A DNA stretch of 64,000 nucleotides from assembly GCA_016182185.1 (NCBI GenBank), contig JACOXU010000001.1, positions 15,700-79,699 of the forward strand, given 5' to 3'. The translations under genes and the position numbers were made by a program. This DNA comes from Candidatus Levyibacteriota bacterium. Its GTDB lineage: Bacteria; Patescibacteriota; Microgenomatia; Levybacterales; UBA12049. Of this stretch, positions 1 to 64,000 are shown piece by piece (positions within the stretch are counted from its first letter, which is position 1; every line of letters begins with the position of its first letter). Under the pieces are notes generated by a model. The model saw only the letters and a list, made by a program, of their open reading frames with translations, ran no database searches and was not told the DNA's origin.

Positions 1-156
1 TTTTATTATAGTATCCACAAAATTTACAAACCGTATGAGGTTTAATTATCTTATGACAGTTTTCACATACTGCTCTATTAGTAAGACCGAGTTTTATACT
101 TTTTCTTCGTTTTCCTTGTCTTTGTCGTGAATGTCTTTTTTTGGGTTCTTGTGGCA
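1..156 (-). CDS. rpmF: 50S ribosomal protein L32, C-terminally truncated by the window edge
   Basis: Reverse-complement translation MPQEPKKRHSRQRQGKRRKSIKLGLTNRAVCENCHKIIKPHTVCKFCGYYNK. It is basic and has the C-x2-C...C-x2-C zinc ribbon typical of L32. The ATG lies at 154-156. Confidence 0.7.
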
Positions 157-196
157 TTTCCCTATTTTACCTTAATCCGAGCCTAGATGCAATAAT

Positions 197-2224
197 TTAA
201 TCGGGAGATATCTGTTTGATATTTTTGCTTTCAATTTTGCCAAGAAGCGACGGATAGTTCTTAAGCTGAGGAAAAAAATTCTCAGCTTCTTTTTTCGTTT
301 TTTCGATTAAAGAAAAATCTGAAAAAGAAGCAATTCTAAGATGAGGAATTCCGTGTTGGGCCGTACCGTAAAATTCTCCCGGCCCTCTGAGTTTTAGATC
401 AAGCTCGGCAAGTTCTGCTCCAAAATTTATCCTCTCCATAACTTTTATCCTTTCAAGGGTTTCTTCCCTTGTTGATTCCGTAAATAAGAGACAATATGAT
501 TGCTTACCTCCTCTTCCTACGCGACCTCTCATCTGGTGAAGCTGGGAGAGTCCGAAGCGCTCGGCCGCTTCGATAACCATAATAGTTGCACCTGTAACAT
601 CAATTCCAACTTCAACTACAGGCGTTGAAACCAATATATCTGCTTTACTATTTTTGAATTTTTTCAGAATTTTTTCTTTTTCCCCATGTTTTAGCTTCCC
701 ATGGAGAAGTTCGACCGTAAGATCCGGAAAGATCTCATTTTTAAGAAATTCATATTCTTTCCTGGCTGCTTTTACTGTTTTTAAACTTTCAGACTCTTCA
801 ATAAAAGGGCAAATAATAAATACCTGCGATTTCTCACTTGATATTTGATTTTTAATCCAGCTGTATGCATTTTTTCGTTTTTCGGGAGGAACAAGCCATG
901 TTTTGATTTTTTTCCTTCCTTGCGGCATCTCATCCAGAATTGAAAGATCCAAATCTCCATAGAGAGTGAGCGCAACAGTTCTAGGAATTGGTGTCGCGGT
1001 CATAGTAAGGAAATGTGGATTTTTTCCCTTTTTTCTTATTATTGCCCGCTGCTCTACTCCGAAACGCTGTTGTTCATCAACAACAACGAGCCCTAGTTTT
1101 TGATAATTAATCTTGTCAGACAGAACTGCATGCGTACCTATCAGAATGTCAAAGCTTTGAATATTTTGTTTCTTACTACCAGTTGCAAATCCAATTTTGA
1201 CACCTAAGGACGAGAGAAGATTGTCAATAGTTTGAAAATGTTGGTTCGCGAGTATATCGGTTGGAATCATAAAAACTGATTGAAATCCATTAAGGTATGC
1301 CAAATACATTGCGATACCTGCAACGACTGTCTTTCCGGATCCAACATCTCCTTCCAGAAGTCTGTTCATTGGGTTCTTTGCTCCAAGATCTTTGAAAATT
1401 TCAGAAACTGCTTTTTTTTGAGCTCTGGTTAATTCAAAGGGCAGTTTACTCCAAAATTGCTCAATCTGGTTCTTATATTTTGTAATTAAAAAGGGATGAC
1501 TGGTTAAATTTTCTTTCCATTCGGTTTTCTTTTTTTTGACAGATAATTGGAGCAAAAAAAGTTCATCGAAGGAAAGTCTTTCTCTTGCCTTGCCTGCGTT
1601 TGTAAGAGAATCAGGAAAGTGTATCTGTTCAATTGCAGTCTCAAGATCTAACAGGTCATGCTCATTAAGAATTTTTTGCGGAAGATAATCTTTAAGGTCA
1701 TTTCTGTTTTCTTGAATAATTTTATAAACCTGACGCCTTAACCATTTTGACGAAACCCCATAAGTTTCTCTATAGATAGGAACGAGTCTTCCTGTGTGAA
1801 TAGTTTTATACGCATTTTCTTGATTTATAACTTCATATTCCGGAGATTCAACAACGAGTTTCCCTAAATAAGAACTTATTTTTCCAGAAAGTGATACCTT
1901 ATCATCCTTTTTAAGGATATTTAAAATGAAGGGCTGATTAAACCATATAATTTCAATCTCTCCGGTCTCGTCCCGTACTTTTGCCTTTTGGATTTTTTTC
2001 CATTTTTTGGTATATATATTTTCAATTTCAACTAAAATTCCCTGAATTGTTACCAATTCTCCAGCTTGAACGCTCTCGATCTTGGATATGATAGTGTAAT
2101 TCTCGTATCTAAACGGGAAATGGTAAAGAAAATCTTCAAATCTTTTGATTCCGAGTTTTTCGAGCCGGCTTGCGTATCTTTTAAAGATTCCACCAGCTTC
2201 TCCTACTGGCATCTTAAGGTTCAT
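197..2224 (-). CDS. recG: ATP-dependent DNA helicase RecG
   Basis: Walker A GDVGSGKT, the DEQQRFGV motif, TATPIPRT, a QLHQMRGRVGRG helicase C-terminal motif and an N-terminal wedge/OB region. The start is probably the internal Met (MNLKMPVGEAGG) rather than ORF-track position 2308. Confidence 0.85.
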   Translation of the reverse strand: MNLKMPVGEAGGIFKRYASRLEKLGIKRFEDFLYHFPFRYENYTIISKIESVQAGELVTIQGILVEIENIYTKKWKKIQKAKVRDETGEIEIIWFNQPFILNILKKDDKVSLSGKISSYLGKLVVESPEYEVINQENAYKTIHTGRLVPIYRETYGVSSKWLRRQVYKIIQENRNDLKDYLPQKILNEHDLLDLETAIEQIHFPDSLTNAGKARERLSFDELFLLQLSVKKKKTEWKENLTSHPFLITKYKNQIEQFWSKLPFELTRAQKKAVSEIFKDLGAKNPMNRLLEGDVGSGKTVVAGIAMYLAYLNGFQSVFMIPTDILANQHFQTIDNLLSSLGVKIGFATGSKKQNIQSFDILIGTHAVLSDKINYQKLGLVVVDEQQRFGVEQRAIIRKKGKNPHFLTMTATPIPRTVALTLYGDLDLSILDEMPQGRKKIKTWLVPPEKRKNAYSWIKNQISSEKSQVFIICPFIEESESLKTVKAARKEYEFLKNEIFPDLTVELLHGKLKHGEKEKILKKFKNSKADILVSTPVVEVGIDVTGATIMVIEAAERFGLSQLHQMRGRVGRGGKQSYCLLFTESTREETLERIKVMERINFGAELAELDLKLRGPGEFYGTAQHGIPHLRIASFSDFSLIEKTKKEAENFFPQLKNYPSLLGKIESKNIKQISPD

Positions 2225-2332
2225 ATCTATTAAAAGCTGAGAAACGGAAGAACAGATGATGCAACTAAGGCAAACGAAGCAATGATCACAATTATTTTCC
2301 AAATCCAACCATGTTTTCTAAAAATGTCCATA

Positions 2333-3517
2333 CTACTTAATTTTTATTTTAATAAATTTTCTTTTTCCAACTTTTATAACCATATCATTTTTTACTTTGA
2401 TCTCCGAATTTGGGTTAGTAATTTTTACTCTATCAATTTCGACTCCACCCTGCTCGAGCAATCTTTTTGCTTCAGATTTACTTTCTGCAAGTTTCGCAAG
2501 AAGTATTAGATCATCAATTTTGACATTTGTTTCCCCGCTGTATTTATAAATTGGTAAATTAACCGGAAGCTGTCTGTCTCGTACGGTTTTTTGGAAATGA
2601 TTTTGTGCATCTTTTGCTATTTTTTCTCCATCGAGCATTTTGACGATTTCAAATGCAAGCTCCTTCTTGATATCCAGAGGACTTTCTCCTTTTTCAAGTC
2701 TGTTATTTATATTTTCAATTTCTTCATTTTGGACTCTTGTGACTAGTGTAAAATATTGAATAATTGAGTCGTCATTTATTGACATAATTTTTGTATACAT
2801 GTCATTAGGCTTATCATCAATCCAGATTGCATTATTCCAGGTCTTGCTCATTTTTCGCCCGTCAGTTCCCGAAAGAAATTCAGTGGTCAAAATAAAAGAG
2901 TCTTTATTTCTCCATTTTTTCTGCAAAGTCCTTCCCGCCTGCATATTGAATGTCTGATCGGTTCCTCCTATTTGTAAATCGGTATCCATATAATAGCTGT
3001 CATATCCTTGCATAGCGGGATATAGTGCTTCATGGAGTCCCACATATTTACCCGCTGATAGTCTTTTTTTGATAAGCTCTCTTGAAGCAAAGTCTCCGAA
3101 AGAAAACTGCTGGGTAAGTCTTATAATTTCCGCAAAAGTTAGTTTTTTTAACCATTCACTATTATTTTTAACCTGTACTTTTGAAAAATCAAGAATTTTT
3201 TCTGCCTGTTTTTTGTATGTTTTAAAATTTTTCTCAATTTCCTCAGGCGTTAGAACTGGCCTTTCAGATTCTTTATCTGACGTATCTCCGATGAGAGCCG
3301 TAAAATCACCAATGAGAAGAGTAACGTTGTGTCCAAGTTCTGCGAATTTAGCAAGTTTTATAAGAGGAACTGCATGACCAAGATGAATTCTGGGAGCAGT
3401 CGGATCAATCCCTAAGTAAACATTTAATCTTTTGTCATGGAGTATCTTTCTGAGTTCATCAATCCCGGGGATTATATTGGCAACGCCACGTGTTAAAATG
3501 CGATCAATTTTATCCAC
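2333..3517 (-). CDS. tyrS: tyrosyl-tRNA synthetase with C-terminal S4 domain
   Basis: HIGH motif (PTAPRIHLGH), KMSKT motif, and a C-terminal S4-like RNA-binding domain. Confidence 0.9.
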   Translation of the reverse strand: MDKIDRILTRGVANIIPGIDELRKILHDKRLNVYLGIDPTAPRIHLGHAVPLIKLAKFAELGHNVTLLIGDFTALIGDTSDKESERPVLTPEEIEKNFKTYKKQAEKILDFSKVQVKNNSEWLKKLTFAEIIRLTQQFSFGDFASRELIKKRLSAGKYVGLHEALYPAMQGYDSYYMDTDLQIGGTDQTFNMQAGRTLQKKWRNKDSFILTTEFLSGTDGRKMSKTWNNAIWIDDKPNDMYTKIMSINDDSIIQYFTLVTRVQNEEIENINNRLEKGESPLDIKKELAFEIVKMLDGEKIAKDAQNHFQKTVRDRQLPVNLPIYKYSGETNVKIDDLILLAKLAESKSEAKRLLEQGGVEIDRVKITNPNSEIKVKNDMVIKVGKRKFIKIKIK

Positions 3518-3587
3518 GGCTTGAGTATAACATAAGTCAGTGATTAGCGGCTAGTAGCTTAAGGTTAGTTTTGGTATAATTTAAGCT

Positions 3588-5921
3588 ATGGTAGATTACA
3601 GGAACAGCAGGCTATCAAGACGTCGCCTCAGACATAGTTCCTCAAAAATAATTCTCTACAGCAAACTTGCCAAATATGCCTTCTTCGGACTAATAGGATT
3701 TTTAATACTAATGACCGGACTTTTTCTTTGGTATGGACGTGATCTTCCAACGCCCGGAAAATTAATTGAGCCGGATTTATCACAATCTACCAGAATTTAT
3801 GATCGAAACGGTATACTCCTCTACTCTGTTTATCAAACTCAAAACAGAACCTATATTAAACTGTCTGAAATTCCAAAGATACTTCAGCAGGCAACTATTG
3901 CAATTGAAGATAAAAACTTTTATAAAAATCAGGGATTCTCAATTACCGGATATGCAAGAGCAATTAGAAATATCCTGCTTTTCAGGGGTCTTTCAGGAGG
4001 TTCTACGATTACACAGCAGTTGGTAAAGAATGTCTTATTAACTTCTGAGCGCACAATTCCCCGTAAGATAAAAGAGCTAATGCTCTCAATTCAGGTTGAC
4101 AAAAAATATACAAAGGATGAAATTCTGGAGATGTACTTAAATGATGTTCCTTATGGCGGTGCAAATATCGGAGTTGAGGCAGCTGCAGAATCATATTTCG
4201 GAAAAAAAGTTAAAGATTTAAATTTGGCAGAAAGCGCATTTCTGGCAGGTCTTCCTCAGGCGCCCAGTATATATTCTCCCTTTTCCGGAAAAAAATTTTA
4301 TGTCAAGCGAACAGAGGATGTACTTAAACAAATGGTCAACGAGGGAATGATAAGCAATAAACAAAAAGAACAGGCGCTTTCCGAGATAAAGTCAAAAACT
4401 TTTTCAGAAAAAGATACCGCAATAAAAGCTCCACACTTTGTCATGTATGTCAAACAGCTCTTAGCAGAAAAATTCGGTGAAAACTCTATTACCTCAGGTG
4501 GTCTTCAAGTCACAACGACACTCGACTATGAAATTCAAAAAAAGGCAGAGGAGATAATCAAGGACGAGATTAATAAGCTTAAGGGTTTCAATGTTGGAAA
4601 TGGAGCCGCAATCGTGTCAGATCCTAAGACGGGTGAAATTTTGGCAATGGTTGGAAGCAAAGACTATTTCGATACAGACAACGATGGTAATTTTAATGCA
4701 TCGTTATCAAACCGTCAGCCCGGGTCCTCTCTTAAGCCCATCATGTACGCGACAGCATTTGAAAAGGGATACACTGCGTCTACGCTTGTAATAGATGTGA
4801 AGACAGAGCTTCCTTCAAATGATCCAAAGAATCCTATCTATACACCGGTAAATTATGATGGAAAGTATAGAGGTCCCATTCAACTCCGTTTTGCGCTTGG
4901 AAATTCAGTAAATGTGCCTGCGGTCAAAATGCTTGCAAGAGTTGGAATAAAGGACGTTATGCAGCAGGCTTACAATATGGGGATAGAAAACTGGCAGCCA
5001 ACCAAGGAAAACCTGGCTAAAGTCGGGTTCTCGCTTGTCTTAGGAGGTCGGGAGACATCACTTCTTTCAGAAATTACGGCATATGGAGTTTTTGCAACAG
5101 CAGGAATAAGGCAAGATCCTGTCGCCATTTTAAAAGTCGTAGATAGTAAAAATAGTAAATTATTTGAGCATAAGAAAACTGATGGTCAGAAAGTCTTGTC
5201 TTCTGAGGCATCTTTTCTTATCTCTCATATCTTGCTTGACAATAATTCAAGAAGCATGGAATTTGGGACCAATTCGTGGCTTGTTATACCAGGCAGGACA
5301 GTTTCTGTAAAAACTGGTACAACTGATGATAAGAGAGATAACTGGACAATTGGATATACGCCGTCATATGTGGTTGGAGTTTGGGTGGGAAATAATGATA
5401 ATAGTCCAATGAACAAAGCAATTGCCTCAGGGGTCACGGGAGCATCCCCAATTTGGAACAGGATTATGAGGGAGGTTCTAAAAGGAAAAAGCGATGAAGC
5501 ATTTAACAAGCCGGATAATGTAGTTGCTATACAAGTAGATTCGTTCGGAGGAGGATTACCTGTAGGCGGTCAACCAACTCGTTCAGAATATTTTATAAAG
5601 GGAACTGAGCCTACGGGCCCTGGTCAGATTTATCAGAAGCTAAAACTTTCTAAACACCAATCTGGTAAACTCGCCAGTGAGTGGGAGATAAGTCACGGAG
5701 AGTACGATACAAAAGATTACATCGTATTTAAAGAAGAAGATCCTGCTTCAGCAGATGGAAAGAATCGTTGGCAGGAGGGAATTGATGCCTGGCTCAGGGA
5801 AAAATATTCTGCAGCTGATTGGCAATACTATCCGCCCAGAGAAACATCAGACTACAAGGGATCAGATGAATCAAACGAACCAACCCCCACATCTACTTTG
5901 ACTATTTCCCCAACACCCTAG
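3588..5921 (+). CDS. class A penicillin-binding protein (bifunctional transglycosylase/transpeptidase, PBP1A-like)
   Basis: N-terminal TM helix, the GT51 motif IAIEDKNFYKNQG, and transpeptidase motifs SSLKP (SxxK), SVN (SxN) and KTGTT. The C-terminal tail is low-complexity and Pro/Thr-rich. Confidence 0.9.
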   Translation: MVDYRNSRLSRRRLRHSSSKIILYSKLAKYAFFGLIGFLILMTGLFLWYGRDLPTPGKLIEPDLSQSTRIYDRNGILLYSVYQTQNRTYIKLSEIPKILQQATIAIEDKNFYKNQGFSITGYARAIRNILLFRGLSGGSTITQQLVKNVLLTSERTIPRKIKELMLSIQVDKKYTKDEILEMYLNDVPYGGANIGVEAAAESYFGKKVKDLNLAESAFLAGLPQAPSIYSPFSGKKFYVKRTEDVLKQMVNEGMISNKQKEQALSEIKSKTFSEKDTAIKAPHFVMYVKQLLAEKFGENSITSGGLQVTTTLDYEIQKKAEEIIKDEINKLKGFNVGNGAAIVSDPKTGEILAMVGSKDYFDTDNDGNFNASLSNRQPGSSLKPIMYATAFEKGYTASTLVIDVKTELPSNDPKNPIYTPVNYDGKYRGPIQLRFALGNSVNVPAVKMLARVGIKDVMQQAYNMGIENWQPTKENLAKVGFSLVLGGRETSLLSEITAYGVFATAGIRQDPVAILKVVDSKNSKLFEHKKTDGQKVLSSEASFLISHILLDNNSRSMEFGTNSWLVIPGRTVSVKTGTTDDKRDNWTIGYTPSYVVGVWVGNNDNSPMNKAIASGVTGASPIWNRIMREVLKGKSDEAFNKPDNVVAIQVDSFGGGLPVGGQPTRSEYFIKGTEPTGPGQIYQKLKLSKHQSGKLASEWEISHGEYDTKDYIVFKEEDPASADGKNRWQEGIDAWLREKYSAADWQYYPPRETSDYKGSDESNEPTPTSTLTISPTP

Positions 5922-7804
5922 ACAACTTTTGCCTTGAATTTTTGTTGTACCGCCTCAATAATTTTTTCTCTTATCTTTCCTACCTCTTCATTGGTTAAAT
6001 TTCTTTCTCTGTGTTGATAGATAATATGAAAAGTTCTGTTATTTTTAAACATATCTTTTAATTCTACGCTTTCTATAATTGTACTTTGTTTTTTTATTTC
6101 ATTGATAATTTCGCCGGTTTTTGCAATTCCGGAAATTTCAATGGTGATGTCTTCAACAACAGGGGGATACTTAGGAATAGGTTTGTATACTCTTTCAAGT
6201 TTAGTCTTTTCTAAGATATCTGAAAAATTCAATTCAAATATTACACCATCGCGGGTGACGTCAATGAATCTACTTGGATCTTCATCAATATTTAATTCTT
6301 CAAAAATTCTTTCAAGGAGCCCCTTTATTTCGTAGAAGTTTTTTTCGTTTGAAATTCCTGAAAGCATATATAATTCATTGGCTTCATCAAGAGTCGGACC
6401 AAGATAAACCTTGCCCATTTCAAACAGATTTATCTTTTCAAAATTAGGTTTATTTTGAACAAAAGCTTTTAATAAGTTTATTTTAAGAGTCGGTCTTAGA
6501 TACTCAAACTCCCGACTTACAGGATTATCGACTCTTAATACCTTATCAGAGTTTATGTTAAGATTTACCAAATCCTTTTCACTTATGAGGCTATAGGAGT
6601 AAATCTCAGAAAATCCGTCTGCCTTTAATAAATTTTTTACTTTCTCATCAATCAAATAATTCTTAAAATATAGAATTGTTTTGGTAGGTATTTCTCCTTC
6701 GGGAATAGTTTTGGGGAAATTATTGTATCCATATAATCTTGCGACTTCTTCAATAAGATCTTCTTCAATCTTAAGATCGTTTCTGTAAGTAGGAATTACA
6801 ACTTTGATCAGATCTTTTCCAGTGTCTTTTGGAGAAAGATTTAATTTCTTCAAAATATTCAAAACTATTTCTTTTTTGATTGTGATTCCAAGAATCTTAT
6901 TTAGCCTCTCGTAGCTTAAGTTTACTACCCAGGGGGCAAAGTCCTCCTTTTTGATGTCAAAAATACTGCTTGAAATCTCCCCGCCTGCTATCTCAAGTAT
7001 TAAATCAAGGCATCTTTCGAGTGCTTCAGGAGTTCCCCCTGCATTTACTCCTCTTTCAAAAATACTTGATGCCTCAGAACGAAGCCCCAGTGATTGTGAA
7101 GCCCTTCTTATAAGAACTGGGACCTCCACGGGTACTCTTATGAAGATTGTTTTTGTATTTTCAAAAGTTCCACTGTTGAATCCCCCTTTTATACCGCAAA
7201 GATCAATAATATTTTCGCGATCTGAGATTATAACCGCTCCTTTGGGTAAATAATAGGAAAGACCATCAACGCTTTTGAATTTTTCTCCGCCTTTTGCTTG
7301 ATGGACCTTCATTACTTTTCCATTAATCCTTTCATAGTCAAATGCATGAATCGGATTACCGAGCTCAAACATCACATAATTTGTTATGTCAACGATATTA
7401 TTGATCGGACGTTGACCGATTTTTATTAATTTTTCGGAAAGCCATTTGGGAGAATCTTTAACTTTTATTCCATCAACTATGATTCCTGTGAATCTTGGAT
7501 TTATAGTACTTTCTGTTTGTATATTAAGAGGTAAAGATTTTTTGGGCTTTATATTCTTTATATCAATTCTGGTTTCAGGATATTTAATCTGTCTTGCTTC
7601 AATTGCCGCAATTTCCCGGGCAATTCCAATAATTGAGAGAAGATCGGGTCGGTTTGGGGTTATCTCAAATTCAAAAAATATATCATTATCAATTTTGGTT
7701 ATTTTTTCAGTTCCTAGGCCTACCTCGGTAAGTTTCTCACCAAGTTTCTCAGGTGAGAGCGTGATATCAACGTATTCTTTAAGCCATGATAAAGGTGCTA
7801 CCAT
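5918..7804 (-). CDS. pheT: phenylalanyl-tRNA synthetase beta subunit, short form lacking the N-terminal tRNA-binding domain
   Basis: B3/B4 and B5 domain-like sequence plus a C-terminal FDX-ACB-like region. It lies immediately downstream of pheS. At 628 aa it is shorter than the ~800 aa typical bacterial PheT. Confidence 0.85.
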   Translation of the reverse strand: MVAPLSWLKEYVDITLSPEKLGEKLTEVGLGTEKITKIDNDIFFEFEITPNRPDLLSIIGIAREIAAIEARQIKYPETRIDIKNIKPKKSLPLNIQTESTINPRFTGIIVDGIKVKDSPKWLSEKLIKIGQRPINNIVDITNYVMFELGNPIHAFDYERINGKVMKVHQAKGGEKFKSVDGLSYYLPKGAVIISDRENIIDLCGIKGGFNSGTFENTKTIFIRVPVEVPVLIRRASQSLGLRSEASSIFERGVNAGGTPEALERCLDLILEIAGGEISSSIFDIKKEDFAPWVVNLSYERLNKILGITIKKEIVLNILKKLNLSPKDTGKDLIKVVIPTYRNDLKIEEDLIEEVARLYGYNNFPKTIPEGEIPTKTILYFKNYLIDEKVKNLLKADGFSEIYSYSLISEKDLVNLNINSDKVLRVDNPVSREFEYLRPTLKINLLKAFVQNKPNFEKINLFEMGKVYLGPTLDEANELYMLSGISNEKNFYEIKGLLERIFEELNIDEDPSRFIDVTRDGVIFELNFSDILEKTKLERVYKPIPKYPPVVEDITIEISGIAKTGEIINEIKKQSTIIESVELKDMFKNNRTFHIIYQHRERNLTNEEVGKIREKIIEAVQQKFKAKVV

Positions 7805-7805
7805 C

Positions 7806-8846
7806 TTAATAAAATTGATTAAGGATTCTCAGATCTGGGTTTGTCAAAAGTCTTAAATCATCCATTTGGAAGCGTTGGGTAACTAATCTTGAAAGTCCGA
7901 TGGCAAAGGCAAAGCCGGATACTTTCTTAGGATCGAAGCCCACTGCCTTTAAAACATTTGGATGAATCATTCCCGATGGCATAATTTCACTCCATCCCGA
8001 TTGCTTACAGAAGCTGCAGCCTTTCCCCTTACAAACTGTACATTCTATGTATGTGTCAACTCCGGGCTCAACAAAGGGAAAGTTGGTAGTCGCAAATTTA
8101 ATTTTGATTTTTTCACCCATGAGTTTTTGAAGTACATAATCTATAGTGCCGAAAAGATCGGTCAGTCGGACGTTGGTATCCACCAAAAAACCTTCTACCT
8201 GCCAGAATTCGAATCCATGAGATGCATCGACCTGCTCATATCGATAATTCTTGCCTGGTACAATTACCCGAAGAGGCGGTTTAGTCTTCTCCATTACTCT
8301 TCCTTGCATAGCAGACATTTGAGTTCGCAAGATTATTTCTCCGGGTTTTGCGTGGCTTTTATGAATATCAAGATAGAGAGTCTGCTGAGTATCGCGGGCC
8401 GGATGATCTTTTGGAATATTAAGCATTTCAAAATTATATTTATCGGTTTCGATTTCGGGACCATCTGCTGCCTGAAAACCAAGAGTTTTAAAAATTTCAA
8501 TAACGTCCGATAGCACAAGGCTTAAAGGGTGAAGGTGCCCGATATTGGGTTTAATTCCCGGACTAGTAATATCTATTTTTTCAATTATTTTTTCTGCCTG
8601 ATTTTTTCCAATCACTGAGGCTTGGCTTGCGATCGTTTCTTCTATTGTACTTTTTACTTCATTAGCGAGCTTTCCCACTTCAGGCTTTTTATCCTTTGGT
8701 AGTTTTGAAAGCTCCTTAATTGCAAGTGTCAACCTCCCGTTTCTTCCCAAAAACTGTAATTTTATTTCATCGAGTTCTTTTTGATCCTGAGCCTCAAGTA
8801 TCAAAGAAACAGCTGAATTTTTAATTTGAATTAAATTTTCTTCCAT
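7806..8846 (-). CDS. pheS: phenylalanyl-tRNA synthetase alpha subunit
   Basis: Class II aaRS core including the FPFVEPGVDTY-type motif; 346 aa; directly precedes pheT. Confidence 0.9.
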   Translation of the reverse strand: MEENLIQIKNSAVSLILEAQDQKELDEIKLQFLGRNGRLTLAIKELSKLPKDKKPEVGKLANEVKSTIEETIASQASVIGKNQAEKIIEKIDITSPGIKPNIGHLHPLSLVLSDVIEIFKTLGFQAADGPEIETDKYNFEMLNIPKDHPARDTQQTLYLDIHKSHAKPGEIILRTQMSAMQGRVMEKTKPPLRVIVPGKNYRYEQVDASHGFEFWQVEGFLVDTNVRLTDLFGTIDYVLQKLMGEKIKIKFATTNFPFVEPGVDTYIECTVCKGKGCSFCKQSGWSEIMPSGMIHPNVLKAVGFDPKKVSGFAFAIGLSRLVTQRFQMDDLRLLTNPDLRILNQFY

Positions 8847-8864
8847 AAAATAAGGATAACATAC

Positions 8865-9059
8865 TTAATTGTCCTTTTGAAGTTTGGATATTATGTCAAC
8901 TGCCCCGGGTTTATTTGCTACTATTTTGGCAAGACTTATTAATGTTGATTTATGGCGTTCGCTTTTTGGACTTGTCTGTTTGGCATCTATTAAGGTATTC
9001 ATTGCAATAACGACTTCTGTCTCAAGCAGGTTGTTATTTGCCCTAGTTTCTTTACTCAT
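8865..9059 (-). CDS. hypothetical small protein (64 aa)
   Basis: ORF with a GAGGATG RBS-like sequence about 9 nt upstream. It sits between the rplT terminator and pheS. No recognisable motif, and it is not Phe-rich, so it is not a pheM-type leader peptide. Confidence 0.35.
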   Translation of the reverse strand: MSKETRANNNLLETEVVIAMNTLIDAKQTSPKSERHKSTLISLAKIVANKPGAVDIISKLQKDN

Positions 9060-9077
9060 AAAAATTCACATCCTCAA

Positions 9078-9123
9078 AATAAAAAAACCTCCGCTTCTCC
9101 GCCTATATTTGGCGGATTGGAGG
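9078..9123 (-). terminator. rho-independent terminator downstream of rplT
   Basis: Hairpin CCTCCGCTTCTCCGCC...GGCGGATTGGAGG, followed on the minus strand by a U-run (A-run at 9078-9087 on the plus strand). Confidence 0.5.
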
Positions 9124-9222
9124 CCGTTTTTATACAAAACCAAACCTCCGTTTAAGCGAAGGTAAAGTAAAACGCAAATGTTACTAGGATATTAGACTGC
9201 TTCATTGTTAAAGTAAATCTTA

Positions 9223-9573
9223 TCAATTGCTTGCGACTTCGTCAACAATCTTTTTGAAAGTTGCCAGGTCATTTACAGCAAGGTCGCTTAATATTTTTCG
9301 GTTCAGTTCTATCTTTGATTCCTTGAGTTTATTCATAAAACTACTGTAAGATAACCCTTCTTTTTTTACTGCCTCTCCAATTCTGGTAATCCAGAGGCTT
9401 CTGAAATCTCTTTTTCTTATTTTTCTGCCATGGTAAGCGTAAGCTCTTGCATGAAGTTCTGCCTCACGGGCGACCTTGACAAGCTTACTTTTTGTACCCC
9501 TATAACCTTTAGTGAGCCTAAGAAGTTTTTTATGTTTTCTTCGGGAAACAACCCCTCTTTTTATACGTGCCAT
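9223..9573 (-). CDS. rplT: 50S ribosomal protein L20
   Basis: MARIKRGVVSRRKHKKLLRLTKGYRG...HARAYAYHGRKIRKRDFRSLWITRI matches the L20 signature. Confidence 0.9.
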   Translation of the reverse strand: MARIKRGVVSRRKHKKLLRLTKGYRGTKSKLVKVAREAELHARAYAYHGRKIRKRDFRSLWITRIGEAVKKEGLSYSSFMNKLKESKIELNRKILSDLAVNDLATFKKIVDEVASN

Positions 9574-9575
9574 AT

Positions 9576-9770
9576 TTATTCTCCGAGCATTTTTTTGATT
9601 TTTTTGGCAAAAGCGCCTTTAAGTACTCCAGTTTCTTTCTGTCTTCTTATTCTTTTTTTTGATTTAATCATTTTATGATGACTTTTGTACTGATGAGAAA
9701 ACAGGACTTTACCTGTTTTCGTAATTTTGAATCTTTTACTTATTGATTTCTTGATTTTTTTCTTTGACAT
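9576..9770 (-). CDS. rpmI: 50S ribosomal protein L35
   Basis: 64 aa and highly basic; KRFKITKTGKV matches the L35 N-terminal motif. Confidence 0.85.
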   Translation of the reverse strand: MSKKKIKKSISKRFKITKTGKVLFSHQYKSHHKMIKSKKRIRRQKETGVLKGAFAKKIKKMLGE

Positions 9771-10314
9771 CTTTTTTCCTTTCCGGAGAAAGAATCCCGA
9801 TAAGCTGTCGACCCTCGAAATGTCTCTCTTTTTCTATTTTTGAAATAGAAGAAAGTGCTTCAGTAACTTTGTCTATTATATTTTCTCCAAATTCTGGGTG
9901 TTGAATCTGCCTCCCCTTAAATTTTACAACCAGTTTTACTTTATTGTTTTCCTGTAAGAATTCTTTAGCTTTTTTGATAATAACTTGGAGGTCATGATTA
10001 TCCATGAAGGGTCCAAGTCTTAATTCTTTAGTCCCAGAACTTTTCGCTTTTTTCTTTTCTTCCTTTTTCTTTTTTTCTTCCTGATATAAAAATTTATTAA
10101 AGTCAATTAGTTTTGCAACGGGTGGCTGAGCATTGGGCGCAATTTCTACCAGATCAAGATCAAGCTCTCTTGCTTTTTTGAGGGCTTCAAATTTAGATAA
10201 AATACCTATTTGTTTGCCATCAGATCCTAACACTCTAAGCGTATGGGCAAAGATACGTTCGTTTATCCGATAAAATCTTTTACTATCGTGTTTAGTTTTA
10301 AATCTTTTTATCAA
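9736..10314 (-). CDS. infC: translation initiation factor IF-3
   Basis: RINERIFAHTLRVLGSDGKQIGILS...LDLVEIAPNAQPPVAKLIDFNKFLY shows IF3 N- and C-domain motifs. It overlaps the thrS end and the rpmI start. Confidence 0.85.
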   Translation of the reverse strand: MIKRFKTKHDSKRFYRINERIFAHTLRVLGSDGKQIGILSKFEALKKARELDLDLVEIAPNAQPPVAKLIDFNKFLYQEEKKKKEEKKKAKSSGTKELRLGPFMDNHDLQVIIKKAKEFLQENNKVKLVVKFKGRQIQHPEFGENIIDKVTEALSSISKIEKERHFEGRQLIGILSPERKKDVKEKNQEINK

Positions 10315-11515
10315 TTTCTTCTTGTAATCTTTGTAAAAATTGCGAAATTTTTACCTGTCCCAAATCCCTACCTTCCCTTGTTCTAATTGTTATAACAGGA
10401 AATTTTAGGCCACTTTCAATTTCTTTGTCCCCTATTATACCCATATATGGGGTTTTTTGTAAAGTAGCATCGCGGATTTTGGCAGGCAAGGTCTCTGATC
10501 TGTCATCTATCTTAGTTCTTATACCCTTATCAGACATCTCTTTATAAATTTTTATTGCGTTTTGGCTATGTCTTTCAGAAACTGGCAGTATTACAAACTG
10601 AATAGGAGAAAGCCACAAGGGAAATACTCCCTGATAGTGTTCAGTCAAAATGCCTATAAAGCGTTCGATGGATCCAAGTATTGCGCGATGTACTATTACC
10701 GGGCGTTTTGGTTTACCGTCTTTATCAATGTATTCAAGCTTCATCTTTTCTGGTATTTGAAAATCCAACTGAATAGTTGCAAGCTGCCAATCCCGATTTT
10801 GTGAATCTTTAATGTGTATATCTATTTTCGGTCCATAAAAAGCACCATCTTTTTCTTTGATGCCATATTTAACTCTTGCATCTTTCAGCGCTTTTTCTAG
10901 ATCTTTTTCTGCTTGTCTCCAAAGTTTTACATCCCCCATGGCTTTATCTGGCCTGGTTGATAGATAAAATTCTGATCTAAAACCTAGAATTTTATAAAAG
11001 TCTGTAACCAGTAATAAAAGATCATGAATTTCTTTTTGAATTTGATCAGGGCGAACATAGAGATGTGCATCATCGATGACGAATTGACGTACTCGGAAAA
11101 GCCCTCCCAGCACGCCGGATAATTCATTTCTGTTCAATATACCAAAATCCATAAATCTGATAGGTAAGTCCTGATAACTTCTTGTTTTACTGCCATAAAT
11201 CAATGAAGCTCCCGGGCAATTCATGGGTTTAAGAGAATAAGTTTCCTTTTCAATATCGAAATTAAACATATTTTCATTGTAGTAATCCCAATGTCCGGAT
11301 TTTTTAAAGAGTGAACTCTTGACCATTACCGGAGTTGAAATTTCTTCATATCCTTGTGAAATAAGTGTTTGCCGGAGGAATTCCTGGAGAGTTTTATAAA
11401 TCACCCAGCCTTTTGGGTGCCAAAAAACTGCGCCAGGCGCATATTCATGAAAAGAAAATAAATCAAGCTCTTGACCTATTTGTCGATGATCTTTAAGGAT
11501 TGCGGATTTTTTCAT
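10298..11515 (-). CDS. thrS: threonyl-tRNA synthetase, catalytic core plus anticodon-binding domain only (no N-terminal TGS/editing domains)
   Basis: Starts directly at the class II core (DHRQIGQELDLF...FWHPKGW) and has a C-terminal anticodon-binding domain. At 405 aa it is well short of the ~640 aa of canonical ThrRS. Confidence 0.85.
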   Translation of the reverse strand: MKKSAILKDHRQIGQELDLFSFHEYAPGAVFWHPKGWVIYKTLQEFLRQTLISQGYEEISTPVMVKSSLFKKSGHWDYYNENMFNFDIEKETYSLKPMNCPGASLIYGSKTRSYQDLPIRFMDFGILNRNELSGVLGGLFRVRQFVIDDAHLYVRPDQIQKEIHDLLLLVTDFYKILGFRSEFYLSTRPDKAMGDVKLWRQAEKDLEKALKDARVKYGIKEKDGAFYGPKIDIHIKDSQNRDWQLATIQLDFQIPEKMKLEYIDKDGKPKRPVIVHRAILGSIERFIGILTEHYQGVFPLWLSPIQFVILPVSERHSQNAIKIYKEMSDKGIRTKIDDRSETLPAKIRDATLQKTPYMGIIGDKEIESGLKFPVITIRTREGRDLGQVKISQFLQRLQEEIDKKI

Positions 11516-11519
11516 TTGG

Positions 11520-11744
11520 CTATTTTATCAGTTGTGGATTGGATTGTAAAACGTATTTGGTAATTTCCGCCGTAAAGCTACCGATAAATGGAATCAAATT
11601 AATTTGTTTGAGAATTATAGTTATAATTGCGACGATCAAAGAAAACCCGATTGTAGCACCTATCGCCCAAGCAACTCCTCCGATAAAATTATTAATCACA
11701 ATTTGCTTCCATGGCTTTAATACCTTTTCGTATTTATCCATCAA
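11520..11744 (-). CDS. small membrane protein (74 aa)
   Basis: Two hydrophobic segments; lies immediately upstream of thrS on the same strand. Confidence 0.45.
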   Translation of the reverse strand: MMDKYEKVLKPWKQIVINNFIGGVAWAIGATIGFSLIVAIITIILKQINLIPFIGSFTAEITKYVLQSNPQLIK

Positions 11745-11828
11745 TAAAAGTATAGCAAAATTTAAATATCAATACTATTGCCTATTCGATTGTATTTCAG
11801 GATCAGTTTTGTTAGAATTGAGTGGCCC

Positions 11829-11905
11829 GGATCCATAGCTCAGTTGGTTAGAGCGTTGCATTGACATTGCAAAGGTCAGTGGTTCGAGTCCACTTGGATC
11901 CACCA
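11829..11905 (+). tRNA. tRNA-Val (anticodon GAC)
   Basis: Cloverleaf by eye: acceptor GGATCCA/TGGATCC, D-arm GCTCAGTTGGTTAGAGC, anticodon loop TTGACAT, T-arm AGTGGTTCGAGTCCACT, and an encoded CCA. Confidence 0.9.
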
Positions 11906-11916
11906 TAGAATAAATG

Positions 11917-12180
11917 CTAAGATCTTTTTAAGTCCTCTATAACTTTTCTATCGGGAACAAAAACAGTTACTGCTTTTCTAGTTTTACCGATTCCAGAATA
12001 GACTACTTGAGGCCTAGTAATTATCTCGCTTCTGCTATTATTAATTTCATCAAAAATTACCACTTTTTCAACCTCTCCAATTCCCGGAATTTCTTCATCA
12101 GCCACCATTCCATGTCGACTTAATATATCAAAATCTTCGTGATTGATATGGCTTTCGCCGTATTCTTTATTTCCTTGCAT
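11917..12180 (-). CDS. hypothetical protein (87 aa)
   Basis: ORF with an AGGAGGTGAATT-like RBS region upstream; no recognised motif. Confidence 0.4.
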   Translation of the reverse strand: MQGNKEYGESHINHEDFDILSRHGMVADEEIPGIGEVEKVVIFDEINNSRSEIITRPQVVYSGIGKTRKAVTVFVPDRKVIEDLKRS

Positions 12181-12201
12181 AATTCACCTCCTTTTCTCAA
12201 T

Positions 12202-12225
12202 AAAAAAACCTCCCGTATGGGAGGT
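12202..12225 (-). terminator. rho-independent terminator
   Basis: Hairpin ACCTCCC-GTAT-GGGAGGT with a U-run on the minus strand (A-run on plus). It would terminate the 12364-13011 gene transcript. Confidence 0.5.
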
Positions 12226-12363
12226 TAATGTTCTAGTTTGGTTATTTAAACCATTCCTCCCACATGCATTACCCTCCGATAAGGAGAGTCTTTGCAGCAA
12301 TAAGGAGGAATTTTCTATACATATTTTAATTTTATTAACCTAAAAATGATTTGTCAAGAGTAA

Positions 12364-13011
12364 TTACCCTGTTTGGGTCGCAACTACGCGTTCATTTGAT
12401 AATCCAAAAGTTGTACCGTGTTTGGCGAACATTGTCCAGTAGTTTTTTTTGTTTTTCCTGCTTTTCATAACAGAAAGCCAAGCCCCTGAATCTTCAATCT
12501 TCATACGGGCTGATTTTACAACAGAAAGCATCCACTGGAAAAAATTAAGATGATAATCACCCGGCTTTTCTATTCTTTGTTCAACCGTAATTTCTTTAAA
12601 TTCTGCAGCAATTTCCTGTGAAGCTTTTGCTATTTGTTTAAGCTCTGACAGAATCTCTTCTATTTTAGTCTTGAGAATTCGGGTATTCTCAAGCGTGACC
12701 TGAGTTTCTCTCTGAAGAATTTCTCGTCGGTAATCTATGGCAGGTTCGATTTCTTCAAAGCTTGATTTATCTTTTCTTTTCTTGAAAGCTTTGAGCTCAA
12801 TTTCTTCTCCTTCGGACAAGTCGCCAAATCTCTCATTTTGAGATTTGTCTTCTCCTCCTCCAAGAAGCTGTTTCCACAAATCAGAAACAGCGTCTTTTCC
12901 CAGATCTTTGACGGTTGAACTAAGCACTGCTTGTCCGATTCCCTTGAAGGATTCTATCGGATTTTGATCAACAAATGTTTTTTTCTGTTTATTTTGGGAC
13001 TTGGTATTCAT
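12364..13011 (-). CDS. hypothetical protein (215 aa)
   Basis: Long ORF with a charged, coiled-coil-like middle region; no recognised catalytic motif. Confidence 0.5.
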   Translation of the reverse strand: MNTKSQNKQKKTFVDQNPIESFKGIGQAVLSSTVKDLGKDAVSDLWKQLLGGGEDKSQNERFGDLSEGEEIELKAFKKRKDKSSFEEIEPAIDYRREILQRETQVTLENTRILKTKIEEILSELKQIAKASQEIAAEFKEITVEQRIEKPGDYHLNFFQWMLSVVKSARMKIEDSGAWLSVMKSRKNKKNYWTMFAKHGTTFGLSNERVVATQTG

Positions 13012-13026
13012 CTTGTGGAAACCTTA

Positions 13027-13854
13027 TCATAAATTCTTGAGGAAATCAAGAGTTTTTTGCTGTCTTATAATACTTGCCAGTAGATATCGGTTTCCCTCTA
13101 AATTTTTCCTTTCCGTGTCGTCTTTGGCCTTTCCTATAGTATCTGTGATTTCTTTATCTTCAACAGTTATTTTTTCTTCCTCTGCAATTTTTTGCAAGGC
13201 AAATTCAAGCTGAATATCAGTCTCTGCTTTTTTGGCAAGTTCAGCCTGCATGCTTTCTACAGTTTTATTGGTTGATGAGAGATACTGATCAAGCGTAAGT
13301 CCCAGTTTTTTTATTTCATCAAGTGTTTGAGCAAGAAGTCTTTCTACTTCCTGATCAATAATAATCTTAGGTATGGATATTGTAGTATTTTTGAGAAGTT
13401 CGGTAATTATTTCATCAAGGCTAACAGGCTTTTCTTCTTTACCGGGGATTACAATTTTACTTTTGGCTGTAATTTTTTTGACATTTTCTTTATATTTCCC
13501 AAGCTCAACGACCGGTGTTTCGCAGGTCTGGGCGGTAAATTTCCAATCTTTTCCTTCCTCCAGGCTTTGAACATGAATTCTAGGATTCATGATTGGTCTT
13601 ATGTTGTGTTTATTTATAGCTTCAGAGTATGCCTGGGGAAGTAATTTCTTTAATGCATCTTCTCTTAGCTTGTCCTTATTAACTTTTTCTTTTACGATTT
13701 TTTCTGGGGCTTTTCCTTTTCTGAAGCCTGAAACACTTGCTTCTTTGGTAATCTCCTCAACAAGTTCATCAAGAGTTTTTTTGACAAGAGTATTAGGTAT
13801 TGTAATTGTCAGAGTTATGGTTCCGTCGAGACTTTTTTCAATTATTGAATCCAT
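13027..13854 (-). CDS. tig: trigger factor, short form
   Basis: N-terminal ribosome-binding domain with GFRKGKAP (TF signature GFRxGxxP). At 275 aa versus the typical ~430 aa it is probably missing the PPIase domain. Confidence 0.7.
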   Translation of the reverse strand: MDSIIEKSLDGTITLTITIPNTLVKKTLDELVEEITKEASVSGFRKGKAPEKIVKEKVNKDKLREDALKKLLPQAYSEAINKHNIRPIMNPRIHVQSLEEGKDWKFTAQTCETPVVELGKYKENVKKITAKSKIVIPGKEEKPVSLDEIITELLKNTTISIPKIIIDQEVERLLAQTLDEIKKLGLTLDQYLSSTNKTVESMQAELAKKAETDIQLEFALQKIAEEEKITVEDKEITDTIGKAKDDTERKNLEGNRYLLASIIRQQKTLDFLKNL

Positions 13855-13864
13855 AATTTAAGTG

Positions 13865-13946
13865 TGCGGATGAGAGGACTCGGACCTCCAAGGGTTGCCC
13901 CACATGGCTCTAAACCATGCGCGTCTACCAATTCCGCCACATCCGC
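13865..13946 (-). tRNA. tRNA-Leu (anticodon TAG)
   Basis: Reverse complement GCGGATGTGGCGGAATTGGTAGACGCGCATGGTTTAGAGCCATG...; long variable arm; anticodon loop TTTAGAG. Confidence 0.85.
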
Positions 13947-13968
13947 AACCAACTGATTATAGCAAAAA

Positions 13969-14517
13969 TTAGATAGTGATTGGAAGGTTGTCCTTTAGAT
14001 TTGTCAACTTATATTTTTCGATAAGATTCATAAATCCGACTACTCTTGAAGCCCAAGTTGGAGACGCAGCATACATGCTACCAATTTCATAAACATTTTC
14101 TCCGCCCCACTTGTCTATATATCTTTCCCTAAGACTTCTTGAGATAGTTTCAATTGCCTCATTCCATGAGGAAAATCTGATGACATTATTTCCATAAATT
14201 CCCCATCCCCAGGCATTATATGAATTTGTGGGAATTTGATGACCGAATGTCGATTCTACTCCTGATATTGCGACCATAAGTCTGTAATCAAGATTGTATC
14301 GATCTGCGCTTTCTATAAAGTCCTCTGTAAACGGAGCAAGCGGTGAGTTATACTGTTTAAGAAATCTACGCAATATAGCAGCTCGATTATCATTTGATTT
14401 TGACGTATCTATTGCAAAAGCAGCGGAAGATGCAGAATGAATTTCGCGAGCTAACGCAGCTTTGGAAAATATGCTTAAAAATAAAAAAATAAAAACAGGA
14501 AATATAATCTTTTTCAT
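13969..14517 (-). CDS. secreted peptidoglycan hydrolase-like protein (lytic transglycosylase/glucosaminidase-like), paralog A
   Basis: N-terminal signal/TM segment; a VAISGVESTFG motif with an E-S catalytic-type pair; a conserved NAWGWGIYG block shared with paralog 14685-15260. Confidence 0.55.
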   Translation of the reverse strand: MKKIIFPVFIFLFLSIFSKAALAREIHSASSAAFAIDTSKSNDNRAAILRRFLKQYNSPLAPFTEDFIESADRYNLDYRLMVAISGVESTFGHQIPTNSYNAWGWGIYGNNVIRFSSWNEAIETISRSLRERYIDKWGGENVYEIGSMYAASPTWASRVVGFMNLIEKYKLTNLKDNLPITI

Positions 14518-14640
14518 AAGGTTTTAGCCCATAAACCAAGGGTTATTTAGCAGGTTTTTTGTAGGAATATCGCGTGATCAAAACCATTAAAAAATCCTAA
14601 CGTATGCATTTGGAAATGGCATACCTTAGGATCTGTCAGG

Positions 14641-14669
14641 AGTATATCATAGAACTATAGGTTTGTCAA
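14641..14669 (-). promoter_or_regulatory. sigma70-type promoter (TTGACA-17-TATACT) reading toward 13969-14517
   Basis: Minus strand: TTGACA (plus 14664-14669), a 17-nt spacer, then TATACT (plus 14641-14646). An 11-nt direct repeat AACTATAGGTT occurs at 14653-14663 and 14676-14686. Confidence 0.4.
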
Positions 14670-14684
14670 GTCTCAAACTATAGG

Positions 14685-15260
14685 TTATTCAAGGTGGTCC
14701 ATGAAGAGATTTACCGAATTTGCCCACGCTCCTGTGTTTGAGGGAGTGTATTTGGCCATAATTTCTTCAGGTGTATTTAATCCTTTACTTTTGTATTCGA
14801 TAAATAAAGTTTTTGCCACAGTGTCTATAGCCTCCTCGTAACTTGTGAATTTGGTCATTTTTTTACCATAAATTCCGAATCCCCAGCAGTTATATGAGCC
14901 TTTTGGAGCTTTTTTGCACAAATTTGATTCTTGCATGGCTATTGCAGGCAAAAGCCTGAAATCAAGTTCATATTTCTCAGAGACAGACACGAAATATTCA
15001 GCATAAGGTTCAAGGGAAGAATTATGACGGTTGAAAAATGTGCGTAGATTTTCAATTCTTTTATCAAGCGTTACTATTTCATCGTTTAAAGTGCTTTCCT
15101 GCGATGGTAGGGCCGCAAATGCGACAGGTTGGGAAATATTAGAGAAAGAATGACGGTTGACATCTGCTCCGTAAGCAAGATAAGAAAGGTAAACAAGGCT
15201 CAAGAGTAAAGTCAGAGGAGTAAGGAGGAGGAAGGTTAGCAACTTGACTATCTTTCCCAT
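14685..15260 (-). CDS. secreted peptidoglycan hydrolase-like protein, paralog B
   Basis: N-terminal TM/signal segment; AIAMQESNL (SLT-like QES motif); NCWGFGIYG block. Clearly paralogous to 13969-14517. Confidence 0.55.
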   Translation of the reverse strand: MGKIVKLLTFLLLTPLTLLLSLVYLSYLAYGADVNRHSFSNISQPVAFAALPSQESTLNDEIVTLDKRIENLRTFFNRHNSSLEPYAEYFVSVSEKYELDFRLLPAIAMQESNLCKKAPKGSYNCWGFGIYGKKMTKFTSYEEAIDTVAKTLFIEYKSKGLNTPEEIMAKYTPSNTGAWANSVNLFMDHLE

Positions 15261-15321
15261 GAATACTAATCATGGTTACATATTTGAGTAAAGATGTCAA
15301 GCTTTTAAGCCTGAAGTTTTG

Positions 15322-15393
15322 AGCGGGAGACGGGTATCGCACCCGCGACCTTCTCGTTGGCAACGAGACGTTCTACTGCTGAACTACTCCCGC
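15322..15393 (-). tRNA. tRNA-Gly (anticodon GCC), non-canonical D/T loops
   Basis: Reverse complement GCGGGAGTAGTTCAGCAGTAGAACGTCTCGTTGCCAACGAGAAGGTCGCGGGTGCGATACCCGTCTCCCGCT. The D-loop AGCAGTA has no GG. The T-loop TGCGATA reads UGC where TΨC is expected. Confidence 0.8.
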
Positions 15394-15410
15394 GCGTAAA
15401 TAATTTACTG

Positions 15411-15483
15411 TGCCGAGGGTCAGAGTCGAACTGACATAGCCTGTTCTTCAGACAGGTGCCGTGACCACCTTGGCTACCTCGGC
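15411..15483 (-). tRNA. tRNA-Phe (anticodon GAA)
   Basis: Reverse complement GCCGAGGTAGCCAAGGTGGTCACGGCACCTGTCTGAAGAACAGG...TTCGACT...CCTCGGCA. Confidence 0.9.
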
Positions 15484-15487
15484 TTTG

Positions 15488-15561
15488 TGGACTCCAGAGG
15501 GTTCGAACCTCTGACCTCCTCGGTGTAAACGAGGCGCTCTGACCAGCTGAGCTAGGAGTCC
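15488..15561 (-). tRNA. tRNA-Val (anticodon TAC)
   Basis: Reverse complement GGACTCCTAGCTCAGCTGGTCAGAGCGCCTCGTTTACACCGAGGAGGTCAGAGGTTCGAACCCTCTGGAGTCCA. Confidence 0.9.
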
Positions 15562-15600
15562 AAATAGCTTGCCCTGAGTGAGCAAAGCGAATCGAATGGG

Positions 15601-15687
15601 TGCCGAGGACAGGACTTGAACCTGCACGCCTTTTTTAAGGGCACAAGAACCTCAATCTTGCGTGTATACCAATTTCACCACCTCGGC
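15601..15687 (-). tRNA. tRNA-Leu (anticodon GAG)
   Basis: Reverse complement GCCGAGGTGGTGAAATTGGTATACACGCAAGATTGAGGTTCTTG plus a long variable arm, then GCAGGTTCAAGTCCTGTCCTCGGCA. Confidence 0.85.
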
Positions 15688-15724
15688 TTTTTGGATTATG
15701 ATTATATCAAAATCCTTAAGAATG

Positions 15725-15808
15725 TGCTCTGGGAGAGACTCGAACTCTCACGTTCTTGCGAACACTAGCTTCTGAAGCTAGCCTGTCTGCCAATTTCAGC
15801 ACCAGAGC
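15725..15808 (-). tRNA. tRNA-Leu (anticodon CAG)
   Basis: Reverse complement GCTCTGGTGCTGAAATTGGCAGACAGGCTAGCTTCAGAAGCTAG plus a long variable arm, then GAGAGTTCGAGTCTCTCCCAGAGCA. Confidence 0.85.
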
Positions 15809-15954
15809 GTGCTTGTCCTGAGATTGTCGAAGGGTCTACTATTCCGCCGCTTCGGCAAATCCGCAATTTTTGCCTCAGATTATACTCGAATTGTACCAGA
15901 ATATTTTAGACTTGACAATTCTAGGTAAATATAAGATTATAAGCATGCATCAAA

Positions 15955-16395
15955 ATGAAAATAGCAAGCCCCGCCTTCTTAAATAACGCCAAAATTCCCT
16001 CTGAATATACCTGCGATGACGAAAACATAAGCCCCCCACTTCAATTTATAGATGTCCCGAGAGATACTCAAAGCCTAGTGCTCATAGTTGATGATCCTGA
16101 TGCACCGGCCAAAACCTGGGTTCATTGGGTAGTTTACAACATTGACCGGGGCGTTCAAGATGTAAGAGAGAACTCAATACCTAAGGGTGGAATTTTAGGC
16201 ATGACTGATTTTGGACGACCGGGATGGGGAGGGCCATGTCCTCCGTCAGGAAGCCACAGATATTTTTTCAAACTGTATGCCCTAGACAGAATACTTGATC
16301 TTCCGGAAGGGATGACAAAACAGCAATTGCTTGAGAAAATGTCCGATCATGTACTAGAACAAGCACAGCTTATCGGAATTTACAGCAGAAAATAG
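15955..16395 (+). CDS. YbhB/YbcL-family phosphatidylethanolamine-binding protein (PEBP/RKIP-like)
   Basis: DPDAP...WVHWVVYNI...GY.GP.PP.GSHRYFFKLYALD matches the PEBP family signature. Confidence 0.8.
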   Translation: MKIASPAFLNNAKIPSEYTCDDENISPPLQFIDVPRDTQSLVLIVDDPDAPAKTWVHWVVYNIDRGVQDVRENSIPKGGILGMTDFGRPGWGGPCPPSGSHRYFFKLYALDRILDLPEGMTKQQLLEKMSDHVLEQAQLIGIYSRK

Positions 16396-16397
16396 TA

Positions 16398-17564
16398 TTA
16401 TTTTCTCCTTGCTTTGATATATCTTAAATAGTTTTGGCCAAAAATAAAGATAAAAAGAGTAAAAATTCCCGATACTATATAAGGCGCACTTAGATTAAAT
16501 GATGCGATCGCTCCTCCTACCAAGGGTCCTATGATTCTAGCAAGTGATCCGAAGGATTGGGAAACTCCAAGGACTATCCCCTGCTCTGAAACATCTGACT
16601 CAAGCGATATAAGAGATTGAACATTAACATTCACAAGACTTATGCCAAAAGATATAAATGGACCTATGAATAAAGCAAAAACTCCAACCGGTATTAATCC
16701 AATCGCAGTTACTGAGATTGCAAACACAATCAATGCAAGTCGTATAATTTGAGATTCGCTAAACTTTTTAAGAAGAAGTCTAATTAGAAAGACCTGGGTT
16801 ACAAATGATCCTATTCCGATTAAGCCAAAATAATATCCATTTTGAGCTTCATTCCAGCCGAATTTCATCTGGGAATATAGCGGGAAGACCCCTATTATAA
16901 GAGCCAGGGAAAGATTGACAAAAAAGAAAAGAAACATTAAAAAAAACATATTTTTTGGCCGTATTACCTCACGTGTCACTTTCCAGTTTATTAACTGAAT
17001 TTTTATATGCTTCTTAAGGGTTTTATTTGATTCAGGCAGAATAATATAAATCAAGACCGTATTTACAATAGATAATACGGCTGTAATTAAAAACGGAAAT
17101 CCGGCTGAAATACCTGAAGCAACACCTCCAACCAAGGGACCGAAGATAAAACCCAGGCCAAAAACCGCACCAAGCAGAGCCATTCTTTTGGTTCTTTCAT
17201 GGGAAGCCGATGTATCTGCGATATAGGCCTGAGCGACTGAAAGATTTGCACTTCCAATTCCTGCGATAATTCGTGCGAAAATAATAATTGGAAGACTCTG
17301 TGAGGAAAATAGCATAAGATATGAGATTGAGTTTATAAAGGAGCTTAGGATAAGAATCGGCTTTCTACCATATTTATCAGAAAGCCTTCCTAAGACTGGA
17401 GAAAAGATGAATTGAAAAAGCGAAAAAATTGCAATAACTGCTCCGACGAGAAATGCTCCTCCTCCTGTTTTTTCTATTAGAAGCGGGAGAATAGGAATCA
17501 GGATTCCAAATCCCAGAAGGTCGATGAAGGCAACGAGAAGAATCGTAAATAATTTTTTATCCAT
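16398..17564 (-). CDS. MFS transporter (DHA1-like)
   Basis: About 12 TM helices; MFS motif A GRLSDKYGRKPILI. The start is probably the internal Met (MDKKLFTILL). Confidence 0.8.
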   Translation of the reverse strand: MDKKLFTILLVAFIDLLGFGILIPILPLLIEKTGGGAFLVGAVIAIFSLFQFIFSPVLGRLSDKYGRKPILILSSFINSISYLMLFSSQSLPIIIFARIIAGIGSANLSVAQAYIADTSASHERTKRMALLGAVFGLGFIFGPLVGGVASGISAGFPFLITAVLSIVNTVLIYIILPESNKTLKKHIKIQLINWKVTREVIRPKNMFFLMFLFFFVNLSLALIIGVFPLYSQMKFGWNEAQNGYYFGLIGIGSFVTQVFLIRLLLKKFSESQIIRLALIVFAISVTAIGLIPVGVFALFIGPFISFGISLVNVNVQSLISLESDVSEQGIVLGVSQSFGSLARIIGPLVGGAIASFNLSAPYIVSGIFTLFIFIFGQNYLRYIKARRK

Positions 17565-17868
17565 AGATTCTTTGATTCCTCCCCCAGTCTCGCATTTTGG
17601 CAATAATTTCACCGAGTGATTTTCCGCGCTTGGTGATTGAATACTCAACTTTAAGTGGGATAATCGGGTAAATTTTTTTAGAGACTATTCCCTCTTTCTC
17701 TAGTTGATGAAGTCTCATTGAAAGAGTCCTGGGTGATATGTTCAAAATCCTTTGAAGTTCTCCGAATCTTCGTTTTCCATCGAAAAGCTCACGCAGAATA
17801 TTTGCCGTCCATTTAGCGCCGATTACTTTAAGAGTCGTACTGATACAGGTTTGATCATTCAATTTCAT
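17557..17868 (-). CDS. HxlR-family winged-helix transcriptional regulator
   Basis: CISTTLKVIGAKWTANILRELFDGKRRFGELQRIL...LEKEGIV matches HxlR/DUF24. Lies upstream of, and co-directional with, the MFS gene. Confidence 0.8.
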   Translation of the reverse strand: MKLNDQTCISTTLKVIGAKWTANILRELFDGKRRFGELQRILNISPRTLSMRLHQLEKEGIVSKKIYPIIPLKVEYSITKRGKSLGEIIAKMRDWGRNQRIYG

Positions 17869-17927
17869 ACTATACTTTTTGTAACTACTTTACAAACTAT
17901 AGTTATTACTGATATGATATTAACATC

Positions 17928-18539
17928 ATGAAGGATTTTAGTCAACTGGAAAATAAAAAAGTTATAGAAAAAACTATTAAAGCGCTGAGGAAAAATGGAA
18001 TCGAAGCAGAAGTTGTAGAGAATAGTGAGATGGCCAAAAAAAGAATTTATGAACTTATTCCCGAAGGCTCAGAAGTCATGATAATGTCCTCAGTTACTCT
18101 TATTAAGACAGGAATTGCCAAAGAATTAAATGAATCAGGAAGATATGATTCTGTCAAGAAAAAACTCGCCTCAATGAATAGAAAAACTCAAGGCATTGAA
18201 ATGCAAAGAATAGGCGGCGCTCCACAATATGCATTGGGCAGTGTCCATGCAGTAACGCAAGACGGCAGACTTTTGATAGCATCAAACACAGGTAGTCAGT
18301 TAGGAGCATATACTTACGGCTCAGAGCATGTTATTTGGGTTGTAGGAGCACAAAAGATTGTAGAAGATTTAGATGAAGGCATGAAAAGAGTTTATGAATA
18401 TGTTCTTCCCCTTGAAAGTGAAAGGATGAAAAGGCTTTACAATATGCCAAGTAATGTTAGTAAGCTTTTGATATTCAATAAAGAAATAGTTCCCAATAGG
18501 GTCCGTCTTATATTTATCAACGAGAAAATCGGCTACTAA
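17928..18539 (+). CDS. LUD-domain (YkgG/LutC-like, DUF162) protein
   Basis: About 200 aa with a conserved SVHAVTQDGRLLIASNTGSQ...IWVVGAQKIV core. Paralog of 27090-27710. Confidence 0.65.
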   Translation: MKDFSQLENKKVIEKTIKALRKNGIEAEVVENSEMAKKRIYELIPEGSEVMIMSSVTLIKTGIAKELNESGRYDSVKKKLASMNRKTQGIEMQRIGGAPQYALGSVHAVTQDGRLLIASNTGSQLGAYTYGSEHVIWVVGAQKIVEDLDEGMKRVYEYVLPLESERMKRLYNMPSNVSKLLIFNKEIVPNRVRLIFINEKIGY

Positions 18540-18540
18540 A

Positions 18541-19005
18541 TTATGTAGATAATTTCTCAAGCGCCTTTAATGCATAAAATTTTATATTAGGAATAAGTTC
18601 CCTATTTTTTATGAGTTCATTTTTTGTAAACCATTTACATTCCTTACTTTTTTCACTTTCAATTGTTTCGGAAATAACGTTTGTGTCTGACTTAGCAAAA
18701 TAAATTAAAGTAACATGTTCGTGGGTATTGGAAATTCTATTTCTATTTAGAAAATACGGAGGAATTAGTTCTTTTGTATGATCTTTTTCTCTAAATATCC
18801 GTAAGGAATCATCTAATTCAATATCTAATCCAACTTCCTCCTTTACCTCGCGTATTGCTGCTTCATTTGGATCTTCATTAAATTCAATATGCCCCCCAAC
18901 GCTTAACCATTTTTTGTATTTATCATGCTTACGCAGTAATACTTTGTTTTTGAAAACAACAAAAACTTCAACTGTAAAATCAATTTTATCGTGGATATGC
19001 GGCAT
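18541..19005 (-). CDS. NUDIX hydrolase
   Basis: Nudix box GGHIEFNEDPNEAAIREVKEEVGL (Gx5Ex7REUxEExGU). Confidence 0.8.
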   Translation of the reverse strand: MPHIHDKIDFTVEVFVVFKNKVLLRKHDKYKKWLSVGGHIEFNEDPNEAAIREVKEEVGLDIELDDSLRIFREKDHTKELIPPYFLNRNRISNTHEHVTLIYFAKSDTNVISETIESEKSKECKWFTKNELIKNRELIPNIKFYALKALEKLST

Positions 19006-19115
19006 GCTTGGAATATATCAAAAAGTTCTGAAAAAGTACATCTTGCTGTATCTTAAGGTGCTATCACACGCCACATTTGAACTCAAAGCTGAATTTTGAT
19101 ATCATGTTTTTGCAT

Positions 19116-19186
19116 TGCCGGGTCGTCTAATGGTAGGACAACGGACTTTGGATCCGTTTATTTTGGTTCGAATCCAAGCCCGGCAG
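19116..19186 (+). tRNA. tRNA-Gln (anticodon TTG)
   Basis: TGCCGGGTCGTCTAATGGTAGGACAACGGACTTTGGATCCGTTTATTTTGGTTCGAATCCAAGCCCGGCAG. U1:A72 and discriminator G73 are as in bacterial tRNA-Gln. Confidence 0.85.
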
Positions 19187-19389
19187 CACGACTCGACACT
19201 CAGTGACCAACCCCTCTATATTAGCTTGTTATTGCGTGTCAAACCTCTAATCCAAAAGTTAAAGATTCGTACCACACTCTTGTTATTCAATAATACTATT
19301 TTGACTCACAAAAATTGTATAAATTTACTTGCTCTTTCTATCAGGGAACAACGTACTGCAAGGGATTTAGGAAGTCCGGCAGCAAAAAG

Positions 19390-20052
19390 CTATAAGGATA
19401 AAATATTTAGGCGTTTATCGTTAAAATTCATCAAATCAGATATGGAGTCAACTGTCATGTCCAATTTTGAGTGCTCTTTGTGATCTATGGTTGCGTAGTG
19501 GCCCTGACATACCTCAATTGCAAAAATAGCTGGAAATTGCTCCTTTATTTTTAAAAGCGTATCGGACTTATCTTCAATAATAACTATTTTATATCCCTCG
19601 TACTTCTTTGTTAGTTCTCCAACATGTTCCAATTTATGTTCGTACAGTGTAATGCCATCAACAAATGAAGCTAAACCACTCTGTTCAATCTTCCTTCTTT
19701 GGTATATGCTATCACCTTCTGTAAATATAACAACCTTTCCTAGCGTCTTGAGGTATTTAAGAACTTCAATTGCCTTCGGGTATAAGGCGTGGCTAAATTC
19801 GATATTTTCAAAAATTCTGCTAAGTGTAAGATCGCAAGTATTTTTATGTTTCTCAGCACAATACTCATGAATAATATTAGGAAAATCGACGAGCTTTTTG
19901 TATTCACGAAATTCCTCATGATGCTGCCAGAAATGATTTGCTTCTTTATTCCCAAGCACTCTAATCAACGATTTCTTTATCTCGTCTTTTATGTGATCAT
20001 TATTAAGAAGAGTATTATCAACATCAATAAAAATTACAACTCGCTTTTCCAT
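19390..20052 (-). CDS. HAD-superfamily hydrolase
   Basis: Motif I FIDVDNTL (DxDxT). The start is probably the internal Met (MEKRVVIF). Confidence 0.7.
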   Translation of the reverse strand: MEKRVVIFIDVDNTLLNNDHIKDEIKKSLIRVLGNKEANHFWQHHEEFREYKKLVDFPNIIHEYCAEKHKNTCDLTLSRIFENIEFSHALYPKAIEVLKYLKTLGKVVIFTEGDSIYQRRKIEQSGLASFVDGITLYEHKLEHVGELTKKYEGYKIVIIEDKSDTLLKIKEQFPAIFAIEVCQGHYATIDHKEHSKLDMTVDSISDLMNFNDKRLNILSL

Positions 20053-20107
20053 AAGCTCTTTTCCATTAGTATAACAATTGCTATACTGAATGTGTACCAT
20101 TTTTTCA

Positions 20108-21007
20108 ATGAATAATACTCCAACAGTAACAGTTAATCAGATGCGAGAAGTTGACAGACTCATGGTTGATGAAATTGGAGTTTCAATACTCATGATGATG
20201 GAAAACGCGTCAAGAAATATTGCGATACTTTCTCGCAAATTGCTTGGAGGAAACGTAAAAAAGAAACATATCGTAGTTCTCTGTGGTAAAGGCAATAACG
20301 GCGGTGATGGGTTAAGTGCTGCTCGGCATTTGATAAATTTTGGGGGAACGGTAACTTGCATACTTTCCGAGCACAAAGAAAATCTAAGAAGTAATGCTCG
20401 TGTGCAATTTAACGTTTTAGAAAACATAGATGCCGCGATCATAGAATTCTCGGATGAACAAAAAGGACTCATTCAAGAAAAGATAAAAAATTCAGATTTG
20501 ATAATTGATGCGCTCCTTGGGTACAACCTGAAAGGCAATCCGGAGGAGCCTATCGCTACGCTTATTCGCTTAGCAAATAAGTCACGAAAGCCAATTCTTG
20601 CTGTTGATATACCTTCTGGTCTTTCAGGAGATGCGGGAGAAGCTTCCGAGCCAACCATAAAAGCTACCGCAACGCTTACTCTTGCACTTCCAAAAGTCGG
20701 CTTGCAGAAAGATATGGCAAAAGAATATGTGGGAGAATTGTATTTAGCTGATCTGTCTGTACCGGCTGTTGTTTATAGAAAACTTGGTATTGATGTCCCA
20801 ATCTTATTTGAATTTGTTGGTCAAACAATACAGGTGATCGGTGAAGTAATGATTGGTATCACAGCCATTATGGTTCATAGACGAGTATGGAAAGAGCATA
20901 AAATTAACCCCCTTGTTTACAAAGAGATGCAGCGAGAGCAAATTATAGGCATTTTGGGAATTGTTTTATTAGTTGCAGGATATTTTATACAAATATTATG
21001 GAATTAA
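20108..21007 (+). CDS. NAD(P)H-hydrate epimerase (YjeF N-terminal domain) with an unusual C-terminal two-TM extension
   Basis: VLCGKGNNGGDGLSAARHL YjeF_N signature. The last ~60 aa are two hydrophobic helices (VIGEVMIGITAIMV; IIGILGIVLLVAGYFIQILW). There is no YjeF_C dehydratase domain. Confidence 0.7.
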   Translation: MNNTPTVTVNQMREVDRLMVDEIGVSILMMMENASRNIAILSRKLLGGNVKKKHIVVLCGKGNNGGDGLSAARHLINFGGTVTCILSEHKENLRSNARVQFNVLENIDAAIIEFSDEQKGLIQEKIKNSDLIIDALLGYNLKGNPEEPIATLIRLANKSRKPILAVDIPSGLSGDAGEASEPTIKATATLTLALPKVGLQKDMAKEYVGELYLADLSVPAVVYRKLGIDVPILFEFVGQTIQVIGEVMIGITAIMVHRRVWKEHKINPLVYKEMQREQIIGILGIVLLVAGYFIQILWN

Positions 21008-21369
21008 TTTTTGTCTATAATGCAGATTCAGGGTTTTTTAATAGCATTAAAGATCTAATTCATAAATCTGTATCACCAAAAACATATGGATGTAATCTTT
21101 GCGGACTCACCTTTAGTGGGGCTTCAATGAAACAAGAATGGAGAGAATTCCTAGATAGTCTTCCGATAAGGGCTACGTTTTTGCATAAAGATGAATTTAC
21201 AAAGCAATACCCAAAATACGCGATGATAACTTATCCAGTTGTATTCAAAAAAGAGAACGGAATACTCAAAGGATTTATTTATACTGATGAGATAAATCAA
21301 CAAAAGACACTTGAAACGCTTCAAAAACTCGTACGAGACAAGATGCAAGCCCACGAGTCTAGGGCTTGA
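20998..21369 (+). CDS. hypothetical protein (123 aa)
   Basis: Contains a GCNLCGLT C-x2-C element; no recognised family. Confidence 0.4.
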   Translation: MELIFVYNADSGFFNSIKDLIHKSVSPKTYGCNLCGLTFSGASMKQEWREFLDSLPIRATFLHKDEFTKQYPKYAMITYPVVFKKENGILKGFIYTDEINQQKTLETLQKLVRDKMQAHESRA

Positions 21370-21892
21370 TAAAACTTTTTTCTCCAGCTCTTATTGCAGC
21401 AGGTAAGATGTTTTCTCCTGGAGTGATAGGACAATCCCATTGGTCATTATAAGAACTGTAGGGATTGTAGGCATAATTAAAATCAATTACTAATTTATCT
21501 CCTTTTTTAGGAATTTGTAACATCCGGCCATTTTTATAAGTTTCTTTACCGGTAGTTTGATCTCTAAACAGTAAGTAATACTGAAACTGTTCCCGCTCTG
21601 GATCTTCAAAAACTATAGCATCTACATTTTGGCCTTCAACATTAAACATAACTTTACCGGCTCTTAAATAGACTTGCTCATCTCCACCCGTAGTTTTAAT
21701 AACAACTTTTTTACCAACATCCGAAATATTCTTATCCAATTCCAGCTCAAAACTTAAACCTGGATTCGGCGGAAAATATTTTAATCCGGTAAAAGTTTCC
21801 TTCTGATCTTCAGTTAAAGGAGACTCAATATTTTCTCTCCAAGCTCTATCCTTCTGTTTTCTAAATTCTAATAGTTTTTCTTTACTGTACAT
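21359..21892 (-). CDS. DUF1684-like protein
   Basis: GLKYFPPNP...DFNYAYNPYS... pattern resembling DUF1684. It is the last gene of the co-directional redox block. Confidence 0.5.
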   Translation of the reverse strand: MYSKEKLLEFRKQKDRAWRENIESPLTEDQKETFTGLKYFPPNPGLSFELELDKNISDVGKKVVIKTTGGDEQVYLRAGKVMFNVEGQNVDAIVFEDPEREQFQYYLLFRDQTTGKETYKNGRMLQIPKKGDKLVIDFNYAYNPYSSYNDQWDCPITPGENILPAAIRAGEKSFIKP

Positions 21893-21895
21893 AAT

Positions 21896-24283
21896 CTATT
21901 TTTTACTCCTTACATTGTGTCCACCGAACTCATGACGTAAAGCCGAGACAACCTGACCGGTATATGAGGGTTTTCCTTGAGATTTTTTTCTAAACTCGAC
22001 TGCCCCCTCAATAATTTCTACTGGTACGTCCATTTCTCTTGCTGTTTCAACAGTCCATTTCCCTTCGCCGCTTTGAGATACTTTTCCAGAACAACATTCT
22101 TGGGTATTTAGATCATCGCCAAACTTGGCATACGCATCTTTAAGCCATCCGACAAGACGAGAAGTAATAACCGAACCGTGATTGTAAAGATCGGCAACGG
22201 AATACAAATCAAGTGAAAAAGGAGACTTTTTAAGAATCTCAAATCCTTCACCAATTGACTGCATCATACCGTACTCGATCCCGTTATGTACCATTTTTAC
22301 GAAATGTCCAGCGCTGGCATTGCCCATATAGCCGTATCCATCTTTAATCGATAAATCTCGGAATAAAGGCTCATGTCTTTCATAAAGTTCTTTTTTACCT
22401 CCAACCATAATACAAGCACCATTGAGCGCACCATCCGGACCACCTGAAACTCCAACGTCCAAGAAATTAATTCCACTTTTGTCTAGGTCTTTTGAGCGAC
22501 GGATAGAGTCTTTATAAGGTGAATTACCACCGTCTATAATAGTGTCTCCTTTTTCAAGAAGAGGTACAAGCTCGTTTAAAACTTCGTCAACTGCCTGGTA
22601 AGATGCCATTAGCCAAATTGTGCGGGGGTTTTTAAGTTTTTCAACCAGTTCTTCCAGAGAATGGGTGCCAAGAATCCCTTCAGACTCATAAACCTTGGTT
22701 ACCTCGTAAGTCCTGTTATAACCGTACACCTTCCATCCTTTTGAAACTAATTGTTTCGCCAGATTTGCCCCCATTTTCCCAAGACCTATAATCCCTATTT
22801 CGTTTATTTTTACCTTTCCTTTTTTGATCATATTTCCCCTCGCGCTTTTATCTAATTCAGGGGCTGGAGTTGTGTCCGGTTTGTATTTCAAAAGCGGAGC
22901 AAGATTTTCCTTCCATGCCTCAATGACAGGGTCTGCAAATTTCCACTGAGCTTCAACTTCATTTTGAGAAATAAAAAGCGATTGATCAGCATGTATAGCG
23001 TGATAAAGAACCTTTGCGTATTCTTCAACATATTGTACTTTGGTTTGCTTTTTGTATAAAAAGAATGAAAAAGTTCTTTCCTCAAGCACTCGTTCAAACC
23101 CCGGTTTTTTAGTCCAGAAATGAATTACTATTTCATCCCTTGGTTCAAGGCGAAAAACTATACGATTTGGTGTATGCTTGCGGATTTCACACAAGTGGCA
23201 CACTTTTGGATGTTTTAATGTTAAGACAATTTCTTTTCGCACCTCTCCCATACGCTTACCTGCTGAAAGTGTTATCGATACACCTTTCCATTTTGGATGA
23301 AGAAGTTCAGTTTTAAGCGCAAAATATGTTTCCGTATTGGAGTTAGGTGTAACGTCTTGAATCTCTTTGTAGCCTTTATATTGCGCTCGGAATGTGTTCT
23401 TTGTTAAAATTTCCCTTCTCCACGGCAAAAGAGCCTCAAGGATTTTTGCTCTGGTTTTTCTGATGCCTGTTTCTTCTTCGTTTGATGGATATTCCATAGT
23501 GAGCGCAGCAAGCATTGAGAGAAGATGATTTTGTCCCACATCCCGCAAAGCTCCAACCTGATCATAAAAGCTTCCTCTATCTTCAACGCCTATTTTTTCA
23601 TGAAGCTGCAGATCAATGCTGTCGATGGTTGAATTATCCCAAATGTTCTCAAAGAGATTATTGGAAAATCGAAAATTTTCTATTCCCTGAACTATTTCTT
23701 TAAAAAGGTAGTGATCAATGCGGTAAATTTGCTCTTCCTTAAAATATGAAGAGAGAAGTGTCTGAAGCTTTCTTGCCGTTGCAAGATTGGTACCAAACGG
23801 TTTTTCAATAAGAATTCTGCTCCAGCCGAGTTTTCCTCCACAAGGGATGTTTAATTTCACTGCTGCAAGGTTTTTGAAAATCAAATCATAATTTATTGGC
23901 GGAACTGCCAGATAAAAAAGCTTATTAGCACAAATTCCCCATAAATTTTCTGTTTCGCTAATTTTGTTGACTAGAGCCTGATATGCTTTTTCATCTTCAA
24001 AAGTGCCATTCTGATAAGAAAAGGTCACAAAAAATTTCGAGAATTTCTCGCTTGTTACGTTTTCCCCGCTGCGTTTTTTAACCGAATCGAAAACATAGTC
24101 TTTAAATTCTTGAGCAGAAAAATCTCTTCTTGAAAAGCCTATAACGGAAATGTTATCGGGCAAAAGGTTCTGCTCGAAGAGGTGCCAGAGAGAAGGAATA
24201 ATTTTTTTTGCCGCCAGGTCTCCCGTTACGCCAAATATTACAAGAATTGTCGGTATTTCTTTTGATATTTCCTTTGATTCCAT
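21896..24283 (-). CDS. fused glucose-6-phosphate 1-dehydrogenase / 6-phosphogluconate dehydrogenase (decarboxylating)
   Basis: N-terminal half: G6PD motifs GVTGDLAAKKIIPSL (dinucleotide-binding) and RIDHYLFKE (G6PD signature RIDHYLGKE). C-terminal ~300 aa: 6PGDH motifs IGIIGLGKMGANLA, GGNSPYKDSIRR, GVSGGPDGALNG, GHFVKMVHNGIEYG, GEGKWT. Single uninterrupted ORF of 808 aa; the start is probably the Met at MESKEIS. Confidence 0.85.
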   Translation of the reverse strand: MESKEISKEIPTILVIFGVTGDLAAKKIIPSLWHLFEQNLLPDNISVIGFSRRDFSAQEFKDYVFDSVKKRSGENVTSEKFSKFFVTFSYQNGTFEDEKAYQALVNKISETENLWGICANKLFYLAVPPINYDLIFKNLAAVKLNIPCGGKLGWSRILIEKPFGTNLATARKLQTLLSSYFKEEQIYRIDHYLFKEIVQGIENFRFSNNLFENIWDNSTIDSIDLQLHEKIGVEDRGSFYDQVGALRDVGQNHLLSMLAALTMEYPSNEEETGIRKTRAKILEALLPWRREILTKNTFRAQYKGYKEIQDVTPNSNTETYFALKTELLHPKWKGVSITLSAGKRMGEVRKEIVLTLKHPKVCHLCEIRKHTPNRIVFRLEPRDEIVIHFWTKKPGFERVLEERTFSFFLYKKQTKVQYVEEYAKVLYHAIHADQSLFISQNEVEAQWKFADPVIEAWKENLAPLLKYKPDTTPAPELDKSARGNMIKKGKVKINEIGIIGLGKMGANLAKQLVSKGWKVYGYNRTYEVTKVYESEGILGTHSLEELVEKLKNPRTIWLMASYQAVDEVLNELVPLLEKGDTIIDGGNSPYKDSIRRSKDLDKSGINFLDVGVSGGPDGALNGACIMVGGKKELYERHEPLFRDLSIKDGYGYMGNASAGHFVKMVHNGIEYGMMQSIGEGFEILKKSPFSLDLYSVADLYNHGSVITSRLVGWLKDAYAKFGDDLNTQECCSGKVSQSGEGKWTVETAREMDVPVEIIEGAVEFRKKSQGKPSYTGQVVSALRHEFGGHNVRSKK

Positions 24284-24288
24284 AATTA

Positions 24289-25638
24289 TTATTCGATTGC
24301 AAAAAATGCCCTTTGTAACCATTCTGGTAAAGCTGGGTGAATATAAACAGAATTTGTAATTGCTTTTACAGTTCCATTTGCCTTCATGGCAACAATTACT
24401 TCATGAATTAGGGTAGATGCTTCATGACCTACGATATGAGCTCCAAGAATTTTTTCTCCATTCTTATCAGTTAGAACTTTTGCGAGTCCATTTTCTTGTA
24501 ATGCTCCACCCATACCGGTATCTTTGAGCTCTGCTCTCCCTACTTTATAAGCTGTACCTTCTTTTTTAAGCTCTTGCTCTGTTTTACCAACTCCACCAAC
24601 CTGAGGAGATGAAAAAACCGCATGACCTATTGCAAAGGGATTAAATGGTACTTTTTTATCAGTAAAAGCGTTTCTAATTGAAAATCCAACTTGGTCATTG
24701 GCGGTATGTCGAAACGGCAAGATACCAAGTATATCCCCAAACGCCCAGATACCATCAACATTTGTCTCAAGGTACTCATTAACCTTAATATACCCATTGT
24801 CATTCACCTCAACTCCTGTTGTCTTAACATCTAAGATGTCGGTATTGGGAACTCTGCCAGTAACAACCAGCAATTGATCACTCTCAAGTTTTCTTTCACT
24901 GTCTTTTAAGGTAATAATGAAATTGCCGTTTTGGTAGGAAACCGACTCTGCCTGTGTATTAAAGAGAATTTCATATTTTTTAGAAAACTTCTTGGTGAAC
25001 CATTGGGCTATTTCTTCATCTTCATCACTCAACATGAGATTTCCCCTGACCAAAATTGTAATTTTAGTTCCTAAAGCTCCATAAAAATGTGCAAGCTCTG
25101 CTGCTATATAACCGCCGCCTATAATTATTAAATGTTTTGGTTGTTTCTCAAGCCTTAATGCTTTTGTACTATCTAGAAATGGTGTATTTTTCAAACCCGG
25201 AATTGGGGGTATGGAAGGCCTGGTGCCTCCGACAATAAATACTTTATCAGCCTCAATCTGACCATCTCCTACCTGCATTTGTTTTGGACCAATAAACTTA
25301 CCGCGCATTTTATAGAGGATAGGGTTTCCGTTTTCTCTGACAGACTTTTCAATACCGGCCGAATCAGTATCTACCACCTCAGAGACTCGTTTTACGATCG
25401 ATGCAAAATCTATGCTTTCTATCTTGCTTTTAATCCCAAATTTTCCGCTATTTTTAATAGCTTCAGCAACATCCGATGAGTGGATCAACATCTTTGAGGG
25501 TATGCAACCTCGATTTAGACACGTTCCACCCAGCGGGCCTTCTTCGACTATTGCAACAGACATTTCTTTTTCTGCAGCAAATGATGCTACTTCGAGTCCG
25601 GCTCCTGATCCCACAACTAAAACATCAAACTTTTTCAT
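24289..25638 (-). CDS. class I flavoprotein pyridine nucleotide-disulfide oxidoreductase (glutathione reductase / Lpd-like)
   Basis: FAD-binding GSGAGL; redox-active GGTCLNRGCIPSK; a second Rossmann GGGYIAAEL with a VRG element; a C-terminal dimerisation domain with HPALPE. Confidence 0.85.
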   Translation of the reverse strand: MKKFDVLVVGSGAGLEVASFAAEKEMSVAIVEEGPLGGTCLNRGCIPSKMLIHSSDVAEAIKNSGKFGIKSKIESIDFASIVKRVSEVVDTDSAGIEKSVRENGNPILYKMRGKFIGPKQMQVGDGQIEADKVFIVGGTRPSIPPIPGLKNTPFLDSTKALRLEKQPKHLIIIGGGYIAAELAHFYGALGTKITILVRGNLMLSDEDEEIAQWFTKKFSKKYEILFNTQAESVSYQNGNFIITLKDSERKLESDQLLVVTGRVPNTDILDVKTTGVEVNDNGYIKVNEYLETNVDGIWAFGDILGILPFRHTANDQVGFSIRNAFTDKKVPFNPFAIGHAVFSSPQVGGVGKTEQELKKEGTAYKVGRAELKDTGMGGALQENGLAKVLTDKNGEKILGAHIVGHEASTLIHEVIVAMKANGTVKAITNSVYIHPALPEWLQRAFFAIE

Positions 25639-25675
25639 ATTACCTCTTCTAGTTTATCAACAAATTGCTACTTTT

Positions 25676-25876
25676 TTAACTGCTCGTACTGTGTTGTTGT
25701 CCATGTGTTGCTAAATCTTGTGGAGATTTTGCTTTCATGCCGCATTTAGAGCATATTATCGAATGTTCTTCTTGCTCATCTTTATTACTGTGCATTTGTT
25801 TTGCGTGGGAATCCATTTCATCTTGAGAATCAAACTGACCTCCGCACATAGGACATTTTAATTTATTGCTATCCAT
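25676..25876 (-). CDS. small protein with two C2H2-type zinc-finger-like motifs (66 aa)
   Basis: CPMCGGQFDSQDEMDSHAKQMH and CSKCGMKAKSPQDLATHGQQH both fit C-x2-C-x12-H-x3/4-H. A strong GGAGGTGA RBS lies 8 nt upstream. Confidence 0.6.
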   Translation of the reverse strand: MDSNKLKCPMCGGQFDSQDEMDSHAKQMHSNKDEQEEHSIICSKCGMKAKSPQDLATHGQQHSTSS

Positions 25877-25917
25877 TTTACTTCACCTCCTTTTATGTTC
25901 GTAAATTGTTAGAATGC

Positions 25918-26166
25918 TTATAAACCTAGCACTTTATCTAAAGCTTCTTTATTAAATCCTAAAATCGCAACTTCCTTTCCATCGTCTTTTACAATATGTG
26001 TGCAGGGTACTCCCATAGATTTGCAAATATGCATTGCCTCTGCTGCCTTATCTGGATTATAGTCAAGAACTATATCCTCAAAAGAAATATTCTTCTCTTT
26101 TAAGTAGCTCTTCAGCATATGACAATAGGGACAAGCTGTTGTCGAGTAAACTTTTATTTTAGCCAT
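25918..26166 (-). CDS. glutaredoxin (CPYC active site)
   Basis: KVYSTTACPYCHMLKSYL is a classic Grx CPYC motif and fold; about 82 aa starting from the MAKIKVY ATG. The ORF-track start at 26175 is a GTG. Confidence 0.8.
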   Translation of the reverse strand: MAKIKVYSTTACPYCHMLKSYLKEKNISFEDIVLDYNPDKAAEAMHICKSMGVPCTHIVKDDGKEVAILGFNKEALDKVLGL

Positions 26167-26461
26167 TTCTATCACCTGCCTTCATTTTATCCTTATGCAT
26201 TATTATTAGATTTTTGTTTGCGTCAAGCGCCTTTTTCAGCTCTTCATTTGAAGGCTCAACAAGAACCTCGCCATTAGGAAACAAAATAGTCGGAATCGAC
26301 TGCATTCCGCGATTTATCTCTTCAACTTCTGCTGCTGCACTTGGATCTTTATCTATATTTATGTATTCGTACATAACACCTCTTTGGTCAAGAAAGAATC
26401 TAGATCTATGGCAATCGGCGCACCAGTCAGCTCCATAAAATTTTATATGCTTCGAACTCAT
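26159..26461 (-). CDS. glutaredoxin-like / thioredoxin-fold protein (CADC active site)
   Basis: IKFYGADWCADCHRSRFFL is a Cx2C motif in the thioredoxin-fold position, with a later ...SIPTILFPNG cis-Pro-type region. Confidence 0.7.
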   Translation of the reverse strand: MSSKHIKFYGADWCADCHRSRFFLDQRGVMYEYINIDKDPSAAAEVEEINRGMQSIPTILFPNGEVLVEPSNEELKKALDANKNLIIMHKDKMKAGDRNG

Positions 26462-26493
26462 ATCAGTTTATATATGTAATAAGATAACATCGA

Positions 26494-26646
26494 TTAATTG
26501 TGATTGTGATCTTGTTCACGGTTTTCATTTTTTTCTTTTTTATGACTTGGGTCAGTACAGTTTTTATCTGTACATTTCTCAATCACACCGATCGCCTTTC
26601 CCATTCTGCACATCGTACAATTATCGTGTTTTCCATGTCCCATCAT
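26494..26646 (-). CDS. unannotated 50-aa Cys/His-rich small protein
   Basis: Not in the ORF track because it is under 60 aa. A GGAGGTG RBS 7 nt upstream, then ATG ATG; translation MMGHGKHDNCTMCRMGKAIGVIEKCTDKNCTDPSHKKEKNENREQDHNHN (4 Cys, 5 His). It fills the gap between the CADC-Grx gene and the 117-aa membrane protein gene on the same strand. Confidence 0.45.
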   Translation of the reverse strand: MMGHGKHDNCTMCRMGKAIGVIEKCTDKNCTDPSHKKEKNENREQDHNHN

Positions 26647-26721
26647 ATAATTTCACCTCCTTATTTGTGGTTTAATCATACAAATAATTTTATCTTTGTT
26701 CTGTCGCCCGGACGACATGTT

Positions 26722-27075
26722 TTATTTATTCTCTTTAATTATCTTACCGAGTCTAACAGGCATCATAATTAATGCAATCAAAATTCCAAAAAGTAGAACA
26801 AATATTCCGGTTAATATGTTACCAACTCCGACAAGTTTAAGTCTTAAAAGTTCCGATGGGTAATTTTGTATTTGTACTAACTGGGAGTTGAGTTCTGATC
26901 CTGTTTCTGCCGCGTCCCTGATTTCTTTACTTTGAATAAAGTATTCGGACTGAAGCACATGAAATTTTGCCTCCTCAACAGTTACTCTCTGATGCATTTG
27001 TATCCCAATTCCTGCAAATATAATACCTGCAATCATAAACACTGCCATCATTCCCATCATCATCGTCTTCATCAT
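26722..27075 (-). CDS. small membrane protein with a Met-rich N-terminus (117 aa)
   Basis: N-terminus MMKTMMMGMMAVFMIAGIIF; two TM helices (N- and C-terminal); GGAGGTGA RBS. Confidence 0.5.
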   Translation of the reverse strand: MMKTMMMGMMAVFMIAGIIFAGIGIQMHQRVTVEEAKFHVLQSEYFIQSKEIRDAAETGSELNSQLVQIQNYPSELLRLKLVGVGNILTGIFVLLFGILIALIMMPVRLGKIIKENK

Positions 27076-27089
27076 TTTTATCTCACCTC

Positions 27090-27710
27090 CTAAAATCCTA
27101 AGTTCTCTTTAATCAAAACTATCGTTATTCTTCCGGGTATCATTTCTTTGTTGATTATAAGGATTTTATTAACCCCACTTCGCATACCATAAGCTTTTTG
27201 TGCCCTCGCATCTTCGAGAGGATAGGAATATTCGTAAATTCTTCTTAAACCTTCTTGAAGGTTTTTAACAATTTTTTGCGTTCCTACTATAAAAATAACT
27301 TTTTCTGCGGAATAAACTTCTGTTGAAAGCTGGCTGCCTGTTGCCGATGCAATCAAAAGCTGTCCTTCCTCTGTTATAGCATGAACAGATCCCACTACAA
27401 ACTCAGGAGCGGCTCCAATCTTTGCCATCTCACGGCTTTGCGTGCTTCTATCCATTTTCATGAGTTTTTGCCTCACGGAATCATATTTCCCAGATTCGTT
27501 TATTTCCTTTGCAAGGCTTATAATTTCCCCAGTCCGGGACGTGGCGGTGAAAACTTCTGCTCCTGTTGGTAGCATTCCTAGAACTTCCTCTTTTGCCTCT
27601 TTGCCATTTTTAACAACGAGTGTTTTTATTCCGTTTGCTTCAAGTGCTTTTACGGCTTTTGCGATTCTCTGGTTATCGGCTAATTTATTAAAATTTTGAT
27701 TTGATTTCAT
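27090..27710 (-). CDS. LUD-domain (YkgG/LutC-like) protein, paralog
   Basis: SVHAITEEGQLLIASATGSQ...IFIVGTQKIV. Clearly homologous to 17928-18539. Confidence 0.65.
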   Translation of the reverse strand: MKSNQNFNKLADNQRIAKAVKALEANGIKTLVVKNGKEAKEEVLGMLPTGAEVFTATSRTGEIISLAKEINESGKYDSVRQKLMKMDRSTQSREMAKIGAAPEFVVGSVHAITEEGQLLIASATGSQLSTEVYSAEKVIFIVGTQKIVKNLQEGLRRIYEYSYPLEDARAQKAYGMRSGVNKILIINKEMIPGRITIVLIKENLGF

Positions 27711-27800
27711 AAGATTATTCTTTCCTTAATCAAAGTATAGTCGAGTTTTTAATTTGATTCTGTCGTTTGTAAGACAAAATAGTCTTTTTTTCAAATACAG

Positions 27801-29462
27801 TTAATTTGAGTAAAGTTCGGTATCCGGGTGGAACGCGGCCCAGGCAAACCAGAATAACCTGATGGGAATTATTTCTTCTTGGGTTTCAAGATTGATAGTT
27901 TTAATTTGTCCTGAATCAAGTTTTTCGAGTCGTAGGTTTATATCACCAATTTGATCCTCAATTATTTTTCGGTTGTCAAACACGCTTTCAGGATATGCTT
28001 TTGATAATCCATCCAGCTCAATCCCATAAACGACAGTCTTGATCTGAAGACTTTTATTTAATCCCTTTACTCCAAACAGTAGTTGGTCATCCTGCTCATA
28101 AGTGCCATAAGGATATTGGTCGTAATCCCTGCTGTGGTCTGTTTCCCGTGATAGAACTTGAGTATTAGGATGTTTTCGTTTCCATTCGCCCCATGTGGTT
28201 GTTACAATTGGTACCTGTTTTAGCTTTTCATTTCGACGGGCCGCTTCACCAACAATAGCCTCCCCTGTTATTTGTTGCCAGAGATTCCCTTCGTATCTGT
28301 CATACATAACAAGATCCGAATTATGCAGTTTTCCGGATACACCAAATTCCGTGATAACTCCGTCAACTTTTCTTTCAAATGCAAGAGCGGAACCGCAAAG
28401 CGGACAAAAAGTAATCGCAACTGGATCACCTGCAGCAATATCATTTACAATCTCATGCCAATTTAGGATTCGTTGAGGATAGGCTCGTTGTACCCCCATA
28501 TAATCAATTGCAAATACAACGTCATCATCCCGTAACCAACTAGCCTGCGTTGCTGATTCAAATTTAGGTTTATCAATCGATGGAATACAATCTTTTCCAC
28601 CAAAACAGCCTTGGAGCAAATCGCTTTTATCCACCTTAGCACCTGTGAAATCATTGGCGAGGGATACATCACGAACTACTGTTTCACCAGGTTTAGCTTT
28701 TTGCGTCTTTTTTCCACTTAAAGCCCTAAGTTGCTTGTCAATATTCACGCTTTTTTCAAACGTAGTTGCAAGCTGTGTCCATGAAGCAGGTAAATTTGCA
28801 AGCGTCCATGCCTGCAGTATTCTATCTGCTCCGGTCCATAAAAATAAAGCTGTGCCCAATATAATAATCCCAAAGATTTGTCTAATTTTTTGGTTGTTTG
28901 CTTTAACAAAACCAAGTCTTGCGGAAGCCGCGCGTCCGCCTTTTGCGATAAAATAGAGAGGAACGGCTGTTCCTAAAGCATAAGAAAATACTATTAAAAC
29001 AGATCCGAATGAGAGTGAATTTACTGCTGCGAGTGTTGCAACAGCCGCAACAACTGGACCAATACAGGGAGTCCACACAACTCCAAGACTTACACCTGTA
29101 ACAAGTCCCCCTCCGAATCCGCTACCTTGGTTTTGCACTGGACGGACTTGCCAGAAACGCTCAATTAGTATCAACGCCTTTTCCCAAATAATAGGAAAGA
29201 CCATGCTTAAACCAAAAATGACTAACAGTATTACAGCAATATTTCGAATTGTATCTGCAGGAATTCCAAAAACTTTTACAACTGTTGCAAGAAGAAGTGC
29301 GGCAATCGTAAAACTCACAACAAGCCCTATTATAACACCTCTTATTCGCCATATTTTTCCTTCAATTCCGCTTGCTAAAATAATGGGCAGAATGGGAAGA
29401 ACACATGGTGAAAAAACAGTTAAAACTCCTGACACAAATGCAATAGGTAAAAGCAAAAACAT
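27801..29462 (-). CDS. CcdA/DsbD-type thiol-disulfide transporter fused to a C-terminal DUF3179-like domain
   Basis: N-terminal ~240 aa: polytopic membrane domain with VFSPCVLPILP (CcdA/DsbD beta signature) and a second Cys (VWTPCIGP). C-terminal ~300 aa: ITFCPLCGS...FGVSGKL..DLVMYDR..GNLWQQ pattern typical of DUF3179. Confidence 0.75.
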   Translation of the reverse strand: MFLLLPIAFVSGVLTVFSPCVLPILPIILASGIEGKIWRIRGVIIGLVVSFTIAALLLATVVKVFGIPADTIRNIAVILLVIFGLSMVFPIIWEKALILIERFWQVRPVQNQGSGFGGGLVTGVSLGVVWTPCIGPVVAAVATLAAVNSLSFGSVLIVFSYALGTAVPLYFIAKGGRAASARLGFVKANNQKIRQIFGIIILGTALFLWTGADRILQAWTLANLPASWTQLATTFEKSVNIDKQLRALSGKKTQKAKPGETVVRDVSLANDFTGAKVDKSDLLQGCFGGKDCIPSIDKPKFESATQASWLRDDDVVFAIDYMGVQRAYPQRILNWHEIVNDIAAGDPVAITFCPLCGSALAFERKVDGVITEFGVSGKLHNSDLVMYDRYEGNLWQQITGEAIVGEAARRNEKLKQVPIVTTTWGEWKRKHPNTQVLSRETDHSRDYDQYPYGTYEQDDQLLFGVKGLNKSLQIKTVVYGIELDGLSKAYPESVFDNRKIIEDQIGDINLRLEKLDSGQIKTINLETQEEIIPIRLFWFAWAAFHPDTELYSN

Positions 29463-29463
29463 A

Positions 29464-29925
29464 TTAGTTTATTTGTGCAACTAAAGTATCAAAATCTCCG
29501 CCAATCCATCGTTTTATTTCGTTTCCCTGACTGTCAAGATAAACCATTGTATGCTGTTGTGCTATACCATACTTTTTCTTATTGAAGCTGTCGTGGTCGT
29601 AGTCAATCTTAAGTACTGTTAGGTTTTCGGGAAGCGATGCGCTTTTCTCTCTTAATTCTTTGTCTAAAGCAGAACATGTATTACACCATGCAGTTGCTGC
29701 AAAAAACAATACGGTATTTCCGTTTCCATATGCTTGCGTTAAGGTTCCTTCGGAATAATCAAAATAATGTGGGGAAATGGGTTGAAAATCAGCAAGTACT
29801 CTTTGCTGTGGGACTGTTTTATTTACAAAAAAATTATTAAAAAGAACTCCCGCAAAAATTACCCCCAGTACTATTATGGCAGTTGTAATTCCATTTAATT
29901 TCGTATTTTTTATTTTTAAAGTCAT
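29464..29925 (-). CDS. membrane-anchored thioredoxin-like protein (TlpA/ResA-like), WCNTC
   Basis: N-terminal TM anchor; Trx fold with active site WCNTC. Confidence 0.8.
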   Translation of the reverse strand: MTLKIKNTKLNGITTAIIVLGVIFAGVLFNNFFVNKTVPQQRVLADFQPISPHYFDYSEGTLTQAYGNGNTVLFFAATAWCNTCSALDKELREKSASLPENLTVLKIDYDHDSFNKKKYGIAQQHTMVYLDSQGNEIKRWIGGDFDTLVAQIN

Positions 29926-30365
29926 ATTAGTTGTTGTTTTATTGTTTCAATGCCGCCACCTATCCAATTATGTACTTCGTTCCCTTCGCTATCGACTTGT
30001 ACAAGTGTATGCTGTTGAACAATATTATATTTTTGTTTTAGCTCTTTTTCGGTATCGTAGTTTACCTGTAAAATAGTCACATCGTCAGGCAATTCACCAC
30101 TTCTTTCTTTAAGTTCCTCATCAAGGACTTTGCATGTTGGACACCATGAAGCCCAAAAATAGAGAACGGGGCGACCATTTGTCTTTCCAGCGGCAAGGTT
30201 CTCTTCTGAGTATTTAAGATAATGTGGGGCGATTTCTCCAGAATTGTCTTGAGTAGCTGTTATACTTCTTGTAGTATCTTTGGTCTTAGATTGCGTAAGA
30301 AAAACACCTCCTAAAATCACAATAAGAAGTATTATCACAATAGCAATTATTTTCCCGATCTTCAT
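29922..30365 (-). CDS. membrane-anchored thioredoxin-like protein (TlpA/ResA-like), WCPTC
   Basis: N-terminal TM anchor; active site WCPTC. Paralog of 29464-29925. Confidence 0.8.
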   Translation of the reverse strand: MKIGKIIAIVIILLIVILGGVFLTQSKTKDTTRSITATQDNSGEIAPHYLKYSEENLAAGKTNGRPVLYFWASWCPTCKVLDEELKERSGELPDDVTILQVNYDTEKELKQKYNIVQQHTLVQVDSEGNEVHNWIGGGIETIKQQLI

Positions 30366-30445
30366 ACTTTAAGCATACAGTAAACACTCTTCGGTATACC
30401 ACTCATAAAATTCTCAAAATTCTAGAATACTTCTGAAAGGGTTTG

Positions 30446-30847
30446 TTAATTAAGATTCGTAAGCAATGCTTCTACCCCTTTACCTCCGCTATTCCATCTC
30501 GTAATTTCCTTTCCCTGACTATCAACTTGAATAAATGTATCCTGCATGGTGATAGCATACTTTTTCTTCATGGCAGAATCATTATCATAGTCGACTTTAA
30601 GAATAGTTACATCTCCCGGAACTTCATCAAAATTTGCCTTAAAATTCCTGTCTGCTGCCTGACATGAAGGACACCAGGCAAGCGCCGCAAAGAAAAGAAC
30701 AGCACAACCATTGTTTGCCGTTGCTTTGGAAAGAGAATTTGATGAATAGTCAACATAGCGAGTTGCTATCGCAGAATCATTGGAGCCCATTGCAGAATCG
30801 TCTTCCATCATTTCCCCAGCTTCCATAAATGATCCGTCAGTCCACAT
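30446..30847 (-). CDS. thioredoxin-like protein (TlpA-like paralog), WCPSC, no N-terminal anchor
   Basis: Trx domain homologous to the two upstream paralogs (…VLFFAALAWCPSC…) but with an acidic 25-aa N-terminus instead of a TM helix. There is no in-frame upstream start before a stop at 30908. Confidence 0.6.
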   Translation of the reverse strand: MWTDGSFMEAGEMMEDDSAMGSNDSAIATRYVDYSSNSLSKATANNGCAVLFFAALAWCPSCQAADRNFKANFDEVPGDVTILKVDYDNDSAMKKKYAITMQDTFIQVDSQGKEITRWNSGGKGVEALLTNLN

Positions 30848-30888
30848 AGATTGTCCTTCTTTTAGGGTAAATGATGACCCATCTGTTT

Positions 30889-31164
30889 TTAATACTTCTC
30901 TGTTATCTTAACTACAGTGCCGTCATTTAGCGTGGCATCCTTCGTCATTGGTCTTAACTCATGATTTTTTTCAATCATCATCTTTCCGTCCTTTAAGATG
31001 TATCCAGTACCCATCATACTGTCCTCATTCTTCTCTTCCGTTACTCCTTGTACTGATGTTGTGTCTTGGGATAAAGGATCGTTTTTAGACTGCCCATTCA
31101 GAAGGAAAAAACCTCCGCTTAAAACTATCGCCGCTATTATTCCTAAGATGAGATACGTTTTCAT
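30889..31164 (-). CDS. small secreted/membrane-anchored protein (91 aa)
   Basis: Signal/TM helix MKTYLILGIIAAIVLSGGFF; GGAGGTGA RBS; Met-rich segment MMGTGYILKDGKMMIEK. It is the first gene downstream of the Crp/Fnr regulator. Confidence 0.5.
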   Translation of the reverse strand: MKTYLILGIIAAIVLSGGFFLLNGQSKNDPLSQDTTSVQGVTEEKNEDSMMGTGYILKDGKMMIEKNHELRPMTKDATLNDGTVVKITEKY

Positions 31165-31394
31165 TTATTCACCTCCATTCCCAAATTTAAGGAAATGTCG
31201 CTTTTAGTAATTTTCGCAACTTCTGTAGTTATATCTAATAACTGCATCAAGGTAATAACTTCTTTTCTATGTTTTTCGGTTTGAAAAATAGTTTTGTTCT
31301 TATCCTTTTTCTCATCATCGCAACAAGTACGTATACCTTTCATGTGACAAGAATATAACTCAATAAACAATAAATCTGTCGCGTAGAAGACAAT

Positions 31395-32057
31395 TTAAGA
31401 GGACAGTTGCTCTAGGTGTGAGGAATTAAACTGGAGCATTTTTTTTGAACGCTTAATATGCCCCTTTTTCTCTAGTTGGTTAATAAGGGTTGTTACAGTT
31501 TGTCGTGAGATGCCAAGCATCTGGGCAAGTTCTTCATGTGTAAATTTATCTGATATCTCCATATAATCTTCAGATTTTGGCTTACCTAGGCTCAAAAGTA
31601 ACTTAACTAATCTTTGAAATGCATTATCGGCGGCCACTGAGGACATTCGCTTCTCAACTGAAAGAAGTCTATTAAAAAGCTGCTTCATTAATTTTTCAGA
31701 TAGGTCCGGATACTGAGAGATTAGTGTAAAAAAATTGTTTTTTTCAAGAGAGCACACATATGAATCAACCGTTGCCTCCACAAATATCTCAGATGAACCC
31801 TCAGAGCCTAAATCTCCAAATAAACTTCCCGGACGCAGCCTTTCTATTATCGTCTTTTTACCTGATGGGGTGAGCTGAAACAATTCCACTTGGCCAGTTT
31901 TTACAAGAAATACTTTATCTCTGTCTCCAGGTTCAAAAATTACCTCTCTTTTACTATATTCCTTCATAGCAAACAGAGACTCTATTTTATGAAGTTTATC
32001 TTTCGCTAAGTCTTTAAACAAATCGAGCTGTTGAATGTACCAAAGCTTCTTGTTCAT
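31395..32057 (-). CDS. Crp/Fnr-family transcriptional regulator
   Basis: N-terminal cNMP-binding-like beta-roll; C-terminal HTH (HEELAQMLGISRQTVTTLINQLEKKGHI). Confidence 0.85.
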   Translation of the reverse strand: MNKKLWYIQQLDLFKDLAKDKLHKIESLFAMKEYSKREVIFEPGDRDKVFLVKTGQVELFQLTPSGKKTIIERLRPGSLFGDLGSEGSSEIFVEATVDSYVCSLEKNNFFTLISQYPDLSEKLMKQLFNRLLSVEKRMSSVAADNAFQRLVKLLLSLGKPKSEDYMEISDKFTHEELAQMLGISRQTVTTLINQLEKKGHIKRSKKMLQFNSSHLEQLSS

Positions 32058-32098
32058 ATACCCATTCTATCAAATAAACATGCATATTTGGAATCACT

Positions 32099-32126
32099 AA
32101 AAAGCCCCTCCGTAAAAGAAGGGGCT
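32099..32126 (-). terminator. rho-independent terminator after the GT2 gene
   Basis: Hairpin AGCCCCT-CCGTAAAAGA-AGGGGCT flanked by an A-run (5') and a T-run (3'), so it can act on either strand. It sits between the GT2 gene end and the Crp/Fnr promoter. Confidence 0.5.
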
Positions 32127-32199
32127 TTAGAAAATATCATTAAGATTCTTTAACGCTCTTCCTCAATCCCTTAGTAAGAATAGGAGGAAATGTCAATCA

Positions 32200-33015
32200 T
32201 TAATCCAAAATTTTTCTAATATATTTCGTGATGTATTTGAGGAAATACTTCTTCAAGACTGTTCTGATCTTTTGATTTTTAATCTGGTTAATCATTGCAA
32301 TTAAGCCATCAAAAGTGTCTACCTGAATAAGATTTTCAAGCTGCTTAAGGTCCTTCATTGAATTTATTTCGATTCTGCCCGATTCCTGGAGAACCCCGAC
32401 TGTGGAGAGAAGATATTGCTTAAGCGCCATAGATCTTGGCCATTTGTTCGTTTTAGCAGGTTTAACCAGTCCCTTAAGCGGAACAATTTTTATTTCTTTT
32501 TTGCTAAATAAAGTGTTAAGTATTATTTCGCTTCCTCCTGCTCCTTTTGTCCTTGATAACTTAGAAATATGAGGAGCCACAGAAGAACGCGGATAAACTC
32601 TTTCTCCAGCTAAATATACTTCGTGTCTCTCGTATTTTCCGTTTCCATGCTTGGTCGGAACAGCGAAAACTACTTTAGTTTTCCCTTTGAGAATTGGCTT
32701 AAATATTTTATTTATATGATCAGTGGTGAGATTAATTAAGTCACTATCGCAGAAGAATAAATATTGACCGGTTGCTTTCTTTATTCCTGCCGCAACTGCC
32801 CTGCCCTTTCCTTGGTTCTGTTTAAAATTTATTAATTTAATTTTATTGCCAAATTTTTTAAGAACCTCAAGGCTATTGTCTGAAGAGCCATCATTTATCG
32901 AAACAATTTCATTAATTAAATTAGAGCTAAGCAGTGTATCGATCACTTTTCCAACTCTTTTTCCCTCATTAAATACCGGAACGATTGCGCTTACTTTCAA
33001 ATTTTGCAGTTTCAT
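32200..33015 (-). CDS. family 2 glycosyltransferase (polyprenyl-phosphate sugar synthase-like)
   Basis: VSAIVPVFNEGKRV...INDGSSDNS...FFCDSDL GT2 motifs (DxD). Confidence 0.8.
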   Translation of the reverse strand: MKLQNLKVSAIVPVFNEGKRVGKVIDTLLSSNLINEIVSINDGSSDNSLEVLKKFGNKIKLINFKQNQGKGRAVAAGIKKATGQYLFFCDSDLINLTTDHINKIFKPILKGKTKVVFAVPTKHGNGKYERHEVYLAGERVYPRSSVAPHISKLSRTKGAGGSEIILNTLFSKKEIKIVPLKGLVKPAKTNKWPRSMALKQYLLSTVGVLQESGRIEINSMKDLKQLENLIQVDTFDGLIAMINQIKNQKIRTVLKKYFLKYITKYIRKILD

Positions 33016-33104
33016 AGGTAATCATTATTCTATTTTAAAACACATATCAATGCAAATAGGGCAATTGATTAAAAGATGTGGTATATTAAAGAAATATTTT
33101 AGCT

Positions 33105-34202
33105 ATGAAAATTATTAAAGTTGTTTTAAGTTTGGCGTTTTTATTTTTTTTACTGCCTCAAATTACACTTGCTCAAGCTCCGCCAAAAGACGAAAGATTT
33201 GAAGCTGTCGTTGTGAAAGTTCAAGAAGAAAAACAAATCGAAATAAATGGAAAAAAACAATTATACCAAAAATTGGAGCTTAGAATTACAAGTGAAGATT
33301 CTAAAGGTAAAATTGTCATTATTGAAAATGGTAAGATCCCTCAGGTGAAGGTTCAGGAGTTTAAAGCAGGTGATAAATTGGTAATTACGAAAAGTAAAGA
33401 TGAGGAAGGCAAAGACGTTTATTTGATAGCGGATTTTATAAGGCGGGATTCATTGTATATATTATTCGCTATTTTTGTCGGTCTTGTTATTTTCATCGGT
33501 CGAAAAAGAGGAATCTTGTCCATACTCGGAATGATAATATCATTTTTTATTATTTTTACCTTTATTCTTCCTCAGATTATGCAAGGAAGAGATCCGATAT
33601 TAATAACGGTTACTGCTTCATTTATTATCATACCTTTAACATTTTACTTATCGCACGGTTTGAATATGAAAACAACGTCTGCAGTTCTAGGAACGCTTAT
33701 TGCACTTATTATTACGGGAATCCTGGCAAATGTGTTCGTAGACGCGACAAGGCTCACGGGATTTGCCTCAGAGGAAGCGGGATTTTTGGAAATGATGAGG
33801 CAAGGAGCTTTCAATATGAAGGCGCTTCTGTTATCAGGTATTATAATCGGCGTATTGGGAATACTCGATGATATTACGGTTTCTCAAGCAGCGATTGTTT
33901 ATCAGCTCAAAGAAACATCACCCAAACTTCCTATTCAAGAGCTTTACTCAAGGGCAATGGATGTGGGAAAAGATCACATCGCCTCTATGGTCAACACGCT
34001 GGTACTTGTTTATACTGGGGCGGCCATGCCTCTTTTGTTGTTATTTATTAACAACAAAAGCCCGTTTGGCCAGGTGATAAATTTCGAAATCATAGCCGAA
34101 GAAATTGTGAGGACGCTTGTGGCAAGCACAGGCCTTATCTTGGCAGTTCCGATAACGACATTTATTACCGCACTTATTGTCTATAACAAAATAAAACTGT
34201 AA
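33105..34202 (+). CDS. YibE/F-family membrane protein
   Basis: Signal peptide plus an extracytoplasmic domain, then a polytopic region with a GILDDITVSQAAIV motif. Confidence 0.7.
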   Translation: MKIIKVVLSLAFLFFLLPQITLAQAPPKDERFEAVVVKVQEEKQIEINGKKQLYQKLELRITSEDSKGKIVIIENGKIPQVKVQEFKAGDKLVITKSKDEEGKDVYLIADFIRRDSLYILFAIFVGLVIFIGRKRGILSILGMIISFFIIFTFILPQIMQGRDPILITVTASFIIIPLTFYLSHGLNMKTTSAVLGTLIALIITGILANVFVDATRLTGFASEEAGFLEMMRQGAFNMKALLLSGIIIGVLGILDDITVSQAAIVYQLKETSPKLPIQELYSRAMDVGKDHIASMVNTLVLVYTGAAMPLLLLFINNKSPFGQVINFEIIAEEIVRTLVASTGLILAVPITTFITALIVYNKIKL

Positions 34203-34216
34203 TTCCCCGGAGCCAG

Positions 34217-34245
34217 TTGTTGTAATCGCTGTTTTCTGGTATAAT
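34217..34245 (+). promoter_or_regulatory. sigma70 promoter with extended -10 (TTGTTG-17-TGgTATAAT)
   Basis: TATAAT at 34240-34245 preceded by TG; TTGTTG at 34217-34222. It gives a ~180-nt 5' UTR before the RRM protein gene. Confidence 0.45.
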
Positions 34246-34431
34246 ACTTTTAGTCACAGCAGATTAAAGTAACGAATCTGCTTAACTTTGAATAGTTACT
34301 GATTAGACAAGGTAAAGATAGTCAATCTTTATAAAGTAGTATAAATTCGTATCTTTTCCTCTACTCACAACTCTTCTTTTTATTTAAGCAGTTTCATTAT
34401 TTTAATTTACTTTTATTCGAAAGGAGGAAAT

Positions 34432-34728
34432 ATGTCAAACAAATTATTCATAGGAAGTCTTTCATACAGTGCTACAGATTCACAACTTGAGGAACATTTT
34501 TCAAAGAGCGGAAAAGTCCTGTCTGCCAAGGTAATTACAGATAGATATTCAGGTCAGGGTAAAGGTTTTGGATTCGTCGAGATGTCTACTGAAGAGGAAG
34601 CAAAAAAAGCAATGAAAGAGCTAAACGGTACGACTCTTGATGGAAGAAACATTGTAGTAAAAGAAGCAAAGCCTCAAGAAGAAAGAGGAAGTCGCAGGAA
34701 TGATAGCTCGGGAAGCATTCAGTGGTAA
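34432..34728 (+). CDS. RNA-binding protein with RRM domain
   Basis: RNP-2 LFIGSL and RNP-1 KGFGFVEM; AAAGGAGG RBS. Confidence 0.85.
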   Translation: MSNKLFIGSLSYSATDSQLEEHFSKSGKVLSAKVITDRYSGQGKGFGFVEMSTEEEAKKAMKELNGTTLDGRNIVVKEAKPQEERGSRRNDSSGSIQW

Positions 34729-35050
34729 TTCTATATCTGTGAAAATAATTATAAACTCTAAAAAAAGTTATCTTGATGAGCACTGCAGTCGTTGCGGAAG
34801 TGAAAAACGTGTTGCAAGGAAATGGAAAGAGGAAATCGCAACGCTGACAGGAACAACGGTTCTAAAACATACTCAAATAGTTTGCATGAACGAGGAATGT
34901 CAGATGGAAGCAGATGAGCTTCTTCTTAAAGAGGCGCAAAAAAGACAAGATGCAAAAATGAAAAAGCAGGCAAATGATGAATTAAGAAAAGTTAATATTC
35001 TTCTTGCAGCAAGCAAAATTAGAAAAAATGCCCCAGAAATAAATTCCTGA
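34700..35050 (+). CDS. hypothetical zinc-ribbon-like protein
   Basis: CSRCGSE...CMNEEC (two Cx2C). Overlaps the RRM gene 3' end; the start is uncertain. Confidence 0.35.
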   Translation: MIAREAFSGNSISVKIIINSKKSYLDEHCSRCGSEKRVARKWKEEIATLTGTTVLKHTQIVCMNEECQMEADELLLKEAQKRQDAKMKKQANDELRKVNILLAASKIRKNAPEINS

Positions 35051-35089
35051 TGTTAAATAATTTATGCTGCCATTTTTTGGGCAAAGGGC

Positions 35090-36115
35090 TTGACTCAAAC
35101 TCCATACTTTTCAAGAAGTCTTCTGGAAGTTTTAAAATTTGGTAAAATTAAATTTGTGAGGAAATTTGCGATTTCGACTTTAATAATCGGATGCCTGACT
35201 CTAATTTTAGTTGCTTTTATATTAATTTTTTCACAAAAAACTCGGCAAATTCTTAGGTCCCCCCTACCCGATTTTCTTACATCTTTTAGAAATTCACAGG
35301 TTTCAACCTTGACCATATGGAAGCCAAATCTTGAGAATCAGGTTAGAAATAGCATTAAGAAACCCGTAGCTAGCGCAAAATCGGCTCTTGTCTATGATCT
35401 TACAACCGATACTGTTACTTTTGCCAAAGATCCCAAAGAAAAAGTTCCGATGGCATCATTGACTAAAATTATGACCGCGATAGTAGCGCTGGAGAACAAA
35501 AGAAAGGATGGTAAATATATTGTCAGAAAAGAAGATTTAGTCGGTGAAGACTCGATGGGACTGACAGAAGGCGAGATATTAACTCTCGAGGAATTGCTAT
35601 ATGGGTTAATACTTCATTCCGCCAATGATGCCGCAGAAACTATTGCAAATAATTACATTGGGGGAAGGGAGAGATTTATTGAAGCGATGAATGATAAGGC
35701 GAAATCTTTAGGGCTTATGAGTACAAATTTTACAAACCCAAGCGGACTTGAGGGAGATGGAGCCCAATATACCTCTGCTTACGATCTTCTGGTGATGACA
35801 CGTTACGCAGTTCTTAATTTCCCTACATTTACAAAAATAACATCGACATACGCTTATACTCTGCCCTCCTCAAAAAACCATAAAGAATTTTATCTTGAAA
35901 ATGAAACAAATCTTATCACAAGTTACCCCGGAGTCAAAGGTATTAAGACTGGATACACCCCAGAGGCCGGATTTTGTCTTGTTACCTATCTTGAGTACGA
36001 AGGATACCAGATTATAGGAATACTATTAAATAGCGATAATCGAAGAGAAGAAATGAAGCAGCTCTTGGATTATTCTCTTAAATCTCTGGGAGTAGAGCCC
36101 CCTAAGCATAGTTGA
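35090..36115 (+). CDS. D-alanyl-D-alanine carboxypeptidase (peptidase S11, PBP5/6-like)
   Basis: N-terminal TM; SLTKIMT (SxxK), HSAND (SxN), GIKTGYT (KTG). Confidence 0.8.
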   Translation: MTQTPYFSRSLLEVLKFGKIKFVRKFAISTLIIGCLTLILVAFILIFSQKTRQILRSPLPDFLTSFRNSQVSTLTIWKPNLENQVRNSIKKPVASAKSALVYDLTTDTVTFAKDPKEKVPMASLTKIMTAIVALENKRKDGKYIVRKEDLVGEDSMGLTEGEILTLEELLYGLILHSANDAAETIANNYIGGRERFIEAMNDKAKSLGLMSTNFTNPSGLEGDGAQYTSAYDLLVMTRYAVLNFPTFTKITSTYAYTLPSSKNHKEFYLENETNLITSYPGVKGIKTGYTPEAGFCLVTYLEYEGYQIIGILLNSDNRREEMKQLLDYSLKSLGVEPPKHS

Positions 36116-36150
36116 ATCAGGCTTGAGTTTCAAGTAAAATATTAACACTT

Positions 36151-36233
36151 GCCGCGGTGGTGGAATGGCAGACACGAGGGCCTTAAGAGCCTTTGTCCGA
36201 AAGGACGTGAGAGTTCGACTCTCTCTCGCGGCA
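36151..36233 (+). tRNA. tRNA-Leu (anticodon TAA)
   Basis: GCCGCGGTGGTGGAATGGCAGACACGAGGGCCTTAAGAGCCCT plus a long variable arm, then GAGAGTTCGACTCTCTCTCGCGGCA. Confidence 0.9.
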
Positions 36234-36235
36234 CT

Positions 36236-36312
36236 CGGGGAGTAGCTCAGTTGGCTAGAGCGCGCGGTTTGGGACCGTGAGGTCGGAGGTTCGAGTCCTC
36301 TCTCCCCGACCA
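36236..36312 (+). tRNA. tRNA-Pro (anticodon TGG)
   Basis: CGGGGAGTAGCTCAGTTGGCTAGAGCGCGCGGTTTGGGACCGTGAGGTCGGAGGTTCGAGTCCTCTCTCCCCGACCA; CCA is encoded. Confidence 0.9.
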
Positions 36313-36346
36313 TTTAAAATTTTTTTTATCTGCTATAATCTGCTAA

Positions 36347-37081
36347 ATGAAGGAAACTTTAAAAGAAACTCCTCAAGAGAAAAAACATTCTTTTTTAGTA
36401 AGAAATGCATTGGTGGCATTGGGAATTGCCTTTGTGACTGACCGGGTTCTTCGAGAGGGCTTAAATCCTGAAGGGCGAAAATTGGTAAGGCAAATTATCG
36501 TAAAAGCATGGACAGGTTCTAAAGTTTCAGTCGCCCGGGAAGTGGCAAAGCTTAATCAGGAATCAAAACTCTCCATACATATTGATGGACAAAAGCATAT
36601 ACCAGCTTCTGGCCCTACAATACTTATCACAAATCATACTCACGGAGGTCCCCTTAATAATCTCGGTCAATACTTTGAGATGGTAAAAGAAGGATATGAT
36701 GCAAGACGTCAGGTAGTAGACGACTATGAGAGAGAACCTTTTATTATTGTTCAAAGAGGGTTAGGTAAAGTAAAACCAGTAAGAATTTTGTCCGGTCTTT
36801 TTTATGATATTGTAGGAGGAGCTTTTAACTGCGAGATCGTAGAAATTCCCAAATATAATGAAAAGGGAGATATCATAAATAGTCAAAATTTGAGACCGGC
36901 TGCTATTCGTAGGGTAGTTGATGGTGGAGCATCTTTATGGCTTCCCCAAGGTAGGGAAAGAGATCCCGAAGATTTTGAATTTCCTGAAAAAGCAACAGGA
37001 TTCTTAAGGAAAATAAATTATGAAGATCGTTTCGTGCAATTAGTTCCGGTCAGGTCGATACCGGATAAGGTGGGGATTTAA
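36347..37081 (+). CDS. hypothetical protein (244 aa)
   Basis: Long ORF with no convincing catalytic motif. Confidence 0.5.
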   Translation: MKETLKETPQEKKHSFLVRNALVALGIAFVTDRVLREGLNPEGRKLVRQIIVKAWTGSKVSVAREVAKLNQESKLSIHIDGQKHIPASGPTILITNHTHGGPLNNLGQYFEMVKEGYDARRQVVDDYEREPFIIVQRGLGKVKPVRILSGLFYDIVGGAFNCEIVEIPKYNEKGDIINSQNLRPAAIRRVVDGGASLWLPQGRERDPEDFEFPEKATGFLRKINYEDRFVQLVPVRSIPDKVGI

Positions 37082-37225
37082 AAATTGTTTTTGGCCCGCC
37101 GGTTGATGTAGGCCATGTAGTAAAAGCAGGTGGAATTAATTACTTTGCCCAAAAGCACATCGCTGTTTTGAAATAATTGGGATCATATTGTTTCTTTTAC
37201 ATAATTTGTTTATAATTTAACAGTT

Positions 37226-37299
37226 GCGGGTGTAGTTCAATGGCAGAACACAACTTTTCCAAAGTTGATACGAGGGTTCGATTCCCTTCACCCGCTCCA
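37226..37299 (+). tRNA. tRNA-Trp (anticodon CCA)
   Basis: GCGGGTGTAGTTCAATGGCAGAACACAACTTTTCCAAAGTTGATACGAGGGTTCGATTCCCTTCACCCGCTCCA. A TATAAT box lies 10 nt upstream (37211-37216), with TTGTTT at the -35 position. Confidence 0.9.
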
Positions 37300-37692
37300 A
37301 ACGATTTTTATCGAACTCGTGGATTTTAGCCTCAAAAAATTGCTAAAATTTACAAAAATATAATCCTATAACGTTATCCCCTAACGGGAATCGAACTAGC
37401 CACAAACTTATTATTTCTTCTCTTGATCAGGTTATTCAAAATCTCCCATCCACTTTGACCCATAAAATTCTTGCATGATTGCACAAGCCAATAAATACAC
37501 AACTTCTTGTATATCTTTTAGCTCATCTTCCGTAGCATTAGGATAGTATTTCTTGATTATTTCCAATGGTAACACAATAAATGCTCACCTCCTTTAGCAG
37601 AAGTTGAAAATTTAGCATATAAAGGATACTTACGCTGGGAAGAGTGATTATAAAAATCTTTTAAATAGGCAAGAGCTAGGGGTAATTATTTT

Positions 37693-39066
37693 TCAGACAC
37701 AGCAACTTAATTTAGAAATGTCCTTAGTAAAGGACAAGGCGGCAATTTTAATAGCCTCCGAAAGCGTCGGGAACATAGGTAAGGAATTTACCACGTCATC
37801 AATGGTATTTTTATTTTTAACTAACGACATCGCTTGAGCAATTAAATCACCTGCATTAGGAGCTAAAATATGCACCCCAAGAATTACTTTTGTCTCAGGG
37901 TGGATAACCATTTTTATTAAACCTTCCGTTCTGCCAATAATAAGAGCCTTTGGAACGTCTGCAAAAGAAACAGTCCGGCAAAGACACCTTCCTAACTGTT
38001 TCATTTCTTGTTCTTCAGTAAGTCCTACACCTGCGAGCTGTGGGTCAGTAAAGATAGTCCAAGGGACAGTATTGTAATCAATACTATTTTGAGTACCTTT
38101 AAGTGCATTTTCAGCAGCAAGCGTTCCCTCTCTGCCTGCTGTTGGTTCTTCTCTAATGGGTAGATTTGTCACATCGCCCACCGAAAAAATGTGTGGTTGA
38201 GATGATTGAAATTGAGGACTTACTTTTATCGCCTGTTTATCATCAATTTCTATATTAGCTTTATCAAGACCTAAGCCTTGTGTCTCATCGGCTGATACTT
38301 GTTCTTCTTTATTAGCGGTTATATAAGTCAGGACTTTCTTACCTCCTTCTTTACGTGCAGATTTAACTTGTACATTTGTTTTAATAGTTATGCCCTCTTT
38401 GGTAAGTATTTCGGCCAAACGATCAGTAAGTTCTCTTTCTGCCGGAGGGAAAATAGAGACATTCTTTTGTAAAACAGTTATTTTTGTTCCAAAACGAGAA
38501 TACATTTGTGCAAACTCCAATCCCAAAGGCCCCGCACCAACTACAATAAGTTCTTTGGGAAGATTTTTAATCTGTAAAGCCTCAATATGAGTCAAGTATC
38601 CAACTTCTTGTATATTCTCAATCGGTGGTACAGTTGCGGTCGATCCGGCTGCAATAATAAATTTCTTTGCTTGATATTTTTGTCCATTAACTTCAATCTC
38701 GTTAGGGGAAACAAAACTAGCTTTACCTTCTATGTGGGTAACATTTTCTAAACCATTTAAGACTTTCTCATACTTTTCAGCTCTAAGCTTTGCTACTAAA
38801 TCGAGTTCATGCTGAACAACTTGACTAAAATTAAAGTTTTTAACTTCTATATCAATCCCTGGAATATTGTGACTTTTAGCAAGATGCATTACTTCTCCTG
38901 CCCAAAGAAGCGTTTTAGAAGGAACACAACCAACGTTTACACAGGTTCCGCCTAGAGGAAGTCCCTGATTAACCATCAAAGTTTTTGCTCCAAGCTCATT
39001 GGCTTTAATAGCGGAAGCAAAAGCCCCTGCGCCTCCTCCGATAATGATTAAATCGTACTCATTCAT
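37693..39066 (-). CDS. mercuric reductase-like flavoprotein (MerA core without the N-terminal HMA domain)
   Basis: FAD motif IIGGGAGA; redox-active LGGTCVNVGCVPSK, identical to the MerA active-site signature; the C-terminus ends in ...KLSCCV, a Cys pair as in MerA ...QLSCCAG. Confidence 0.75.
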   Translation of the reverse strand: MNEYDLIIIGGGAGAFASAIKANELGAKTLMVNQGLPLGGTCVNVGCVPSKTLLWAGEVMHLAKSHNIPGIDIEVKNFNFSQVVQHELDLVAKLRAEKYEKVLNGLENVTHIEGKASFVSPNEIEVNGQKYQAKKFIIAAGSTATVPPIENIQEVGYLTHIEALQIKNLPKELIVVGAGPLGLEFAQMYSRFGTKITVLQKNVSIFPPAERELTDRLAEILTKEGITIKTNVQVKSARKEGGKKVLTYITANKEEQVSADETQGLGLDKANIEIDDKQAIKVSPQFQSSQPHIFSVGDVTNLPIREEPTAGREGTLAAENALKGTQNSIDYNTVPWTIFTDPQLAGVGLTEEQEMKQLGRCLCRTVSFADVPKALIIGRTEGLIKMVIHPETKVILGVHILAPNAGDLIAQAMSLVKNKNTIDDVVNSLPMFPTLSEAIKIAALSFTKDISKLSCCV

Positions 39067-39129
39067 ATTGTCTTAATTTATGCTCGACAAGGACAACATG
39101 GCCCCATAATTTCTCACCCCCTTTAGCAT

Positions 39130-40602
39130 TTATACCCCACATCCTGCTCCACCTTTTGTTTGGGGGATAAGATTTGGTATCTTGGCAATTTCTGTCTGTA
39201 CATTCTTGCCCCAGCCGCTACCTGTTGAGTAATCAGTACCCAACGCCACTTTTGGATCAACTTTGTCCCACTCTATGTTTTTAACAACCTTAAAATACAG
39301 GGCTGTTTGAATATAATTTTGTGGGAACCAAGAGGAATTGAAGGCGAGAGCCTCTTTGTAAAGTTCATCCTCGGAGAGTCCCTGTGATGCGCCAAGTTGC
39401 AGAAGTCCTAATAACGCTGATCCATGATTGCAGTCCTGAAAGAAAGTAGAGTTATTGCAACAGGGACGATAGGTGTTTTTGGCAATTTGAGTGACTAAAG
39501 CTTCTTGCTCTGGTGTCAATTCAACTATTCTGAATTTATTGAAATACGCTCCGCCATTTTCTTCCTTTCCTATATTCCAACCCCCAGTTGAAGCAAAGTT
39601 AAAAAGAGATTTTCCATTAACAGGACTATCTTTATTTGTTGACATATAGTTTGATAGTCCTAATGCCCAAAGAAGGTTAACGTAAGTGTTAGCGTTTTCT
39701 CTGGTGAGAAGAATAGGCCTATATGAAGATTGACTTAATATATCTTTCAGCTCGGGAGGCAATCCTCCGCGTTCTTTATAAATTTCTTCAAATTTACCCT
39801 GGTCAATAACGCCATTTTGTACCAATTCTACGACGCTATCCCCTAAGAAAATTTTGCTTTGAAAACCTTGTGCTGGCAAAACTTTAGCTACAACCTCGTC
39901 ATAAACTTTGTTTCCTGTTGAAGAAATGTTAGAGGTATTTAGTTTATTGTCGTTTGAGTTAAGAAGTGCTGTCTTATTAAAGAAGCTGAAAATTATTGGA
40001 TCAGTCTTAAGCATATTCCAGCCAATAAGTATCAAAACAGCAACCAATGCTAAAGAGGCTATAAGATAAGGTTTATCTTTTGCTCGATATGAAGTAGGGC
40101 GGGGAATCGGGCAAGTTTCATCGCCGCAACTTAAAGATTTTAACTCTCTTGTTGTTAACCAGACAGGAAGCGCCATTAAGGCAAAAGAAAGTGATTTTAG
40201 TTCTAAACCTTGCAGGGGGAAAGCTGCCAGCCCTCCGGCAATGCCAATAGCGGATAAAAGAACAGAACCGCAGACTGGACAAGCAGAGGCCGCCACCCCT
40301 ACTAATGCTCCTAAACTGCTTCCGCCTTGAACTTTGAGTCTGGGCGGTCCAAATTTCCTCCAGCGATAAACAAATAATGAGGCGTTAACGCCAAAAAGGA
40401 CAATAGTACCAAAAGTAAGAAGGATATATGACCATAAGTACACAGGCTGACTTTTGGTGTTGTTGATAAGATTATAAATACTTGAATTAAGGCTTAAGCT
40501 CCAATAGAAGATAAGCAGTAGAAGTAGAGAAGCCACCAGCCCGATTGAACCGTAAAATAAAAAGGTCAATAATTTTTTCTTAAATCTGTTAATTCTTCTC
40601 AT
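39130..40602 (-). CDS. Cys-containing polytopic membrane protein with a large extracytoplasmic C-terminal domain (candidate metal-ion transporter)
   Basis: About 5 TM helices in the first 190 aa. One carries ACPVCG; a loop carries SCGDETCP. The ~300-aa hydrophilic C-terminal domain has a PCCNNSTFFQDCNHG motif and ends GGAGCGV. It lies in an operon with the ArsR and MerA-like genes. Confidence 0.55.
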   Translation of the reverse strand: MRRINRFKKKLLTFLFYGSIGLVASLLLLLIFYWSLSLNSSIYNLINNTKSQPVYLWSYILLTFGTIVLFGVNASLFVYRWRKFGPPRLKVQGGSSLGALVGVAASACPVCGSVLLSAIGIAGGLAAFPLQGLELKSLSFALMALPVWLTTRELKSLSCGDETCPIPRPTSYRAKDKPYLIASLALVAVLILIGWNMLKTDPIIFSFFNKTALLNSNDNKLNTSNISSTGNKVYDEVVAKVLPAQGFQSKIFLGDSVVELVQNGVIDQGKFEEIYKERGGLPPELKDILSQSSYRPILLTRENANTYVNLLWALGLSNYMSTNKDSPVNGKSLFNFASTGGWNIGKEENGGAYFNKFRIVELTPEQEALVTQIAKNTYRPCCNNSTFFQDCNHGSALLGLLQLGASQGLSEDELYKEALAFNSSWFPQNYIQTALYFKVVKNIEWDKVDPKVALGTDYSTGSGWGKNVQTEIAKIPNLIPQTKGGAGCGV

Positions 40603-40604
40603 AT

Positions 40605-41216
40605 TTATCTAGCGTGATGATGTTCGCTATCTCCGCCGCATCCATCAGATAAATTCCACACTTGGGTAACCTGTTGTCCAGTAAATTGGTAATTTTTAAT
40701 TAAGATTTTACCCAACCCTCCATAAACATTCCATCTCCAGCATTTACAGCAACAAGGACCTTTTTCATCAGAATTTTGCATGGCATAATCATAAGCTTCC
40801 TGTTCTTCTGTGGACAACTGAATACTGTCATAATCTGCCATTAACTTTTTGGCCAGCTTTGCCTCAATGTCATAAGGATCAGGCGGAATTTCAGCGATAT
40901 TTTGATATTTCTTCAATCCTTCAACCTGCTCGCTGTAGCGGTGCATACTCATGGGGCTACAACAAGAACCTTGCAAACGAGAATTATCTGGCATTGAAGT
41001 GATAGAATCACGAAATGCTCCCGAGCAGGAGGAATTACCATGTTTTGAGAGGTAATCAAATTTTGCAGCCAACGCATCGTTAACCAATCCCTTTGTTTCC
41101 TGTTGAGATGACTGCTTAAGAGAAAAATTAAATAGCGGCTTAGATGAGAAAAAATAAAAATAACCTGCAATAAAGGCTGAAATAATTAGTGCTAATACAA
41201 GTATCTTTTTATTCAT
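40605..41216 (-). CDS. secreted Cys/His-rich protein (203 aa)
   Basis: Signal/TM helix; Cys clusters NSSCSGAF, QGSCCSPMSMHRY, GPCCCKCWRW; C-terminus DGCGGDSEHHHAR. Confidence 0.5.
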   Translation of the reverse strand: MNKKILVLALIISAFIAGYFYFFSSKPLFNFSLKQSSQQETKGLVNDALAAKFDYLSKHGNSSCSGAFRDSITSMPDNSRLQGSCCSPMSMHRYSEQVEGLKKYQNIAEIPPDPYDIEAKLAKKLMADYDSIQLSTEEQEAYDYAMQNSDEKGPCCCKCWRWNVYGGLGKILIKNYQFTGQQVTQVWNLSDGCGGDSEHHHAR

Positions 41217-41532
41217 TGTTTTCTAATAATTGACTTTTAATGATCGAAGCAAATTTATTTTTACCTAAAGAATATAAAACTTGCTTTGCTTGCCTTCTAT
41301 TCTCAACCACTTGTATTTCTTTCAACTTCTTTAGGCTGTGGGATACTGTAGAAATTGGTAATCCAATAATTTCCGCCATCTCAGAAACTGTTAGTTCTGG
41401 ATGATGACAAAGAAGGTAGCAAATCCTCATTCTGGTGAGATCACCTGTTGTCCCAAACCTTTCAGCACATGCCTCAATTTTCTTGTTGTCTTGAAGTTCA
41501 TCCCGAAGCACTTTTTTCTTCCTCATTTGCAT
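41209..41532 (-). CDS. ArsR/SmtB-family metalloregulator
   Basis: Winged HTH ...LTRMRICYLLCHHPELTVSEMAEIIGLPISTVSHSLKKLKEI...; CxxC-type (CYLLC) metal site in the alpha3 region. The start is probably the ATG (MQMRKKK); the ORF-track extension to 41577 uses TTG and would overlap the operator. Confidence 0.75.
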   Translation of the reverse strand: MQMRKKKVLRDELQDNKKIEACAERFGTTGDLTRMRICYLLCHHPELTVSEMAEIIGLPISTVSHSLKKLKEIQVVENRRQAKQVLYSLGKNKFASIIKSQLLENNE

Positions 41533-41542
41533 ATCTATACAA

Positions 41543-41579
41543 ATGATAGGAATTTGTTTTACTTTTGTCAATGACAAAA
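41543..41579 (-). promoter_or_regulatory. promoter with perfect 8-1-8 palindromic operator (TTTTGTCA-A-TGACAAAA) overlapping -35 TTGACA; -10 TATCAT
   Basis: Minus strand: TTGACA (plus 41566-41571), a 17-nt spacer, then TATCAT (plus 41543-41548), about 10 nt before the ArsR ATG. The palindrome spans 41563-41579. Confidence 0.5.
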
Positions 41580-41846
41580 TTGTAATAACATAACAGAAAT
41601 TAATAAAAAGCTTGTGCTATAATCTGTTTACCGAATGAACCTTGTGGTGAAAGTACCTTACTGTTAGGGAGCGAATGTTGATATCATAATTGATAATTCA
41701 TCTCGGCCACTCGGATCGATTTTCTAATATGCATACTTATACATTTTTTAGACCTAAAGTATAGGCTAAATCTGGTAAAAGGCCGTCAGATAGAAATAAT
41801 CTGAAGAATTCTGGCAGTCTGGCTAAGATCACGTCAGGAGCTCAAT

Positions 41847-42245
41847 TTATTCCCCAAGCCATTTTAAGGCCTCGTTTTTATCGTTGAACCAATGAATTGT
41901 ATCGTTTCTTCCCGCTGCTCCAATGATGAAATTTGCAGCAACTTGTAGGAATACATTTTGGCCGACAATAGCAGATTTTATAATCTGTTTGTGTTTCGCA
42001 AGCTCTATCCAAATCCTCCTTGCCCCACTTGATATATGACCACGGGAGAAGTATAAGATCTCAACTATAACTTCATATTTTTTACTCGGATCGGCATTGA
42101 ATATATTAAAAAGTCTTTCTTTTACTATTTCCATTCTTCTTGTGTTTTCATCGGGATCCGCTATATCAGTGATAATGTGAATGTGGATTACTTCATTTTC
42201 GAGCCGGATTTTAAAAGTATGTTTTAATTCATCATCTGTTCTCAT
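41847..42245 (-). CDS. hypothetical protein (possible STAS-like fold)
   Basis: 132 aa; no strong motif. Confidence 0.4.
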   Translation of the reverse strand: MRTDDELKHTFKIRLENEVIHIHIITDIADPDENTRRMEIVKERLFNIFNADPSKKYEVIVEILYFSRGHISSGARRIWIELAKHKQIIKSAIVGQNVFLQVAANFIIGAAGRNDTIHWFNDKNEALKWLGE

Positions 42246-42346
42246 GGTTGATTATCTCAGTATATATGAATAAAAGGATATGATGTCAAGCAATGAGCCG
42301 CTTTTATAAACGGGATTTATGACGTATAATTTATTTACTAAATCTT

Positions 42347-43267
42347 GTGGAAATAATTTTTATTTTACTTACGATTCTTGGCTTATCGCTCTTTGAGGTT
42401 ATAACTAGCATTGATAATGCTGTTATAAACGCGGAAGTCTTGTCTTCGATGTCTCAGAAGGCCAGAAGATGGTTTTTGCTCTGGGGATTTTTATTTGCAG
42501 TTTTTGTAATAAGAGGAATACTGCCCTTACTTTTAGTTTATGCAGCTAATCCTCAGCTTGGACTAATCGGAGCTTTTACAGCAACGCTTAATGGAGGAAA
42601 TGGGATTGCCGAAACCATAAAAGAGTCATCAAGGCCACTTCTGGTGGGCGGCGGAGTTTTCTTGATTTTTCTTTTCTTCAACTGGCTTTTTATTGAACCT
42701 AAAAACTACGGTCTTAGAGCAGAAAAGTTTTTCCACGCACAAGGCGCATGGTTTTTTTCGATAATATCAATAATACTTTCTATAATTGTCTGGTTCGCCC
42801 TTAAAGAAAACGGTCTTATGGCGTTTGGCGCGGTGGTAGGCTCAACTGCTTTTTTTATAGTCCATGGATTTCGTCAGTTTGCAGAAACTCAGGAGAAAAG
42901 GCTGGTCTCTCAAGGAATGTCTGATGTATCAAAAATTGCCTATCTTGAAGTACTGGATTCTACTTTTTCTGTTGATGGTGTTGTGGGGGCATTTGCCTTT
43001 ACTTTTTCTGTTCCCTTAATCCTTTTAGGGAACGGATTAGGAGCGCTTGTCTTGCGAAAACTGACAGTCAGCAATATTGACAGAATAAAAAAATATGCCT
43101 ACTTAAAAAATGGTGCTATGTATTCGATATTATTTTTGGGTGCAATAATGATTCTTGATAGTTTTGGATTTCATATTCCACCATGGCTCTCGCCTATCAT
43201 CACCTTCGGTACTGTGGGATATTTCTTCTATAAGTCAAGGCTTGAGTTAAAAAATAATCCCTCATAA
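42347..43267 (+). CDS. TerC/DUF475-family integral membrane protein
   Basis: EVITSIDNAVINAEVL (ExxxSxDN motif); multiple TM helices. Confidence 0.6.
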   Translation: MEIIFILLTILGLSLFEVITSIDNAVINAEVLSSMSQKARRWFLLWGFLFAVFVIRGILPLLLVYAANPQLGLIGAFTATLNGGNGIAETIKESSRPLLVGGGVFLIFLFFNWLFIEPKNYGLRAEKFFHAQGAWFFSIISIILSIIVWFALKENGLMAFGAVVGSTAFFIVHGFRQFAETQEKRLVSQGMSDVSKIAYLEVLDSTFSVDGVVGAFAFTFSVPLILLGNGLGALVLRKLTVSNIDRIKKYAYLKNGAMYSILFLGAIMILDSFGFHIPPWLSPIITFGTVGYFFYKSRLELKNNPS

Positions 43268-43315
43268 TTTTGCTTCAATTTTGATCGAGTTTTTGATACA
43301 ATATCTCTGATATTT

Positions 43316-43388
43316 GCGCCAGTAGCTCAACGGACAGAGCAACTCCCTTCTAAGGAGTAGGTTGTAGGTTCGATTCCTATCTGGCGCG
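43316..43388 (+). tRNA. tRNA-Arg (anticodon TCT)
   Basis: GCGCCAGTAGCTCAACGGACAGAGCAACTCCCTTCTAAGGAGTAGGTTGTAGGTTCGATTCCTATCTGGCGCG. Confidence 0.9.
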
Positions 43389-43473
43389 CAACGTACGAAA
43401 TCGAAGATTTCTACGTTGCTGGAACGTTTAAATTTATAATTTAATACGTTCCGCCTTCTTAAATTATTCATTA

Positions 43474-43725
43474 ATGCACTACGTTTATGTGCTAAAAAGC
43501 TTAAAAGACAATAGTTTATATATTGGATATACTACTGATCTTAAGAGAAGAGTTTTTGAACATAATAATGGTTTATCACTCTCAACTAAATATAAAAGAC
43601 CGTATAAATTAATTTTTTACGAGGGGTTTCTGGTCAGAATAGATGCGAAACATAGAGAAATTTATTTGAAAAGTGGATGGGGGTTAAGAACCTTGAAAAA
43701 ACTGCTTAAGAGGACGTTGGTATAA
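43474..43725 (+). CDS. GIY-YIG nuclease-superfamily mini-protein (YhbQ/UPF0213-like)
   Basis: YVYVLKSLKDNSLYIGYTTDLKRRVFEHNNG matches the GIY-YIG motifs. 83 aa. Confidence 0.75.
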   Translation: MHYVYVLKSLKDNSLYIGYTTDLKRRVFEHNNGLSLSTKYKRPYKLIFYEGFLVRIDAKHREIYLKSGWGLRTLKKLLKRTLV

Positions 43726-43732
43726 TAGAATT

Positions 43733-44398
43733 ATGTTTCCACTTTCAGATTCTATAAAAGCCCGAAGGCTCCCTTTTATAAATCTAATACTGATTGCAGT
43801 AAATGTATATGTATTTTTTCAACAGATTACTTCAGTATCTCAAGATATATTGATTTCTAAGTATGCATTCATCCCGTCTCTTATAAATTTTTCAGATTTT
43901 TCAACTCTTACGCCTTTTGTAACAGCAATATTTTTACATGGCGGAATATTGCACATTGTTTCCAATATGTGGTTTCTTTGGGTATTTGGAGATAATGTTG
44001 AGGGATATACGGGATGGTTTTTTTATCCTCTCATCTTTCTTTTCTCAGGAATTGTGGGTAATTTACTTCAATATTTATTTATGACTGGTTCTTCTATCCC
44101 GATGCTTGGCGCATCAGGAGCAGTAGCAGGGGTTTTGGGAGCATATTTTGTACTTTTTCCTAAGGCTCAGATAAGAACACTTATTCCAATCTTCGGTTTC
44201 CCTTCAGTTATAAATATTTCTTCCGCTTTTATGCTTGGTTATTGGTTCCTGCTTCAGATTATTTCAGGCGCTACATCAATAGGTATGTCTCAGGATGTGG
44301 GAGGAGTCGCCTTTTGGGCCCATGTGGGGGGATTTGTGACGGGACTAGTATTTGGTAAACTTTTACAAAAAAAGGTGGAATTTGAGCTTGAATCTTGA
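43733..44398 (+). CDS. rhomboid-family intramembrane serine protease
   Basis: GASGAVAGVLGAYF (GxSG catalytic Ser) and AHVGGFVTGL (catalytic His); about 6 TM helices. Confidence 0.8.
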   Translation: MFPLSDSIKARRLPFINLILIAVNVYVFFQQITSVSQDILISKYAFIPSLINFSDFSTLTPFVTAIFLHGGILHIVSNMWFLWVFGDNVEGYTGWFFYPLIFLFSGIVGNLLQYLFMTGSSIPMLGASGAVAGVLGAYFVLFPKAQIRTLIPIFGFPSVINISSAFMLGYWFLLQIISGATSIGMSQDVGGVAFWAHVGGFVTGLVFGKLLQKKVEFELES

Positions 44399-44479
44399 TA
44401 TACTATTATCTGGTGAAACGTAAAATCATTCAATGATTAACGTTTCTATCGCGTTAATTTTCCTTGCAAAATTTTACGC

Positions 44480-44552
44480 GGTGGATGTAGCTCAACAGTA
44501 GAGCGCCAGGTTGTGGACCTGGAGGTCGCGGGGGCAGCACCCGTCTTCCACC
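44480..44552 (+). tRNA. tRNA-His-like (anticodon GTG) with degenerate D/T loops
   Basis: G(-1) GTGGATG TA GCTC-AACAGTA-GAGC G CCAGG-TTGTGGA-CCTGG AGGTC GCGGG-GGCAGCA-CCCGT CTTCCAC C. Canonical His anticodon arm, G-1 and C73 are present. The D-loop lacks GG, the T-loop lacks TΨC, and acceptor pair 6:67 is U-U. Confidence 0.45.
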
Positions 44553-44633
44553 CCCGAGTCAAACTCGGTTCCCCCGAGATTGGCGAGGAGTCGCGTTTGA
44601 CGCGACTACCTTAAATTGTATTAATATAAAAAT

Positions 44634-44921
44634 ATGAATGAAACGTTAGACGTTTCAGTTCGATACTACGTTTATATTCTCTACTCTCTTAAAGATAATA
44701 AGTTTTATATTGGCTTCACGAACAACCTCAAAAAACGATTGAGTGAGCATGGTGGTGGAAATGTTGAAGCAACAAAAAATCGGTTGCCGGTAAAACTTAT
44801 TCATTACGAGTATTTTATTAATCGAGCAGATGCTGAAGCTCGAGAAAGATTTTTAAAAAGTGGTTATGGTAGAAAGCAATTTAAGGAAATTCTAAAAAAT
44901 ACCCTCAAGCCTCTGATATAA
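44634..44921 (+). CDS. GIY-YIG nuclease-superfamily mini-protein (YhbQ-like), paralog
   Basis: YYVYILYSLKDNKFYIGFTNNLKKRLSEHGGG; about 50% identical to 43474-43725. Confidence 0.75.
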   Translation: MNETLDVSVRYYVYILYSLKDNKFYIGFTNNLKKRLSEHGGGNVEATKNRLPVKLIHYEYFINRADAEARERFLKSGYGRKQFKEILKNTLKPLI

Positions 44922-44928
44922 TTGTCAT

Positions 44929-45645
44929 ATGTCGGAAGCTGAGCAATCATTGTATATAATTCGTAAAACGGATCGTAAAGAACTACTCTATGCAGAACAT
45001 GAGAAATTCAGAAAAGTTGACGCTATTGAAGTAAAACGCTCTTTTGTTATTGCTCAATATATTCGTAAACACAATGTAGGTAACAAAAGATATCTTTCAG
45101 AATTAACTCATGAGCAATTTCAAGAACGTTTAAAGCGAGCAAAATCATTTGTTTCTCATCTTTCCGAGCCAAAACTAGATGAAGTTATTGCTGAAGAATA
45201 CAAAAAAAGGCTTAAGGCATACAATGCTGTAGATTGGTATACAGGAAAAGTTCATGCAAATGAAGTTGGTGTATGGAAGGGTGCAGGTGGGCTTCCTGTA
45301 CCTTGGACACAGGGTTCATTAGTTGATACTGCGGTTCAGGTTCTGGTGGCCATGCAAGAAGATAGTGATAGTGTACTTGTTGCACGAGCAAAAAGAGCAA
45401 TTCCTCGCATCAGACGCAATATGGATATAATTGAAAAAGACCCTTACCTTTACCCAATTATTTTACCTGGTGGTACGCAGGGAAGAGGTTTGAAAGGACG
45501 TCCCTATAAAGGTTTTTTGCTTATGAAAGGTGATATTGATGATGGTTGTATGAGAGCTATAGCTTTTGTTAGTAGTGGGAGAAACAGTTTTCCTGCTTAT
45601 ATTGGAATACAAAGGCGAACAGGGAGTGAAGATTTGGTAAAATAA
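44929..45645 (+). CDS. hypothetical protein (238 aa)
   Basis: Long ORF; no recognised motif. Confidence 0.45.
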   Translation: MSEAEQSLYIIRKTDRKELLYAEHEKFRKVDAIEVKRSFVIAQYIRKHNVGNKRYLSELTHEQFQERLKRAKSFVSHLSEPKLDEVIAEEYKKRLKAYNAVDWYTGKVHANEVGVWKGAGGLPVPWTQGSLVDTAVQVLVAMQEDSDSVLVARAKRAIPRIRRNMDIIEKDPYLYPIILPGGTQGRGLKGRPYKGFLLMKGDIDDGCMRAIAFVSSGRNSFPAYIGIQRRTGSEDLVK

Positions 45646-45666
45646 ATGTAAGAATAATCAAGGAGT

Positions 45667-46206
45667 ATGAATATGTCGGCAATCCGTTTTGAAGCAAAAC
45701 TATTTAAAATCGGCTCTTGGACTATTCTCAGACTTCCTAAGAACGCAAGCACCATGCTTCCATCACGCGCCTTAACAATGATTAAGGGAACCATCAATGG
45801 TTTTGTCTTTCGAGTCGCGCTCGAACCGGATGGTCGTGGAAGTCATTGGTTTAGAGTTGATGAAGAAATGTTAAAAGAAGCTCATGTGCAAGCTGATGAC
45901 AGCGTATCTTTTGAAGTTGAGCCGACCAAAGAATGGGTAGAGCCTGATGTGCCTGAGGATTTTAAAAAAGCTCTTACAGGCAGCCCAAAAGCACATACCC
46001 TATGGATGGATATCACACCAAACGCGCGCTGGGATTGGATCCGCTGGATACGAGCTGTCAAGACTCCCCAAACACGCCAAAAGCATATTGAAGTTGCCCT
46101 CTCAAAGCTTAACAAAGGTATAAGAAGACCCTGTTGTTTTAACCGCAATCTATGCTCTGAGCCATATGTATCAAAAAACTGGGTGCTCCTTACGCCAATG
46201 CAATAG
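45667..46206 (+). CDS. DUF1905 / YdeI-OmpD-associated family protein
   Basis: N-terminal FEAKL...ILRLP...LPSR...GTINGF.F...L.PDG.G.HW (DUF1905); C-terminal DFKKAL...P.A...W...P..RWDWIRWI..VKTP.TRQKHI (YdeI-like). Confidence 0.65.
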   Translation: MNMSAIRFEAKLFKIGSWTILRLPKNASTMLPSRALTMIKGTINGFVFRVALEPDGRGSHWFRVDEEMLKEAHVQADDSVSFEVEPTKEWVEPDVPEDFKKALTGSPKAHTLWMDITPNARWDWIRWIRAVKTPQTRQKHIEVALSKLNKGIRRPCCFNRNLCSEPYVSKNWVLLTPMQ

Positions 46207-46245
46207 TTCCCTTCTCTTGCTTTTTTAGCTTCATTTTGCTATAAT

Positions 46246-46899
46246 TTGAGCGTGAAAATACCCTCTTTTATAAATTTTAAATTGATAACAGTGCTCAAGC
46301 GCCTTTTCTGGCGTTCGGAAAAGTTTGTTTATGTTGCTATAGGAGATAGTACTGTTGAAGGAATTGGTTCGAGCCATTCCTCAAAATCTTTCCCTGCCTT
46401 AGTTTTTCAAAAGATAAAACAGGATAAGAAAGAAGCATCTTTTTATAACCTGGGAAAAGGAGGCGCAAGGGTAAGAGATGTGATAGAGCTTCAGCTTCCT
46501 AGAGTTATCTTGCTTAAGCCAGATCTGGTCACTATATCTGTGGGAGCGAATGATTTGCGTCGCAGAACCAATATCAAACAATTTGAGAAAGATTATCATC
46601 ATCTTATAAAAACACTTAAAGAAAAAACTAATGCACAAATTATAATCAGCAATATTCCCGATGTCTCACTCCTGCCATCTTTATCAATTTTTGTGAGATA
46701 TTTCGCCAGATTTATGAATAGAAGACTTAATCGAATTATCAACAGGCATGCTAAGCAGTTTCGGTGTATTCTCGTTGACCTTCATGAAGGAAGTAAGATT
46801 TACAGCAAAAAATATAAAGATCTGATTTCAGGAGACGGGCTTCATCCATCAGATAAGGGTTATTCTCTTTGGGCAGAGGCAATTATTGCACATCTTTAA
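46246..46899 (+). CDS. SGNH/GDSL hydrolase
   Basis: Block I VAIGDSTVEG, block III GANDL, block V DGLHPSDKGY. Confidence 0.75.
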   Translation: MSVKIPSFINFKLITVLKRLFWRSEKFVYVAIGDSTVEGIGSSHSSKSFPALVFQKIKQDKKEASFYNLGKGGARVRDVIELQLPRVILLKPDLVTISVGANDLRRRTNIKQFEKDYHHLIKTLKEKTNAQIIISNIPDVSLLPSLSIFVRYFARFMNRRLNRIINRHAKQFRCILVDLHEGSKIYSKKYKDLISGDGLHPSDKGYSLWAEAIIAHL

Positions 46900-47773
46900 T
46901 GAGGATTGAGATTAATTTTTGAGCAAGTTTTATTGTTTTTTGCGCTCCCTTTTTTCTGGGATTTACTTCTACAAGATCGAAAGATAGATTTTTTTGCTCT
47001 CTTAAGATGATCAAAACAGGCAAAATATCTTTTTCCAGTAGTCCATTTATAGCGGGAATTCCGGTTGCGGGAGCAGCTTTTTTTTTAAATACATCTATAT
47101 CAATACTTATATGAATATGGTTCATTCTTTGAGAAAAATCGGCAATTAGTTTTCTAATTCTCTCAGAATCTTGCAGATCCTTTCTATCCATATTTCGAAT
47201 TTTAATTTTTCTAAAAAATTTTTTTTCTTCTTCGTCTAAGTCCAAATTTCCAATAAAAATTGAATTTTGGGGTTTTATTTTACTGCGAACAATTCTGTTA
47301 ATCTCGGGTATATCAAAATTTCCGTACAAAGGCCTCATATACATTCCATGAAAGTTTTTTGTGGGACTTTTCTTATAAAGATTCATATCGGCATGGCTGT
47401 CAAATCGAATATATCCAAAGCGGTTAATATCGCTTATCCTTTCCAGGACTGCCAGAATTGAAGGAAGAGTTACGCTGTCATCACCGCCTATAACGACTTG
47501 GGTTTCATTGTCTTTTATCTTTTGATTAGTAAATTTTTGAAAATTAGTGTAAGAAGAGACAATTTCTGAGAACAAATTATCTGGATGTATGTCTTCCGGC
47601 TTGGGAAAAGAAAAATTGTCAATTTTGTGGGATTTGAAATGATTCAGAAAACCATTGTCCAGAATGGAATCCGGCGCGTCTTCCACTCCAAAGTTTACTT
47701 TCTTTTGTCTGTAGGGTGGGTTGGGAGTGCCTAGTCTTGACCCGGCTTTAAAAAAATGAGGAATTTTAACCAT
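46883..47773 (-). CDS. arginase/agmatinase/formiminoglutamase-family ureohydrolase
   Basis: GGDDSVT..., DSHADMN (DxHxD) and SIDIDV (SxDxD) Mn-binding motifs. Confidence 0.7.
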   Translation of the reverse strand: MVKIPHFFKAGSRLGTPNPPYRQKKVNFGVEDAPDSILDNGFLNHFKSHKIDNFSFPKPEDIHPDNLFSEIVSSYTNFQKFTNQKIKDNETQVVIGGDDSVTLPSILAVLERISDINRFGYIRFDSHADMNLYKKSPTKNFHGMYMRPLYGNFDIPEINRIVRSKIKPQNSIFIGNLDLDEEEKKFFRKIKIRNMDRKDLQDSERIRKLIADFSQRMNHIHISIDIDVFKKKAAPATGIPAINGLLEKDILPVLIILREQKNLSFDLVEVNPRKKGAQKTIKLAQKLISILIKDVQ

Positions 47774-47776
47774 TGA

Positions 47777-49633
47777 TTAATCTTCTTCAGTGACAATTTC
47801 TACGGCATCTTTTACCAGGGAAACTAATTCTACTTCGTACTCGCCTTGAGGAGCTTTAATAGTAATTTTGTCACCTGGTTTATGTCCGTTTTTCTGAAGA
47901 GCCGACACGATTGGTGAATTCGAAGATAGTTTTCCTTTTCTGGCATCAACTTGGTCAGCCGGAACAATCGTAAATGTAACGGTGCCGAGTTTTGGATGAA
48001 TGATGGTAAATTGAGTTCCGGCTTCTAGAGATTCTTCTTTTGGTTTAGAGGTTCGTGGTTGATGTTCTTCATTATTCATAAGCAAACTCTCTCTAATTTG
48101 CCTTCTTCTTTCTTGCATTCTTATTCTAAGATTTTTTTCATACCGTTCCCACGCCTCATCAGTTTTTCTTGCAGGATGTGGTCTTCCTGCGTGTGACAAT
48201 CTTGAGTCCTCAACAAGAGCGGTAATTGTAGCTTGTTGATCTATATCAAAATATGCAGTTCGTCCATTTTTTAACGGAGTAATATTTTTTTTCTTACAAA
48301 GTTTTCTTAGGGTTGCATCGGATATTTCTAGTTGTTCTAAAAAATCTCTGAATGTAATTGCTCCGTCAGGAAGATTTTCTACAGTTATCTGCAAGGTAGT
48401 TTTTCCGGAAACTTTCTTTTTACTCTTTATTAAATTTAATTTATTTGCGATTTTTTCTATATCTTCTTTGGCATAGTATTTTGCCATCCTCCCCCTTAAC
48501 GGAGTTATTCCTCCGAGTAGCTTTAGGCGTATTAGGGTTTGATAATTGATTCCTAAGTAATTGGCCAATTCGTTTGTTGATAGTGCGCCCTCCGGCATAG
48601 GAGCTTTTATTTTGATACTTTTCTTTGGGTGGTCTTTTCCAAAATAAGTTTTTAAAATTCCCTGATGCCATGGTGTTAAGATGACATCGTCAATCTGCTC
48701 TCCAAATTTCCAGCCCATTGATCTGGTTACATCGAGGACCTTATCAACCGGTAAATCATTCTGAAGGGCAAATTCTATAAGTTTTACGTCCGTCTCTTCG
48801 ACTTTTTCTTCATCCTTCCCTTTTTGACCATTACTGCTTGATGTATCTTTTTGTTCTTGTCCGCTTCGGGTTCTTTCGCTCTGGGAAAAACGTATAAGTC
48901 TCTCGAGCGCATCCTGCTGTTCCGTAAACTTACCGACTTGGTCTAAAAGATCCGCACTTATATATCTTTGCCCGCCCGGATATTCTATTAATGGTAATTG
49001 TTGTCTTTCTATCGCATCAACTACTGTTCCAACAGAAGTATTTAATCTTCTTGATGCTTCCGAAAGGCTAATAAGATTTTGTTTAAGAGAAGCAGAATCC
49101 TGCTGTATGTTTTTTTGCGTAATGATATGGTCTCTAAGCCGCAATATATCATCCATATTAATAAATGCCGCAGCAGCATTACTTTTCTTATCGAACATAT
49201 ATTCAATACCTAATTTCGCAAGGATTTTTCTTAATTCTGGATACGATACTTGAAGCGTATTTGAAAGCTGAAAGAAAGAGACATGTCTTCTTCCATCCCC
49301 TTCAGTCCTTGTTCCTATAGCTGTTTGTATTTCTGGTTTTTCAGGGGTAGTTACTTTCTCCTGTTGATTTTTTCTTTGCCAAATTAAAACAGGAAGTCTT
49401 CCTAAAAGCCTTTGCTTTAAGTCGGAAAGAGAAGAAGTAAAATCTATATTCAATGATCCATTTTCGTTTCTTGAATTATCGTCATTTAAAGGCTCAGGCT
49501 CTTTCTCATCGATTGAATCAATAAGTTCAATCGTGTTTATGAGTTGTTCAAATAAAGGCGTAAATTTTTGACGCGAAAGTTTTAGCGAAGTTTCTGAAGA
49601 TAAGACAGGTGATTGTTCAATCTCAGCACTCAC
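47777..49633 (-). CDS. multi-HTH protein with a C-terminal GreA/GreB-C (FKBP-like) domain
   Basis: Four about-50-aa repeats resembling excisionase/MerR-type HTH_17, with pattern L[ST].xE.A..LGI...L.RL...G.I...R.G...YF...D. The C-terminal ~90 aa has SSNSPIVSALQKNGHKPGDKITIKAPQGEYEVELVSL, matching the GreA C-domain signature. Confidence 0.6.
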   Translation of the reverse strand: MSAEIEQSPVLSSETSLKLSRQKFTPLFEQLINTIELIDSIDEKEPEPLNDDNSRNENGSLNIDFTSSLSDLKQRLLGRLPVLIWQRKNQQEKVTTPEKPEIQTAIGTRTEGDGRRHVSFFQLSNTLQVSYPELRKILAKLGIEYMFDKKSNAAAAFINMDDILRLRDHIITQKNIQQDSASLKQNLISLSEASRRLNTSVGTVVDAIERQQLPLIEYPGGQRYISADLLDQVGKFTEQQDALERLIRFSQSERTRSGQEQKDTSSSNGQKGKDEEKVEETDVKLIEFALQNDLPVDKVLDVTRSMGWKFGEQIDDVILTPWHQGILKTYFGKDHPKKSIKIKAPMPEGALSTNELANYLGINYQTLIRLKLLGGITPLRGRMAKYYAKEDIEKIANKLNLIKSKKKVSGKTTLQITVENLPDGAITFRDFLEQLEISDATLRKLCKKKNITPLKNGRTAYFDIDQQATITALVEDSRLSHAGRPHPARKTDEAWERYEKNLRIRMQERRRQIRESLLMNNEEHQPRTSKPKEESLEAGTQFTIIHPKLGTVTFTIVPADQVDARKGKLSSNSPIVSALQKNGHKPGDKITIKAPQGEYEVELVSLVKDAVEIVTEED

Positions 49634-49652
49634 AATTAAATTTTAGATAATT

Positions 49653-50390
49653 TTATTCTGGTTGTAAAGTATCTGATTCTACTCTGTGAGAGAGAAGCTT
49701 ATCAAGCTGAACAAGCCCTCTTATTTGCATAGCTGTATCGTGGTCAATTTGAGTATCTTTTTTCCAATAGAATTCAATTTCCGCGCTCAATTCATTAAGT
49801 TTAGGCGCCCTTGTTATATTTTGAATTACATTGAGTTTTGAGTATTGTTCTTTTCTTGGTCCCTTTTGTACAGGCGTTGAAAAAAGTGCCTGAAGTAATT
49901 CAATAGTTTCTTCTCTTGAGAAAAATCTTTTTTCCTTTTTAAATCCACTCTTTTTCTTAGCTTTTTTTACCCCTTGTTTACTGCCTGAGATATCTTCAAG
50001 CTCTTGAAGAGTAAAGCTAGCATGTCCAAACGGTAAAAGTTTGGTATCAATTCTTAATTTTAATAATTCCGCAAATGTTTTTGGACGATCACTTACCGGC
50101 TTAGTGCCCTCTCCTCTTGGTGTAGTTGGAGATGGATCAGAGATTGGTTGATGATTTATTTCGTCTCTTGAAAAAATTACTCCGCCGTGTGCTTCAATCA
50201 TAGTTCTGGCAAGTCTTGAGGTATCTTCGGTAAATTGTAAGGCAGCGGTAATTTCCGGAATTTGATCTGAAGGATTAGCATCAATGGTTTCTGAAATTTC
50301 CCCGATTAAATTTTTACTTTGTTCAAGAAGAAGTTTAATGTTTTGGGCAGTTGATATTCCAAGAGAACTTACTCTTTGTTCTGCACCCAT
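49653..50390 (-). CDS. hypothetical protein (245 aa)
   Basis: ORF directly downstream of the HTH-GreA-C gene; no recognised motif. Confidence 0.45.
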   Translation of the reverse strand: MGAEQRVSSLGISTAQNIKLLLEQSKNLIGEISETIDANPSDQIPEITAALQFTEDTSRLARTMIEAHGGVIFSRDEINHQPISDPSPTTPRGEGTKPVSDRPKTFAELLKLRIDTKLLPFGHASFTLQELEDISGSKQGVKKAKKKSGFKKEKRFFSREETIELLQALFSTPVQKGPRKEQYSKLNVIQNITRAPKLNELSAEIEFYWKKDTQIDHDTAMQIRGLVQLDKLLSHRVESDTLQPE

Positions 50391-50428
50391 AAATATTTAT
50401 GGATTATAGCGAGAGATAAAAGCTTTTG

Positions 50429-51257
50429 TCAATTAGCACTTTCTAAAAATTCCAGAGTGCCTTTTTCAAATTTTGATTTTGTAAAAAATATTGGAAATGG
50501 ATATTTGGTTTTTTTAAGATGACTTTTTTCTCCCACGAAAACAAATTCTACTTTAAATCCCAATTCATGAAGTTTTTCCCCCATGGGCAAATCAGATTTA
50601 CTATCCCCAAACGTTATAAATTTTTGAGGTTTTATTTCAGTTTCCTCAAGCCAATCAATAATTCGTCTCACGGCAAATCCCTTTCCCACATGCTTATTTT
50701 CTATGTCTGCTGCAATTACAGTTGGATCGATTTTAAAATGTTTTCCAAGATCACTTTTGTTTATAATGTTTGACAGGTCATTTATTAATGCACTTTGATT
50801 TTTTTTGTAATCAATAAGCGAATATCCGTCAGTCATCTCTACAGAAACCATAGTCTGTTTGGTATAGTCAAAAAACATACTTTTTGAATATTTTTTCTCA
50901 ACGAGATTTTTTTATTTGATTTATAAGAAATTTGGGAATTGAAATTGAGTCATCTATGTATTCTTGAATTTTTCCGTTCTCATCAAAAGTGAGCCAAGTT
51001 CCGCCCTTTTCTCCAATCACCAAAAAAATTTTCAAAATTTTTATATTCTTGATGTTTTTTAAAAGACGATTGATTACCCGATCCATAGTCCACTCTAAGG
51101 ATCTACCGGTATTTAAAATAACAGGCTCCCCTTTCTCTAGTTTTTTAATAAAGTGATTTAATATCTCAAAATCTGTAATTATTTTACTTTGAGGATTTGT
51201 GATTACACCATCAACATCAAAAATCCAGGCAGTTTGGGTCGTCTTATCTTTTGTCAT
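50429..51257 (-). pseudogene. HAD-IIB (Cof-like) hydrolase split into two ORFs (50898-51257 and 50429-50878) by a frame change
   Basis: The upstream ORF has motif I FDVDGVIT and GTWLTFDENG. The downstream ORF has KHVGKG (motif III Lys) and GDSKSD (motif IV). The ORFs are 19 nt apart and in different frames, with T-homopolymers at the junction. Combined length is about 268 aa, typical of Cof-type HADs. Confidence 0.5.
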
Positions 51258-51360
51258 AGCATTATTCTACTTTCTCAACTTAGTAAACACAAGGGATTTC
51301 GGGATAATATAACTTATAGTTATTTTACATTTAAATTAAATTCTGGTATTATCTCCCCCT

Positions 51361-52299
51361 ATGATAAAGAGGATTCAGCTTCTTGTTGTTTTATTAATAT
51401 TTTTGTTTATTTTTGATTTTGCCAAGAATATCAGAGAAGGAGGAATAATTCACAAGACTCTATCTTATAGTGCTGAGCAAAATTCTTCTTCGGATTGTAA
51501 TTCTTTGTCTAACTGCACGCCGATTTTTTCCTCAGCTTTAATCTTACCCACTCCTACGCTTGGAATTCCAGAGAATAAAATAACGGAAAATGTTCCAGTG
51601 GATGAGAAAATTAATGCTCCCGTTCAGAATGATTACTGTCTCACTGTCCCTGTTCTTACTTATCATCGTATACAGCCTCAGTCAATCGCAGTTGAAAAAA
51701 ATCAAACAGCAGGAAGCGTGGATAATGAAATTTTTGATCAGCAAATGGCGTACCTTTCCTCAAGCGGATACAGTACGATTACGGCGGAAGAATTGATAAA
51801 TGCTCTTAGAAATCATACGGGACTTCCCGCCAAAAGTGTTGTAATTACTTTGGATGATGGCTATGAAAATGCATATACATATGCATACCTGATTGCGCAA
51901 AAATATCAAATAAAACTTAATCTTATGATTGCCACCGGTCTTGTAGGTAATCAGGACTTTTTAATATGGGATCAGATAAAGGAAATGAGAAATAGCGGGT
52001 TGGTTTATTTTACCAATCATACATGGTCACATTATGCCGTAGGAAATGGCTCTTATGAGAAAATTCAATATGAGATACAAACCGCAAAGGGTCAGCTTGA
52101 GCAATATACAGGACAAACAATAAATATTTTTACTTATCCTTATGGGTCTTTTAGTCCTAATGCAATACAGATTCTCCAGCAGGACGGTTTTATCGGTGGC
52201 TTTTCTACAATTCCCGGTAAAGTTCAATGTGAATCATATATAATGACTCTTCATAGAACGAGTATTGGCAATTCTCCCCTATCATCTTACGGTTTATAA
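51361..52299 (+). CDS. polysaccharide deacetylase (CE4/NodB-domain)
   Basis: N-terminal TM; VPVLTYHRI, ITLDDGYEN (TFDDG-type) and HTWSH motifs. Confidence 0.8.
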   Translation: MIKRIQLLVVLLIFLFIFDFAKNIREGGIIHKTLSYSAEQNSSSDCNSLSNCTPIFSSALILPTPTLGIPENKITENVPVDEKINAPVQNDYCLTVPVLTYHRIQPQSIAVEKNQTAGSVDNEIFDQQMAYLSSSGYSTITAEELINALRNHTGLPAKSVVITLDDGYENAYTYAYLIAQKYQIKLNLMIATGLVGNQDFLIWDQIKEMRNSGLVYFTNHTWSHYAVGNGSYEKIQYEIQTAKGQLEQYTGQTINIFTYPYGSFSPNAIQILQQDGFIGGFSTIPGKVQCESYIMTLHRTSIGNSPLSSYGL

Positions 52300-52310
52300 A
52301 GTTTAAAATT

Positions 52311-53069
52311 TTATCCCGTGAAACCAAAAGCAGGTTTTAAAACTGTTTTTCTGTCTGGATCTTTTCGCTTATCTCCAAAATCTCTTTCGATATAAACCAA
52401 AGTGTTTCCTTTTGGTGTGACTCGGTAAACTCTTTCCTCAGTTATTCCCGCTAAGCTCATGTAGGATTTGTAGGTTTCATATTGCCCTACGCTTTCAAAA
52501 GATTGTCTATATGTAGATTCTTCTATGAAGCCGTAACTTAACAAGTCATCAATTTTTGGCGATGTATCCATTTGTAAAACATGTTCAATTGCATAGGGAT
52601 TGAGTAAATATGTTGACGTATGATCTTCGAGCTTATTGTCGATTATCTCATCTAAGGGAAAAGCTATAAGTTTACCGGTAAAAATCTGTCTCCCCCTTTT
52701 CTTGACTTTCTGTCCAAACTCTTGAGGTCTGTTAAAATCATATGCCACCCATCTTCCAGCTACGGCGTGTTCATGTAGGAGTGATCTTTCTTCTTCGTTC
52801 GGATGAAATAGGTCATGGTTAAAAATTGATCCTTCTAAGAGGCCAGCCTGTGCTTCTCTGTCGTACAAAAATCTCCTTGTTTCTGGATTTTTAAGACGCT
52901 CTCTGCCATCCTTCGTTGATATTAAGACTGTATATACGGAAATACGCCAAGCAATGTTTGCAGGATAACGCCACAATCTATGACGCTTAAAGAAATCATT
53001 TATGTCTTTAGTTAATTTATTGTTTTTTGCTTCCTGTGCAGGGTCTCTTTCTGGCTCTTGTTCTTTCAT
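52311..53069 (-). CDS. hypothetical protein (252 aa)
   Basis: Long ORF; no recognised motif. Confidence 0.45.
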   Translation of the reverse strand: MKEQEPERDPAQEAKNNKLTKDINDFFKRHRLWRYPANIAWRISVYTVLISTKDGRERLKNPETRRFLYDREAQAGLLEGSIFNHDLFHPNEEERSLLHEHAVAGRWVAYDFNRPQEFGQKVKKRGRQIFTGKLIAFPLDEIIDNKLEDHTSTYLLNPYAIEHVLQMDTSPKIDDLLSYGFIEESTYRQSFESVGQYETYKSYMSLAGITEERVYRVTPKGNTLVYIERDFGDKRKDPDRKTVLKPAFGFTG

Positions 53070-53164
53070 GTATGAAATTATAGCATGAATTTAAATTATT
53101 TTGATATCATAAGAGCTTGTTTGTCGTATTGATTTATTTCGCATAATGTTCTACTTTATTTCTA

Positions 53165-54427
53165 GTGGACAATTCTAAAGATAAAATTATTCTTCATATT
53201 GATTTTGACTCCTTCTTCGCCAGCGTTGAGCAGCAGTATGATCCCAAATTACGTAACAGGCCGATAGGAGTTACAGCCAAAAACGGCAGGACTTGTATTA
53301 TTGCTTCATCACGTGAGGCAAAGCGGCTGGGGATCAAAACAGCAAGTCGTACTTATGATGCTTTGAAAATTTGCCCCACGATTCTTTTTACTCCGGCTGA
53401 TTTTGTAAAGTATTGGGAGACAAGTAAGAAATTTTTGAATATCTGCAAAGATTATTCTCCCTTTGTTGAGATCTTCTCGATCGATGAAGTCTTTATAGAT
53501 GTGACTAAAACGATGCATTTGTTTGACGGAACTTATGGAATTATTCAAAGAATTAAAGAACGCATCGAAAAGGAAATCGGAGAATATATCACTGCTTCTT
53601 TTGGAGTTTCCCATAATAAGCTTTTGGCAAAACTTGCATCAGGCATGAATAAACCAGACGGAATCTTTGAGATTAATGCCGGTAATCTTTCAGAAGTTTA
53701 TAAAAAAGCAAAACTTACGGATGTTTGCAGAATCGGAGAAAGAATTTCTAATAGATTAAATAAACTTGGAATATATAATCTTCTTGATTTAAGAACAGTG
53801 AGCGGGAATATTTTAAGAGAAGAATTCGGTAATATCTATTCTCAAATTCTCAAGAATATTGGAATAGCAAGAGACGATTCAGAGGTGATTCCCTACACAC
53901 AAGCGCCTGCTGTAAAATCAGTGGGCAGAAATTACTGTCTTGCGCAGAATGAATATGATAAGAAAAAAATTTTACAAAATGTTTATGAGCTTTTGGAAGA
54001 GGTATGTATAAAATTAAGAAGGTTAAATAAAAAAGCAAGAATATTAGGGTTTTCTCTTCGGGGAAATATAAATATTCATGGCAGAAAAACTTATAATTTT
54101 TATTTTGACAACATAAAAGAAATTCGGCCTCTTTTTAAAGAGCTTTTGAAAAAAGATATTAAAATTTTTAATCTTTCAGCTTCTTATATAAGACAGATCG
54201 GCGTTTGGGTCTCAGGGCTTGAAGAGAAAGGTAAGGTGCCATTATCTTTGTTCGATGAAACACCAAAAAGAAAGTTTTTAGATAAAACTATTGATAAAAT
54301 TAATGATAAATTCGGAGACCACACTATCAGAAACGGGTTCCTGCTCTATTCAGAAAAACTTACAACTGTCCCCAACGGCTATATGGCAGATAAATACGAA
54401 AGAACAAAATTAGCTAGTACTGGTTAA
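53165..54427 (+). CDS. dinB: DNA polymerase IV (Y-family)
   Basis: ILHIDFDSFFASVEQ matches the DinB/UmuC catalytic motif; the palm/fingers/little-finger arrangement fits the 420-aa length. Confidence 0.85.
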   Translation: MDNSKDKIILHIDFDSFFASVEQQYDPKLRNRPIGVTAKNGRTCIIASSREAKRLGIKTASRTYDALKICPTILFTPADFVKYWETSKKFLNICKDYSPFVEIFSIDEVFIDVTKTMHLFDGTYGIIQRIKERIEKEIGEYITASFGVSHNKLLAKLASGMNKPDGIFEINAGNLSEVYKKAKLTDVCRIGERISNRLNKLGIYNLLDLRTVSGNILREEFGNIYSQILKNIGIARDDSEVIPYTQAPAVKSVGRNYCLAQNEYDKKKILQNVYELLEEVCIKLRRLNKKARILGFSLRGNINIHGRKTYNFYFDNIKEIRPLFKELLKKDIKIFNLSASYIRQIGVWVSGLEEKGKVPLSLFDETPKRKFLDKTIDKINDKFGDHTIRNGFLLYSEKLTTVPNGYMADKYERTKLASTG

Positions 54428-54431
54428 AATT

Positions 54432-55241
54432 TTAGCCTATATTACAGACAAAGTTGAGTTCTTCTTCAAGCTTCTTCTTTTGCTCATTTGAAATTTCTAG
54501 CTGTTCGATCAGGTTTTTGTTTTGGCAAATTGTTTTGCACAGTACTACTCCCTGATCAAGAAACTTTTGTTTTTGGGAAGAATTTATAGATTCAAGAGAT
54601 GTTATTGGATGAAGTTTTGATTTTTCGATCAAGTCCCTTAAGCTCTCTCCCTCAGGATAGCTCCAGCTTACTACCTTCATATCATTGCATTGGGCATAAT
54701 TTAAGGCATCGGATGTAATTTTGGTATTGGTTACAAGCCAGGCGTTTGAAAAGCCGTGTTTTTCCTTCACGTCATCAAATCTTGATTTGGTATATAAAGA
54801 AACGTGGATATTTGACATTATTCCGGGCTTATTATGGAATTTACATTCGATCATCGTCTTGGTAGAGTCTTTGGTTGCGATAATATCGATCTCATGCGAA
54901 ACACATCTGCCGCTTAGAACTTGACGCACTTGTGTATTAAAACCTTCGGTTTTTAAGATTTCTGCGATAAAATCCTCAAAGGGAAATCCAGTGGGCCCCA
55001 AATCCATAATTGATTGCTTAAGGCTATATCTTGAGCGGCTAAAGGGACGTGCGATACTTAAGAATTCTGTAATATGTCTATAAATTTCAGAAGTAGGAAT
55101 ATTATCGTAGATTTTATCTTTAACATGAGTTAAAACTTTATCACGAATATCATCTGGAATTCCTGCTCTTTTTATAGATACTATAACTTTTTTTTCATCA
55201 AACGGAACTTTTTCTCCGCTTGCTTTTATAACATTTATCAT
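54432..55241 (-). CDS. ATP-cone domain fused to an Mrr-like (PD-(D/E)xK) restriction endonuclease domain
   Basis: N-terminus MINVIKASGEKVPFDEKKVIVSIKRAGI... is ATP-cone-like (as in NrdR/NrdA). The C-terminal half has ...EGFNTQV...GRCVSHEIDIIA...MIECKFHNK, matching the Mrr_cat E-x-D...E-C-K pattern. Confidence 0.65.
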   Translation of the reverse strand: MINVIKASGEKVPFDEKKVIVSIKRAGIPDDIRDKVLTHVKDKIYDNIPTSEIYRHITEFLSIARPFSRSRYSLKQSIMDLGPTGFPFEDFIAEILKTEGFNTQVRQVLSGRCVSHEIDIIATKDSTKTMIECKFHNKPGIMSNIHVSLYTKSRFDDVKEKHGFSNAWLVTNTKITSDALNYAQCNDMKVVSWSYPEGESLRDLIEKSKLHPITSLESINSSQKQKFLDQGVVLCKTICQNKNLIEQLEISNEQKKKLEEELNFVCNIG

Positions 55242-55282
55242 GCCAATTTAATCGTACATTTTCAGGATAAAATATACAAGAA

Positions 55283-57634
55283 TTATTCTAATTTTTTAAA
55301 AGCCACAAATTCGTCCTTTTCATATATTAAACGGAAATTTTTATCGTTTTTCAAATCATTCGCCAGTTGAATCTGAAACTTAAGTGAAGGCAGAGCGTAA
55401 CTGTCATTTAGAAGAAAAAATATATAATTCGCCTGCTCAATACCGTTTGGGATAACGAATATTTTTTCTCTGTGTGATAAATGTGCTCCGAGATTATTAG
55501 TCGCTGCGATACTTGAGTCCTCAGGTATGGAGGAGAAAAAACTGATGATTTCATCCTTATTTTTATAAGGCTTGGTAAACATATCCAAGTTTGAATTTTT
55601 TGCTCCGGGAAGCGGTCCGTATAAATAAGCAGCAGAAATAGAAGTGAATAACAAAATTAAAATAACATATGAGTTTTTTAGACTTGGAAGCATTTTTTTT
55701 AAAATAGTTACCCCATAGATTGAGGAAATAAATATAAATGGGATAATGGCTGAGGCATATTGATAGTAAATATCTGACAACTGCTTATTGCTGCTTAACG
55801 TATTGATAAGTAAATCCGGTAAGGCGAAAATAAGCGCTGCTGGCGATAGAATTGCCAGAAAACCCGTCGGCCAAAAAAGCATTTTAAAATATTCGATTTT
55901 TTTGGGTTCTAAAATAATACTTGCCGTTTTAAGAGGCGAAAATATTAAATTTTTAATTATACTGATAGGGCTTTCGCCGAACTCTGAATAATAAGCCAGG
56001 GCAAAGTGATCCCCTCCTCTTGCCTGAGGAATGGCCTGCCAAATTAGATAGTAAAAGAGAAAGCTTGAAATGATAAAGATAACTGTTCCTAGCAATTTCC
56101 TTTTTTTGATCAAAAAAACATATGCGCCGAAAATTGCGGCAATAACCCAAATTTGCTCTTTTGTCGATGCGGCCAGGGCAAGAAATAAAACGAATAATAA
56201 ATATTTTTTTACCTTTAGAAAATAAAAACTTCCCAAAAGAAGCGTGGTTGTAAGTGCTACAGCATGAAAATCATATAAATTAGCATACTGGACAAAGGGA
56301 CTCAATAAATACACAAAGGAAAATACAAGAGAAATATTCTTATTTTTTAAAACTTTAAGAGATAAAAGATAGATAAAATAAGCTCCAAATCCCAGAACAG
56401 CTGACTGAATAAAAAGTAGCATTTTGGGATCTTCCCAGATAAAGTAAAAAGGCGCAAAAAGAATAAGGATAAAATCCGCATGAACTGAGAGTCTTGAAAT
56501 AATATTTGTTCCGTTGGGGTCTGTAAGCTGAAAGATGTTTCCGTTTTTGGTATTCCAGACAGTTTGATCCATGTTGCCTAAATCAAATCGCCCGGTATAA
56601 AAATTATCGTGCCTTAGAAAACTGGCAATAGTAAAATAGGCAATGTATACAGCAATCAAAATTATCAAAAAAGTTTTGTGAGGATTATTTGCTAAAATTT
56701 TTTCTATTTTCAGGAATAGTTTATTTTTCAAATTTTTCCATATTAACGCAGTAATTAAAAAAATCATTTCTGATAAGATTAATATGATTCTTGAATAGAC
56801 CGCTGCAAATCCCGCCGCTTGAAGACTCATTATTTTTGATAAGCCCAAAATTAAAATTCCCTCCCTTACTCCAAGACCCATAGGTGTTATAAAGGATATG
56901 TAACCTGCAAAAAGCGAGAGAACAAAAAAGCCTGTTAACGGGAAAATTATGAGTGTATCTAAGTATGTAATTGAAGAAATTGCAAAAAAAGTACCAAACC
57001 CAAAGAGTATAAGAGACATAATAGAAATAAAGAGTACCTTTAAATTAATAGCGGGTTGATAATCAGGTAGTAAATTTTTAAATACCGACAAAAAAGGCGA
57101 GACAGGCTTATTAATGACTATTTTGTTAAAAATAAAGAATGAAGATATTAAGATTATCGAAATACTTGCTAGCAAGACCAAATTCAAATTATTTTCAAAA
57201 ATAAACGTAAAGGAGAGTAAAGAAACAATAAGACATCCAATTACAAAGAATTCTGCTTCAATCAAAAGAAGTTTCGTGACCGTCTTTTTATCAACTCCTT
57301 TTTCTGAAAAAGCAATTCCTTTACCTAGAAATGACCAAATATTTCCTGGAACAAAACGCTTAAGCTCTGCCATTCCCCACAGAAATACTACTTCTTTAAG
57401 CGGAATATTATGCCCTTTTTCTTCAAGGAGCATCTTCCAGATGAATGAGCGAAGATAATAGAAAACATTAAAGCAAATAATTCCGAGAAATAGTAAAAGG
57501 AGATTTGGGTTTTTGAGATTAACTAAGAGCGTTTGATATTGGGGAAGAAATATTTTTACTATAAAAAATATTGCGACGAGTGAAATTGGCCAACCAATAA
57601 AAAATTTTAAGAGAGAGAAAAATGTATTGCGCAT
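55283..57634 (-). CDS. large polytopic membrane protein (flippase-like UPF0104-type N-terminal region plus a DUF2079-like region)
   Basis: 783 aa with more than 20 predicted TM helices; central RFDLGNMDQTVWNTKNGNIF motif. Confidence 0.6.
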   Translation of the reverse strand: MRNTFFSLLKFFIGWPISLVAIFFIVKIFLPQYQTLLVNLKNPNLLLLFLGIICFNVFYYLRSFIWKMLLEEKGHNIPLKEVVFLWGMAELKRFVPGNIWSFLGKGIAFSEKGVDKKTVTKLLLIEAEFFVIGCLIVSLLSFTFIFENNLNLVLLASISIILISSFFIFNKIVINKPVSPFLSVFKNLLPDYQPAINLKVLFISIMSLILFGFGTFFAISSITYLDTLIIFPLTGFFVLSLFAGYISFITPMGLGVREGILILGLSKIMSLQAAGFAAVYSRIILILSEMIFLITALIWKNLKNKLFLKIEKILANNPHKTFLIILIAVYIAYFTIASFLRHDNFYTGRFDLGNMDQTVWNTKNGNIFQLTDPNGTNIISRLSVHADFILILFAPFYFIWEDPKMLLFIQSAVLGFGAYFIYLLSLKVLKNKNISLVFSFVYLLSPFVQYANLYDFHAVALTTTLLLGSFYFLKVKKYLLFVLFLALAASTKEQIWVIAAIFGAYVFLIKKRKLLGTVIFIISSFLFYYLIWQAIPQARGGDHFALAYYSEFGESPISIIKNLIFSPLKTASIILEPKKIEYFKMLFWPTGFLAILSPAALIFALPDLLINTLSSNKQLSDIYYQYASAIIPFIFISSIYGVTILKKMLPSLKNSYVILILLFTSISAAYLYGPLPGAKNSNLDMFTKPYKNKDEIISFFSSIPEDSSIAATNNLGAHLSHREKIFVIPNGIEQANYIFFLLNDSYALPSLKFQIQLANDLKNDKNFRLIYEKDEFVAFKKLE

Positions 57635-57643
57635 TTTTACTTG

Positions 57644-57716
57644 CGAGCCGCCGGGGAGTCGAACCCCGAACCGATTCCTTAAGAGGGAATTGCTCTGCCG
57701 GTTGAGCTAGCGGCCC
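57644..57716 (-). tRNA. tRNA-Lys (anticodon CTT)
   Basis: Reverse complement GGGCCGCTAGCTCAACCGGCAGAGCAATTCCCTCTTAAGGAATCGGTTCGGGGTTCGACTCCCCGGCGGCTCG. Confidence 0.9.
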
Positions 57717-57770
57717 ATCTTTATTAAATTTTCAATATTTAGTATACTACATTAGGCCAATTATGCAACT

Positions 57771-57843
57771 GCGCCTGTAGCTCAATGGATAGAGCACGCG
57801 GCTTCGGACCGTGGGGTTGGGGGTTCGACTCCCTTCAGGCGCG
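57771..57843 (+). tRNA. tRNA-Arg (anticodon TCG)
   Basis: GCGCCTGTAGCTCAATGGATAGAGCACGCGGCTTCGGACCGTGGGGTTGGGGGTTCGACTCCCTTCAGGCGCG. Confidence 0.9.
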
Positions 57844-57850
57844 CTCACTT

Positions 57851-58060
57851 ATGACTATAAAAGAAGCTCTTCAAAACGATCTTGTAACTAGATACTATGA
57901 TTTAGAGACAGATACGTTTGCGCGAGACAGATTCAGGCTGGTTCTAAATAAAAAAAATAATATACTTATGCCAACTCCGGAGAACTACACTATCGAAGAA
58001 ACAGAAGCCCTAGTTACTCTAAAAGAAAAAGTCAATGCAAAACCCGATTTTTATAAATAG
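57851..58060 (+). CDS. hypothetical small protein (69 aa)
   Basis: The ORF-track entry 57785-58060 overlaps tRNA-Arg. The first Met after the tRNA (MTIKEALQNDL) gives a 69-aa product. Confidence 0.35.
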   Translation: MTIKEALQNDLVTRYYDLETDTFARDRFRLVLNKKNNILMPTPENYTIEETEALVTLKEKVNAKPDFYK

Positions 58061-58614
58061 TGAAAAGAGTTTTTATAATTCATGGATGGGATGGTTATCC
58101 AGAAGAAGGATGGTTTCCATGGTTAAAATCTCAACTTGAAAAAGAATATGATGTCATTATCCCCTCAATGCCTGACACTGAAAATCCTAAAATCGTTCCT
58201 TGGGTGAGAAAGTTGGAAAAGACAGTTGGAGAAATAAGAAAAGATGATATTCTCATAGGCCACAGTATTGGTTGCCAGGCAATTTTAAGATTTTTGGAAA
58301 AAACTGATAACCACCTGAAAGTTGATAAAGTTATTCTGGTTGCGCCATGGCTAAGACTTACTAACTTGGAGGATGAGGAGTCATGGAAAATAGCAAAGCC
58401 TTGGTTAGAAGCACCAATTAATTTATCTAAAGTTAAAATTAAAGCAAAATCATTTACTACTGTTTTCTCAGATAATGACCCGTTTGTACCTTTAAATAAT
58501 AAGAATGATTTTAAAACTAAGCTTGGTGCAAAGATTGTTATTGAGCGCAATAAGGGTCATTTCAACGGCGACGACGGGGTAACTGAGCTACCAGTTATTA
58601 TGAAGCTTGTCTAA
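58060..58614 (+). CDS. YdeN/RBBP9-family serine hydrolase (alpha/beta fold)
   Basis: IIHGWDGYPEEGWFPWL...ILIGHSIGC (GHSxGC nucleophile elbow); about 185 aa, typical of PF06821. Confidence 0.7.
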   Translation: MKRVFIIHGWDGYPEEGWFPWLKSQLEKEYDVIIPSMPDTENPKIVPWVRKLEKTVGEIRKDDILIGHSIGCQAILRFLEKTDNHLKVDKVILVAPWLRLTNLEDEESWKIAKPWLEAPINLSKVKIKAKSFTTVFSDNDPFVPLNNKNDFKTKLGAKIVIERNKGHFNGDDGVTELPVIMKLV

Positions 58615-58662
58615 ATACTTCGTTTCTCTTTAGAAAAATTTGTGATAGAATAAGCAGCATTA

Positions 58663-60153
58663 ATGAAAAAGGAAACCTTAATAAATATTACTGGGGGTGT
58701 GCTTCTAGTTGGTGCAACCGCAATTGGAGCAAGGCAAATTTTAAGGGAACGAGCTCCAAACGATAGTGAGAGTCCAGGAGTAAAACAAACGACTGATCTT
58801 AATCTTGAATCTTCTAACCTCAAAGAAATATTGACCGGTAAATCCCAGGACGAAATTGAAACGCTTAAATCAAATTATTTTGCGATTGCGCAAAACTTCC
58901 AGAATTTATATGGTCAACGAATTTCGGTTGAAGGAGACAGAATTGGATCAATTCTTGATTCTGATGTCGAATCAGAACTTAATAAAGAAGCTAAGAATAA
59001 CGTAGTTCTTGGAGCGCTTATTTCAGAACGCTTTTTTCCAGATAAAGTAAGAGTCAGTGATGATTATAATACTGTTACGTTTGAAGAAAATACGGTTTTG
59101 GATCTTAATAATCCATTAAATTTGAGTATAACAGCAGCATTTATAGAAAATATATTTTTATTTGAGCAGAGCTTGTCAGGACTGAATAACGGAGAGATTG
59201 TTGTATTTTATGCCTTACCAACACCAGAGGAGATAGATCGGGAAAACAGAGATCTTAAGTGGCTAGCGAATGCTGATGTAAACATTGTAATTGAATTAGG
59301 GTCTTTTGCTATATTGCCTAAAGATCATCTAGTTAAAATGTCAAGAATTTTGCAGGAATTAGAGGTAAATAAAATTCCGTTTCCAAAAGAAATAAAATTT
59401 AAAAATCCAAGCCCAGAAGACCCAGGAGGAAGTTACTATAATTCAAAGACTGATAGGCCATTTTCGATTGTAATTTATAATTCTACAGACAGCGATACTG
59501 AGGCACATGAAATAGGACATTTTGTTTCGGATGCCCATAATATGGACCAGGCTAGTGATAATTTAACAGCACATAGTCAAGATGCGTTTACCCAGATGAT
59601 AGACGGAATAAAGGAAAAGTTTAATACGACTGATTCTGTTACCGAGACGGTTGATCTTGTTGAAGAATACGCAAATAAATTTAGAATGTACTTTCAAGAT
59701 GGGGATACATTCAGATACCTAATTCTTAATGCTCAGTCAGATATAGAAAAGGAAGTTCTGCTTCAGGAATACAGATTTTTTAAAGAATTATTTAACAACA
59801 GAGAATTTAGGGCTGATGGTGTTTTGGTAAAAAAATTAGAAGACGTTGAAATTAAAGCAGGAAATATAATTGAAATAACAGATACTGATACAGAAAGACC
59901 AGGAATATTTTTAAGACCTTCCCCTACCCTTGGCATCGATGCATCTTATCCCGTTGCTTGGGATGAAGATGAAGTTAAAATTTTAGAAGGACCTCAGTAC
60001 TTTACCGATACAGATGGTAGGACAGTTGAAATGTGGAGGGTGAGGCTTGGAAATTACTTTTACGATAAATTCTATGAATCAAAAAATGAAAACGGAGGTC
60101 TAATTGATGGCTGGATGTCTAGTGAATGGTTCGGTAGGTTAGTATCCAATTAG
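58663..60153 (+). CDS. secreted putative zinc metallopeptidase (HEIGH motif)
   Basis: N-terminal TM/signal; HExxH zinc site HEIGHFVSDAH; no other family-level match. Confidence 0.5.
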   Translation: MKKETLINITGGVLLVGATAIGARQILRERAPNDSESPGVKQTTDLNLESSNLKEILTGKSQDEIETLKSNYFAIAQNFQNLYGQRISVEGDRIGSILDSDVESELNKEAKNNVVLGALISERFFPDKVRVSDDYNTVTFEENTVLDLNNPLNLSITAAFIENIFLFEQSLSGLNNGEIVVFYALPTPEEIDRENRDLKWLANADVNIVIELGSFAILPKDHLVKMSRILQELEVNKIPFPKEIKFKNPSPEDPGGSYYNSKTDRPFSIVIYNSTDSDTEAHEIGHFVSDAHNMDQASDNLTAHSQDAFTQMIDGIKEKFNTTDSVTETVDLVEEYANKFRMYFQDGDTFRYLILNAQSDIEKEVLLQEYRFFKELFNNREFRADGVLVKKLEDVEIKAGNIIEITDTDTERPGIFLRPSPTLGIDASYPVAWDEDEVKILEGPQYFTDTDGRTVEMWRVRLGNYFYDKFYESKNENGGLIDGWMSSEWFGRLVSN

Positions 60154-60164
60154 TTATCCACCTA

Positions 60165-60824
60165 CTATAAGAATTTGCTTAAATTGAAGGATTTGCGGTG
60201 GATTTTGGAAAGGCCGTATTTTTTCAAAGCTTCTCTGTGCTTTTTTGTCCCATAACCTTTATTTTTTGAAAAACCATATCCCGGATACTTTTTATTTAAT
60301 TTTCTCATTAATTTGTCTCGGTAAACTTTTGCTATTATTGAGGCAGCAGCAATTGAAATTGATTTTTGGTCACCTTTGATTATCGCTTTTTGATTTACGA
60401 GTCCAATCCCGCGAATATAGCGGACATGGAAACCGTCTGCTAAAACAAAAATAGGAGGTTTACCTTTGTTAATTTCCATAATTTGCCATAATATTAATTT
60501 TATAGCTTTTCTTATTGCCATTTGAGTTGCTTTTCCGATTCCAAATTTATTTATTACGGAAAGGTTTATCACAGATGTCGTGTGCAATAGCGACTGTTTG
60601 GTTATTTCTTTTGAGATGACTTCTCGTTTTTTTGAATTTAAAAGTTTTGAATCATTGATTTCTGAAAGCACCCCTGTTTTAAAATACGCACCTTTTTTAA
60701 ATATTACGGCACCTGCGACTACAGGGCCTGCAAAAGCGCCTCTGCCTACTTCATCAACCCCAATTACAAAACTACAATTTTTCTTCCAAAGTTTTTGTTC
60801 TTCTTTAAAAGTCGGCTTTTTCAC
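60165..60824 (-). CDS. rnhB: ribonuclease HII
   Basis: VIGVDEVGRGAFAGPVVAGAVIF matches the RNase HII catalytic motif. Confidence 0.9.
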   Translation of the reverse strand: MKKPTFKEEQKLWKKNCSFVIGVDEVGRGAFAGPVVAGAVIFKKGAYFKTGVLSEINDSKLLNSKKREVISKEITKQSLLHTTSVINLSVINKFGIGKATQMAIRKAIKLILWQIMEINKGKPPIFVLADGFHVRYIRGIGLVNQKAIIKGDQKSISIAAASIIAKVYRDKLMRKLNKKYPGYGFSKNKGYGTKKHREALKKYGLSKIHRKSFNLSKFL

Positions 60825-60888
60825 ATTTTTAAATTATATAGTTAGGTTTGACACAGCCTTATAGATTTGCTAGCATCAGTAGATATTA

Positions 60889-61293
60889 ATGAAATCTATC
60901 CTTAGAAACATTATTTTCTATGCCTCTGCCTTATTTGTTTTAACTCAAATTCTGGAGGGAGTCAAGATATCGGGTGGATTTTTTACTTTTATCTTAGGCG
61001 GTGCAGTTTTGTCCCTTATTTTTTTGATTATCAAGCCGGTTCTGAATCTAATTGCACTTCCTTTAAATATTGCGACTTTGGGCCTTTTTTCATTTTTCAG
61101 TAACGTAATTATGCTTTATATACTAACTGTTCTTGTTCCAGAAATAAAAATTAACGCTTTTGAATTTCAAGGCTATTCTTTCGCAGGCTTCATAATTCCT
61201 AATGTAGCACTTAATTCATTTATGGCATATGTAGCGACAGCGTTTTCTCTTTCTATAATTGTTTCATTTTTAACATGGTTAGTAAAAAAGTAG
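60889..61293 (+). CDS. small polytopic membrane protein (DUF360/holin-4-like, YvlD-type)
   Basis: 134 aa with about 4 TM helices; overlaps the yvcK start. Confidence 0.5.
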   Translation: MKSILRNIIFYASALFVLTQILEGVKISGGFFTFILGGAVLSLIFLIIKPVLNLIALPLNIATLGLFSFFSNVIMLYILTVLVPEIKINAFEFQGYSFAGFIIPNVALNSFMAYVATAFSLSIIVSFLTWLVKK

Positions 61294-62228
61294 TTTGTCT
61301 AGGCGGCGGAATTGGAACCGCCAATCTTTTGGCAGGGATTAAGAATAAATTCACTGATGTTACTGCTATAGTCTCTATGGCAGATGATGGTGGCTCTGCC
61401 GGAAGGCTAAGACGCTATTATAAGACCTTTCCGCCGGGAGACGTAATAAACTGCATGATTGCCCTATCTCAAAAAAATGAGCTAATGAAAGATCTTCTCA
61501 GATTCAGGTTTTCGGGTAACCGCTACGGACCAGACAATATTCTTCCGGGACAAAAACTAGGAAACCTAATTTTGGTCGCTTTAACGACTATTAAGGGAGA
61601 CTTCAGTAAGGGGTTGTTTGAAATGCAAAAAATTTTTAATACAAAAGGCAGAATTTTTCCATCAACTGCAGTGCCTATCTCTATTTGGGCGAAAACTTCA
61701 ACTGGCCATATCGTAACGCGGGAGGAAAATATTGATAGAGGAATATTTAAAGGGCAAATAAAGAAACTATTTATAAAACCTAAAAATCCGCCGGTTTTAG
61801 GTGCAGTTTTGGAGGAGCTAAAAAAGGCAGATGTTATAATTGCCGGTCCGGGTGATTTGTACACAACAATTCTTCCTGTAATTATGGTTCCTCAAATTCG
61901 TAATGAAATCGAAAAATCTAAAGCTCAAAAAATATTTGTAGTAAATGTTGCCAATAAGAGATACGAAACGCCTAAATATTTTTTAAGTGATTTTGCAAAT
62001 GCAATCGAAAAACATTGTCATAATATAATGTTTGATATGTTTATTTTGAATAATAATTTTTCTTTTGAAATTCCCCAAAAACATCAAAAAGATTATAAAT
62101 ATGTCCCTATAGACGAACAATTAGGGAACAATCCATATAAAGTTACCTACGGGGATTTAGTGAACAGAGATTTTCCTTTGTATCATGATTCCTTAAAACT
62201 TGCAAACACCATTGTTTCCAATATATAA
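61275..62228 (+). CDS. yvcK: YvcK/UPF0052 (CofD-like) gluconeogenesis-factor family protein
   Basis: VVCLGGGIGTANLL...IVSMADDGGSAGRLRR matches the UPF0052 signature. Confidence 0.8.
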   Translation: MVSKKVVCLGGGIGTANLLAGIKNKFTDVTAIVSMADDGGSAGRLRRYYKTFPPGDVINCMIALSQKNELMKDLLRFRFSGNRYGPDNILPGQKLGNLILVALTTIKGDFSKGLFEMQKIFNTKGRIFPSTAVPISIWAKTSTGHIVTREENIDRGIFKGQIKKLFIKPKNPPVLGAVLEELKKADVIIAGPGDLYTTILPVIMVPQIRNEIEKSKAQKIFVVNVANKRYETPKYFLSDFANAIEKHCHNIMFDMFILNNNFSFEIPQKHQKDYKYVPIDEQLGNNPYKVTYGDLVNRDFPLYHDSLKLANTIVSNI

Positions 62229-62244
62229 TAAATGAACTTAAACT

Positions 62245-62457
62245 ATGATGATTGCGACAGTTATACAAATAATTATTGCTGTACTTCTGATAGGTTCAAT
62301 ACTGCTTCAAATGCAGGGCAGCGGACTCTCAAAGACATTTGGAGGAGGCGGAGAGTTTTATAGAAGCAAACAAAGCATGGAGAAATTTTTAGTTTGGATA
62401 ACAGTTTTTCTTGCCATACTTTTCGGATTGTCTTCTCTTATTTTTGCTCCTCGTTAA
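62245..62457 (+). CDS. secG: preprotein translocase subunit SecG
   Basis: 70 aa with two TM helices; LLQMQGSGLSKTFGGGGEF matches SecG. Confidence 0.7.
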   Translation: MMIATVIQIIIAVLLIGSILLQMQGSGLSKTFGGGGEFYRSKQSMEKFLVWITVFLAILFGLSSLIFAPR

Positions 62458-62470
62458 TTTCAAATAATTT

Positions 62471-63823
62471 ATGATTACAATAAGACGCCGGCTTATTGTC
62501 TGGCTTATTAGAGCATATATTAAAAAATGGGGAAGATCAATTTTCATTTTTTTCATATTAGGTTTGGTAGGATTTTTTCTTTTTCGCTTTGTAATGAGAA
62601 TGCTTCCATCAACTCTTCCGATAATGGATAAAGAAACAGTAGGAATGGTGGGATCATTTACGATAAACAGTCTGCCATCTGATGTTCTTGATCAAATTTC
62701 ACAGGGGTTGACTAAAGTTTCCCAAGATGGAACGATAAAACCCGGACTTTCGACTTCGTGGAAAATTGATAAAATGGGGAAAATTTACACATTCAATCTT
62801 AGAAAGGATGTTTTTTTCAGTGATGGAACAAAGTTTACTTCAAAAACCATAAATTATGGATTTTCTGATGTAAAAGTAATTCGCCCGGATGATTTTACAA
62901 TTATCTTTCAGCTTAAAGATAGTTATGCCCCATTTTTGGTAACAGTATCAAGACCAATCTTTAAAAAAGGTTTTGTTGGGATTGGAAATTATCAAGTTAA
63001 AGATGTTGAGCTAAATGGTAGCTTTGTAACCTCCATAGATCTTTATTCAACAAATAATGAACGGAAAATCTTACGTTTCCAATTTTTTCCCACTGAAGAT
63101 GCTTTGAAAACTGCTTTTGTTTTGGGAGAGGTATCAAGAATTTATACCGTGCATGATATTAATTTTCGCGATATTTCTTTTTCAAAGTTCAAAACTACTC
63201 AGATCAACAAGCTTCTTTATGATCAAAAGCTAGCAACTCTATTTATAAATGTAAATGACAAAGTACTTTCTGAAAAAAAAATAAGAAATGCTCTTTTTTA
63301 TACAATTCCAGATAAATTTGATGAGGGTCTCAGAAACTCATCGCCTTTCTCTCCCTTAGCGTGGGCTAATACAGCCGGAGATTTGCATCAGCAGGATTTG
63401 GCACACGCAAAAGAGCTAATTTCCTCATCTTCCTTCTCTTCCTCTTCGGCCAAAACAAAATTTACCATAAAAACTCTACCTCAATATGAGAAAACTGCCA
63501 AAATATTACTTGAAAATTTTAAAAGAATTGGAATTGCGGGAGAAACAGAGGTTGTAGAATCTATCCCTCTTAATTTTCAAATGTTTCTGGGTGATTTCTG
63601 GTTGTCAAAAGATCCCGATCAGTATATGCTTTGGCATTCTAATCAGAAAGACAATATTACAGGTTACAAAAACCTACGGATAGATAAATTACTCGAGGAT
63701 GGAAGAAAAACAGTCGATTTTAACGAACGAAGGAAGATATACTCGGATTTTATAAAGTATATGCATGACGATCCGCCTGCGTTCTTTTTGTATGTCCCCT
63801 TTGCGTACGAGATAAAGAGATAA
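62471..63823 (+). CDS. membrane-anchored solute-binding protein (SBP family 5, OppA/DppA-like)
   Basis: N-terminal TM; GLTKVSQDGTIKPGLSTSWKIDKMGKIYTFNLRKDVFFSDGTKFTS resembles the SBP_bac_5 N-terminal signature. At 450 aa it is shorter than typical family members. Confidence 0.5.
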   Translation: MITIRRRLIVWLIRAYIKKWGRSIFIFFILGLVGFFLFRFVMRMLPSTLPIMDKETVGMVGSFTINSLPSDVLDQISQGLTKVSQDGTIKPGLSTSWKIDKMGKIYTFNLRKDVFFSDGTKFTSKTINYGFSDVKVIRPDDFTIIFQLKDSYAPFLVTVSRPIFKKGFVGIGNYQVKDVELNGSFVTSIDLYSTNNERKILRFQFFPTEDALKTAFVLGEVSRIYTVHDINFRDISFSKFKTTQINKLLYDQKLATLFINVNDKVLSEKKIRNALFYTIPDKFDEGLRNSSPFSPLAWANTAGDLHQQDLAHAKELISSSSFSSSSAKTKFTIKTLPQYEKTAKILLENFKRIGIAGETEVVESIPLNFQMFLGDFWLSKDPDQYMLWHSNQKDNITGYKNLRIDKLLEDGRKTVDFNERRKIYSDFIKYMHDDPPAFFLYVPFAYEIKR

Positions 63824-63824
63824 C

Positions 63825-64000
63825 TACAAAGTTAAATTTTTTAAGCGAAGTTTTCTATGGTATGATAATGCAAATCGATGAGCCTCATCTCTTATTCTCA
63901 TGAGCAGATGAAGAGCAGGTGAATTCTTACTGATTTTTACTAAGTTAAGATTACTTGTTACTATTTCTTCTTCCCTCTTGGCAAGACCAATAAGCGGAAT
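63825..64000 (-). CDS. UvrC/Cho-like excinuclease, C-terminal fragment (N-terminus beyond the window)
   Basis: The reverse-strand translation ends ...IPLIGLAKREEEIV...SPALHLLMRIRDEAHRFALSYHRKLRLKNLTL*, matching the UvrC endonuclease-domain motif (LAKR...IRDEAHRFAI..HR). It stops shortly afterwards with no HhH tail. Confidence 0.5.

Follow-up and report, generated by a model that had tools for sequence, protein, structure and literature searches.

A tRNA-Gly(GCC) gene closes a five-tRNA operon

The window analyzed here, a stretch of 64,000 nucleotides from a host most similar to Levybacteria, carries on its minus strand a five-tRNA operon that ends with a tRNA-Gly(GCC) gene (Table 1). A sequence-only reading had placed this tRNA at 15322-15393 without stating a strand, and both ARAGORN (15321-15393, minus strand) and Rfam indicate that the gene is real. 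The alignment of 15322-15393 to Rfam family RF00005 runs end to end (model positions 1-71 of 71) and scores 64.2 bits (E=1.4e-13), above the gathering score of 29 and second highest within the local tRNA cluster, with a posterior probability of ~1 over the whole tRNA. All four upstream tRNAs have canonical T-loops (UUCGA or UUCAA) and are separated by spacers of 3-37 nt. Related loci that were examined (L001, L002 and L004 among them) show the same Val-Phe-Gly order, mostly preceded by Leu, and the operon is conserved across many candidate phyla. A consensus scan, which is no proof of function, predicts a promoter-like site upstream of the cluster and a terminator-like hairpin behind it. tRNA-Gly(GCC) would be transcribed as the final gene of the operon.

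Table 1 Features of the window discussed in the text
Feature	Position	Strand	Remarks
tRNA-Leu(CAG)	15724-15808	-	Upstream gene, same operon
tRNA-Leu(GAG)	15599-15687	-	Upstream gene, same operon
tRNA-Val(UAC)	15487-15561	-	Upstream gene, same operon
tRNA-Phe(GAA)	15410-15483	-	Upstream gene, same operon
tRNA-Gly(GCC)	15322-15393	-	72 nt including discriminator U73; CCA not encoded
D-loop AGCAGUA	15374-15380	-	A14 G15 C16 A18 G19 U20 A21; A18 at 15377, G19 at 15376
Anticodon GCC	15359-15361	-	Ordinary 7-nt loop UUGCCAA (U32, U33, A37, A38)
T-loop UGCGAUA	15335-15341	-	U54 G55 C56 G57 A58 U59 A60 by covariance-model alignment; G55 at 15340
Promoter-like site TTGTCA-17-TACAAT (TG-extended)	15890-15918	-	Upstream of the tRNA cluster; predicted by consensus scan alone
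Terminator-like hairpin, T-rich tail	15297-15314	-	8 nt past the tRNA-Gly 3' end; predicted by consensus scan alone
tRNA-Gly(UCC)	37226-37299	+	GG D-loop AAUGGCA, T-loop UUCGAUU, G49-U65, G51-C63, all canonical; CCA encoded
PBP1A gene	3588-5921		Peptidoglycan synthesis
D-Ala-D-Ala carboxypeptidase gene	35090-36115		Peptidoglycan synthesis
ORF	14685-15260		No Pfam match
ORF	36347-37081		No Pfam match
ORF	39130-40602		No Pfam match
ORF	40605-41216		No Pfam match
ORF	44929-45645		No Pfam match
ORF	49653-50390		No Pfam match
ORF	52311-53069		No Pfam match
ORF	58663-60153		No Pfam match

Written by segment, the RNA reads GCGGGAG UA GUUC AGCAGUA GAAC G UCUCG UUGCCAA CGAGA AGGUC GCGGG UGCGAUA CCCGU CUCCCGC U, and all of its stems are perfectly paired. 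Its minimum-free-energy fold is a cloverleaf (-31.2 kcal/mol, z=-3.4) that deviates from the standard form in that the anticodon hairpin and the T hairpin are each predicted to gain two pairs. The bacterial glycine identity set (PMC9976931, Table 1) is complete in the sequence, comprising U73, G1-C72, C2-G71, G3-C70, C35 and C36. The T-stem GCGGG/CCCGU yields G49-U65, C50-G64 and G51-C63, the first and last of which are strong EF-Tu determinants. Nucleotides for the core and elbow tertiary contacts U8-A14, G15-C48, G19-C56, U54-A58 and G53-C61 are all present, as is R57.

The nucleotides of one elbow contact are exchanged

Inspection of the covariance-model alignment reveals a T-loop in which G55 occupies the place of U or pseudouridine 55, while U54, C56, R57 and A58 are canonical. 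The reading of this loop as TGCGATA with G at position 55 is thereby borne out. A mis-registered hand fold, which the sequence-only reading had named as one case against itself, is ruled out because the Rfam covariance model also gives UGCGAUA, and a canonical TTCGA register is not recoverable in that alignment.

The D-loop carries A18 in place of G18. Its numbering was set by close relatives that differ only by GG versus AG at the same place, such that the loops line up position by position (AGUGGUA versus AGCAGUA, AAGUGGUAA versus AAGCAGCAA). The description of this loop as lacking G18-G19 therefore holds in part: G18 is lost and the GG dinucleotide is absent, but G19 is retained, which leaves the G19:C56 pairing intact. 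The G18:U(pseudouridine)55 contact is absent and A18 and G55 are found instead; to judge from the nucleotides present, 18:55 is the sole altered contact of the elbow. With this combination, neither pseudouridine 55, the product of TruB, nor Gm18 would be possible.

Comparison with the canonical elongator tRNA-Gly(GCC) of the enterobacterial glyV type (L038/L090) illustrates how little else has changed. Both share the same cloverleaf, G1-C72, C2-G71, G3-C70, U73, the UUGCCAA anticodon loop (identical to that of canonical Proteus copies, L038), a 5-nt variable loop, G49-U65/C50-G64/G51-C63, and U8, A14, G15:C48, G19:C56, U54-A58 and G53-C61. The window tRNA differs in the substitutions G18 to A18 and U55 to G55 and in that CCA is not encoded.

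A18/G55 tRNA-Gly(GCC) genes recur across the Patescibacteria

The distribution of this design was assessed with two reciprocal pattern scans, in which genome contigs were selected by G55 and metagenome contigs by A18. Among the matches listed, at least ~200 tRNA-Gly(GCC) genes have the A18/G55 design (at least 86 genome loci and at least 115 metagenome loci), and most belong to Patescibacteria. Explicit Patescibacteria (CPR) names are attached to 61 of the 86 genome loci listed, and these loci span the Microgenomates, Parcubacteria and Saccharibacteria lineages and many candidate phyla. The suggestion of a lineage-specific structural variant is thus supported, and Patescibacteria lineages with a canonical G18/U55 tRNA-Gly(GCC) may exist. 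Of the 119 genome loci listed, 27 matched the pattern by chance, lacking a tRNA at that place, and were discarded, a number in keeping with the ~35 expected by a rough estimate from pattern information content; one locus with a doubtful ARAGORN call (L114) was left out.

The two scans also indicate that the substitutions travel together. Among the matches listed, 88 of 92 genes selected by G55 carry A18-G19, and 116 of 117 genes selected by A18 carry G55, the single A18/U55 gene being that of L167. The design is found as well in loci labeled otherwise than CPR, namely Treponema/Spirochaetaceae (L074, L110), Opitutaceae (L009), UBP2 (L097) and Rickettsiales-labeled MAGs (L060, L095). A GG D-loop despite UGCGA occurs in one copy per tandem tRNA-Gly(GCC) array in Proteus faecis (L038), Entomohabitans (L090) and Halomonas (L056).

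To describe conservation within the family, 105 distinct A18/G55 tRNA-Gly(GCC) sequences were aligned, each having an AG-N-AG-N-A D-loop and a UGC-R-A T-loop. The search patterns preset the loop around the anticodon along with some positions of the D and T arms, such that invariance there is not independent evidence; columns 1-72, 2-71, 73, 51-63 and 49-65 were left free. In these free columns, G1-C72, C2-G71 and U73 are each present in 105 of 105 sequences, G51-C63 in 104 and G49-U65 in 95. Every stem position is a standard pair in all 105 sequences, and compensatory double changes are found at 14 of the 21 stem pairs. Within the preselected loop forms, only positions 16 and 20 of the D-loop vary, and position 57 is G in 100 sequences and A in 5. 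This sequence evidence indicates strong purifying selection on the family.

These data bear directly on whether the gene is instead a decaying or non-functional copy that has acquired mutations at two normally invariant positions. The uncompensated G55 singletons of L038, L090 and L056 may themselves be decaying copies. The window gene, in contrast, has a high Rfam score and perfect stems, its family retains standard pairing throughout with compensatory change, its operon is conserved across candidate phyla, and its two loop changes are strictly coupled. The conservation data effectively refute decay, to which we assign a negligible probability.

Positions 18 and 55 are coupled in other tRNA families

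The same exchange is found well beyond glycine. More than 20 further tRNA families in the listed loci have members with G55 and A18, isoacceptors for Phe, Cys, His, Asn, Pro, Gln, Arg and Ile among them. Coupling between positions 18 and 55 was assessed by contingency table and nearest-relative analysis, as pair counting scores only G-C, A-U and G-U and would take A:G as unpaired. Of 706 distinct tRNAs other than tRNA-Gly(GCC) in these loci, 84 have G55, and 72 of those 84 have a D-loop with AG only, with 3 further ones being misclassified AG cases. By contrast, an AG-only D-loop is found in none of the other 622 tRNAs, whose position 55 is U, C or A (Fisher p=2e-86, with related sequences counted as independent). 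The claim that the two loop changes had co-varied is strongly borne out by these families together with the reciprocal selection counts.

G55 is distributed over at least six sequence clusters of tRNA-Phe and at least five of tRNA-Cys, and their closest relatives with U55 reach up to 92% identity and exchange GG for AG at the same place in the D-loop. In addition, 31 tRNAs of the loci have C55, including the tRNA-Leu(UAG) of the window, and the constraint on position 55 is, as far as these sequences indicate, generally loose in these genomes. Across the loci listed, A18/G55 is near-fixed in tRNA-Gly(GCC) throughout the superphylum and sporadic in other families. Its presence in more than 20 isoacceptor families implies that the exchange is neither glycine-specific nor cell-wall-specific.

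The tRNA lacks the defining features of cell-wall glycine tRNAs

The latter point matters since an altered elbow in a glycine tRNA may also be read as the mark of a specialised non-proteinogenic tRNA, which the sequence-only reading had offered as one of two options. That is to say, the RNA would donate glycine to peptidoglycan cross-bridges through Fem-type transferases and, as in Staphylococcus, escape EF-Tu and the ribosome by means of its elbow. In Staphylococcus aureus and S. epidermidis, the non-proteinogenic (NP) tRNA-Gly(UCC) species NP1-NP3 serve as glycine donors for FemXAB pentaglycine synthesis in cells that also have Fem enzymes and proteinogenic isoacceptors (PMC12256121, PMC13443448, PMC4574755). 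Like NP1-NP3, the window tRNA is a glycine tRNA without U55 (PMC13443448) and without a D-loop GG dinucleotide. The organism makes peptidoglycan, as the PBP1A and D-Ala-D-Ala carboxypeptidase genes of the window attest, and superwobble could in principle allow the canonical tRNA-Gly(UCC) of the window to decode the whole Gly codon box. This second glycine tRNA also corrects the statement that the tRNA examined here is the only tRNA-Gly in the window.

The resemblance does not extend to the features that define the NP class. Staphylococcal NP tRNA-Gly species are defined by the absence of G49-U65 and G51-C63 (PMC12256121), and they bind EF-Tu weakly because these pairs are missing. They have lost both G18 and G19 and have U-rich D-loops. 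The window tRNA, in contrast, has both T-stem pairs, retains G19 and carries the anticodon GCC rather than UCC within a UUGCCAA loop, which leaves the loss of U55 as the only shared feature. A Staphylococcus-like NP tRNA was rejected on these defining features (T-stem pairs, anticodon and its loop, G19), and the occurrence of A18/G55 in so many other isoacceptor families argues against it as well. The search for Fem-type enzymes proposed with that reading, confined here to the window, gave no FemAB-family match among the 49 ORFs scanned (NCBIfam or Pfam), nor any MprF or L/F-transferase domain; eight window ORFs are without a Pfam match (Table 1). A second tRNA-Gly(GCC) gene that could serve as a canonical partner is found neither in the window (ARAGORN) nor in ~1.5 Mb of Patescibacteria-type related loci, and GGU and GGC make up 491 of the 1234 Gly codons in window ORFs (39.8%). 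We therefore regard a role in cell-wall synthesis as very improbable.

A probable housekeeping tRNA with a proposed alternative elbow

Taken together, the gene, its fold and sequence features, the covariation and the distribution over lineages make it very probable that this RNA is the housekeeping tRNA-Gly(GCC) of a Patescibacteria bacterium, competent in translation and with an elbow maintained through an A18:G55 contact. It would be charged by GlyRS, delivered by EF-Tu and used to read GGC and GGU, as suggested by its identity and EF-Tu determinants, the usage of GGY codons and purifying selection. In structural terms, the near-universal inner contact of the elbow between G18 and pseudouridine 55 would be replaced by A18:G55, with the remainder of the elbow predicted to be standard (an outer face of G19:C56, the U54-A58 reverse-Hoogsteen pair, G53-C61 and R57). 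RNase P, the L1 stalk and ribosomal protein L5 recognize tRNAs through their G19:C56 outer face. This face, on which elbow readers stack (PMC4810234), is unchanged in the window tRNA.

A precedent for such an inner contact is found in RNAs other than tRNA, where UGNRA with an intercalating adenosine is the common form of the T-loop. T-loops consist of a UA_handle combined with a UNR or GNR turn, and tRNA-Phe has a "U-clamp instead of G-clamp" (PMC2615604). The T-loops of FMN and cobalamin riboswitches follow a YGNRA consensus, in which an intercalating adenosine is hydrogen-bonded to the G at position 2 (bioRxiv 10.1101/2022.12.26.521914). In these riboswitches and in rRNA, the pentaloop is U-G-N-R-A, the partner adenosine inserts between positions 4 and 5 and bonds G2, and the residue that follows it pairs with position 3. 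The UGCGA of the window tRNA has the same pattern, with U at position 1, G at position 2, a purine at position 4 and A at position 5, and would combine a U:A handle with a GNR turn. G55 would make the turn and serve as a G-clamp, and A18 would intercalate between G57 and A58 and hydrogen-bond to G55, such that A18-G19 with G55-C56 may be the three-dimensional counterpart of the riboswitch T-loop and receptor pair. The strict covariation of A18 with G55 in more than 20 tRNA families suggests this arrangement indirectly. The riboswitch and rRNA motif lies outside tRNA, in contrast to its putative use here within the elbow of a tRNA, a place for which the U-clamp with G18 is considered universal. 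A G-clamp T-loop with an intercalated A18 would mean that the tRNA preserves its L-shape through a different design instead of losing it.

Departures from the universal elbow nucleotides are also found in tRNA-Pyl and many metazoan mitochondrial tRNAs, which still translate. In those tRNAs the elbow is reduced or rebuilt, G19:C56 is often lost, and the partner machinery has co-evolved (PMC4810234). In contrast, the window tRNA is predicted to have a full-size elbow with one internal contact exchanged.

An adaptive alternative to compensated drift is that A18:G55 was fixed in a translating tRNA because of some specific advantage. In a streamlined genome, the tRNA might have become independent of TruB/pseudouridine 55 and of further modifications of the elbow, or it might evade a factor that recognizes the canonical T-loop, be it a toxin, a nuclease, a phage or a host enzyme. 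Near-fixation in tRNA-Gly(GCC) set against sporadic occurrence elsewhere hints at a family-specific selective value, and both the emergence of the same design in the loci labeled otherwise than CPR and the general relaxation of position 55, with its 31 C55 tRNAs, point in this direction. However, U55 is retained by the majority of tRNAs in these genomes, which indicates that the pseudouridine-55 machinery is probably still present. We consider a specific adaptive cause unlikely, though less so than a function in the cell wall.

Pseudouridine 55 has been described as universally conserved, and G18, G19, U54 and C56 as "invariant" (PMC7912444, PMC4810234). In the literature searched, which covered few subscription-journal papers, we found no description of A18/G55 in tRNAs and no paper linking Patescibacteria or CPR tRNAs to T-loop, G18 or elbow variation. 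Whether the A18:G55 G-clamp elbow is a previously undescribed, Patescibacteria-wide alternative to G18:pseudouridine 55, near-fixed in tRNA-Gly(GCC) and recurrent in more than 20 families and a few loci with unrelated labels, is a question on which we hold the two answers in even balance.

The findings have practical and conceptual consequences. For annotation, G55 and the loss of GG are not sufficient grounds for calling a tRNA non-proteinogenic or a pseudo-tRNA. The A18/G55 pair could mark Patescibacteria contigs, and several MAGs labeled otherwise have it; for tRNA engineering, it may offer elbow designs that are independent of modification. A co-varying replacement of this kind would provide clean comparative proof of the 18:55 contact together with an alternative form of it, and would show that tRNA is able to use the riboswitch and rRNA T-loop solution of a G-clamp with an intercalating A. 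If the interpretation is true, a simple rule would govern this contact, with G18 accompanying a pyrimidine at position 55 and A18 accompanying G55. A class of tRNAs beyond modification by TruB and TrmH is predicted, and a sizeable share of the tRNAs in a major bacterial radiation would then be without pseudouridine 55 by design.

The tRNA-Gly(GCC) gene retains G19 and carries A18 and G55

ARAGORN identified 14 tRNA genes in the window, tRNA-Gly(GCC) among them. Positions 15322-15393 align full-length to Rfam's tRNA covariance model, scoring 64.2 bits where the gathering score is 29 (E=1.4e-13); among five adjacent tRNAs this score ranks second. The RNA reads GCGGGAG-UA-GUUC-AGCAGUA-GAAC-G-UCUCG-UUGCCAA-CGAGA-AGGUC-GCGGG-UGCGAUA-CCCGU-CUCCCGC-U, and CCA is absent from the gene. 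Its minimum-free-energy fold (-31.2 kcal/mol, z=-3.4) has the cloverleaf layout, with two additional predicted pairs in the anticodon hairpin and two in the T hairpin. The T-loop is UGCGAUA, placing G at position 55; the covariance-model alignment thereby bears out the UGC T-loop proposed in the sequence-only reading. An artefact of hand-folding is ruled out, as a TTCGA register occurs nowhere in the sequence.

Inspection of the D-loop, AGCAGUA, reveals no GG dinucleotide. Among close relatives, D-loops read AGUGGUA versus AGCAGUA for Gly, AAGUGGUAA versus AAGCAGCAA for Cys and AGUUGGUCA versus AGGCAGUCA for Phe; the place that reads GG in one member of each pair reads AG in the other. Because these relatives differ only in this respect, the D-loop register is A14 G15 C16 A18 G19 U20 A21. 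The earlier description of a D-loop without G18-G19 thus holds for the missing dinucleotide, where G18 has become A18, and not for G19, which is retained. Read in this register, the outer elbow pair G19:C56 is intact and the inner contact alone is altered, from G18:U55 to A18:G55 (hereafter A18/G55).

Genomic setting

With a G+C content of 36.6%, the window is ~90% coding, and the nearest fetched loci by nucleotide similarity are three Levybacteria MAGs (L053, L061, L100). Encoded proteins include RecG, PBP1A, PheS/PheT, ThrRS, TyrRS, IF3, trigger factor and a Zwf-Gnd fusion. Five tRNA genes run in the same direction, in the order Leu(CAG), Leu(GAG), Val(UAC), Phe(GAA) and, at the end, Gly(GCC), with spacers of 3-37 nt. 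Fourteen tRNA genes per 64 kb is a high density; CCA is encoded in three (Val(GAC), Pro(UGG), Gly(UCC)), and the other 11 require a CCA-adding enzyme. Together with the short aminoacyl-tRNA synthetases and short trigger factor, these 11 genes suggest a streamlined source genome. Besides the 191-aa ORF listed in the table, seven ORFs of 203-496 aa had no match in Pfam.

Features of the window discussed in the text
Feature	Coordinates	Strand	Remarks
tRNA-Gly(GCC)	15321-15393	minus	ARAGORN
tRNA-Gly(UCC)	37226-37299		second glycine tRNA, canonical; D-loop AAUGGCA, T-loop UUCGAUU, G49-U65, G51-C63
Promoter-like site	15918-15890		upstream of five-tRNA cluster; consensus match only
Terminator-like hairpin	15314-15297		after tRNA-Gly(GCC); consensus match only
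tRNA-Leu(UAG)	13864-13946	minus	T-loop UCCGAGU, C55; normal GG D-loop
191-aa ORF	14685-15260	minus	directly downstream of tRNA operon; no match in NCBIfam or Pfam
Trigger factor	13027-13854	minus	275 aa versus 410-position profile
ThrRS	10298-11515	minus	only 405 aa; match begins at profile position 166, N-terminal part missing
PheRS beta subunit	5918-7804	minus	628 aa; N-terminal part missing
Glucose-6-phosphate dehydrogenase/6-phosphogluconate dehydrogenase	21896-24322	minus	fused in one 808-aa ORF

A18 and G55 covary in tRNA-Gly(GCC) across Patescibacteria

A scan of 185,579 species genomes, in which the Gly(GCC) anticodon loop and a UGCGA T-loop after it were specified and the D-loop was left free, matched at least 119 loci. 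Twenty-seven chance matches, where no tRNA lies at the matched place, were left out, and the remaining loci hold at least 91 tRNA-Gly(GCC) genes. Among the matches listed, A18-G19 (AG-N-AG-N-A or equivalent) is present in 87 of 91 G55-selected genes, or 88 of 92 with the window gene included. Conversely, metagenome contigs were scanned for an A18-G19 D-arm and GCC loop with the T-loop left free, giving at least 120 loci and at least 117 Gly(GCC) genes. T-loops of the 117 listed were UGCGA (108), UGCAA (7), CGCGC (1) and UUCGA (1), such that 116 carry G55. The co-variation of D-loop and T-loop suspected from the single gene is therefore real. The CGCGC gene (L169, T-loop CGCGCAU) has C54 and C58, departing from the invariant U54-A58.

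The four listed G55 genes with a GG D-loop belong to Proteus faecis (locus L038), Entomohabitans teleogrylli (L090), Halomonas sp. (L056) and a Gemmatimonadaceae MAG. Each of the first three has a tandem array of identical canonical UUCGA genes in which one copy has changed U55 to G and has kept G18; such copies look like singletons that lack the compensating change, possibly mildly defective members of multi-copy families, or could be sequencing errors.

Explicit Patescibacteria (CPR) names are attached to 61 of the 86 A18/G55 loci listed from the species genomes. These span Levy-, Roizman-, Ames-, Beckwith-, Collier- and Daviesbacteria, Microgenomates, Paceibacterota, Parcubacteria, Jorgensen-, Portnoy-, Andersen-, Kerfeld-, Gribaldo- and Nealsonbacteria, and Saccharibacteria. 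The proposed lineage-specific structural variant is accordingly upheld at the scale of Patescibacteria rather than of a single genome. Eight more loci are unclassified 'bacterium'. Twelve, all from third-party assemblies, bear the labels Gammaproteobacteria, Pseudomonadales or Bdellovibrionales and have a CPR-type Gly(GCC) (L003, L014, L044, L052, L054, L055, L057, L063, L072, L093, L102, L104). Their taxonomic labels are doubtful and probably wrong: flanks or neighbouring tRNAs are CPR-type where checked (e.g. L003), and L052 also aligns to protein-coding flanks of the window. The last five carry other labels and different tRNA bodies (Treponema, Spirochaetaceae, Opitutaceae, two Rickettsiales-labelled MAGs).

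Clearly different bodies are seen in L074 (Treponema), L110 (Spirochaetaceae, two copies), L009 (Opitutaceae), L060/L095 (Rickettsiales-labelled) and L021/L059/L097 (UBP2 or unclassified). Such divergence in loci labelled as lying outside Patescibacteria suggests that the same double change arose independently there. L095 also has A18/G55 in tRNA-Gln(CUG).

The family appears constrained as a functional tRNA

Across 105 distinct A18/G55 Gly(GCC) sequences, a standard base pair occupies 2205 of 2205 stem positions (21 pairs x 105), with compensatory double changes at 14 of the 21 pairs. In columns fixed by neither search pattern, G1-C72, C2-G71 and U73 are each found in 105/105, G51-C63 in 104, G3-C70 in 103 and G49-U65 in 95, the other 10 being A-U. 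By these alignments the family is under purifying selection, and its conservation fits a tRNA that has to satisfy GlyRS and EF-Tu. The stem pairing and conserved columns rule out a pseudogene.

The tRNA differs from staphylococcal cell-wall tRNA-Gly

A specialised, Staphylococcus-like role had also been raised for this gene. The non-proteinogenic tRNA-Gly of S. aureus has anticodon UCC, lacks G18-G19 and U55, and lacks G49-U65 and G51-C63, leading to weak EF-Tu binding (PMC12256121, PMC4574755, PMC13443448, PMC9976931). In contrast, the window tRNA has anticodon GCC, G19 and T-stem pairs G49-U65, C50-G64 and G51-C63, and its anticodon loop UUGCCAA is ordinary, matching the canonical Proteus copies in L038. 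Only U55 loss is held in common, and a staphylococcal-type identity is rejected on these defining features. The bacterial glycine identity set (U73, G1-C72, C2-G71, G3-C70, C35, C36; PMC9976931 Table 1) is complete, and a scan of 49 window ORFs gave no match to the FemAB, MprF or L/F-transferase families.

Of 1234 glycine codons in window ORFs, 491 (39.8%) are GGU or GGC, so a decoder with a GCC anticodon is expected. The gene had been taken for the only Gly tRNA in the window, which is incorrect given the canonical tRNA-Gly(UCC). Among the matches listed, no Patescibacteria-type locus (~1.5 Mb total) holds a second Gly(GCC) gene; neighbouring Gly(UCC) genes in related loci are mostly canonical, and four are themselves A18/G55.

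The 18:55 relationship extends to other tRNA families

With Gly(GCC) set aside, the window and all loci listed by both scans supplied 706 distinct tRNAs. G55 occurs in 84, spread over more than 20 isoacceptor families that include Phe, Cys, Asn, His, Gln, Pro, Ala, Arg, Glu, Ile, Thr, Met, Asp, Val and Gly(UCC). An AG-only D-loop is present in 72 of the 84 and in 0 of 622 tRNAs with U55, C55 or A55 (Fisher p=2e-86, uncorrected for relatedness); in three more G55 tRNAs (Cys, GAGGAGUUA), AG falls where alignment puts 18-19. GG is present in all 31 distinct tRNAs with C55, which belong to Phe, Val, Gln, Ile, Leu and Ala and include tRNA-Leu(UAG) of the window; position 55 seems generally relaxed in the group. 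As read from these sequences, G18 accompanies a pyrimidine at position 55, and A18 accompanies G55.

G55 variants form at least six clusters at 85% identity in tRNA-Phe and at least five in tRNA-Cys, with nearest U55 relatives up to 92% identical; relatedness therefore does not explain the pattern, and the double switch must have occurred repeatedly. Intermediates are almost never seen.

Some tRNAs depart further. tRNA-Arg genes in L160 (three genes), L121 and L206 (UCU) combine G55 with non-C at 56 (T-loops UGUGAGU, UGAGAGU, UGGGAGU, UGGAAAU) and have D-loops with no GG and no clear AG (e.g. AGAUUACA, AAAUAUACA, AGCACAUA). They may represent a second covariation, at 19:56. In tRNA-Phe of L077 and L156 (T-loop AGCGUUA, A54...U58; D-loop AGUAGUA), the U54-A58 pair is apparently swapped.

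A proposed riboswitch-like elbow contact

A canonical elbow has residue 18 intercalated between 57 and 58 and bonded to pseudouridine 55. Its G19 pairs with C56, and the exposed face of that pair is the stacking surface for RNase P, the L1 stalk, T-boxes and ribosomal protein L5 (PMC4810234, PMC7912444). Non-tRNA T-loops comprise a U:A handle and a UNR or GNR turn; usually a position-2 'G-clamp' bonds the intercalating nucleotide, and tRNA-Phe is exceptional in its U-clamp (PMC2615604). T-loops of FMN and cobalamin riboswitches have the consensus YGNRA, with an intercalating base, nearly always adenosine, that is joined by two hydrogen bonds to the G at position 2, on its sugar edge (bioRxiv 10.1101/2022.12.26.521914). 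UGCGA with A18 is exactly this design. By analogy, we infer a three-dimensional geometry in which the L-shape and outer elbow face would be preserved and the inner contact alone rebuilt. Such a tRNA presumably could carry neither pseudouridine 55 nor Gm18.

No earlier description of an A18/G55 tRNA elbow was found in the literature searched; because that coverage is incomplete, novelty is uncertain. Among the matches listed, A18/G55 is near-fixed in Gly(GCC) and sporadic in other families. Near-fixation could reflect compensated drift, or it could reflect selection, perhaps for a tRNA that does without elbow modification. The window tRNA is most likely its lineage's ordinary elongator tRNA-Gly(GCC), with a variant elbow contact.

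Follow-up and report, generated by a model that had tools for sequence, protein, structure and literature searches.

Our analysis identifies a conserved block of genes in Candidatus Levybacteria as a probable thiol-redox stress island, in which one Crp-family activator probably drives three class-II-type promoters; judged from sequence, we put the probability of this reading at about 60%. The island would combine a thiol-stress regulon with export of reducing power by a split DsbD, and thiol stress would be its inducing signal. A groundwater bacterium with a tiny genome thus appears to keep NADPH supply, disulfide reduction and the export of reducing power to its surface in one conserved block, which also hints at a job for DUF3179, a large and unstudied protein family.

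Layout and predicted control of the block

In an ORF map of the window (the whole 64-kb stretch of DNA analysed), minus-strand ORFs run on without interruption from 21359 to 32057 (Table 1). This bears out the co-directional run of a preliminary description, as well as its short intergenic gaps, which measure -34 to 90 nt with the sole exception of 230 nt at 31165-31394. That interval is indeed the largest spacing between the listed ORFs, but it contains an operator, a -10 box and a conserved 60-aa ORF, and the count of about 20 genes becomes 15 listed ORFs plus this small one. The strong ribosome-binding site said to be shared, GGAGGTGA, was found ahead of four genes (DUF6799, Met-rich TM, 50-aa Cys/His and zinc finger). 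HMM searches backed each listed family except for the TlpA label discussed below, the proposed theme of thiol redox and NADPH holds across the block, and a literature search found no paper describing this gene arrangement, in agreement with the view that it is undescribed. The upstream boundary of the island is a terminator-like hairpin ahead of the regulator gene; no intrinsic terminators were found in any minus-strand intergenic region inside the block.

The regulator belongs to the Crp/Fnr family by its cNMP-binding-like sensor domain and C-terminal Crp-type HTH, and a TAGAAT box lies 7 nt ahead of its ATG. All equivalog models scored far under their cut-offs, and its PDB matches are generic members of the Crp family (E about 1e-15). 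Identity with FNR proper, the oxygen-sensing [4Fe-4S] protein, was rejected: the single Cys (C102) leaves no FNR-type Cys cluster, and the Fnr model NF008365 gave 36.9 against 228. Orthologs of the regulator lie immediately 5' of Trx/CcdA genes in seven loci (L001, L002, L004, L007, L081, L084 and L094).

The 16-bp palindrome TGTC-N8-GACA occurs four times in the 64 kb, always within the block (0.45 sites expected; none of 100 shuffles reached four). CPR sequence totalling 517 kb contains 26 such sites, of which 16 have a TAnnnT hexamer exactly 21 nt downstream and directed at the next gene, against a background of 0.022 per position. Three window sites (O1 to O3) have this spacing, which is the geometry of class-II Crp activators, and the fourth (30649-30664) lies within coding sequence and has no -10 box. 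Three co-regulated units are therefore predicted, and the single operon envisaged earlier is unlikely. The block-specific palindrome and its spacing suggest one regulator common to the block genes. This protein, encoded at the block head, would bind TGTC-N8-GACA centred ~41.5 bp upstream of three inferred starts; the promoters are predicted to be of class-II type, with start sites placed solely from the palindrome to -10 spacing.

The position of O1 is kept in eight loci (it is occupied in L001, L002, L004, L081, L084/85, L093 and L094), and the P1 -10 box is invariant as T-A-T-n-n-T across seven aligned loci. Because the small-ORF ATG comes only 6 nt after this box, the P1 mRNA appears to be leaderless. 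The O2 arrangement is also present in L093, and sites ahead of the 50-aa Cys/His gene (CysHis50) likewise occur in L001, L090, L091 and L105.

The half-site matches those of CooA (TGTCGGCNNGCCGACA; PMC545781) and of the Cmr site TGTCA-N6-YGACA (PMC4705688). Like CooA of R. rubrum and Desulfovibrio and Cmr of M. tuberculosis, the predicted system has a 16-bp palindrome with TGTC...GACA half-sites and class-II activator geometry. The regulator, however, is only distantly similar to CooA (E about 1e-12 to CooA structures), lacks haem-ligand evidence, and has target genes different from those of CooA and Cmr. What appears novel is a block-only palindrome of the CooA/Cmr type at a fixed spacing to the -10 box.

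In content the block resembles the OxyR and SoxRS regulons of E. coli (grxA, gor, trxC, dsbG, zwf), which co-induce NADPH supply, a flavoprotein disulfide reductase, Grx/Trx and envelope thiol repair, as the block would. The Haloferax OxsR regulon, which holds DUF1684, Trx, Grx, TrxR and a CoA-disulfide reductase homolog, shares DUF1684 with it (PMC9426492). Unlike these oxidative and disulfide-stress regulons, the block has its genes physically clustered, and it would be controlled not by OxyR, SoxR, Spx or TrmB but by a Crp-family activator acting at a CooA/Cmr-type site.

Table 1. Features of the block and its flanks (window coordinates; a point marks features without strand)
Feature	Position	Strand	Details
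Terminator-like hairpin	32105..32123	-	CCCTTCTTTTACGGAGGGG then CTTTTT; between upstream GT2 gene and regulator gene
Crp/Fnr-family regulator, 220 aa	31395..32057	-	cNMP_binding 59.2 bits, HTH_Crp_2 51.5 bits
Operator O1 (predicted)	31377..31392	.	TGTCTTCTACGCGACA on coding strand; starts 2 nt past regulator stop codon
-10 box TATTCT, promoter P1 (predicted)	31350..31355	-	21 nt past O1
Conserved small ORF (CC-ORF), 60 aa, Lys-rich	31161..31343	-	MKGIRTCCDDEKK...; lies in the 230-nt interval
DUF6799-thioredoxin gene, frameshift-split	30446..31164	-	TM anchor, DUF6799, linker, thioredoxin fold with WCPSC
Thioredoxin-fold protein, WCPTC, anchored	29922..30365	-	TM 6-24; Thioredoxin 46.7 bits
Thioredoxin-fold protein, WCNTC, anchored	29464..29925	-	TM 16-34; HMM and TM prediction
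CcdA fused to extracytoplasmic DUF3179	27801..29462	-	DUF3179 domain carries GCFGGKDC and CPLC
Operator O2 (predicted)	27761..27776	.	TGTCTTACAAACGACA on coding strand
O2 -10 box TATACT (predicted)	27734-27739		21 nt downstream of O2; for LUD and Met-rich TM genes
LUD-domain protein, 206 aa	27090..27710	-	LUD_dom 59 bits
Met-rich protein, 117 aa	26722..27075	-	two TM helices; ORF and TM prediction
Operator O3 (predicted)	26702..26717	.	TGTCGTCCGGGCGACA on coding strand
O3 -10 box TATGAT (predicted)	26675-26680		21 nt downstream of O3; for cytoplasmic module
CysHis50, 50-aa Cys/His-rich protein	26494..26646	-	four Cys, C-x2-C ... C-x4-C
Glutaredoxin-fold protein, WCADC	26159..26461	-	Pfam Glutaredoxin 45.4 bits vs 22.9
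Glutaredoxin-like protein, CPYC	25918..26175	-	Pfam Glutaredoxin 44.4 bits vs 22.9; start probably ATG 26166
66-aa protein, two classical C2H2 zinc-finger motifs	25676..25876	-	zf-C2H2_4 32.8 bits vs 27
Group-1 flavoprotein disulfide reductase	24289..25638	-	Pyr_redox_2 198.5 bits, Pyr_redox_dim 91.1 bits
Zwf-Gnd fusion	21896..24322	-	G6PD_N/C and NAD_binding_2/6PGD; likely start ATG 24283, giving 795 aa
DUF1684 protein, last gene of block	21359..21892	-	DUF1684 129 bits
Convergent 123-aa protein with CNLC	20998..21369	+	adjoins cluster in relatives too
YjeF_N (NAD(P)HX epimerase)	20090..21007	+	C-terminal TM helix; HMM

The envelope genes and DUF3179

The first predicted unit, comprising the small CC-ORF, DUF6799-Trx, two anchored thioredoxins and CcdA-DUF3179, would act like a split DsbD. 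The CC-ORF product has no Pfam matches, and its N-terminus, MKGIxVCCDGE, is kept in relatives. The small secreted protein (30889-31164) and first thioredoxin (30446-30847) previously listed as separate genes are one gene in relatives, with single ORFs of 240-244 aa in L001 and L094. Their split in the window is caused by a 1-nt deletion within 30886-30906, and restoring one nucleotide in silico gives a 239-aa ORF, colinear with that of L094 and 60% identical to it (Pfam DUF6799 33 bits; WCPSC Thioredoxin 32 bits). Of the three thioredoxins described as membrane-anchored, the WCPTC and WCNTC proteins are so predicted, whereas the WCPSC protein, frameshifted in this assembly, has no anchor as encoded. 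The label TlpA-like failed for all three: AhpC-TSA (19-26 bits against 26) and Redoxin (19.5-23.6 against 26.6) stayed under their gathering scores, as did Thioredoxin_8, which matched the WCPTC protein alone (26.4 against 27), while plain Thioredoxin (PF00085) was passed by each (27.5-46.7 against 23.5). Weak NCBIfam matches of the thioredoxins fall in the C-terminal region of DsbD, that of the WCPTC protein at residues 423-553.

The CcdA part (DsbD_TM 54.0 bits against a cut-off of 27.1, residues 3-209) has six predicted TM helices with Cys20 in TM1 and Cys133 in TM4, as expected of CcdA/DsbD-beta. The DUF3179 part (PF11376, 298.8 bits against 27, E 6e-89) carries CPLC and NWHEIVND, both invariant among 81 distant family members, and six Cys of the fusion are invariant in 54 orthologs. 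Stand-alone DUF3179 proteins have signal peptides. Among the top 150 representatives of the family, ~23 (~15%) carry a fused Trx-fold domain with WCxxC, and one of them is an anchored-Trx-DUF3179 protein from CPR. Selenocysteine forms with UxxC or UxxT are known (PMC9312934). Because its CPLC is invariant and it is extracytoplasmic by prediction and fused both to CcdA and to Trx-fold domains, DUF3179 is most likely a client of the reducing path from CcdA to thioredoxin. CcdA would move reducing equivalents outward via its two membrane cysteines, the anchored thioredoxins would accept them and hold the CPLC reduced, and DUF3179 would serve as a terminal reductase or repair enzyme.

This arrangement has clear likenesses to the DsbD and CcdA pathways (E. 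coli DsbD alpha-beta-gamma, B. subtilis TrxA-CcdA-ResA/StoA, and ScsB): a six-TM CcdA core with Cys in TM1 and TM4, anchored Trx-fold partners encoded beside CcdA, a canonical TrxA adjacent in the block's relatives and, as in DsbD and ScsB, an additional extracytoplasmic redox domain fused to the transporter. It differs in that the fused domain is DUF3179 and not the Ig-like alpha or Trx-like gamma domain of DsbD, in the lack of cytochrome c maturation genes, in the inclusion of NADPH-generating and cytoplasmic disulfide-reductase genes in the regulon, and in its predicted Crp-family control. Neisseria PilB (Trx-MsrA-MsrB), a DsbD-fed methionine sulfoxide reductase of the periplasm, likewise joins an extracytoplasmic catalytic Cys enzyme to a Trx-fold reductase; many DUF3179 proteins follow the same logic, although DUF3179 is unrelated to MsrA and MsrB in sequence and fold. 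The two fusion proteins are less of a hallmark than had been thought: Zwf-Gnd is general in Patescibacteria, and databases already list CcdA-DUF3179 as 'DUF3179 domain-containing protein'.

The cytoplasmic genes and the electron donor

The second predicted unit pairs the LUD gene, kept in the cluster in L088, L093, L094 and L096, with the Met-rich membrane protein. A PDB search with the LUD protein gave no informative relative. The Met-rich protein has no Pfam matches, and L094 encodes a protein of like architecture at its position.

The third unit would be cytoplasmic. CysHis50 has no Pfam matches; its residues 1-35 are 73-94% identical in at least 10 loci. The best model for the WCADC glutaredoxin is mycoredoxin (TIGR02200, 76.3 bits against 89.5), and the CPYC protein is nearest the YruB family (TIGR02196, 68.3 against 88.55). 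With its redox centre CLNRGC (GGTCLNRGCIPSK) and C-terminal His-Glu dyad HPALPE, the flavoenzyme is a group-1 disulfide reductase, nearest mycothione reductase and Lpd (mycothione reductases 8qck, E 1e-79, and 8qcj, E 9e-78, in the PDB). More specific names were rejected, since every NCBIfam equivalog score stayed under cut-off, for Lpd (NF004946, 479 against 634; TIGR01350, 353 against 409), Mtr (NF005884, 406 against 501) and GR (NF004776, 294 against 480), and likewise for MerA (TIGR02053, 327 against 454), whose C-terminal Cys pair is absent from a protein ending ...LQRAFFAIE.

The Zwf-Gnd ORF passes both zwf (TIGR00871, 439.8 against 400.6, residues 25-485) and gnd_rel (TIGR00872, 357.2 against 297.2, residues 509-807) and is 100% identical to a 795-aa protein of a Candidatus Levybacteria MAG; the organism is a CPR bacterium. 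Its homologs, common across Patescibacteria, are full-length fusions in all of the at least 120 matches listed. We take it to prefer NADP, solely on its SRR and YNRT motifs. The DUF1684 protein reads S-x7-C in place of the C-x7-C of other members, so the proposed Cx7C motif is missing its first Cys; its solved relatives in the PDB search are structural-genomics structures only. Zwf-Gnd would make NAD(P)H anew from glucose-6-phosphate, and the mycothione-reductase/Lpd-like enzyme, the two glutaredoxin-like proteins and the small Cys/His zinc proteins would restore cytoplasmic thiols. The envelope and cytoplasmic halves would be co-induced and draw on a common NADPH pool.

The preliminary description saw a complete relay here, and its parts are clustered as stated. 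In its strict form, a self-contained line would run from Zwf-Gnd NADPH through the GR/Lpd-type reductase and glutaredoxins to CcdA, the anchored thioredoxins and DUF3179, without thioredoxin or TrxB. In its favour, the components all lie next to one another and seem to be co-regulated, glutaredoxin-like proteins accompany the reductase in relatives (12/16) without obvious glutathione-system partners, and the 64-kb window holds no canonical TrxA or TrxB. We nevertheless consider such a line unlikely. To our knowledge, no GR/Lpd/Mtr-type enzyme directly reduces a glutaredoxin-fold protein. Close relatives retain a canonical TrxA (WCGPC/WCAPC) immediately after CcdA-DUF3179 (L001, L094 and L096), and one cluster (L088) has both TrxA and TrxB; in the genome studied here, where the 64 kb are part of a 617-kb contig, TrxA and TrxB may be encoded elsewhere. 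The documented electron donor of DsbD and CcdA is cytoplasmic thioredoxin (PMC4460558). Glutaredoxin is not known to donate electrons to either. Rather than the glutaredoxins, a canonical thioredoxin whose gene lies elsewhere in the genome most likely serves as the direct donor of this CcdA.

The cytoplasmic genes also recall the mycothiol system of Actinobacteria (Mtr and Mrx1), as the best solved relatives of the reductase are Mtr enzymes and the CADC glutaredoxin is best modelled as mycoredoxin. Unlike in that system, both proteins are under the family cut-offs, and no mycothiol biosynthesis genes were seen. We know of no low-molecular-weight thiol in CPR bacteria. A bolder proposal, tentative and on balance doubtful, is that DUF3179 represents a new class of extracytoplasmic Cys/Sec oxidoreductase with a Rieske-like core, fed via CcdA and anchored thioredoxins as the output of a Microgenomates Crp-family redox regulon, whose cytoplasmic arm would be a thioredoxin-independent, possibly low-molecular-weight-thiol-based system new to CPR. 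The members of that arm would be the mycothione-reductase-like flavoenzyme, the mycoredoxin-like glutaredoxins and the C2H2 zinc protein.

Conservation in relatives and metal-resistance neighbours

The gene order recurs on ~25 related Microgenomates contigs, and on genome contigs the Crp-Trx-CcdA/DUF3179 series is found in Davies-, Gottesman-, Roizman- and Pace-bacteria. On metagenome contigs, neighbours were counted for reductase orthologs sharing 75% identity or more. The zinc-finger gene is directly upstream in 17 of 22 loci, Zwf-Gnd or DUF1684 follows downstream in 12/15, and CcdA-DUF3179 is near in all seven loci whose flank allows. The synteny check thus found the block genes co-localised in related genomes, and their clustering is not due to chance. 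As for the 'fixed arrangement', the order is indeed conserved, but only within one Microgenomates clade, and accessory genes come and go (MerA, extra flavoprotein reductases, TrxA/TrxB, YjeF_N and HAD).

That the adjacency is largely historical, with housekeeping redox and pentose-phosphate genes thrown together in a small, gene-dense genome without common function or control, is very improbable. Co-directional runs are frequent in compact CPR genomes, Zwf-Gnd occurs throughout Patescibacteria mostly outside such a context, and the partners are all missing from the neighbourhood of one reductase homolog (63% identity, L101). Yet the partners are still linked in rearranged loci (L084/85/100 and L088), the palindrome with its fixed -10 spacing precedes several units and also relocated members in relatives, and independent fusions tie DUF3179 to CcdA and to Trx.

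That the island is mainly a defence against soft metals (Hg, Cu, Cd) or metalloids appears quite unlikely. In that case DUF3179 and the small Cys/His/Met-rich proteins would handle thiophilic metals, by binding or trafficking, the ligand Cys would be kept reduced by CcdA and the thioredoxins, and the NADPH and reductase genes would pay the thiol cost of metal stress. In five Betaproteobacteria loci (mer operons) DUF3179 does have MerA, MerP and MerR as neighbours, a MerA ortholog ending KLSCCI sits within a Daviesbacteria cluster (L006), the clusters of L006 and L088 have ArsR-type genes beside them or fused to them, and the window itself has an ArsR...MerA operon ~6 kb from the block. The many Cys/His/Met mini-proteins fit as well, as does a structural model in which DUF3179 has a Rieske-like sub-domain with H336 and CPLC at Rieske ligand spacing. 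The block reductase, however, lacks the MerA Cys pair and retains the disulfide-reductase His-Glu dyad, UxxT selenoprotein forms are more readily explained by a catalytic nucleophile than by a pair of chelating residues, and the repeated joining of DUF3179 to Trx-fold reductases is a pattern typical of redox enzymes. Moreover, the regulator is of Crp type rather than MerR, ArsR or CsoR, and the block has no metal transporter. For the thiol-redox stress island that we favour, MerA and ArsR in relatives' clusters and DUF3179 in mer operons are equally compatible with a soft-metal trigger.

A second reductase in the window (37693-39066) ends KLSCCV, a MerA-type Cys pair. On the other flank, no exact palindrome site was found near the CNLC protein gene in the window; in L001 and L098 it is preceded by an operator and -10 box at a distance of 49 nt, and in relatives the protein appears to be part of the same regulon. 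Three loci (L084, L085 and L100) have the neighbouring YjeF_N gene within the cluster, and in L081 it is linked to an operator.

Gene content and conservation of the island

Every credible ORF between positions 21359 and 32057 lies on the minus strand. The preliminary description had put this run at about 20 genes; our count is of the 15 ORFs that it itemised, and HMM searches bore out all of its family labels. The ORFs encode a Crp-type regulator (cNMP_binding plus HTH_Crp_2), a small secreted protein (DUF6799), three thioredoxin-fold proteins (WCPSC, WCPTC and WCNTC), a CcdA-DUF3179 fusion (DsbD_TM, 54 bits; DUF3179, E 6e-89), a LUD protein (LUD_dom), two glutaredoxin-fold proteins (CADC and CPYC), a zinc-finger mini-protein with two classical C2H2 motifs, a disulfide reductase (Pyr_redox_2 plus Pyr_redox_dim), a Zwf-Gnd fusion of which both halves pass NCBIfam equivalog cut-offs and, as the last gene, DUF1684. 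A Met-rich membrane protein and a 50-aa Cys/His protein (CysHis50) gave no family match, and both are kept in relatives. The epithet TlpA-like, previously applied to the thioredoxins, has to be dropped: all three pass the general Thioredoxin model only and score under the AhpC-TSA and Redoxin cut-offs, Thioredoxin_8 is matched by the WCPTC protein only, slightly under its cut-off, and their weak NCBIfam matches are to the C-terminal (gamma) part of DsbD.

Intergenic gaps are short, and the strong RBS reported as common to several genes was found, as GGAGGTGA, ahead of four. A terminator-like hairpin lies between the upstream glycosyltransferase gene and the regulator gene, and no intrinsic terminator was found on the coding strand in the intergenic regions inside the block. 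An Rfam scan covering the whole window matched tRNAs only, with no RNA element inside the block. In total there are 15 tRNA genes in the window. PDB sequence searches with LUD and the 123-aa CxxC protein gave nothing informative, DUF1684 matched only 'uncharacterized protein' structures, and there were no exact-sequence records for the window CcdA-DUF3179 or the protein P0121. We take LUD to share a fold clan with 6-phosphogluconolactonase; a substitute role for it is offered purely as an idea.

In two relatives, L001 and L094, a single ORF of 240-244 aa unites DUF6799 with the WCPSC thioredoxin, running from a TM anchor through DUF6799 and a linker to the thioredoxin. The window has homologous sequence upstream of the thioredoxin ATG, in the thioredoxin frame, and one base inserted anywhere in the interval tabulated below restores a 239-aa protein, colinear with and 60% identical to that of L094. 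The small secreted protein and the first thioredoxin, formerly described as separate, are therefore halves of one gene split by a 1-nt frameshift, introduced either during assembly or by a genuine mutation. Because of this split, the WCPSC thioredoxin is without the membrane anchor of its two paralogs. It was considered as a cytoplasmic donor to CcdA and rejected, the missing TM helix being a frameshift artefact. The downstream half still has its own ATG and a GAAGGA box.

Synteny was followed from two anchors. In one-genome-per-species contigs, full-length CcdA-DUF3179 fusions occur in Davies-, Gottesman- and Roizmanbacteria, with remoter ones in Paceibacteria. Immediately upstream come one or two genes for anchored thioredoxins, themselves preceded in four loci by the Crp gene. 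In metagenome contigs, about 25 close relatives of the reductase (78-88% identity) repeat the window order: Crp, (DUF6799-)Trx, Trx, CcdA-DUF3179, LUD, CysHis50, Grx, Grx, zinc finger, reductase, Zwf-Gnd, DUF1684, then a convergent CxxC gene. Among loci whose flanks allowed a count, CcdA-DUF3179 was upstream of the reductase in 7/7 and a glutaredoxin in 12/16, the zinc finger was directly upstream in 17 of 22, and Zwf-Gnd or DUF1684 followed in 12 of 15. The partners are still together in three rearranged versions (L084, L085 and L100), which also bring in YjeF_N (NAD(P)HX epimerase) and a HAD hydrolase; none of them is near the reductase of L101, which is 63% identical. The arrangement previously called fixed is therefore conserved within one Microgenomates clade, around a core whose accessory members come and go, and does not amount to a fixed operon.

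Nor do the two fusions serve together as its hallmark, since Zwf-Gnd occurs beyond the island in many Patescibacteria lineages, where all 120 of the 120 matches listed were full-length fusions. CcdA-DUF3179 made up 113 of 120 clusters (90% identity) among the matches listed, annotated merely as 'DUF3179 domain-containing (seleno)protein'. The window Zwf-Gnd, taken from its second ATG, is 100% identical to a Candidatus Levybacteria MAG protein.

Among individual loci, the Daviesbacteria CcdA-DUF3179 ORF P0023 continues into an ArsR-type HTH (663-673 aa), as a real three-domain fusion or through a lost stop codon. L002 and L081 carry inside the cluster an extra flavoprotein reductase of 677-696 aa (GGDCTHxGC) with a C-terminal membrane domain, preceded in L002 by an operator. 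The 66-aa C2H2 gene is almost invariably the immediate upstream neighbour of the flavoprotein disulfide reductase gene.

Coordinates of features in the window and, where a locus is named, in relatives
Feature	Position	Strand	Remark
tRNA gene cluster	15322-15808		
Stand-alone second LUD-domain gene	17928-18539	plus	85 bits; ~9 kb from block LUD
YjeF_N (NAD(P)HX epimerase)	20090-21007		C-terminal TM helix
Bacterial 66-aa zinc-finger protein	25676-25876	minus	two eukaryote-type C2H2 fingers (C-x2-C-x12-H-x3-4-H)
Operator	26702-26717		ahead of CysHis50 gene
Operator	27761-27776		between CcdA-DUF3179 and LUD
Frameshift interval	30886-30906		DUF6799-thioredoxin gene
Small ORF	31161-31343	minus	60 aa, MKGIxVCCDGE...
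Operator	31377-31392		just past regulator stop codon
Region ahead of regulator gene	32058-32090		TAGAAT 7 nt ahead of ATG
mer-like operon	37693-41577	minus	separate from the block
Core MerA	37693-39066	minus	ends ...KLSCCV
490-aa protein	39130-40602	minus	no family
203-aa secreted protein	40605-41216	minus	CCCKC and HHH
ArsR-family regulator	41209-41577	minus	
tRNA gene	43316-43388		
Small paralogous ORF	43474-43725		
tRNA gene	44481-44552		
Small paralogous ORF	44634-44921		
CcdA-DUF3179-HTH ORF (P0023)	L006 9701-11722		Daviesbacteria
Extra flavoprotein reductase	L002 11692-13782		
Extra flavoprotein reductase	L081 7011-9044		

Envelope module and electron supply

Cys20 and Cys133 of the CcdA part are invariant. 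Its loops after TM1, TM3 and TM5 are rich in Lys/Arg and its N-terminus is uncharged; by the positive-inside rule, these loops place the domain after TM6 outside the cell. Stand-alone DUF3179 members carry signal peptides. Across 81 distant DUF3179 members C353-P-L-C356 and N-W-H336-E-I-V-N-D are invariant; a further pair, C286/C292, is found in just 16 of the 81, for the most part CPR members. Known selenoprotein forms of the family have UxxC/T (PMC9312934), which marks the first Cys as a redox nucleophile. A library-wide HMMER search gave 8,957 DUF3179 clusters at 50% identity; among the best 150 of these representatives, about 23 are fused at either end to a WCxxC thioredoxin-fold domain (five Pfam-confirmed as AhpC-TSA/Redoxin), and one CPR representative is an anchored-thioredoxin-DUF3179 fusion.

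Fusion of DUF3179 to CcdA in one lineage and to thioredoxin-fold domains in many others, together with the thioredoxins encoded beside CcdA, points to a split-DsbD chain. Judging from these sequences, the parsimonious reading is that CcdA would reduce the anchored thioredoxin and this in turn the CPLC pair of DUF3179, the putative terminal enzyme. The hypothesis that DUF3179 is a client of the CcdA-to-thioredoxin reducing pathway is thus backed by independent fusions to both partners. Literature searches on DUF3179 returned nothing beyond listings, and a PDB sequence search with the domain nothing informative. H336 precedes CPLC by 17 residues, a distance reminiscent of that between Rieske ligands; DUF3179 gave no Rieske sequence signal, and a pre-folded Fe-S domain at the C-terminus of a polytopic membrane protein is unlikely. 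The spacing is better regarded as a lead towards a Cys2His metal site or a strained CxxC loop.

On the cytoplasmic side, passage of one glucose-6-phosphate through Zwf-Gnd should give two NAD(P)H, and the SRR and YNRT motifs of this fusion suggest NADP preference. The block reductase carries two features of disulfide reductases, the CxxxxC centre and the His-Glu dyad, and remains under every equivalog cut-off; its nearest solved relatives are mycothione reductases (E 1e-79 and 9e-78), followed by Lpd. Assignment as MerA was rejected, as the C-terminal Cys pair is absent. The CADC protein is nearest mycoredoxin and the CPYC protein nearest the YruB family, both under cut-off.

The part families of the complete NADPH-to-surface relay proposed earlier thus stand, but the documented donor of DsbD and CcdA, which is cytoplasmic thioredoxin (PMC4460558), speaks against its step from glutaredoxin to CcdA. 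Canonical thioredoxins (47-55% identity to E. coli TrxA, WCGPC or WCAPC) are encoded in relatives immediately after CcdA-DUF3179 (L001, L094) or just before LUD (L096), and L088 has TrxA and TrxB at the cluster end. Neither canonical TrxA nor TrxB is encoded within the 64-kb window, and a thioredoxin encoded elsewhere in the genome is the likely donor to CcdA. The two halves of the island would then be co-induced and joined via the NADPH pool.

Predicted regulon

A 16-bp palindrome, TGTC-N8-GACA, usually followed by GA, is common to the intergenic regions. The 64-kb window contains four copies against 0.45 expected (0/100 shuffles reached four), all within the block and three of them intergenic, and a one-mismatch search of the window gave nothing convincing outside the block. 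The palindrome occurs at equivalent positions in relatives; it also precedes the relocated 123-aa CxxC gene in L001 and L098 and, in L081, both YjeF_N/Zwf and a glutaredoxin. CPR sequence totalling 517 kb contains 26 exact sites, and at 16 of them TAnnnT lies exactly 21 nt downstream on the next-gene side (background 0.022 per position); the three window hexamers are TATTCT, TATACT and TATGAT. With this spacing the palindrome centre falls about 41.5 bp upstream of an inferred start some 7 nt past the -10 box, which is the class-II activator geometry of CRP and FNR. The palindromes were rejected as terminators, having stems of 4-5 bp and no T-run after them on the coding strand. The regulator, a generic member of the Crp family, has a single cysteine and lacks an FNR-type cluster, and the operator is a CooA/Cmr-type Crp-family site: its half-site matches those of CooA (TGTCGGCNNGCCGACA; PMC545781) and of Mycobacterium tuberculosis Cmr (TGTCA-N6-YGACA; PMC4705688).

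The apparent 230-nt gap downstream of the regulator contains an operator, an inferred promoter and a small ORF whose ATG coincides with the inferred first-promoter start. Its first 11 codons are kept in seven loci, with several differences at third codon positions, and it has no family match; it may encode a small Cys-Cys protein or act as a regulatory leader. Such an ORF, Lys-rich, of 55-60 aa and leaderless-looking, separates the first operator from the thioredoxin genes in the window, L001, L094, L081, L084, L093 and L004. The regulator gene has no Shine-Dalgarno sequence, and its mRNA too may be leaderless. We predict three co-regulated units (envelope, LUD/TM and cytoplasmic) in addition to the regulator's own gene. 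One regulator, a 16-bp operator and three class-II-spaced promoters amount to a concrete, testable predicted regulon; to our knowledge, the metabolism of CPR bacteria is minimal and hardly any of their regulation has been characterised.

A rival metal-stress reading, and related systems

A rival reading is that the island is a soft-metal stress response. Indeed, DUF3179 lies within mer operons in five Betaproteobacteria loci (L021, L022, L042, L050 and L075, stand-alone beside MerA, MerP and MerR), the Daviesbacteria cluster L006 encloses a MerA ortholog, ArsR genes flank or fuse to the cluster in relatives, the window has its own ArsR...MerA operon, and many mini-proteins of the block are rich in Cys, His or Met. 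Yet the block reductase is not MerA, the regulator is not of a metal-sensor type, and DUF3179 is fused in the manner of a redox enzyme. Oxidants and thiol-reactive metals often induce overlapping responses, so that either could be the trigger. The L006 MerA is 75% identical to the window MerA. In other taxa stand-alone DUF3179 directly adjoins zwf/gnd (the listed loci include L023, Nitrospina, and L024, Sideroxydans), and in several Gammaproteobacteria loci it lies beside an ECF sigma/zf-HC2 anti-sigma pair.

As a thiol-redox system, the island resembles a split DsbD/CcdA reducing pathway set in an OxyR/SoxRS-like or OxsR-like stress regulon. Every part belongs to a known kind, with no new electron-transfer principle. 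What is new is the CcdA-DUF3179 coupling and the family-wide thioredoxin-DUF3179 fusions, the physical clustering of NADPH generation with a mycothione-reductase-like enzyme and with envelope reduction and, as a prediction, the operator/promoter architecture in a CPR lineage. The arrangement had not been recognised as a described operon, and our literature search likewise found no such description, nor anything relevant on CcdA in CPR or on Zwf-Gnd fusions. The island is real, conserved and testable, albeit less complete and less singular than first proposed. For CPR episymbionts, the island suggests an investment in thiol maintenance at the cell surface that is regulated and backed by NADPH; this bears on surviving oxidants or thiophilic metals and perhaps on maintaining surface structures.

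Elsewhere in the window, YjeF_N overlaps two genes: the 123-aa CxxC gene with its 3' end and a divergent HAD gene with its annotated start. The second LUD-domain gene has a PEBP-family gene, a gene for an MFS transporter and a Nudix-like one in its vicinity. Each of two small paralogous ORFs (MHYVYVLKSLKDNSLYIGYT... and ...YYVYILYSLKDNKFYIGFT...) adjoins a tRNA gene; by eye only, both have a GIY-YIG-type look.

Follow-up and report, generated by a model that had tools for sequence, protein, structure and literature searches.

[quoted passage not shown] The partner in these G6PD::6PGL fusions, which have several independent origins (PMC3148214), is the lactonase (6PGL, PF01182) that performs the consecutive step. 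G6PD has also been described in fusion with 6-phosphogluconate dehydrogenase (6PGDH, Gnd). The diatom Phaeodactylum tricornutum has a G6PDH/6PGDH fusion (54663 / XP_002183714; Kroth 2008, PMC2173943; Stover 2011, PMC3148214) that is thought to stem from read-through of adjacent in-frame genes (PMC3148214). [quoted passage not shown] Our literature search found no dedicated study of the G6PD-6PGDH fusion in CPR/Patescibacteria and no enzymatic data for any fusion member, and neither Jaffe 2020 nor Chaudhari 2021 mentions it.

Here we analyzed a 64-kb stretch of DNA from Candidatus Levybacteria (the window) that encodes a protein of this kind. The original prediction took the known fusions to be G6PD-6PGL; the published diatom and prokaryotic G6PD-6PGDH fusions show this to be wrong. 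The fusion is already known at the sequence level, and the claim of novelty is overstated. Relatives in the JGI database are even named [quoted passage not shown]. The window protein belongs to the fused G6pd-Pgd group of PMC11237513, with the same two enzymes in one chain and no difference in kind; that paper devotes a single sentence to the group, without anatomy, residues, gene context or biochemistry. The P. tricornutum protein likewise joins the first and third enzymes of the oxidative pathway and skips the lactonase. Compared by its published description, it differs in being a eukaryotic, cytosolic protein of one diatom lineage, with a disputed gene model. The G6PD::6PGL proteins also unite G6PD with an enzyme of the pathway, but the window protein joins non-consecutive steps and contains no PF01182.

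Both enzymes are encoded in one minus-strand open reading frame (21896-24322), which the ORF listing shows to be stop-free over 808 codons from its first ATG, as the original prediction had it. An open frame of 800 codons at 37-39 % GC cannot be a chance product. The prediction had, however, combined a length of 808 aa with the interval 21896-24283. These lie in the same frame but imply two different starts, one at 24322 (808 aa) and one at 24283 (795 aa), the latter ATG being Met14 of the longer form. The 795-aa product is the likelier one because the deposited NCBI protein P0001 (795 aa) is 100 % identical to it, because homologues are 788-800 aa long, and because its ATG lies 5 nt past the TAA of the upstream reductase gene while the ATG at 24322 lies within that gene. 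The 13 extra codons had no counterpart in any homologue (best 120 matches and alignment) and are probably not translated. The parts of the gene are as follows, with residues here and below numbered on the 808-aa form:

21896-24283, minus strand: fused Zwf-Gnd coding sequence, most likely form (795 aa; stop codon 21896-21898)
24284-24322, minus strand: 13-codon N-terminal extension of the maximal ORF, overlapping the 3' end of the reductase gene
22853-24241, minus strand: G6PD half, residues 28-490 (Rossmann and beta+alpha domains; Pfam, TIGR00871, alignments, AF2)
22802-22852, minus strand: inter-domain linker, residues 491-507 (no Pfam coverage, unconserved columns)
21902-22801, minus strand: short-form decarboxylating 6PGDH half, residues 508-807 (Pfam, TIGR00872, alignments)

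Pfam placed four domains along the chain: G6PD_N (28-212), G6PD_C (217-490), NAD_binding_2 (508-658) and 6PGD (672-784). Every motif quoted in the prediction was found, namely GVTGDLAAKK (31-40) and RIDHYLFKE (201-209) in the Zwf half and GGNS (598-601), GVSGGPDGA (624-632), GHFVKMVHNGIEYG (672-685) and GEGKWT (752-757) in the Gnd half. When each half was compared with HMMs of the Zwf and Gnd families, both scored above the NCBIfam curated cut-offs. Pfam, NCBIfam and the alignments thus agree on a genuine natural Zwf-Gnd fusion with two complete halves.

The Zwf half scored 439.8 bits against TIGR00871 zwf (cut-off 400.6), with residues 25-485 matching model positions 3-467 of 486, and its G6PD_N and G6PD_C matches are both near full length. 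It aligned with solved G6PDs across residues 23-477, and a Foldseek search with the AF2 model matched L. mesenteroides G6PD at a TM score of 0.88. The dinucleotide fingerprint GxxGDLA (G31-T-G34-D35-L36-A37) and the EKPxG motif (E173-K174-P175-F-G177) are both present. G31xxG34D35L36, E173-K174-P175, D203-H204, K208 and H266 are invariant in the best 120 fusions, and Arg65, part of the cofactor signature, is kept in 117 of the 120 Zwf halves. The D-x-x-Q-N-H motif reads D261-V-G-Q-N-H266 and aligns with "rdvmqnhl" of human G6PD; H266, found in 120/120, is the counterpart of the catalytic His240 of the L. mesenteroides enzyme and His263 of the human one. In the nonapeptide R201-I-D203-H204-Y-L-F207-K208-E the Asp, His and Lys are kept, and only position 207 departs from the canonical RIDHYLGKE, with Phe in place of Gly; 118/120 close fusions have Phe here, and most other CPR-type Zwf proteins have Ala. 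This half would convert glucose-6-phosphate to 6-phosphoglucono-delta-lactone, with His266 and Asp203 as the catalytic pair and His204 and Lys208 binding the substrate. CPR-type Zwf proteins also share a conserved Cys/His loop (C375, C378, H383).

The Gnd half reached 357.2 bits with TIGR00872 gnd_rel, whose cut-off is 297.2; the match spans residues 509-807 and model positions 3-298 of 299. Its Pfam 6PGD match is limited to positions 1-116 of 290, the second helical repeat of long 6PGDHs being absent, and the long-form models TIGR00873 and NF006765 scored far under their cut-offs. The half aligned end to end with the short forms 4e21, 6xeq/10gw and 6vpb. It therefore resembles the short-chain (~300 aa) 6PGDHs, namely those of Gluconobacter oxydans (6xeq/10gw), Geobacter metallireducens (4e21) and M. 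tuberculosis (Gnd2, 8ihe) and the enzyme 6vpb, in aligning over its full length, including the C-terminal R..FGGH tail, and in being without the helical-domain duplication seen in 470-aa enzymes; these short-chain enzymes, though, stand alone. N600, S626, K676, H679, N680, E683 and R796 are present in 120/120 fusions and H802 in 119/120. These positions match, in this order, N102, S128, K183, H186, N187, E190, R446 and H452 of sheep 6PGDH, its catalytic and substrate-binding residues. The 120-fusion alignment thus upholds the reading of the C-terminal half as a short-form decarboxylating 6PGDH with intact catalytic residues. [quoted passage not shown]

We considered whether one of the halves might depart from its textbook reaction, either because the Gnd half uses NAD+ or acts on another hydroxy acid, or because one half is a regulatory pseudo-enzyme. 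Several characterised short-form 6PGDHs prefer NAD+, the name of TIGR00872 itself says "NAD(+)-dependent", 8ihe is annotated as NAD+-dependent, and the Gly to Phe change in the Zwf motif may also speak for such a departure. The aligned NAD-preferring short forms have Asp at the position matching Asn536, as do 11/120 fusions. The window protein, however, has N536-R537-T538, a motif typical of NADP-specific enzymes (Asn32-Arg33-Thr34 in sheep 6PGDH), and the difference at position 536 suggests a different cofactor preference from that of the aligned short forms. Models of related beta-hydroxyacid dehydrogenases scored far under their cut-offs, and the catalytic and 6-phosphogluconate-binding residues are, but for H802 in one protein, without exception among the 120 fusions. 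We therefore regard a departure from the textbook reactions as improbable. The near-invariance of these residues indicates that both halves are under selection, and we infer that both are catalytically active and probably use NADP. The predicted yield of 2 NADPH per glucose-6-phosphate is accordingly a reasonable one, because NADP-type signatures occur on both halves.

The linker between the halves is 17 residues long. In other fusions it measures 13-30 aa, with unrelated sequences. In the AF2 model both domains are predicted with confidence and the linker is disordered (pLDDT ~28 at P0001 residues 479-493), which suggests that the halves fold independently on a flexible tether of about 17 residues. 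An exposed, disordered linker is also what one might expect if post-translational cleavage released Zwf and Gnd as two enzymes, the fusion serving for expression coupling only. The linkers share no conserved cleavage motif, though, and the neighbourhood holds no dedicated protease; we find such cleavage very unlikely.

The prediction had also raised the concern that the single ORF might be an assembly artefact. Related CPR genomes do contain separate, adjacent zwf and gnd genes, in some cases (e.g., L007, L017, L023) with no more than an in-frame stop or a short gap between them, and a lost stop or a frameshift could in principle unite them in a sequence. At the junction (22700-22960), however, the frame runs on without a stop. 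More decisively, the best 120 database matches, drawn from four independent sources (ncbi, jgi, ena, Logan), are all fusions of 770-830 aa with the same four Pfam domains and 58-81 % identity to the window protein. The genes are fused, each as a single ORF, in 20 of the best 80 GTDB species-representative loci, and there are ~13 full-length fused clusters at the 50 % identity level. Since linker length and sequence vary by lineage, no single propagated error can account for them. The order Zwf then Gnd, with both domains complete, thus recurs across independent genomes, and the chance that the fusion is an artefact is negligible.

The fusion occurs across many Patescibacteria lineages and also in Coriobacteriia/Actinomycetes genomes of 65-70 % GC. 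Its predicted rarity holds across life as a whole but not within its own clade, where it is common, as the counts above show. On inspection, the candidate fusions that the genome scan gave for Chloroflexota, Chlorobi, Betaproteobacteria and other phyla were either neighbouring genes in the order gnd then zwf or spurious long ORFs in high-GC DNA (L064, L073).

The split genes point to how the fusion arose. In other Patescibacteria, zwf-gnd(-pgl) operons carry the same two gene families side by side as separate polypeptides. At 16 CPR-type loci, separate zwf and gnd genes follow one another in the order of the fusion, with real stop codons, an ATG of their own and spacers of 3-40 nt or overlaps. 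The gnd-zwf(-pgl) operons of Chloroflexota, Bacteroidota, Acidobacteriota and Betaproteobacteria also encode the two families as separate polypeptides, but in these other phyla the order is reversed, gnd then zwf. In a neighbor-joining tree, CPR-type Zwf proteins, whether fused or split, grouped into a single clade that excluded the gnd|zwf group. Since the two genes stand side by side but unfused, zwf before gnd, in sister CPR lineages, the probable origin of the fusion is a zwf-gnd(-pgl) operon in an ancestral Patescibacterium that lost the stop codon and the short spacer between the two genes. In a minimal genome, such a fusion would guarantee 1:1 co-expression of the two enzymes.

Between the two reactions lies the lactonase step. 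As predicted, the chain skips it: Pfam and NCBIfam showed no lactonase domain, with no match to PF01182 or TIGR01198 in the 808-aa protein, whose sole uncovered segment is the 17-residue linker. In the 64-kb window, Pfam on ~55 ORFs and a locally built 6PGL HMM on all six-frame ORFs revealed no lactonase of the DevB or beta-propeller type. 6PGL-like genes were absent from the ~6 kb around the gene at all 20 fused loci but present at 5/16 split CPR-type loci (Fisher p = 0.012); at 16 gnd-then-zwf loci one is adjacent to the genes. The lactone would leave the enzyme and become 6-phosphogluconate either spontaneously or through a lactonase encoded elsewhere.

Could the fusion instead replace the lactonase, with active sites joined in one oligomer, or a hydrolytic side-activity, making 6PGL dispensable? 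That would explain why pgl is missing beside the fused genes and from the window, and spontaneous hydrolysis alone seems too little in E. coli, where within the cell it has been argued not to offset the loss of Pgl (bioRxiv 10.1101/2023.11.29.569206). Against this, 6PGDH requires the open-chain acid, so proximity alone cannot remove the hydrolysis, and beyond the two enzymes the chain has no extra domain, just a short linker without sequence conservation and with predicted disorder. CPR 6PGL-like genes, moreover, are often unlinked from zwf/gnd (L085, L086), so a genome can have one even where the neighbourhood does not. No contig was common to the best 120 of 527 6PGL-like matches and the best 120 fusions, a comparison too weak to serve as evidence. 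We thus see little likelihood of lactonase replacement and keep to hydrolysis that is spontaneous or due to a lactonase encoded elsewhere.

As predicted, the fusion lies directly downstream of a disulfide reductase gene, and it is part of a tightly spaced neighbourhood:

20090-21007, plus strand: NAD(P)H-hydrate epimerase (Pfam YjeF_N), convergent neighbour
21359-21892, minus strand: DUF1684 gene (Pfam DUF1684), 3 nt downstream of the fusion stop
24289-25638, minus strand: class-I flavoprotein (pyridine-nucleotide) disulfide reductase (Pfam Pyr_redox_2, Pyr_redox_dim), 5 nt upstream of the fusion
25918-26175 and 26159-26461, minus strand: two glutaredoxin-like genes (Pfam Glutaredoxin)
27801-29462, minus strand: DsbD/CcdA-type membrane thiol-electron transporter fused to DUF3179 (Pfam DsbD_TM, DUF3179)
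29464-29925, 29922-30365 and 30446-30847, minus strand: three thioredoxin-like genes (Pfam Thioredoxin)

None of the specific NCBIfam models, among them those for dihydrolipoyl dehydrogenase, mycothione, glutathione and MerA, matched the reductase above its cut-off. The best NCBIfam matches of the glutaredoxin-like genes, YruB-type and mycoredoxin-type, were likewise under cut-off; the YjeF_N gene exceeded that of TIGR00197. The DUF1684 protein matched the uncharacterised PDB chains 2lnu and 2lok, and its Cx7C motif retains the second Cys only. DUF1684 abuts zwf/gnd both here and at an Anaerolineae locus (L051). Work on Haloferax put the family forward as a thiol-relay protein (PMC9426492). 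DUF1684 was also considered as a non-homologous lactonase and set aside, as the thiol relay is the sole published proposal and a hydrolase signature is absent.

In the nearest GTDB relative (L004), the reductase, glutaredoxin and DsbD-DUF3179 neighbours are shared, and a YjeF_N fragment adjoins the fusion. The redox neighbourhood is partly kept at four other loci (L057, L028, L017, L008) and does not extend to more distant fusions; the link to thiol redox chemistry may therefore be lineage-specific. A promoter/terminator scan gave no more sites than expected from shuffled sequence, and from the spacing (5 nt and 3 nt) we infer that the fusion is co-transcribed with its neighbours. Because the gene is tightly packed within a co-directional cluster of glutaredoxin-, thioredoxin- and DsbD-like genes, its role is probably to provide NADPH for thiol-disulfide reduction, in addition to supplying pentose.

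A more elaborate scheme can be drawn from the same observations. The neighbouring lactonase gene would have been lost upon fusion, and the fused enzyme, possibly an oligomer of mixed dimer- and tetramer-forming halves, would run a lactonase-independent oxidative pentose phosphate pathway. G6PDs assemble as dimers or tetramers, short 6PGDHs as tetramers. The NADPH of the fused enzyme would pass through the disulfide reductase and the glutaredoxin-/thioredoxin-like proteins to DsbD-DUF3179 in a Patescibacteria-specific chain, with the C375/C378/H383 loop as a redox or metal switch tying NADPH to thiol status. As a whole, this scheme is a long shot. We consider it likely, by comparison, that the protein is a bifunctional Zwf-Gnd that arose by stop loss in an operon and whose NADPH serves thiol reduction.

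The value of the fusion lies in its biochemistry, not in its discovery at the sequence level. It lends itself to a clean test of the benefit of joining non-consecutive steps of a pathway, and it sharpens the question of whether these organisms can do without 6-phosphogluconolactonase. As a predicted natural, compact, two-step NADPH regenerator, it may also be of use in biocatalysis. Patescibacteria have a minimal metabolism with few evident routes to NADPH, and a single gene predicted to yield two NADPH and one pentose phosphate per hexose phosphate would probably be a main supplier of their reducing power.

One reading frame of the minus strand, 21896..24322, runs without a stop for 808 residues from its first ATG; its N-terminal half is a glucose-6-phosphate dehydrogenase (Zwf) and its C-terminal half is a short-form 6-phosphogluconate dehydrogenase (6PGDH; Gnd). 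Both halves scored above curated NCBIfam cut-offs (TIGR00871 zwf, 439.8 bits against 400.6; TIGR00872 gnd_rel, 357.2 bits against 297.2), bearing out the original prediction of a natural fusion, and the models for long-form 6PGDH and other beta-hydroxyacid dehydrogenases scored far under their own cut-offs. Pfam placed four domains along the chain (numbering of the 808-residue ORF):

Residues 28-212: G6PD_N
Residues 217-490: G6PD_C
Residues 508-658: NAD_binding_2
Residues 672-784: 6PGD, covering model positions 1-116 of 290 only

Against the PDB, residues 23-477 aligned with G6PDs, and the alignment of residues 508-803 with the short-form 6PGDHs 4e21, 6xeq/10gw and 6vpb ran the full length and took in the R..FGGH tail at the C-terminus; no solved chain in the PDB covers both halves together.

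The fusion had been described as an uninterrupted ORF of 808 residues at 21896-24283. The frame is indeed open, also throughout the linker region, but the length and the end coordinate belong to different starts: position 24283 is the ATG of Met14, which gives a product of 795 residues, and 808 residues require the ATG at 24322, which falls within the upstream gene. We take the gene to be 21896-24283 because the 795-residue form is 100 % identical to P0001, which is deposited for Candidatus Levybacteria and encoded on a contig of 617 kb, because the ATG of this form lies 5 nt past the TAA that ends the upstream gene, and because homologues are 788-800 residues long.

Such fusions are already on record. 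The statement that the known fusions join G6PD to 6-phosphogluconolactonase (6PGL) was wrong: a G6PDH/6PGDH fusion has been reported for Phaeodactylum tricornutum (PMC2173943; PMC3148214), a survey of archaeal fusion proteins mentions the prokaryotic form for a DPANN archaeon and 60 assemblies of bacterial candidate phyla (PMC11237513), and JGI annotation already calls relatives of this protein bifunctional. The protein is no new discovery: it is already in the databases and belongs to a fusion family that others have noted. Our literature searches turned up no biochemical or structural work on a prokaryotic member.

We searched a collection of 5.8 billion proteins and used the best 120 matches. 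All 120 have the same four domains, in ~770-830 residues, with 58-81 % identity to the window protein; their lineages include Levy-, Nomura-, Magasanik-, Wolfe-, Uhr-, Roizman- and Liptonbacteria, Paceibacterota and others. Invariant or nearly invariant across them are G31/G34/D35/L36, E173-K174-P175, D203-H204, K208 and H266 in the Zwf half, and N600, S626, K676, H679, N680, E683, R796 and H802 in the Gnd half; the C-terminal half retains its catalytic residues. Linker columns are unconserved; in other genomes the linkers have 13-30 residues and unrelated sequences. The retention of functional residues on either side of an unconserved linker indicates that both halves are under purifying selection. 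An assembly artefact at the junction fails as an explanation, since the frame is continuous, the fusion recurs with functional residues kept in assemblies from NCBI, JGI, ENA and Logan, and linkers differ between lineages. Clustering at 50 % identity (1.84 billion representatives) gave ~13 full-length fused clusters and several junction-spanning fragments. The same search returned another fusion, P0189 (735 residues), of phosphoglucose isomerase (PF00342) and short-form 6PGDH.

An AlphaFold2 model with 26 fusions as input showed two confident domains (pLDDT mostly 85-95) joined by a disordered linker (pLDDT ~28 over residues 479-493 of the 795-residue form). The pTM of 0.58 is expected for two bodies that have no fixed mutual orientation. 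The top structural match was L. mesenteroides G6PD (TM 0.88, normalised on target).

We scanned GTDB with one genome per species, kept the best 80 loci and sorted them with HMMs of both halves. Zwf and Gnd, in that order, form a single ORF in 20 loci, hosted by Patescibacteria (CPR) lineages, some MAGs labelled 'Gammaproteobacteria', and Coriobacteriia, Actinomycetes and Slackia MAGs. Another 16 are CPR-type loci with zwf then gnd as separate genes, which have true stop codons, their own ATG, and spacers or overlaps of a few to ~40 nt; gnd comes before zwf (reverse order) in about 31 loci, which belong to other phyla. In a midpoint-rooted neighbour-joining tree of the Zwf half, which has no support values and is suggestive only, fused and split CPR-type sequences form one clade apart from the reverse-order group, and the Coriobacteriia fusions nest within it beside the Levybacteria branch. 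The Coriobacteriia, Actinomycetes and Slackia loci L009-L012 are single-ORF fusions on contigs up to 705 kb, with gene and flank GC both 65-70 %; the gene is therefore resident in those genomes, and its nesting in this rough tree suggests transfer between Patescibacteria and Actinomycetota. The simplest history would be fusion through loss of a stop codon in a zwf-gnd operon, together with occasional fissions or recurrent fusion, and with the fused gene passed on to Actinomycetota.

Two features of the Zwf half vary among these groups. A Cys/His-rich loop inside G6PD_C (23176-23212; residues 371-383) has C375, C378 and H383 in all 120 close fusions and H371 in 112; it reads 'HPxPCLCPPG..H' in other CPR-type Zwf, fused or split, is missing from PDB G6PDs and the reverse-order phyla, and could be a metal site or redox switch. 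The canonical nonapeptide RIDHYLGKE reads RIDHYLFKE (residue 207; 23702-23704): 118 of 120 close relatives share the Phe, most other CPR-type Zwf have Ala, and Gly prevails, apart from a few exceptions, in the reverse-order group.

The fused chain skips the lactonase, as predicted: neither PF01182 nor TIGR01198 matches anywhere in it. This matters because a study of E. coli delta-pgl concluded that hydrolysis occurring spontaneously in the cell fails to sustain the pathway (bioRxiv 10.1101/2023.11.29.569206). From genes that follow zwf in Bacteroidota and Acidobacteriota loci, and that score above the TIGR01198 cut-off, we made a 6PGL HMM and ran it over all six-frame ORFs of every locus and of the window. 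It detected no 6PGL-like gene in the 20 fused loci or anywhere in the 64-kb window. Of the 16 split CPR-type loci, 5 have one adjoining zwf/gnd (Fisher p = 0.012 against the fused loci), as do roughly half of the remaining unfused loci. The copies in split CPR-type loci match TIGR01198 best, yet below its cut-off; L017, L028, L031, L032 and L033 have such a divergent gene next to separate zwf and gnd. Since the CPR 6PGL-like family is large (527 matches) and in many cases lies apart from zwf and gnd (L085, L086), this genome may encode a member elsewhere. Across L084-L086 the family is unlinked or lies beside a lone gnd.

Both halves carry NADP-type sequence signatures. In the Zwf half, 117 of 120 fusions have Arg65, which falls where NADP-using G6PDs have the Arg that binds the 2'-phosphate. 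Asn536-Arg537-Thr538 of the Gnd half resembles the Asn-Arg-Thr motif of NADP-specific sheep 6PGDH, whereas aligned NAD-preferring short-form 6PGDHs have Asp at the first position. From these signatures, a yield of 2 NADPH per G6P is likely.

Three tightly spaced genes form a trio with the fusion in the middle, 5 nt after the disulfide reductase gene that had been placed directly upstream of it and 3 nt before a DUF1684 gene:

20090-21007, plus: YjeF_N NAD(P)HX epimerase, convergent on the trio
21359-21892, minus: DUF1684 gene
24289-25638, minus: class-I flavoprotein disulfide reductase, scoring under the cut-offs of all specific NCBIfam models
21359-30847, minus: co-directional thiol-redox island, thioredoxin-like genes through DUF1684
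31395-32057: Crp/Fnr-type regulator, upstream of the island

Continuing upstream of the trio, the minus strand carries two glutaredoxin-like genes and the genes for a small membrane protein and a LUD-domain protein, then a DsbD_TM-DUF3179 fusion, three thioredoxin-like genes and the Crp-type regulator. On either side of the region is a stand-alone LUD-domain protein (17928-18539, plus; 27090-27710, minus); the two are paralogues, and one of them lies within the redox cluster. The YjeF_N gene has a hydrophobic C-terminal extension of ~80 residues outside the domain model. A second flavoprotein disulfide reductase (37693-39066, minus) scores above the cut-off for MerA, mercury(II) reductase (TIGR02053, 470.7 bits against 454.45), and lacks an N-terminal metal-binding domain; the adjoining 490-residue ORF (39130-40602) had no Pfam match.

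A proposal for Haloferax makes DUF1684 a thiol-relay protein under an oxidative-stress regulator (PMC9426492). The sole other DUF1684 gene among the 80 loci directly follows zwf in an Anaerolineae genome with no adjoining 6PGL-like gene (L051, 8782-9288, minus), an adjacency that may be coincidence. Around the fusion of L004, the nearest relative in GTDB (60 % identity), the reductase, glutaredoxin, DsbD-DUF3179 and YjeF_N genes recur, which is not the case in more distant fusions; a YjeF_N fragment adjoins the L004 fusion. The Zwf-Gnd protein is real and conserved, and very probably a bifunctional enzyme; from the redox gene context we infer that here it supplies NADPH to a thiol-disulfide reduction system.
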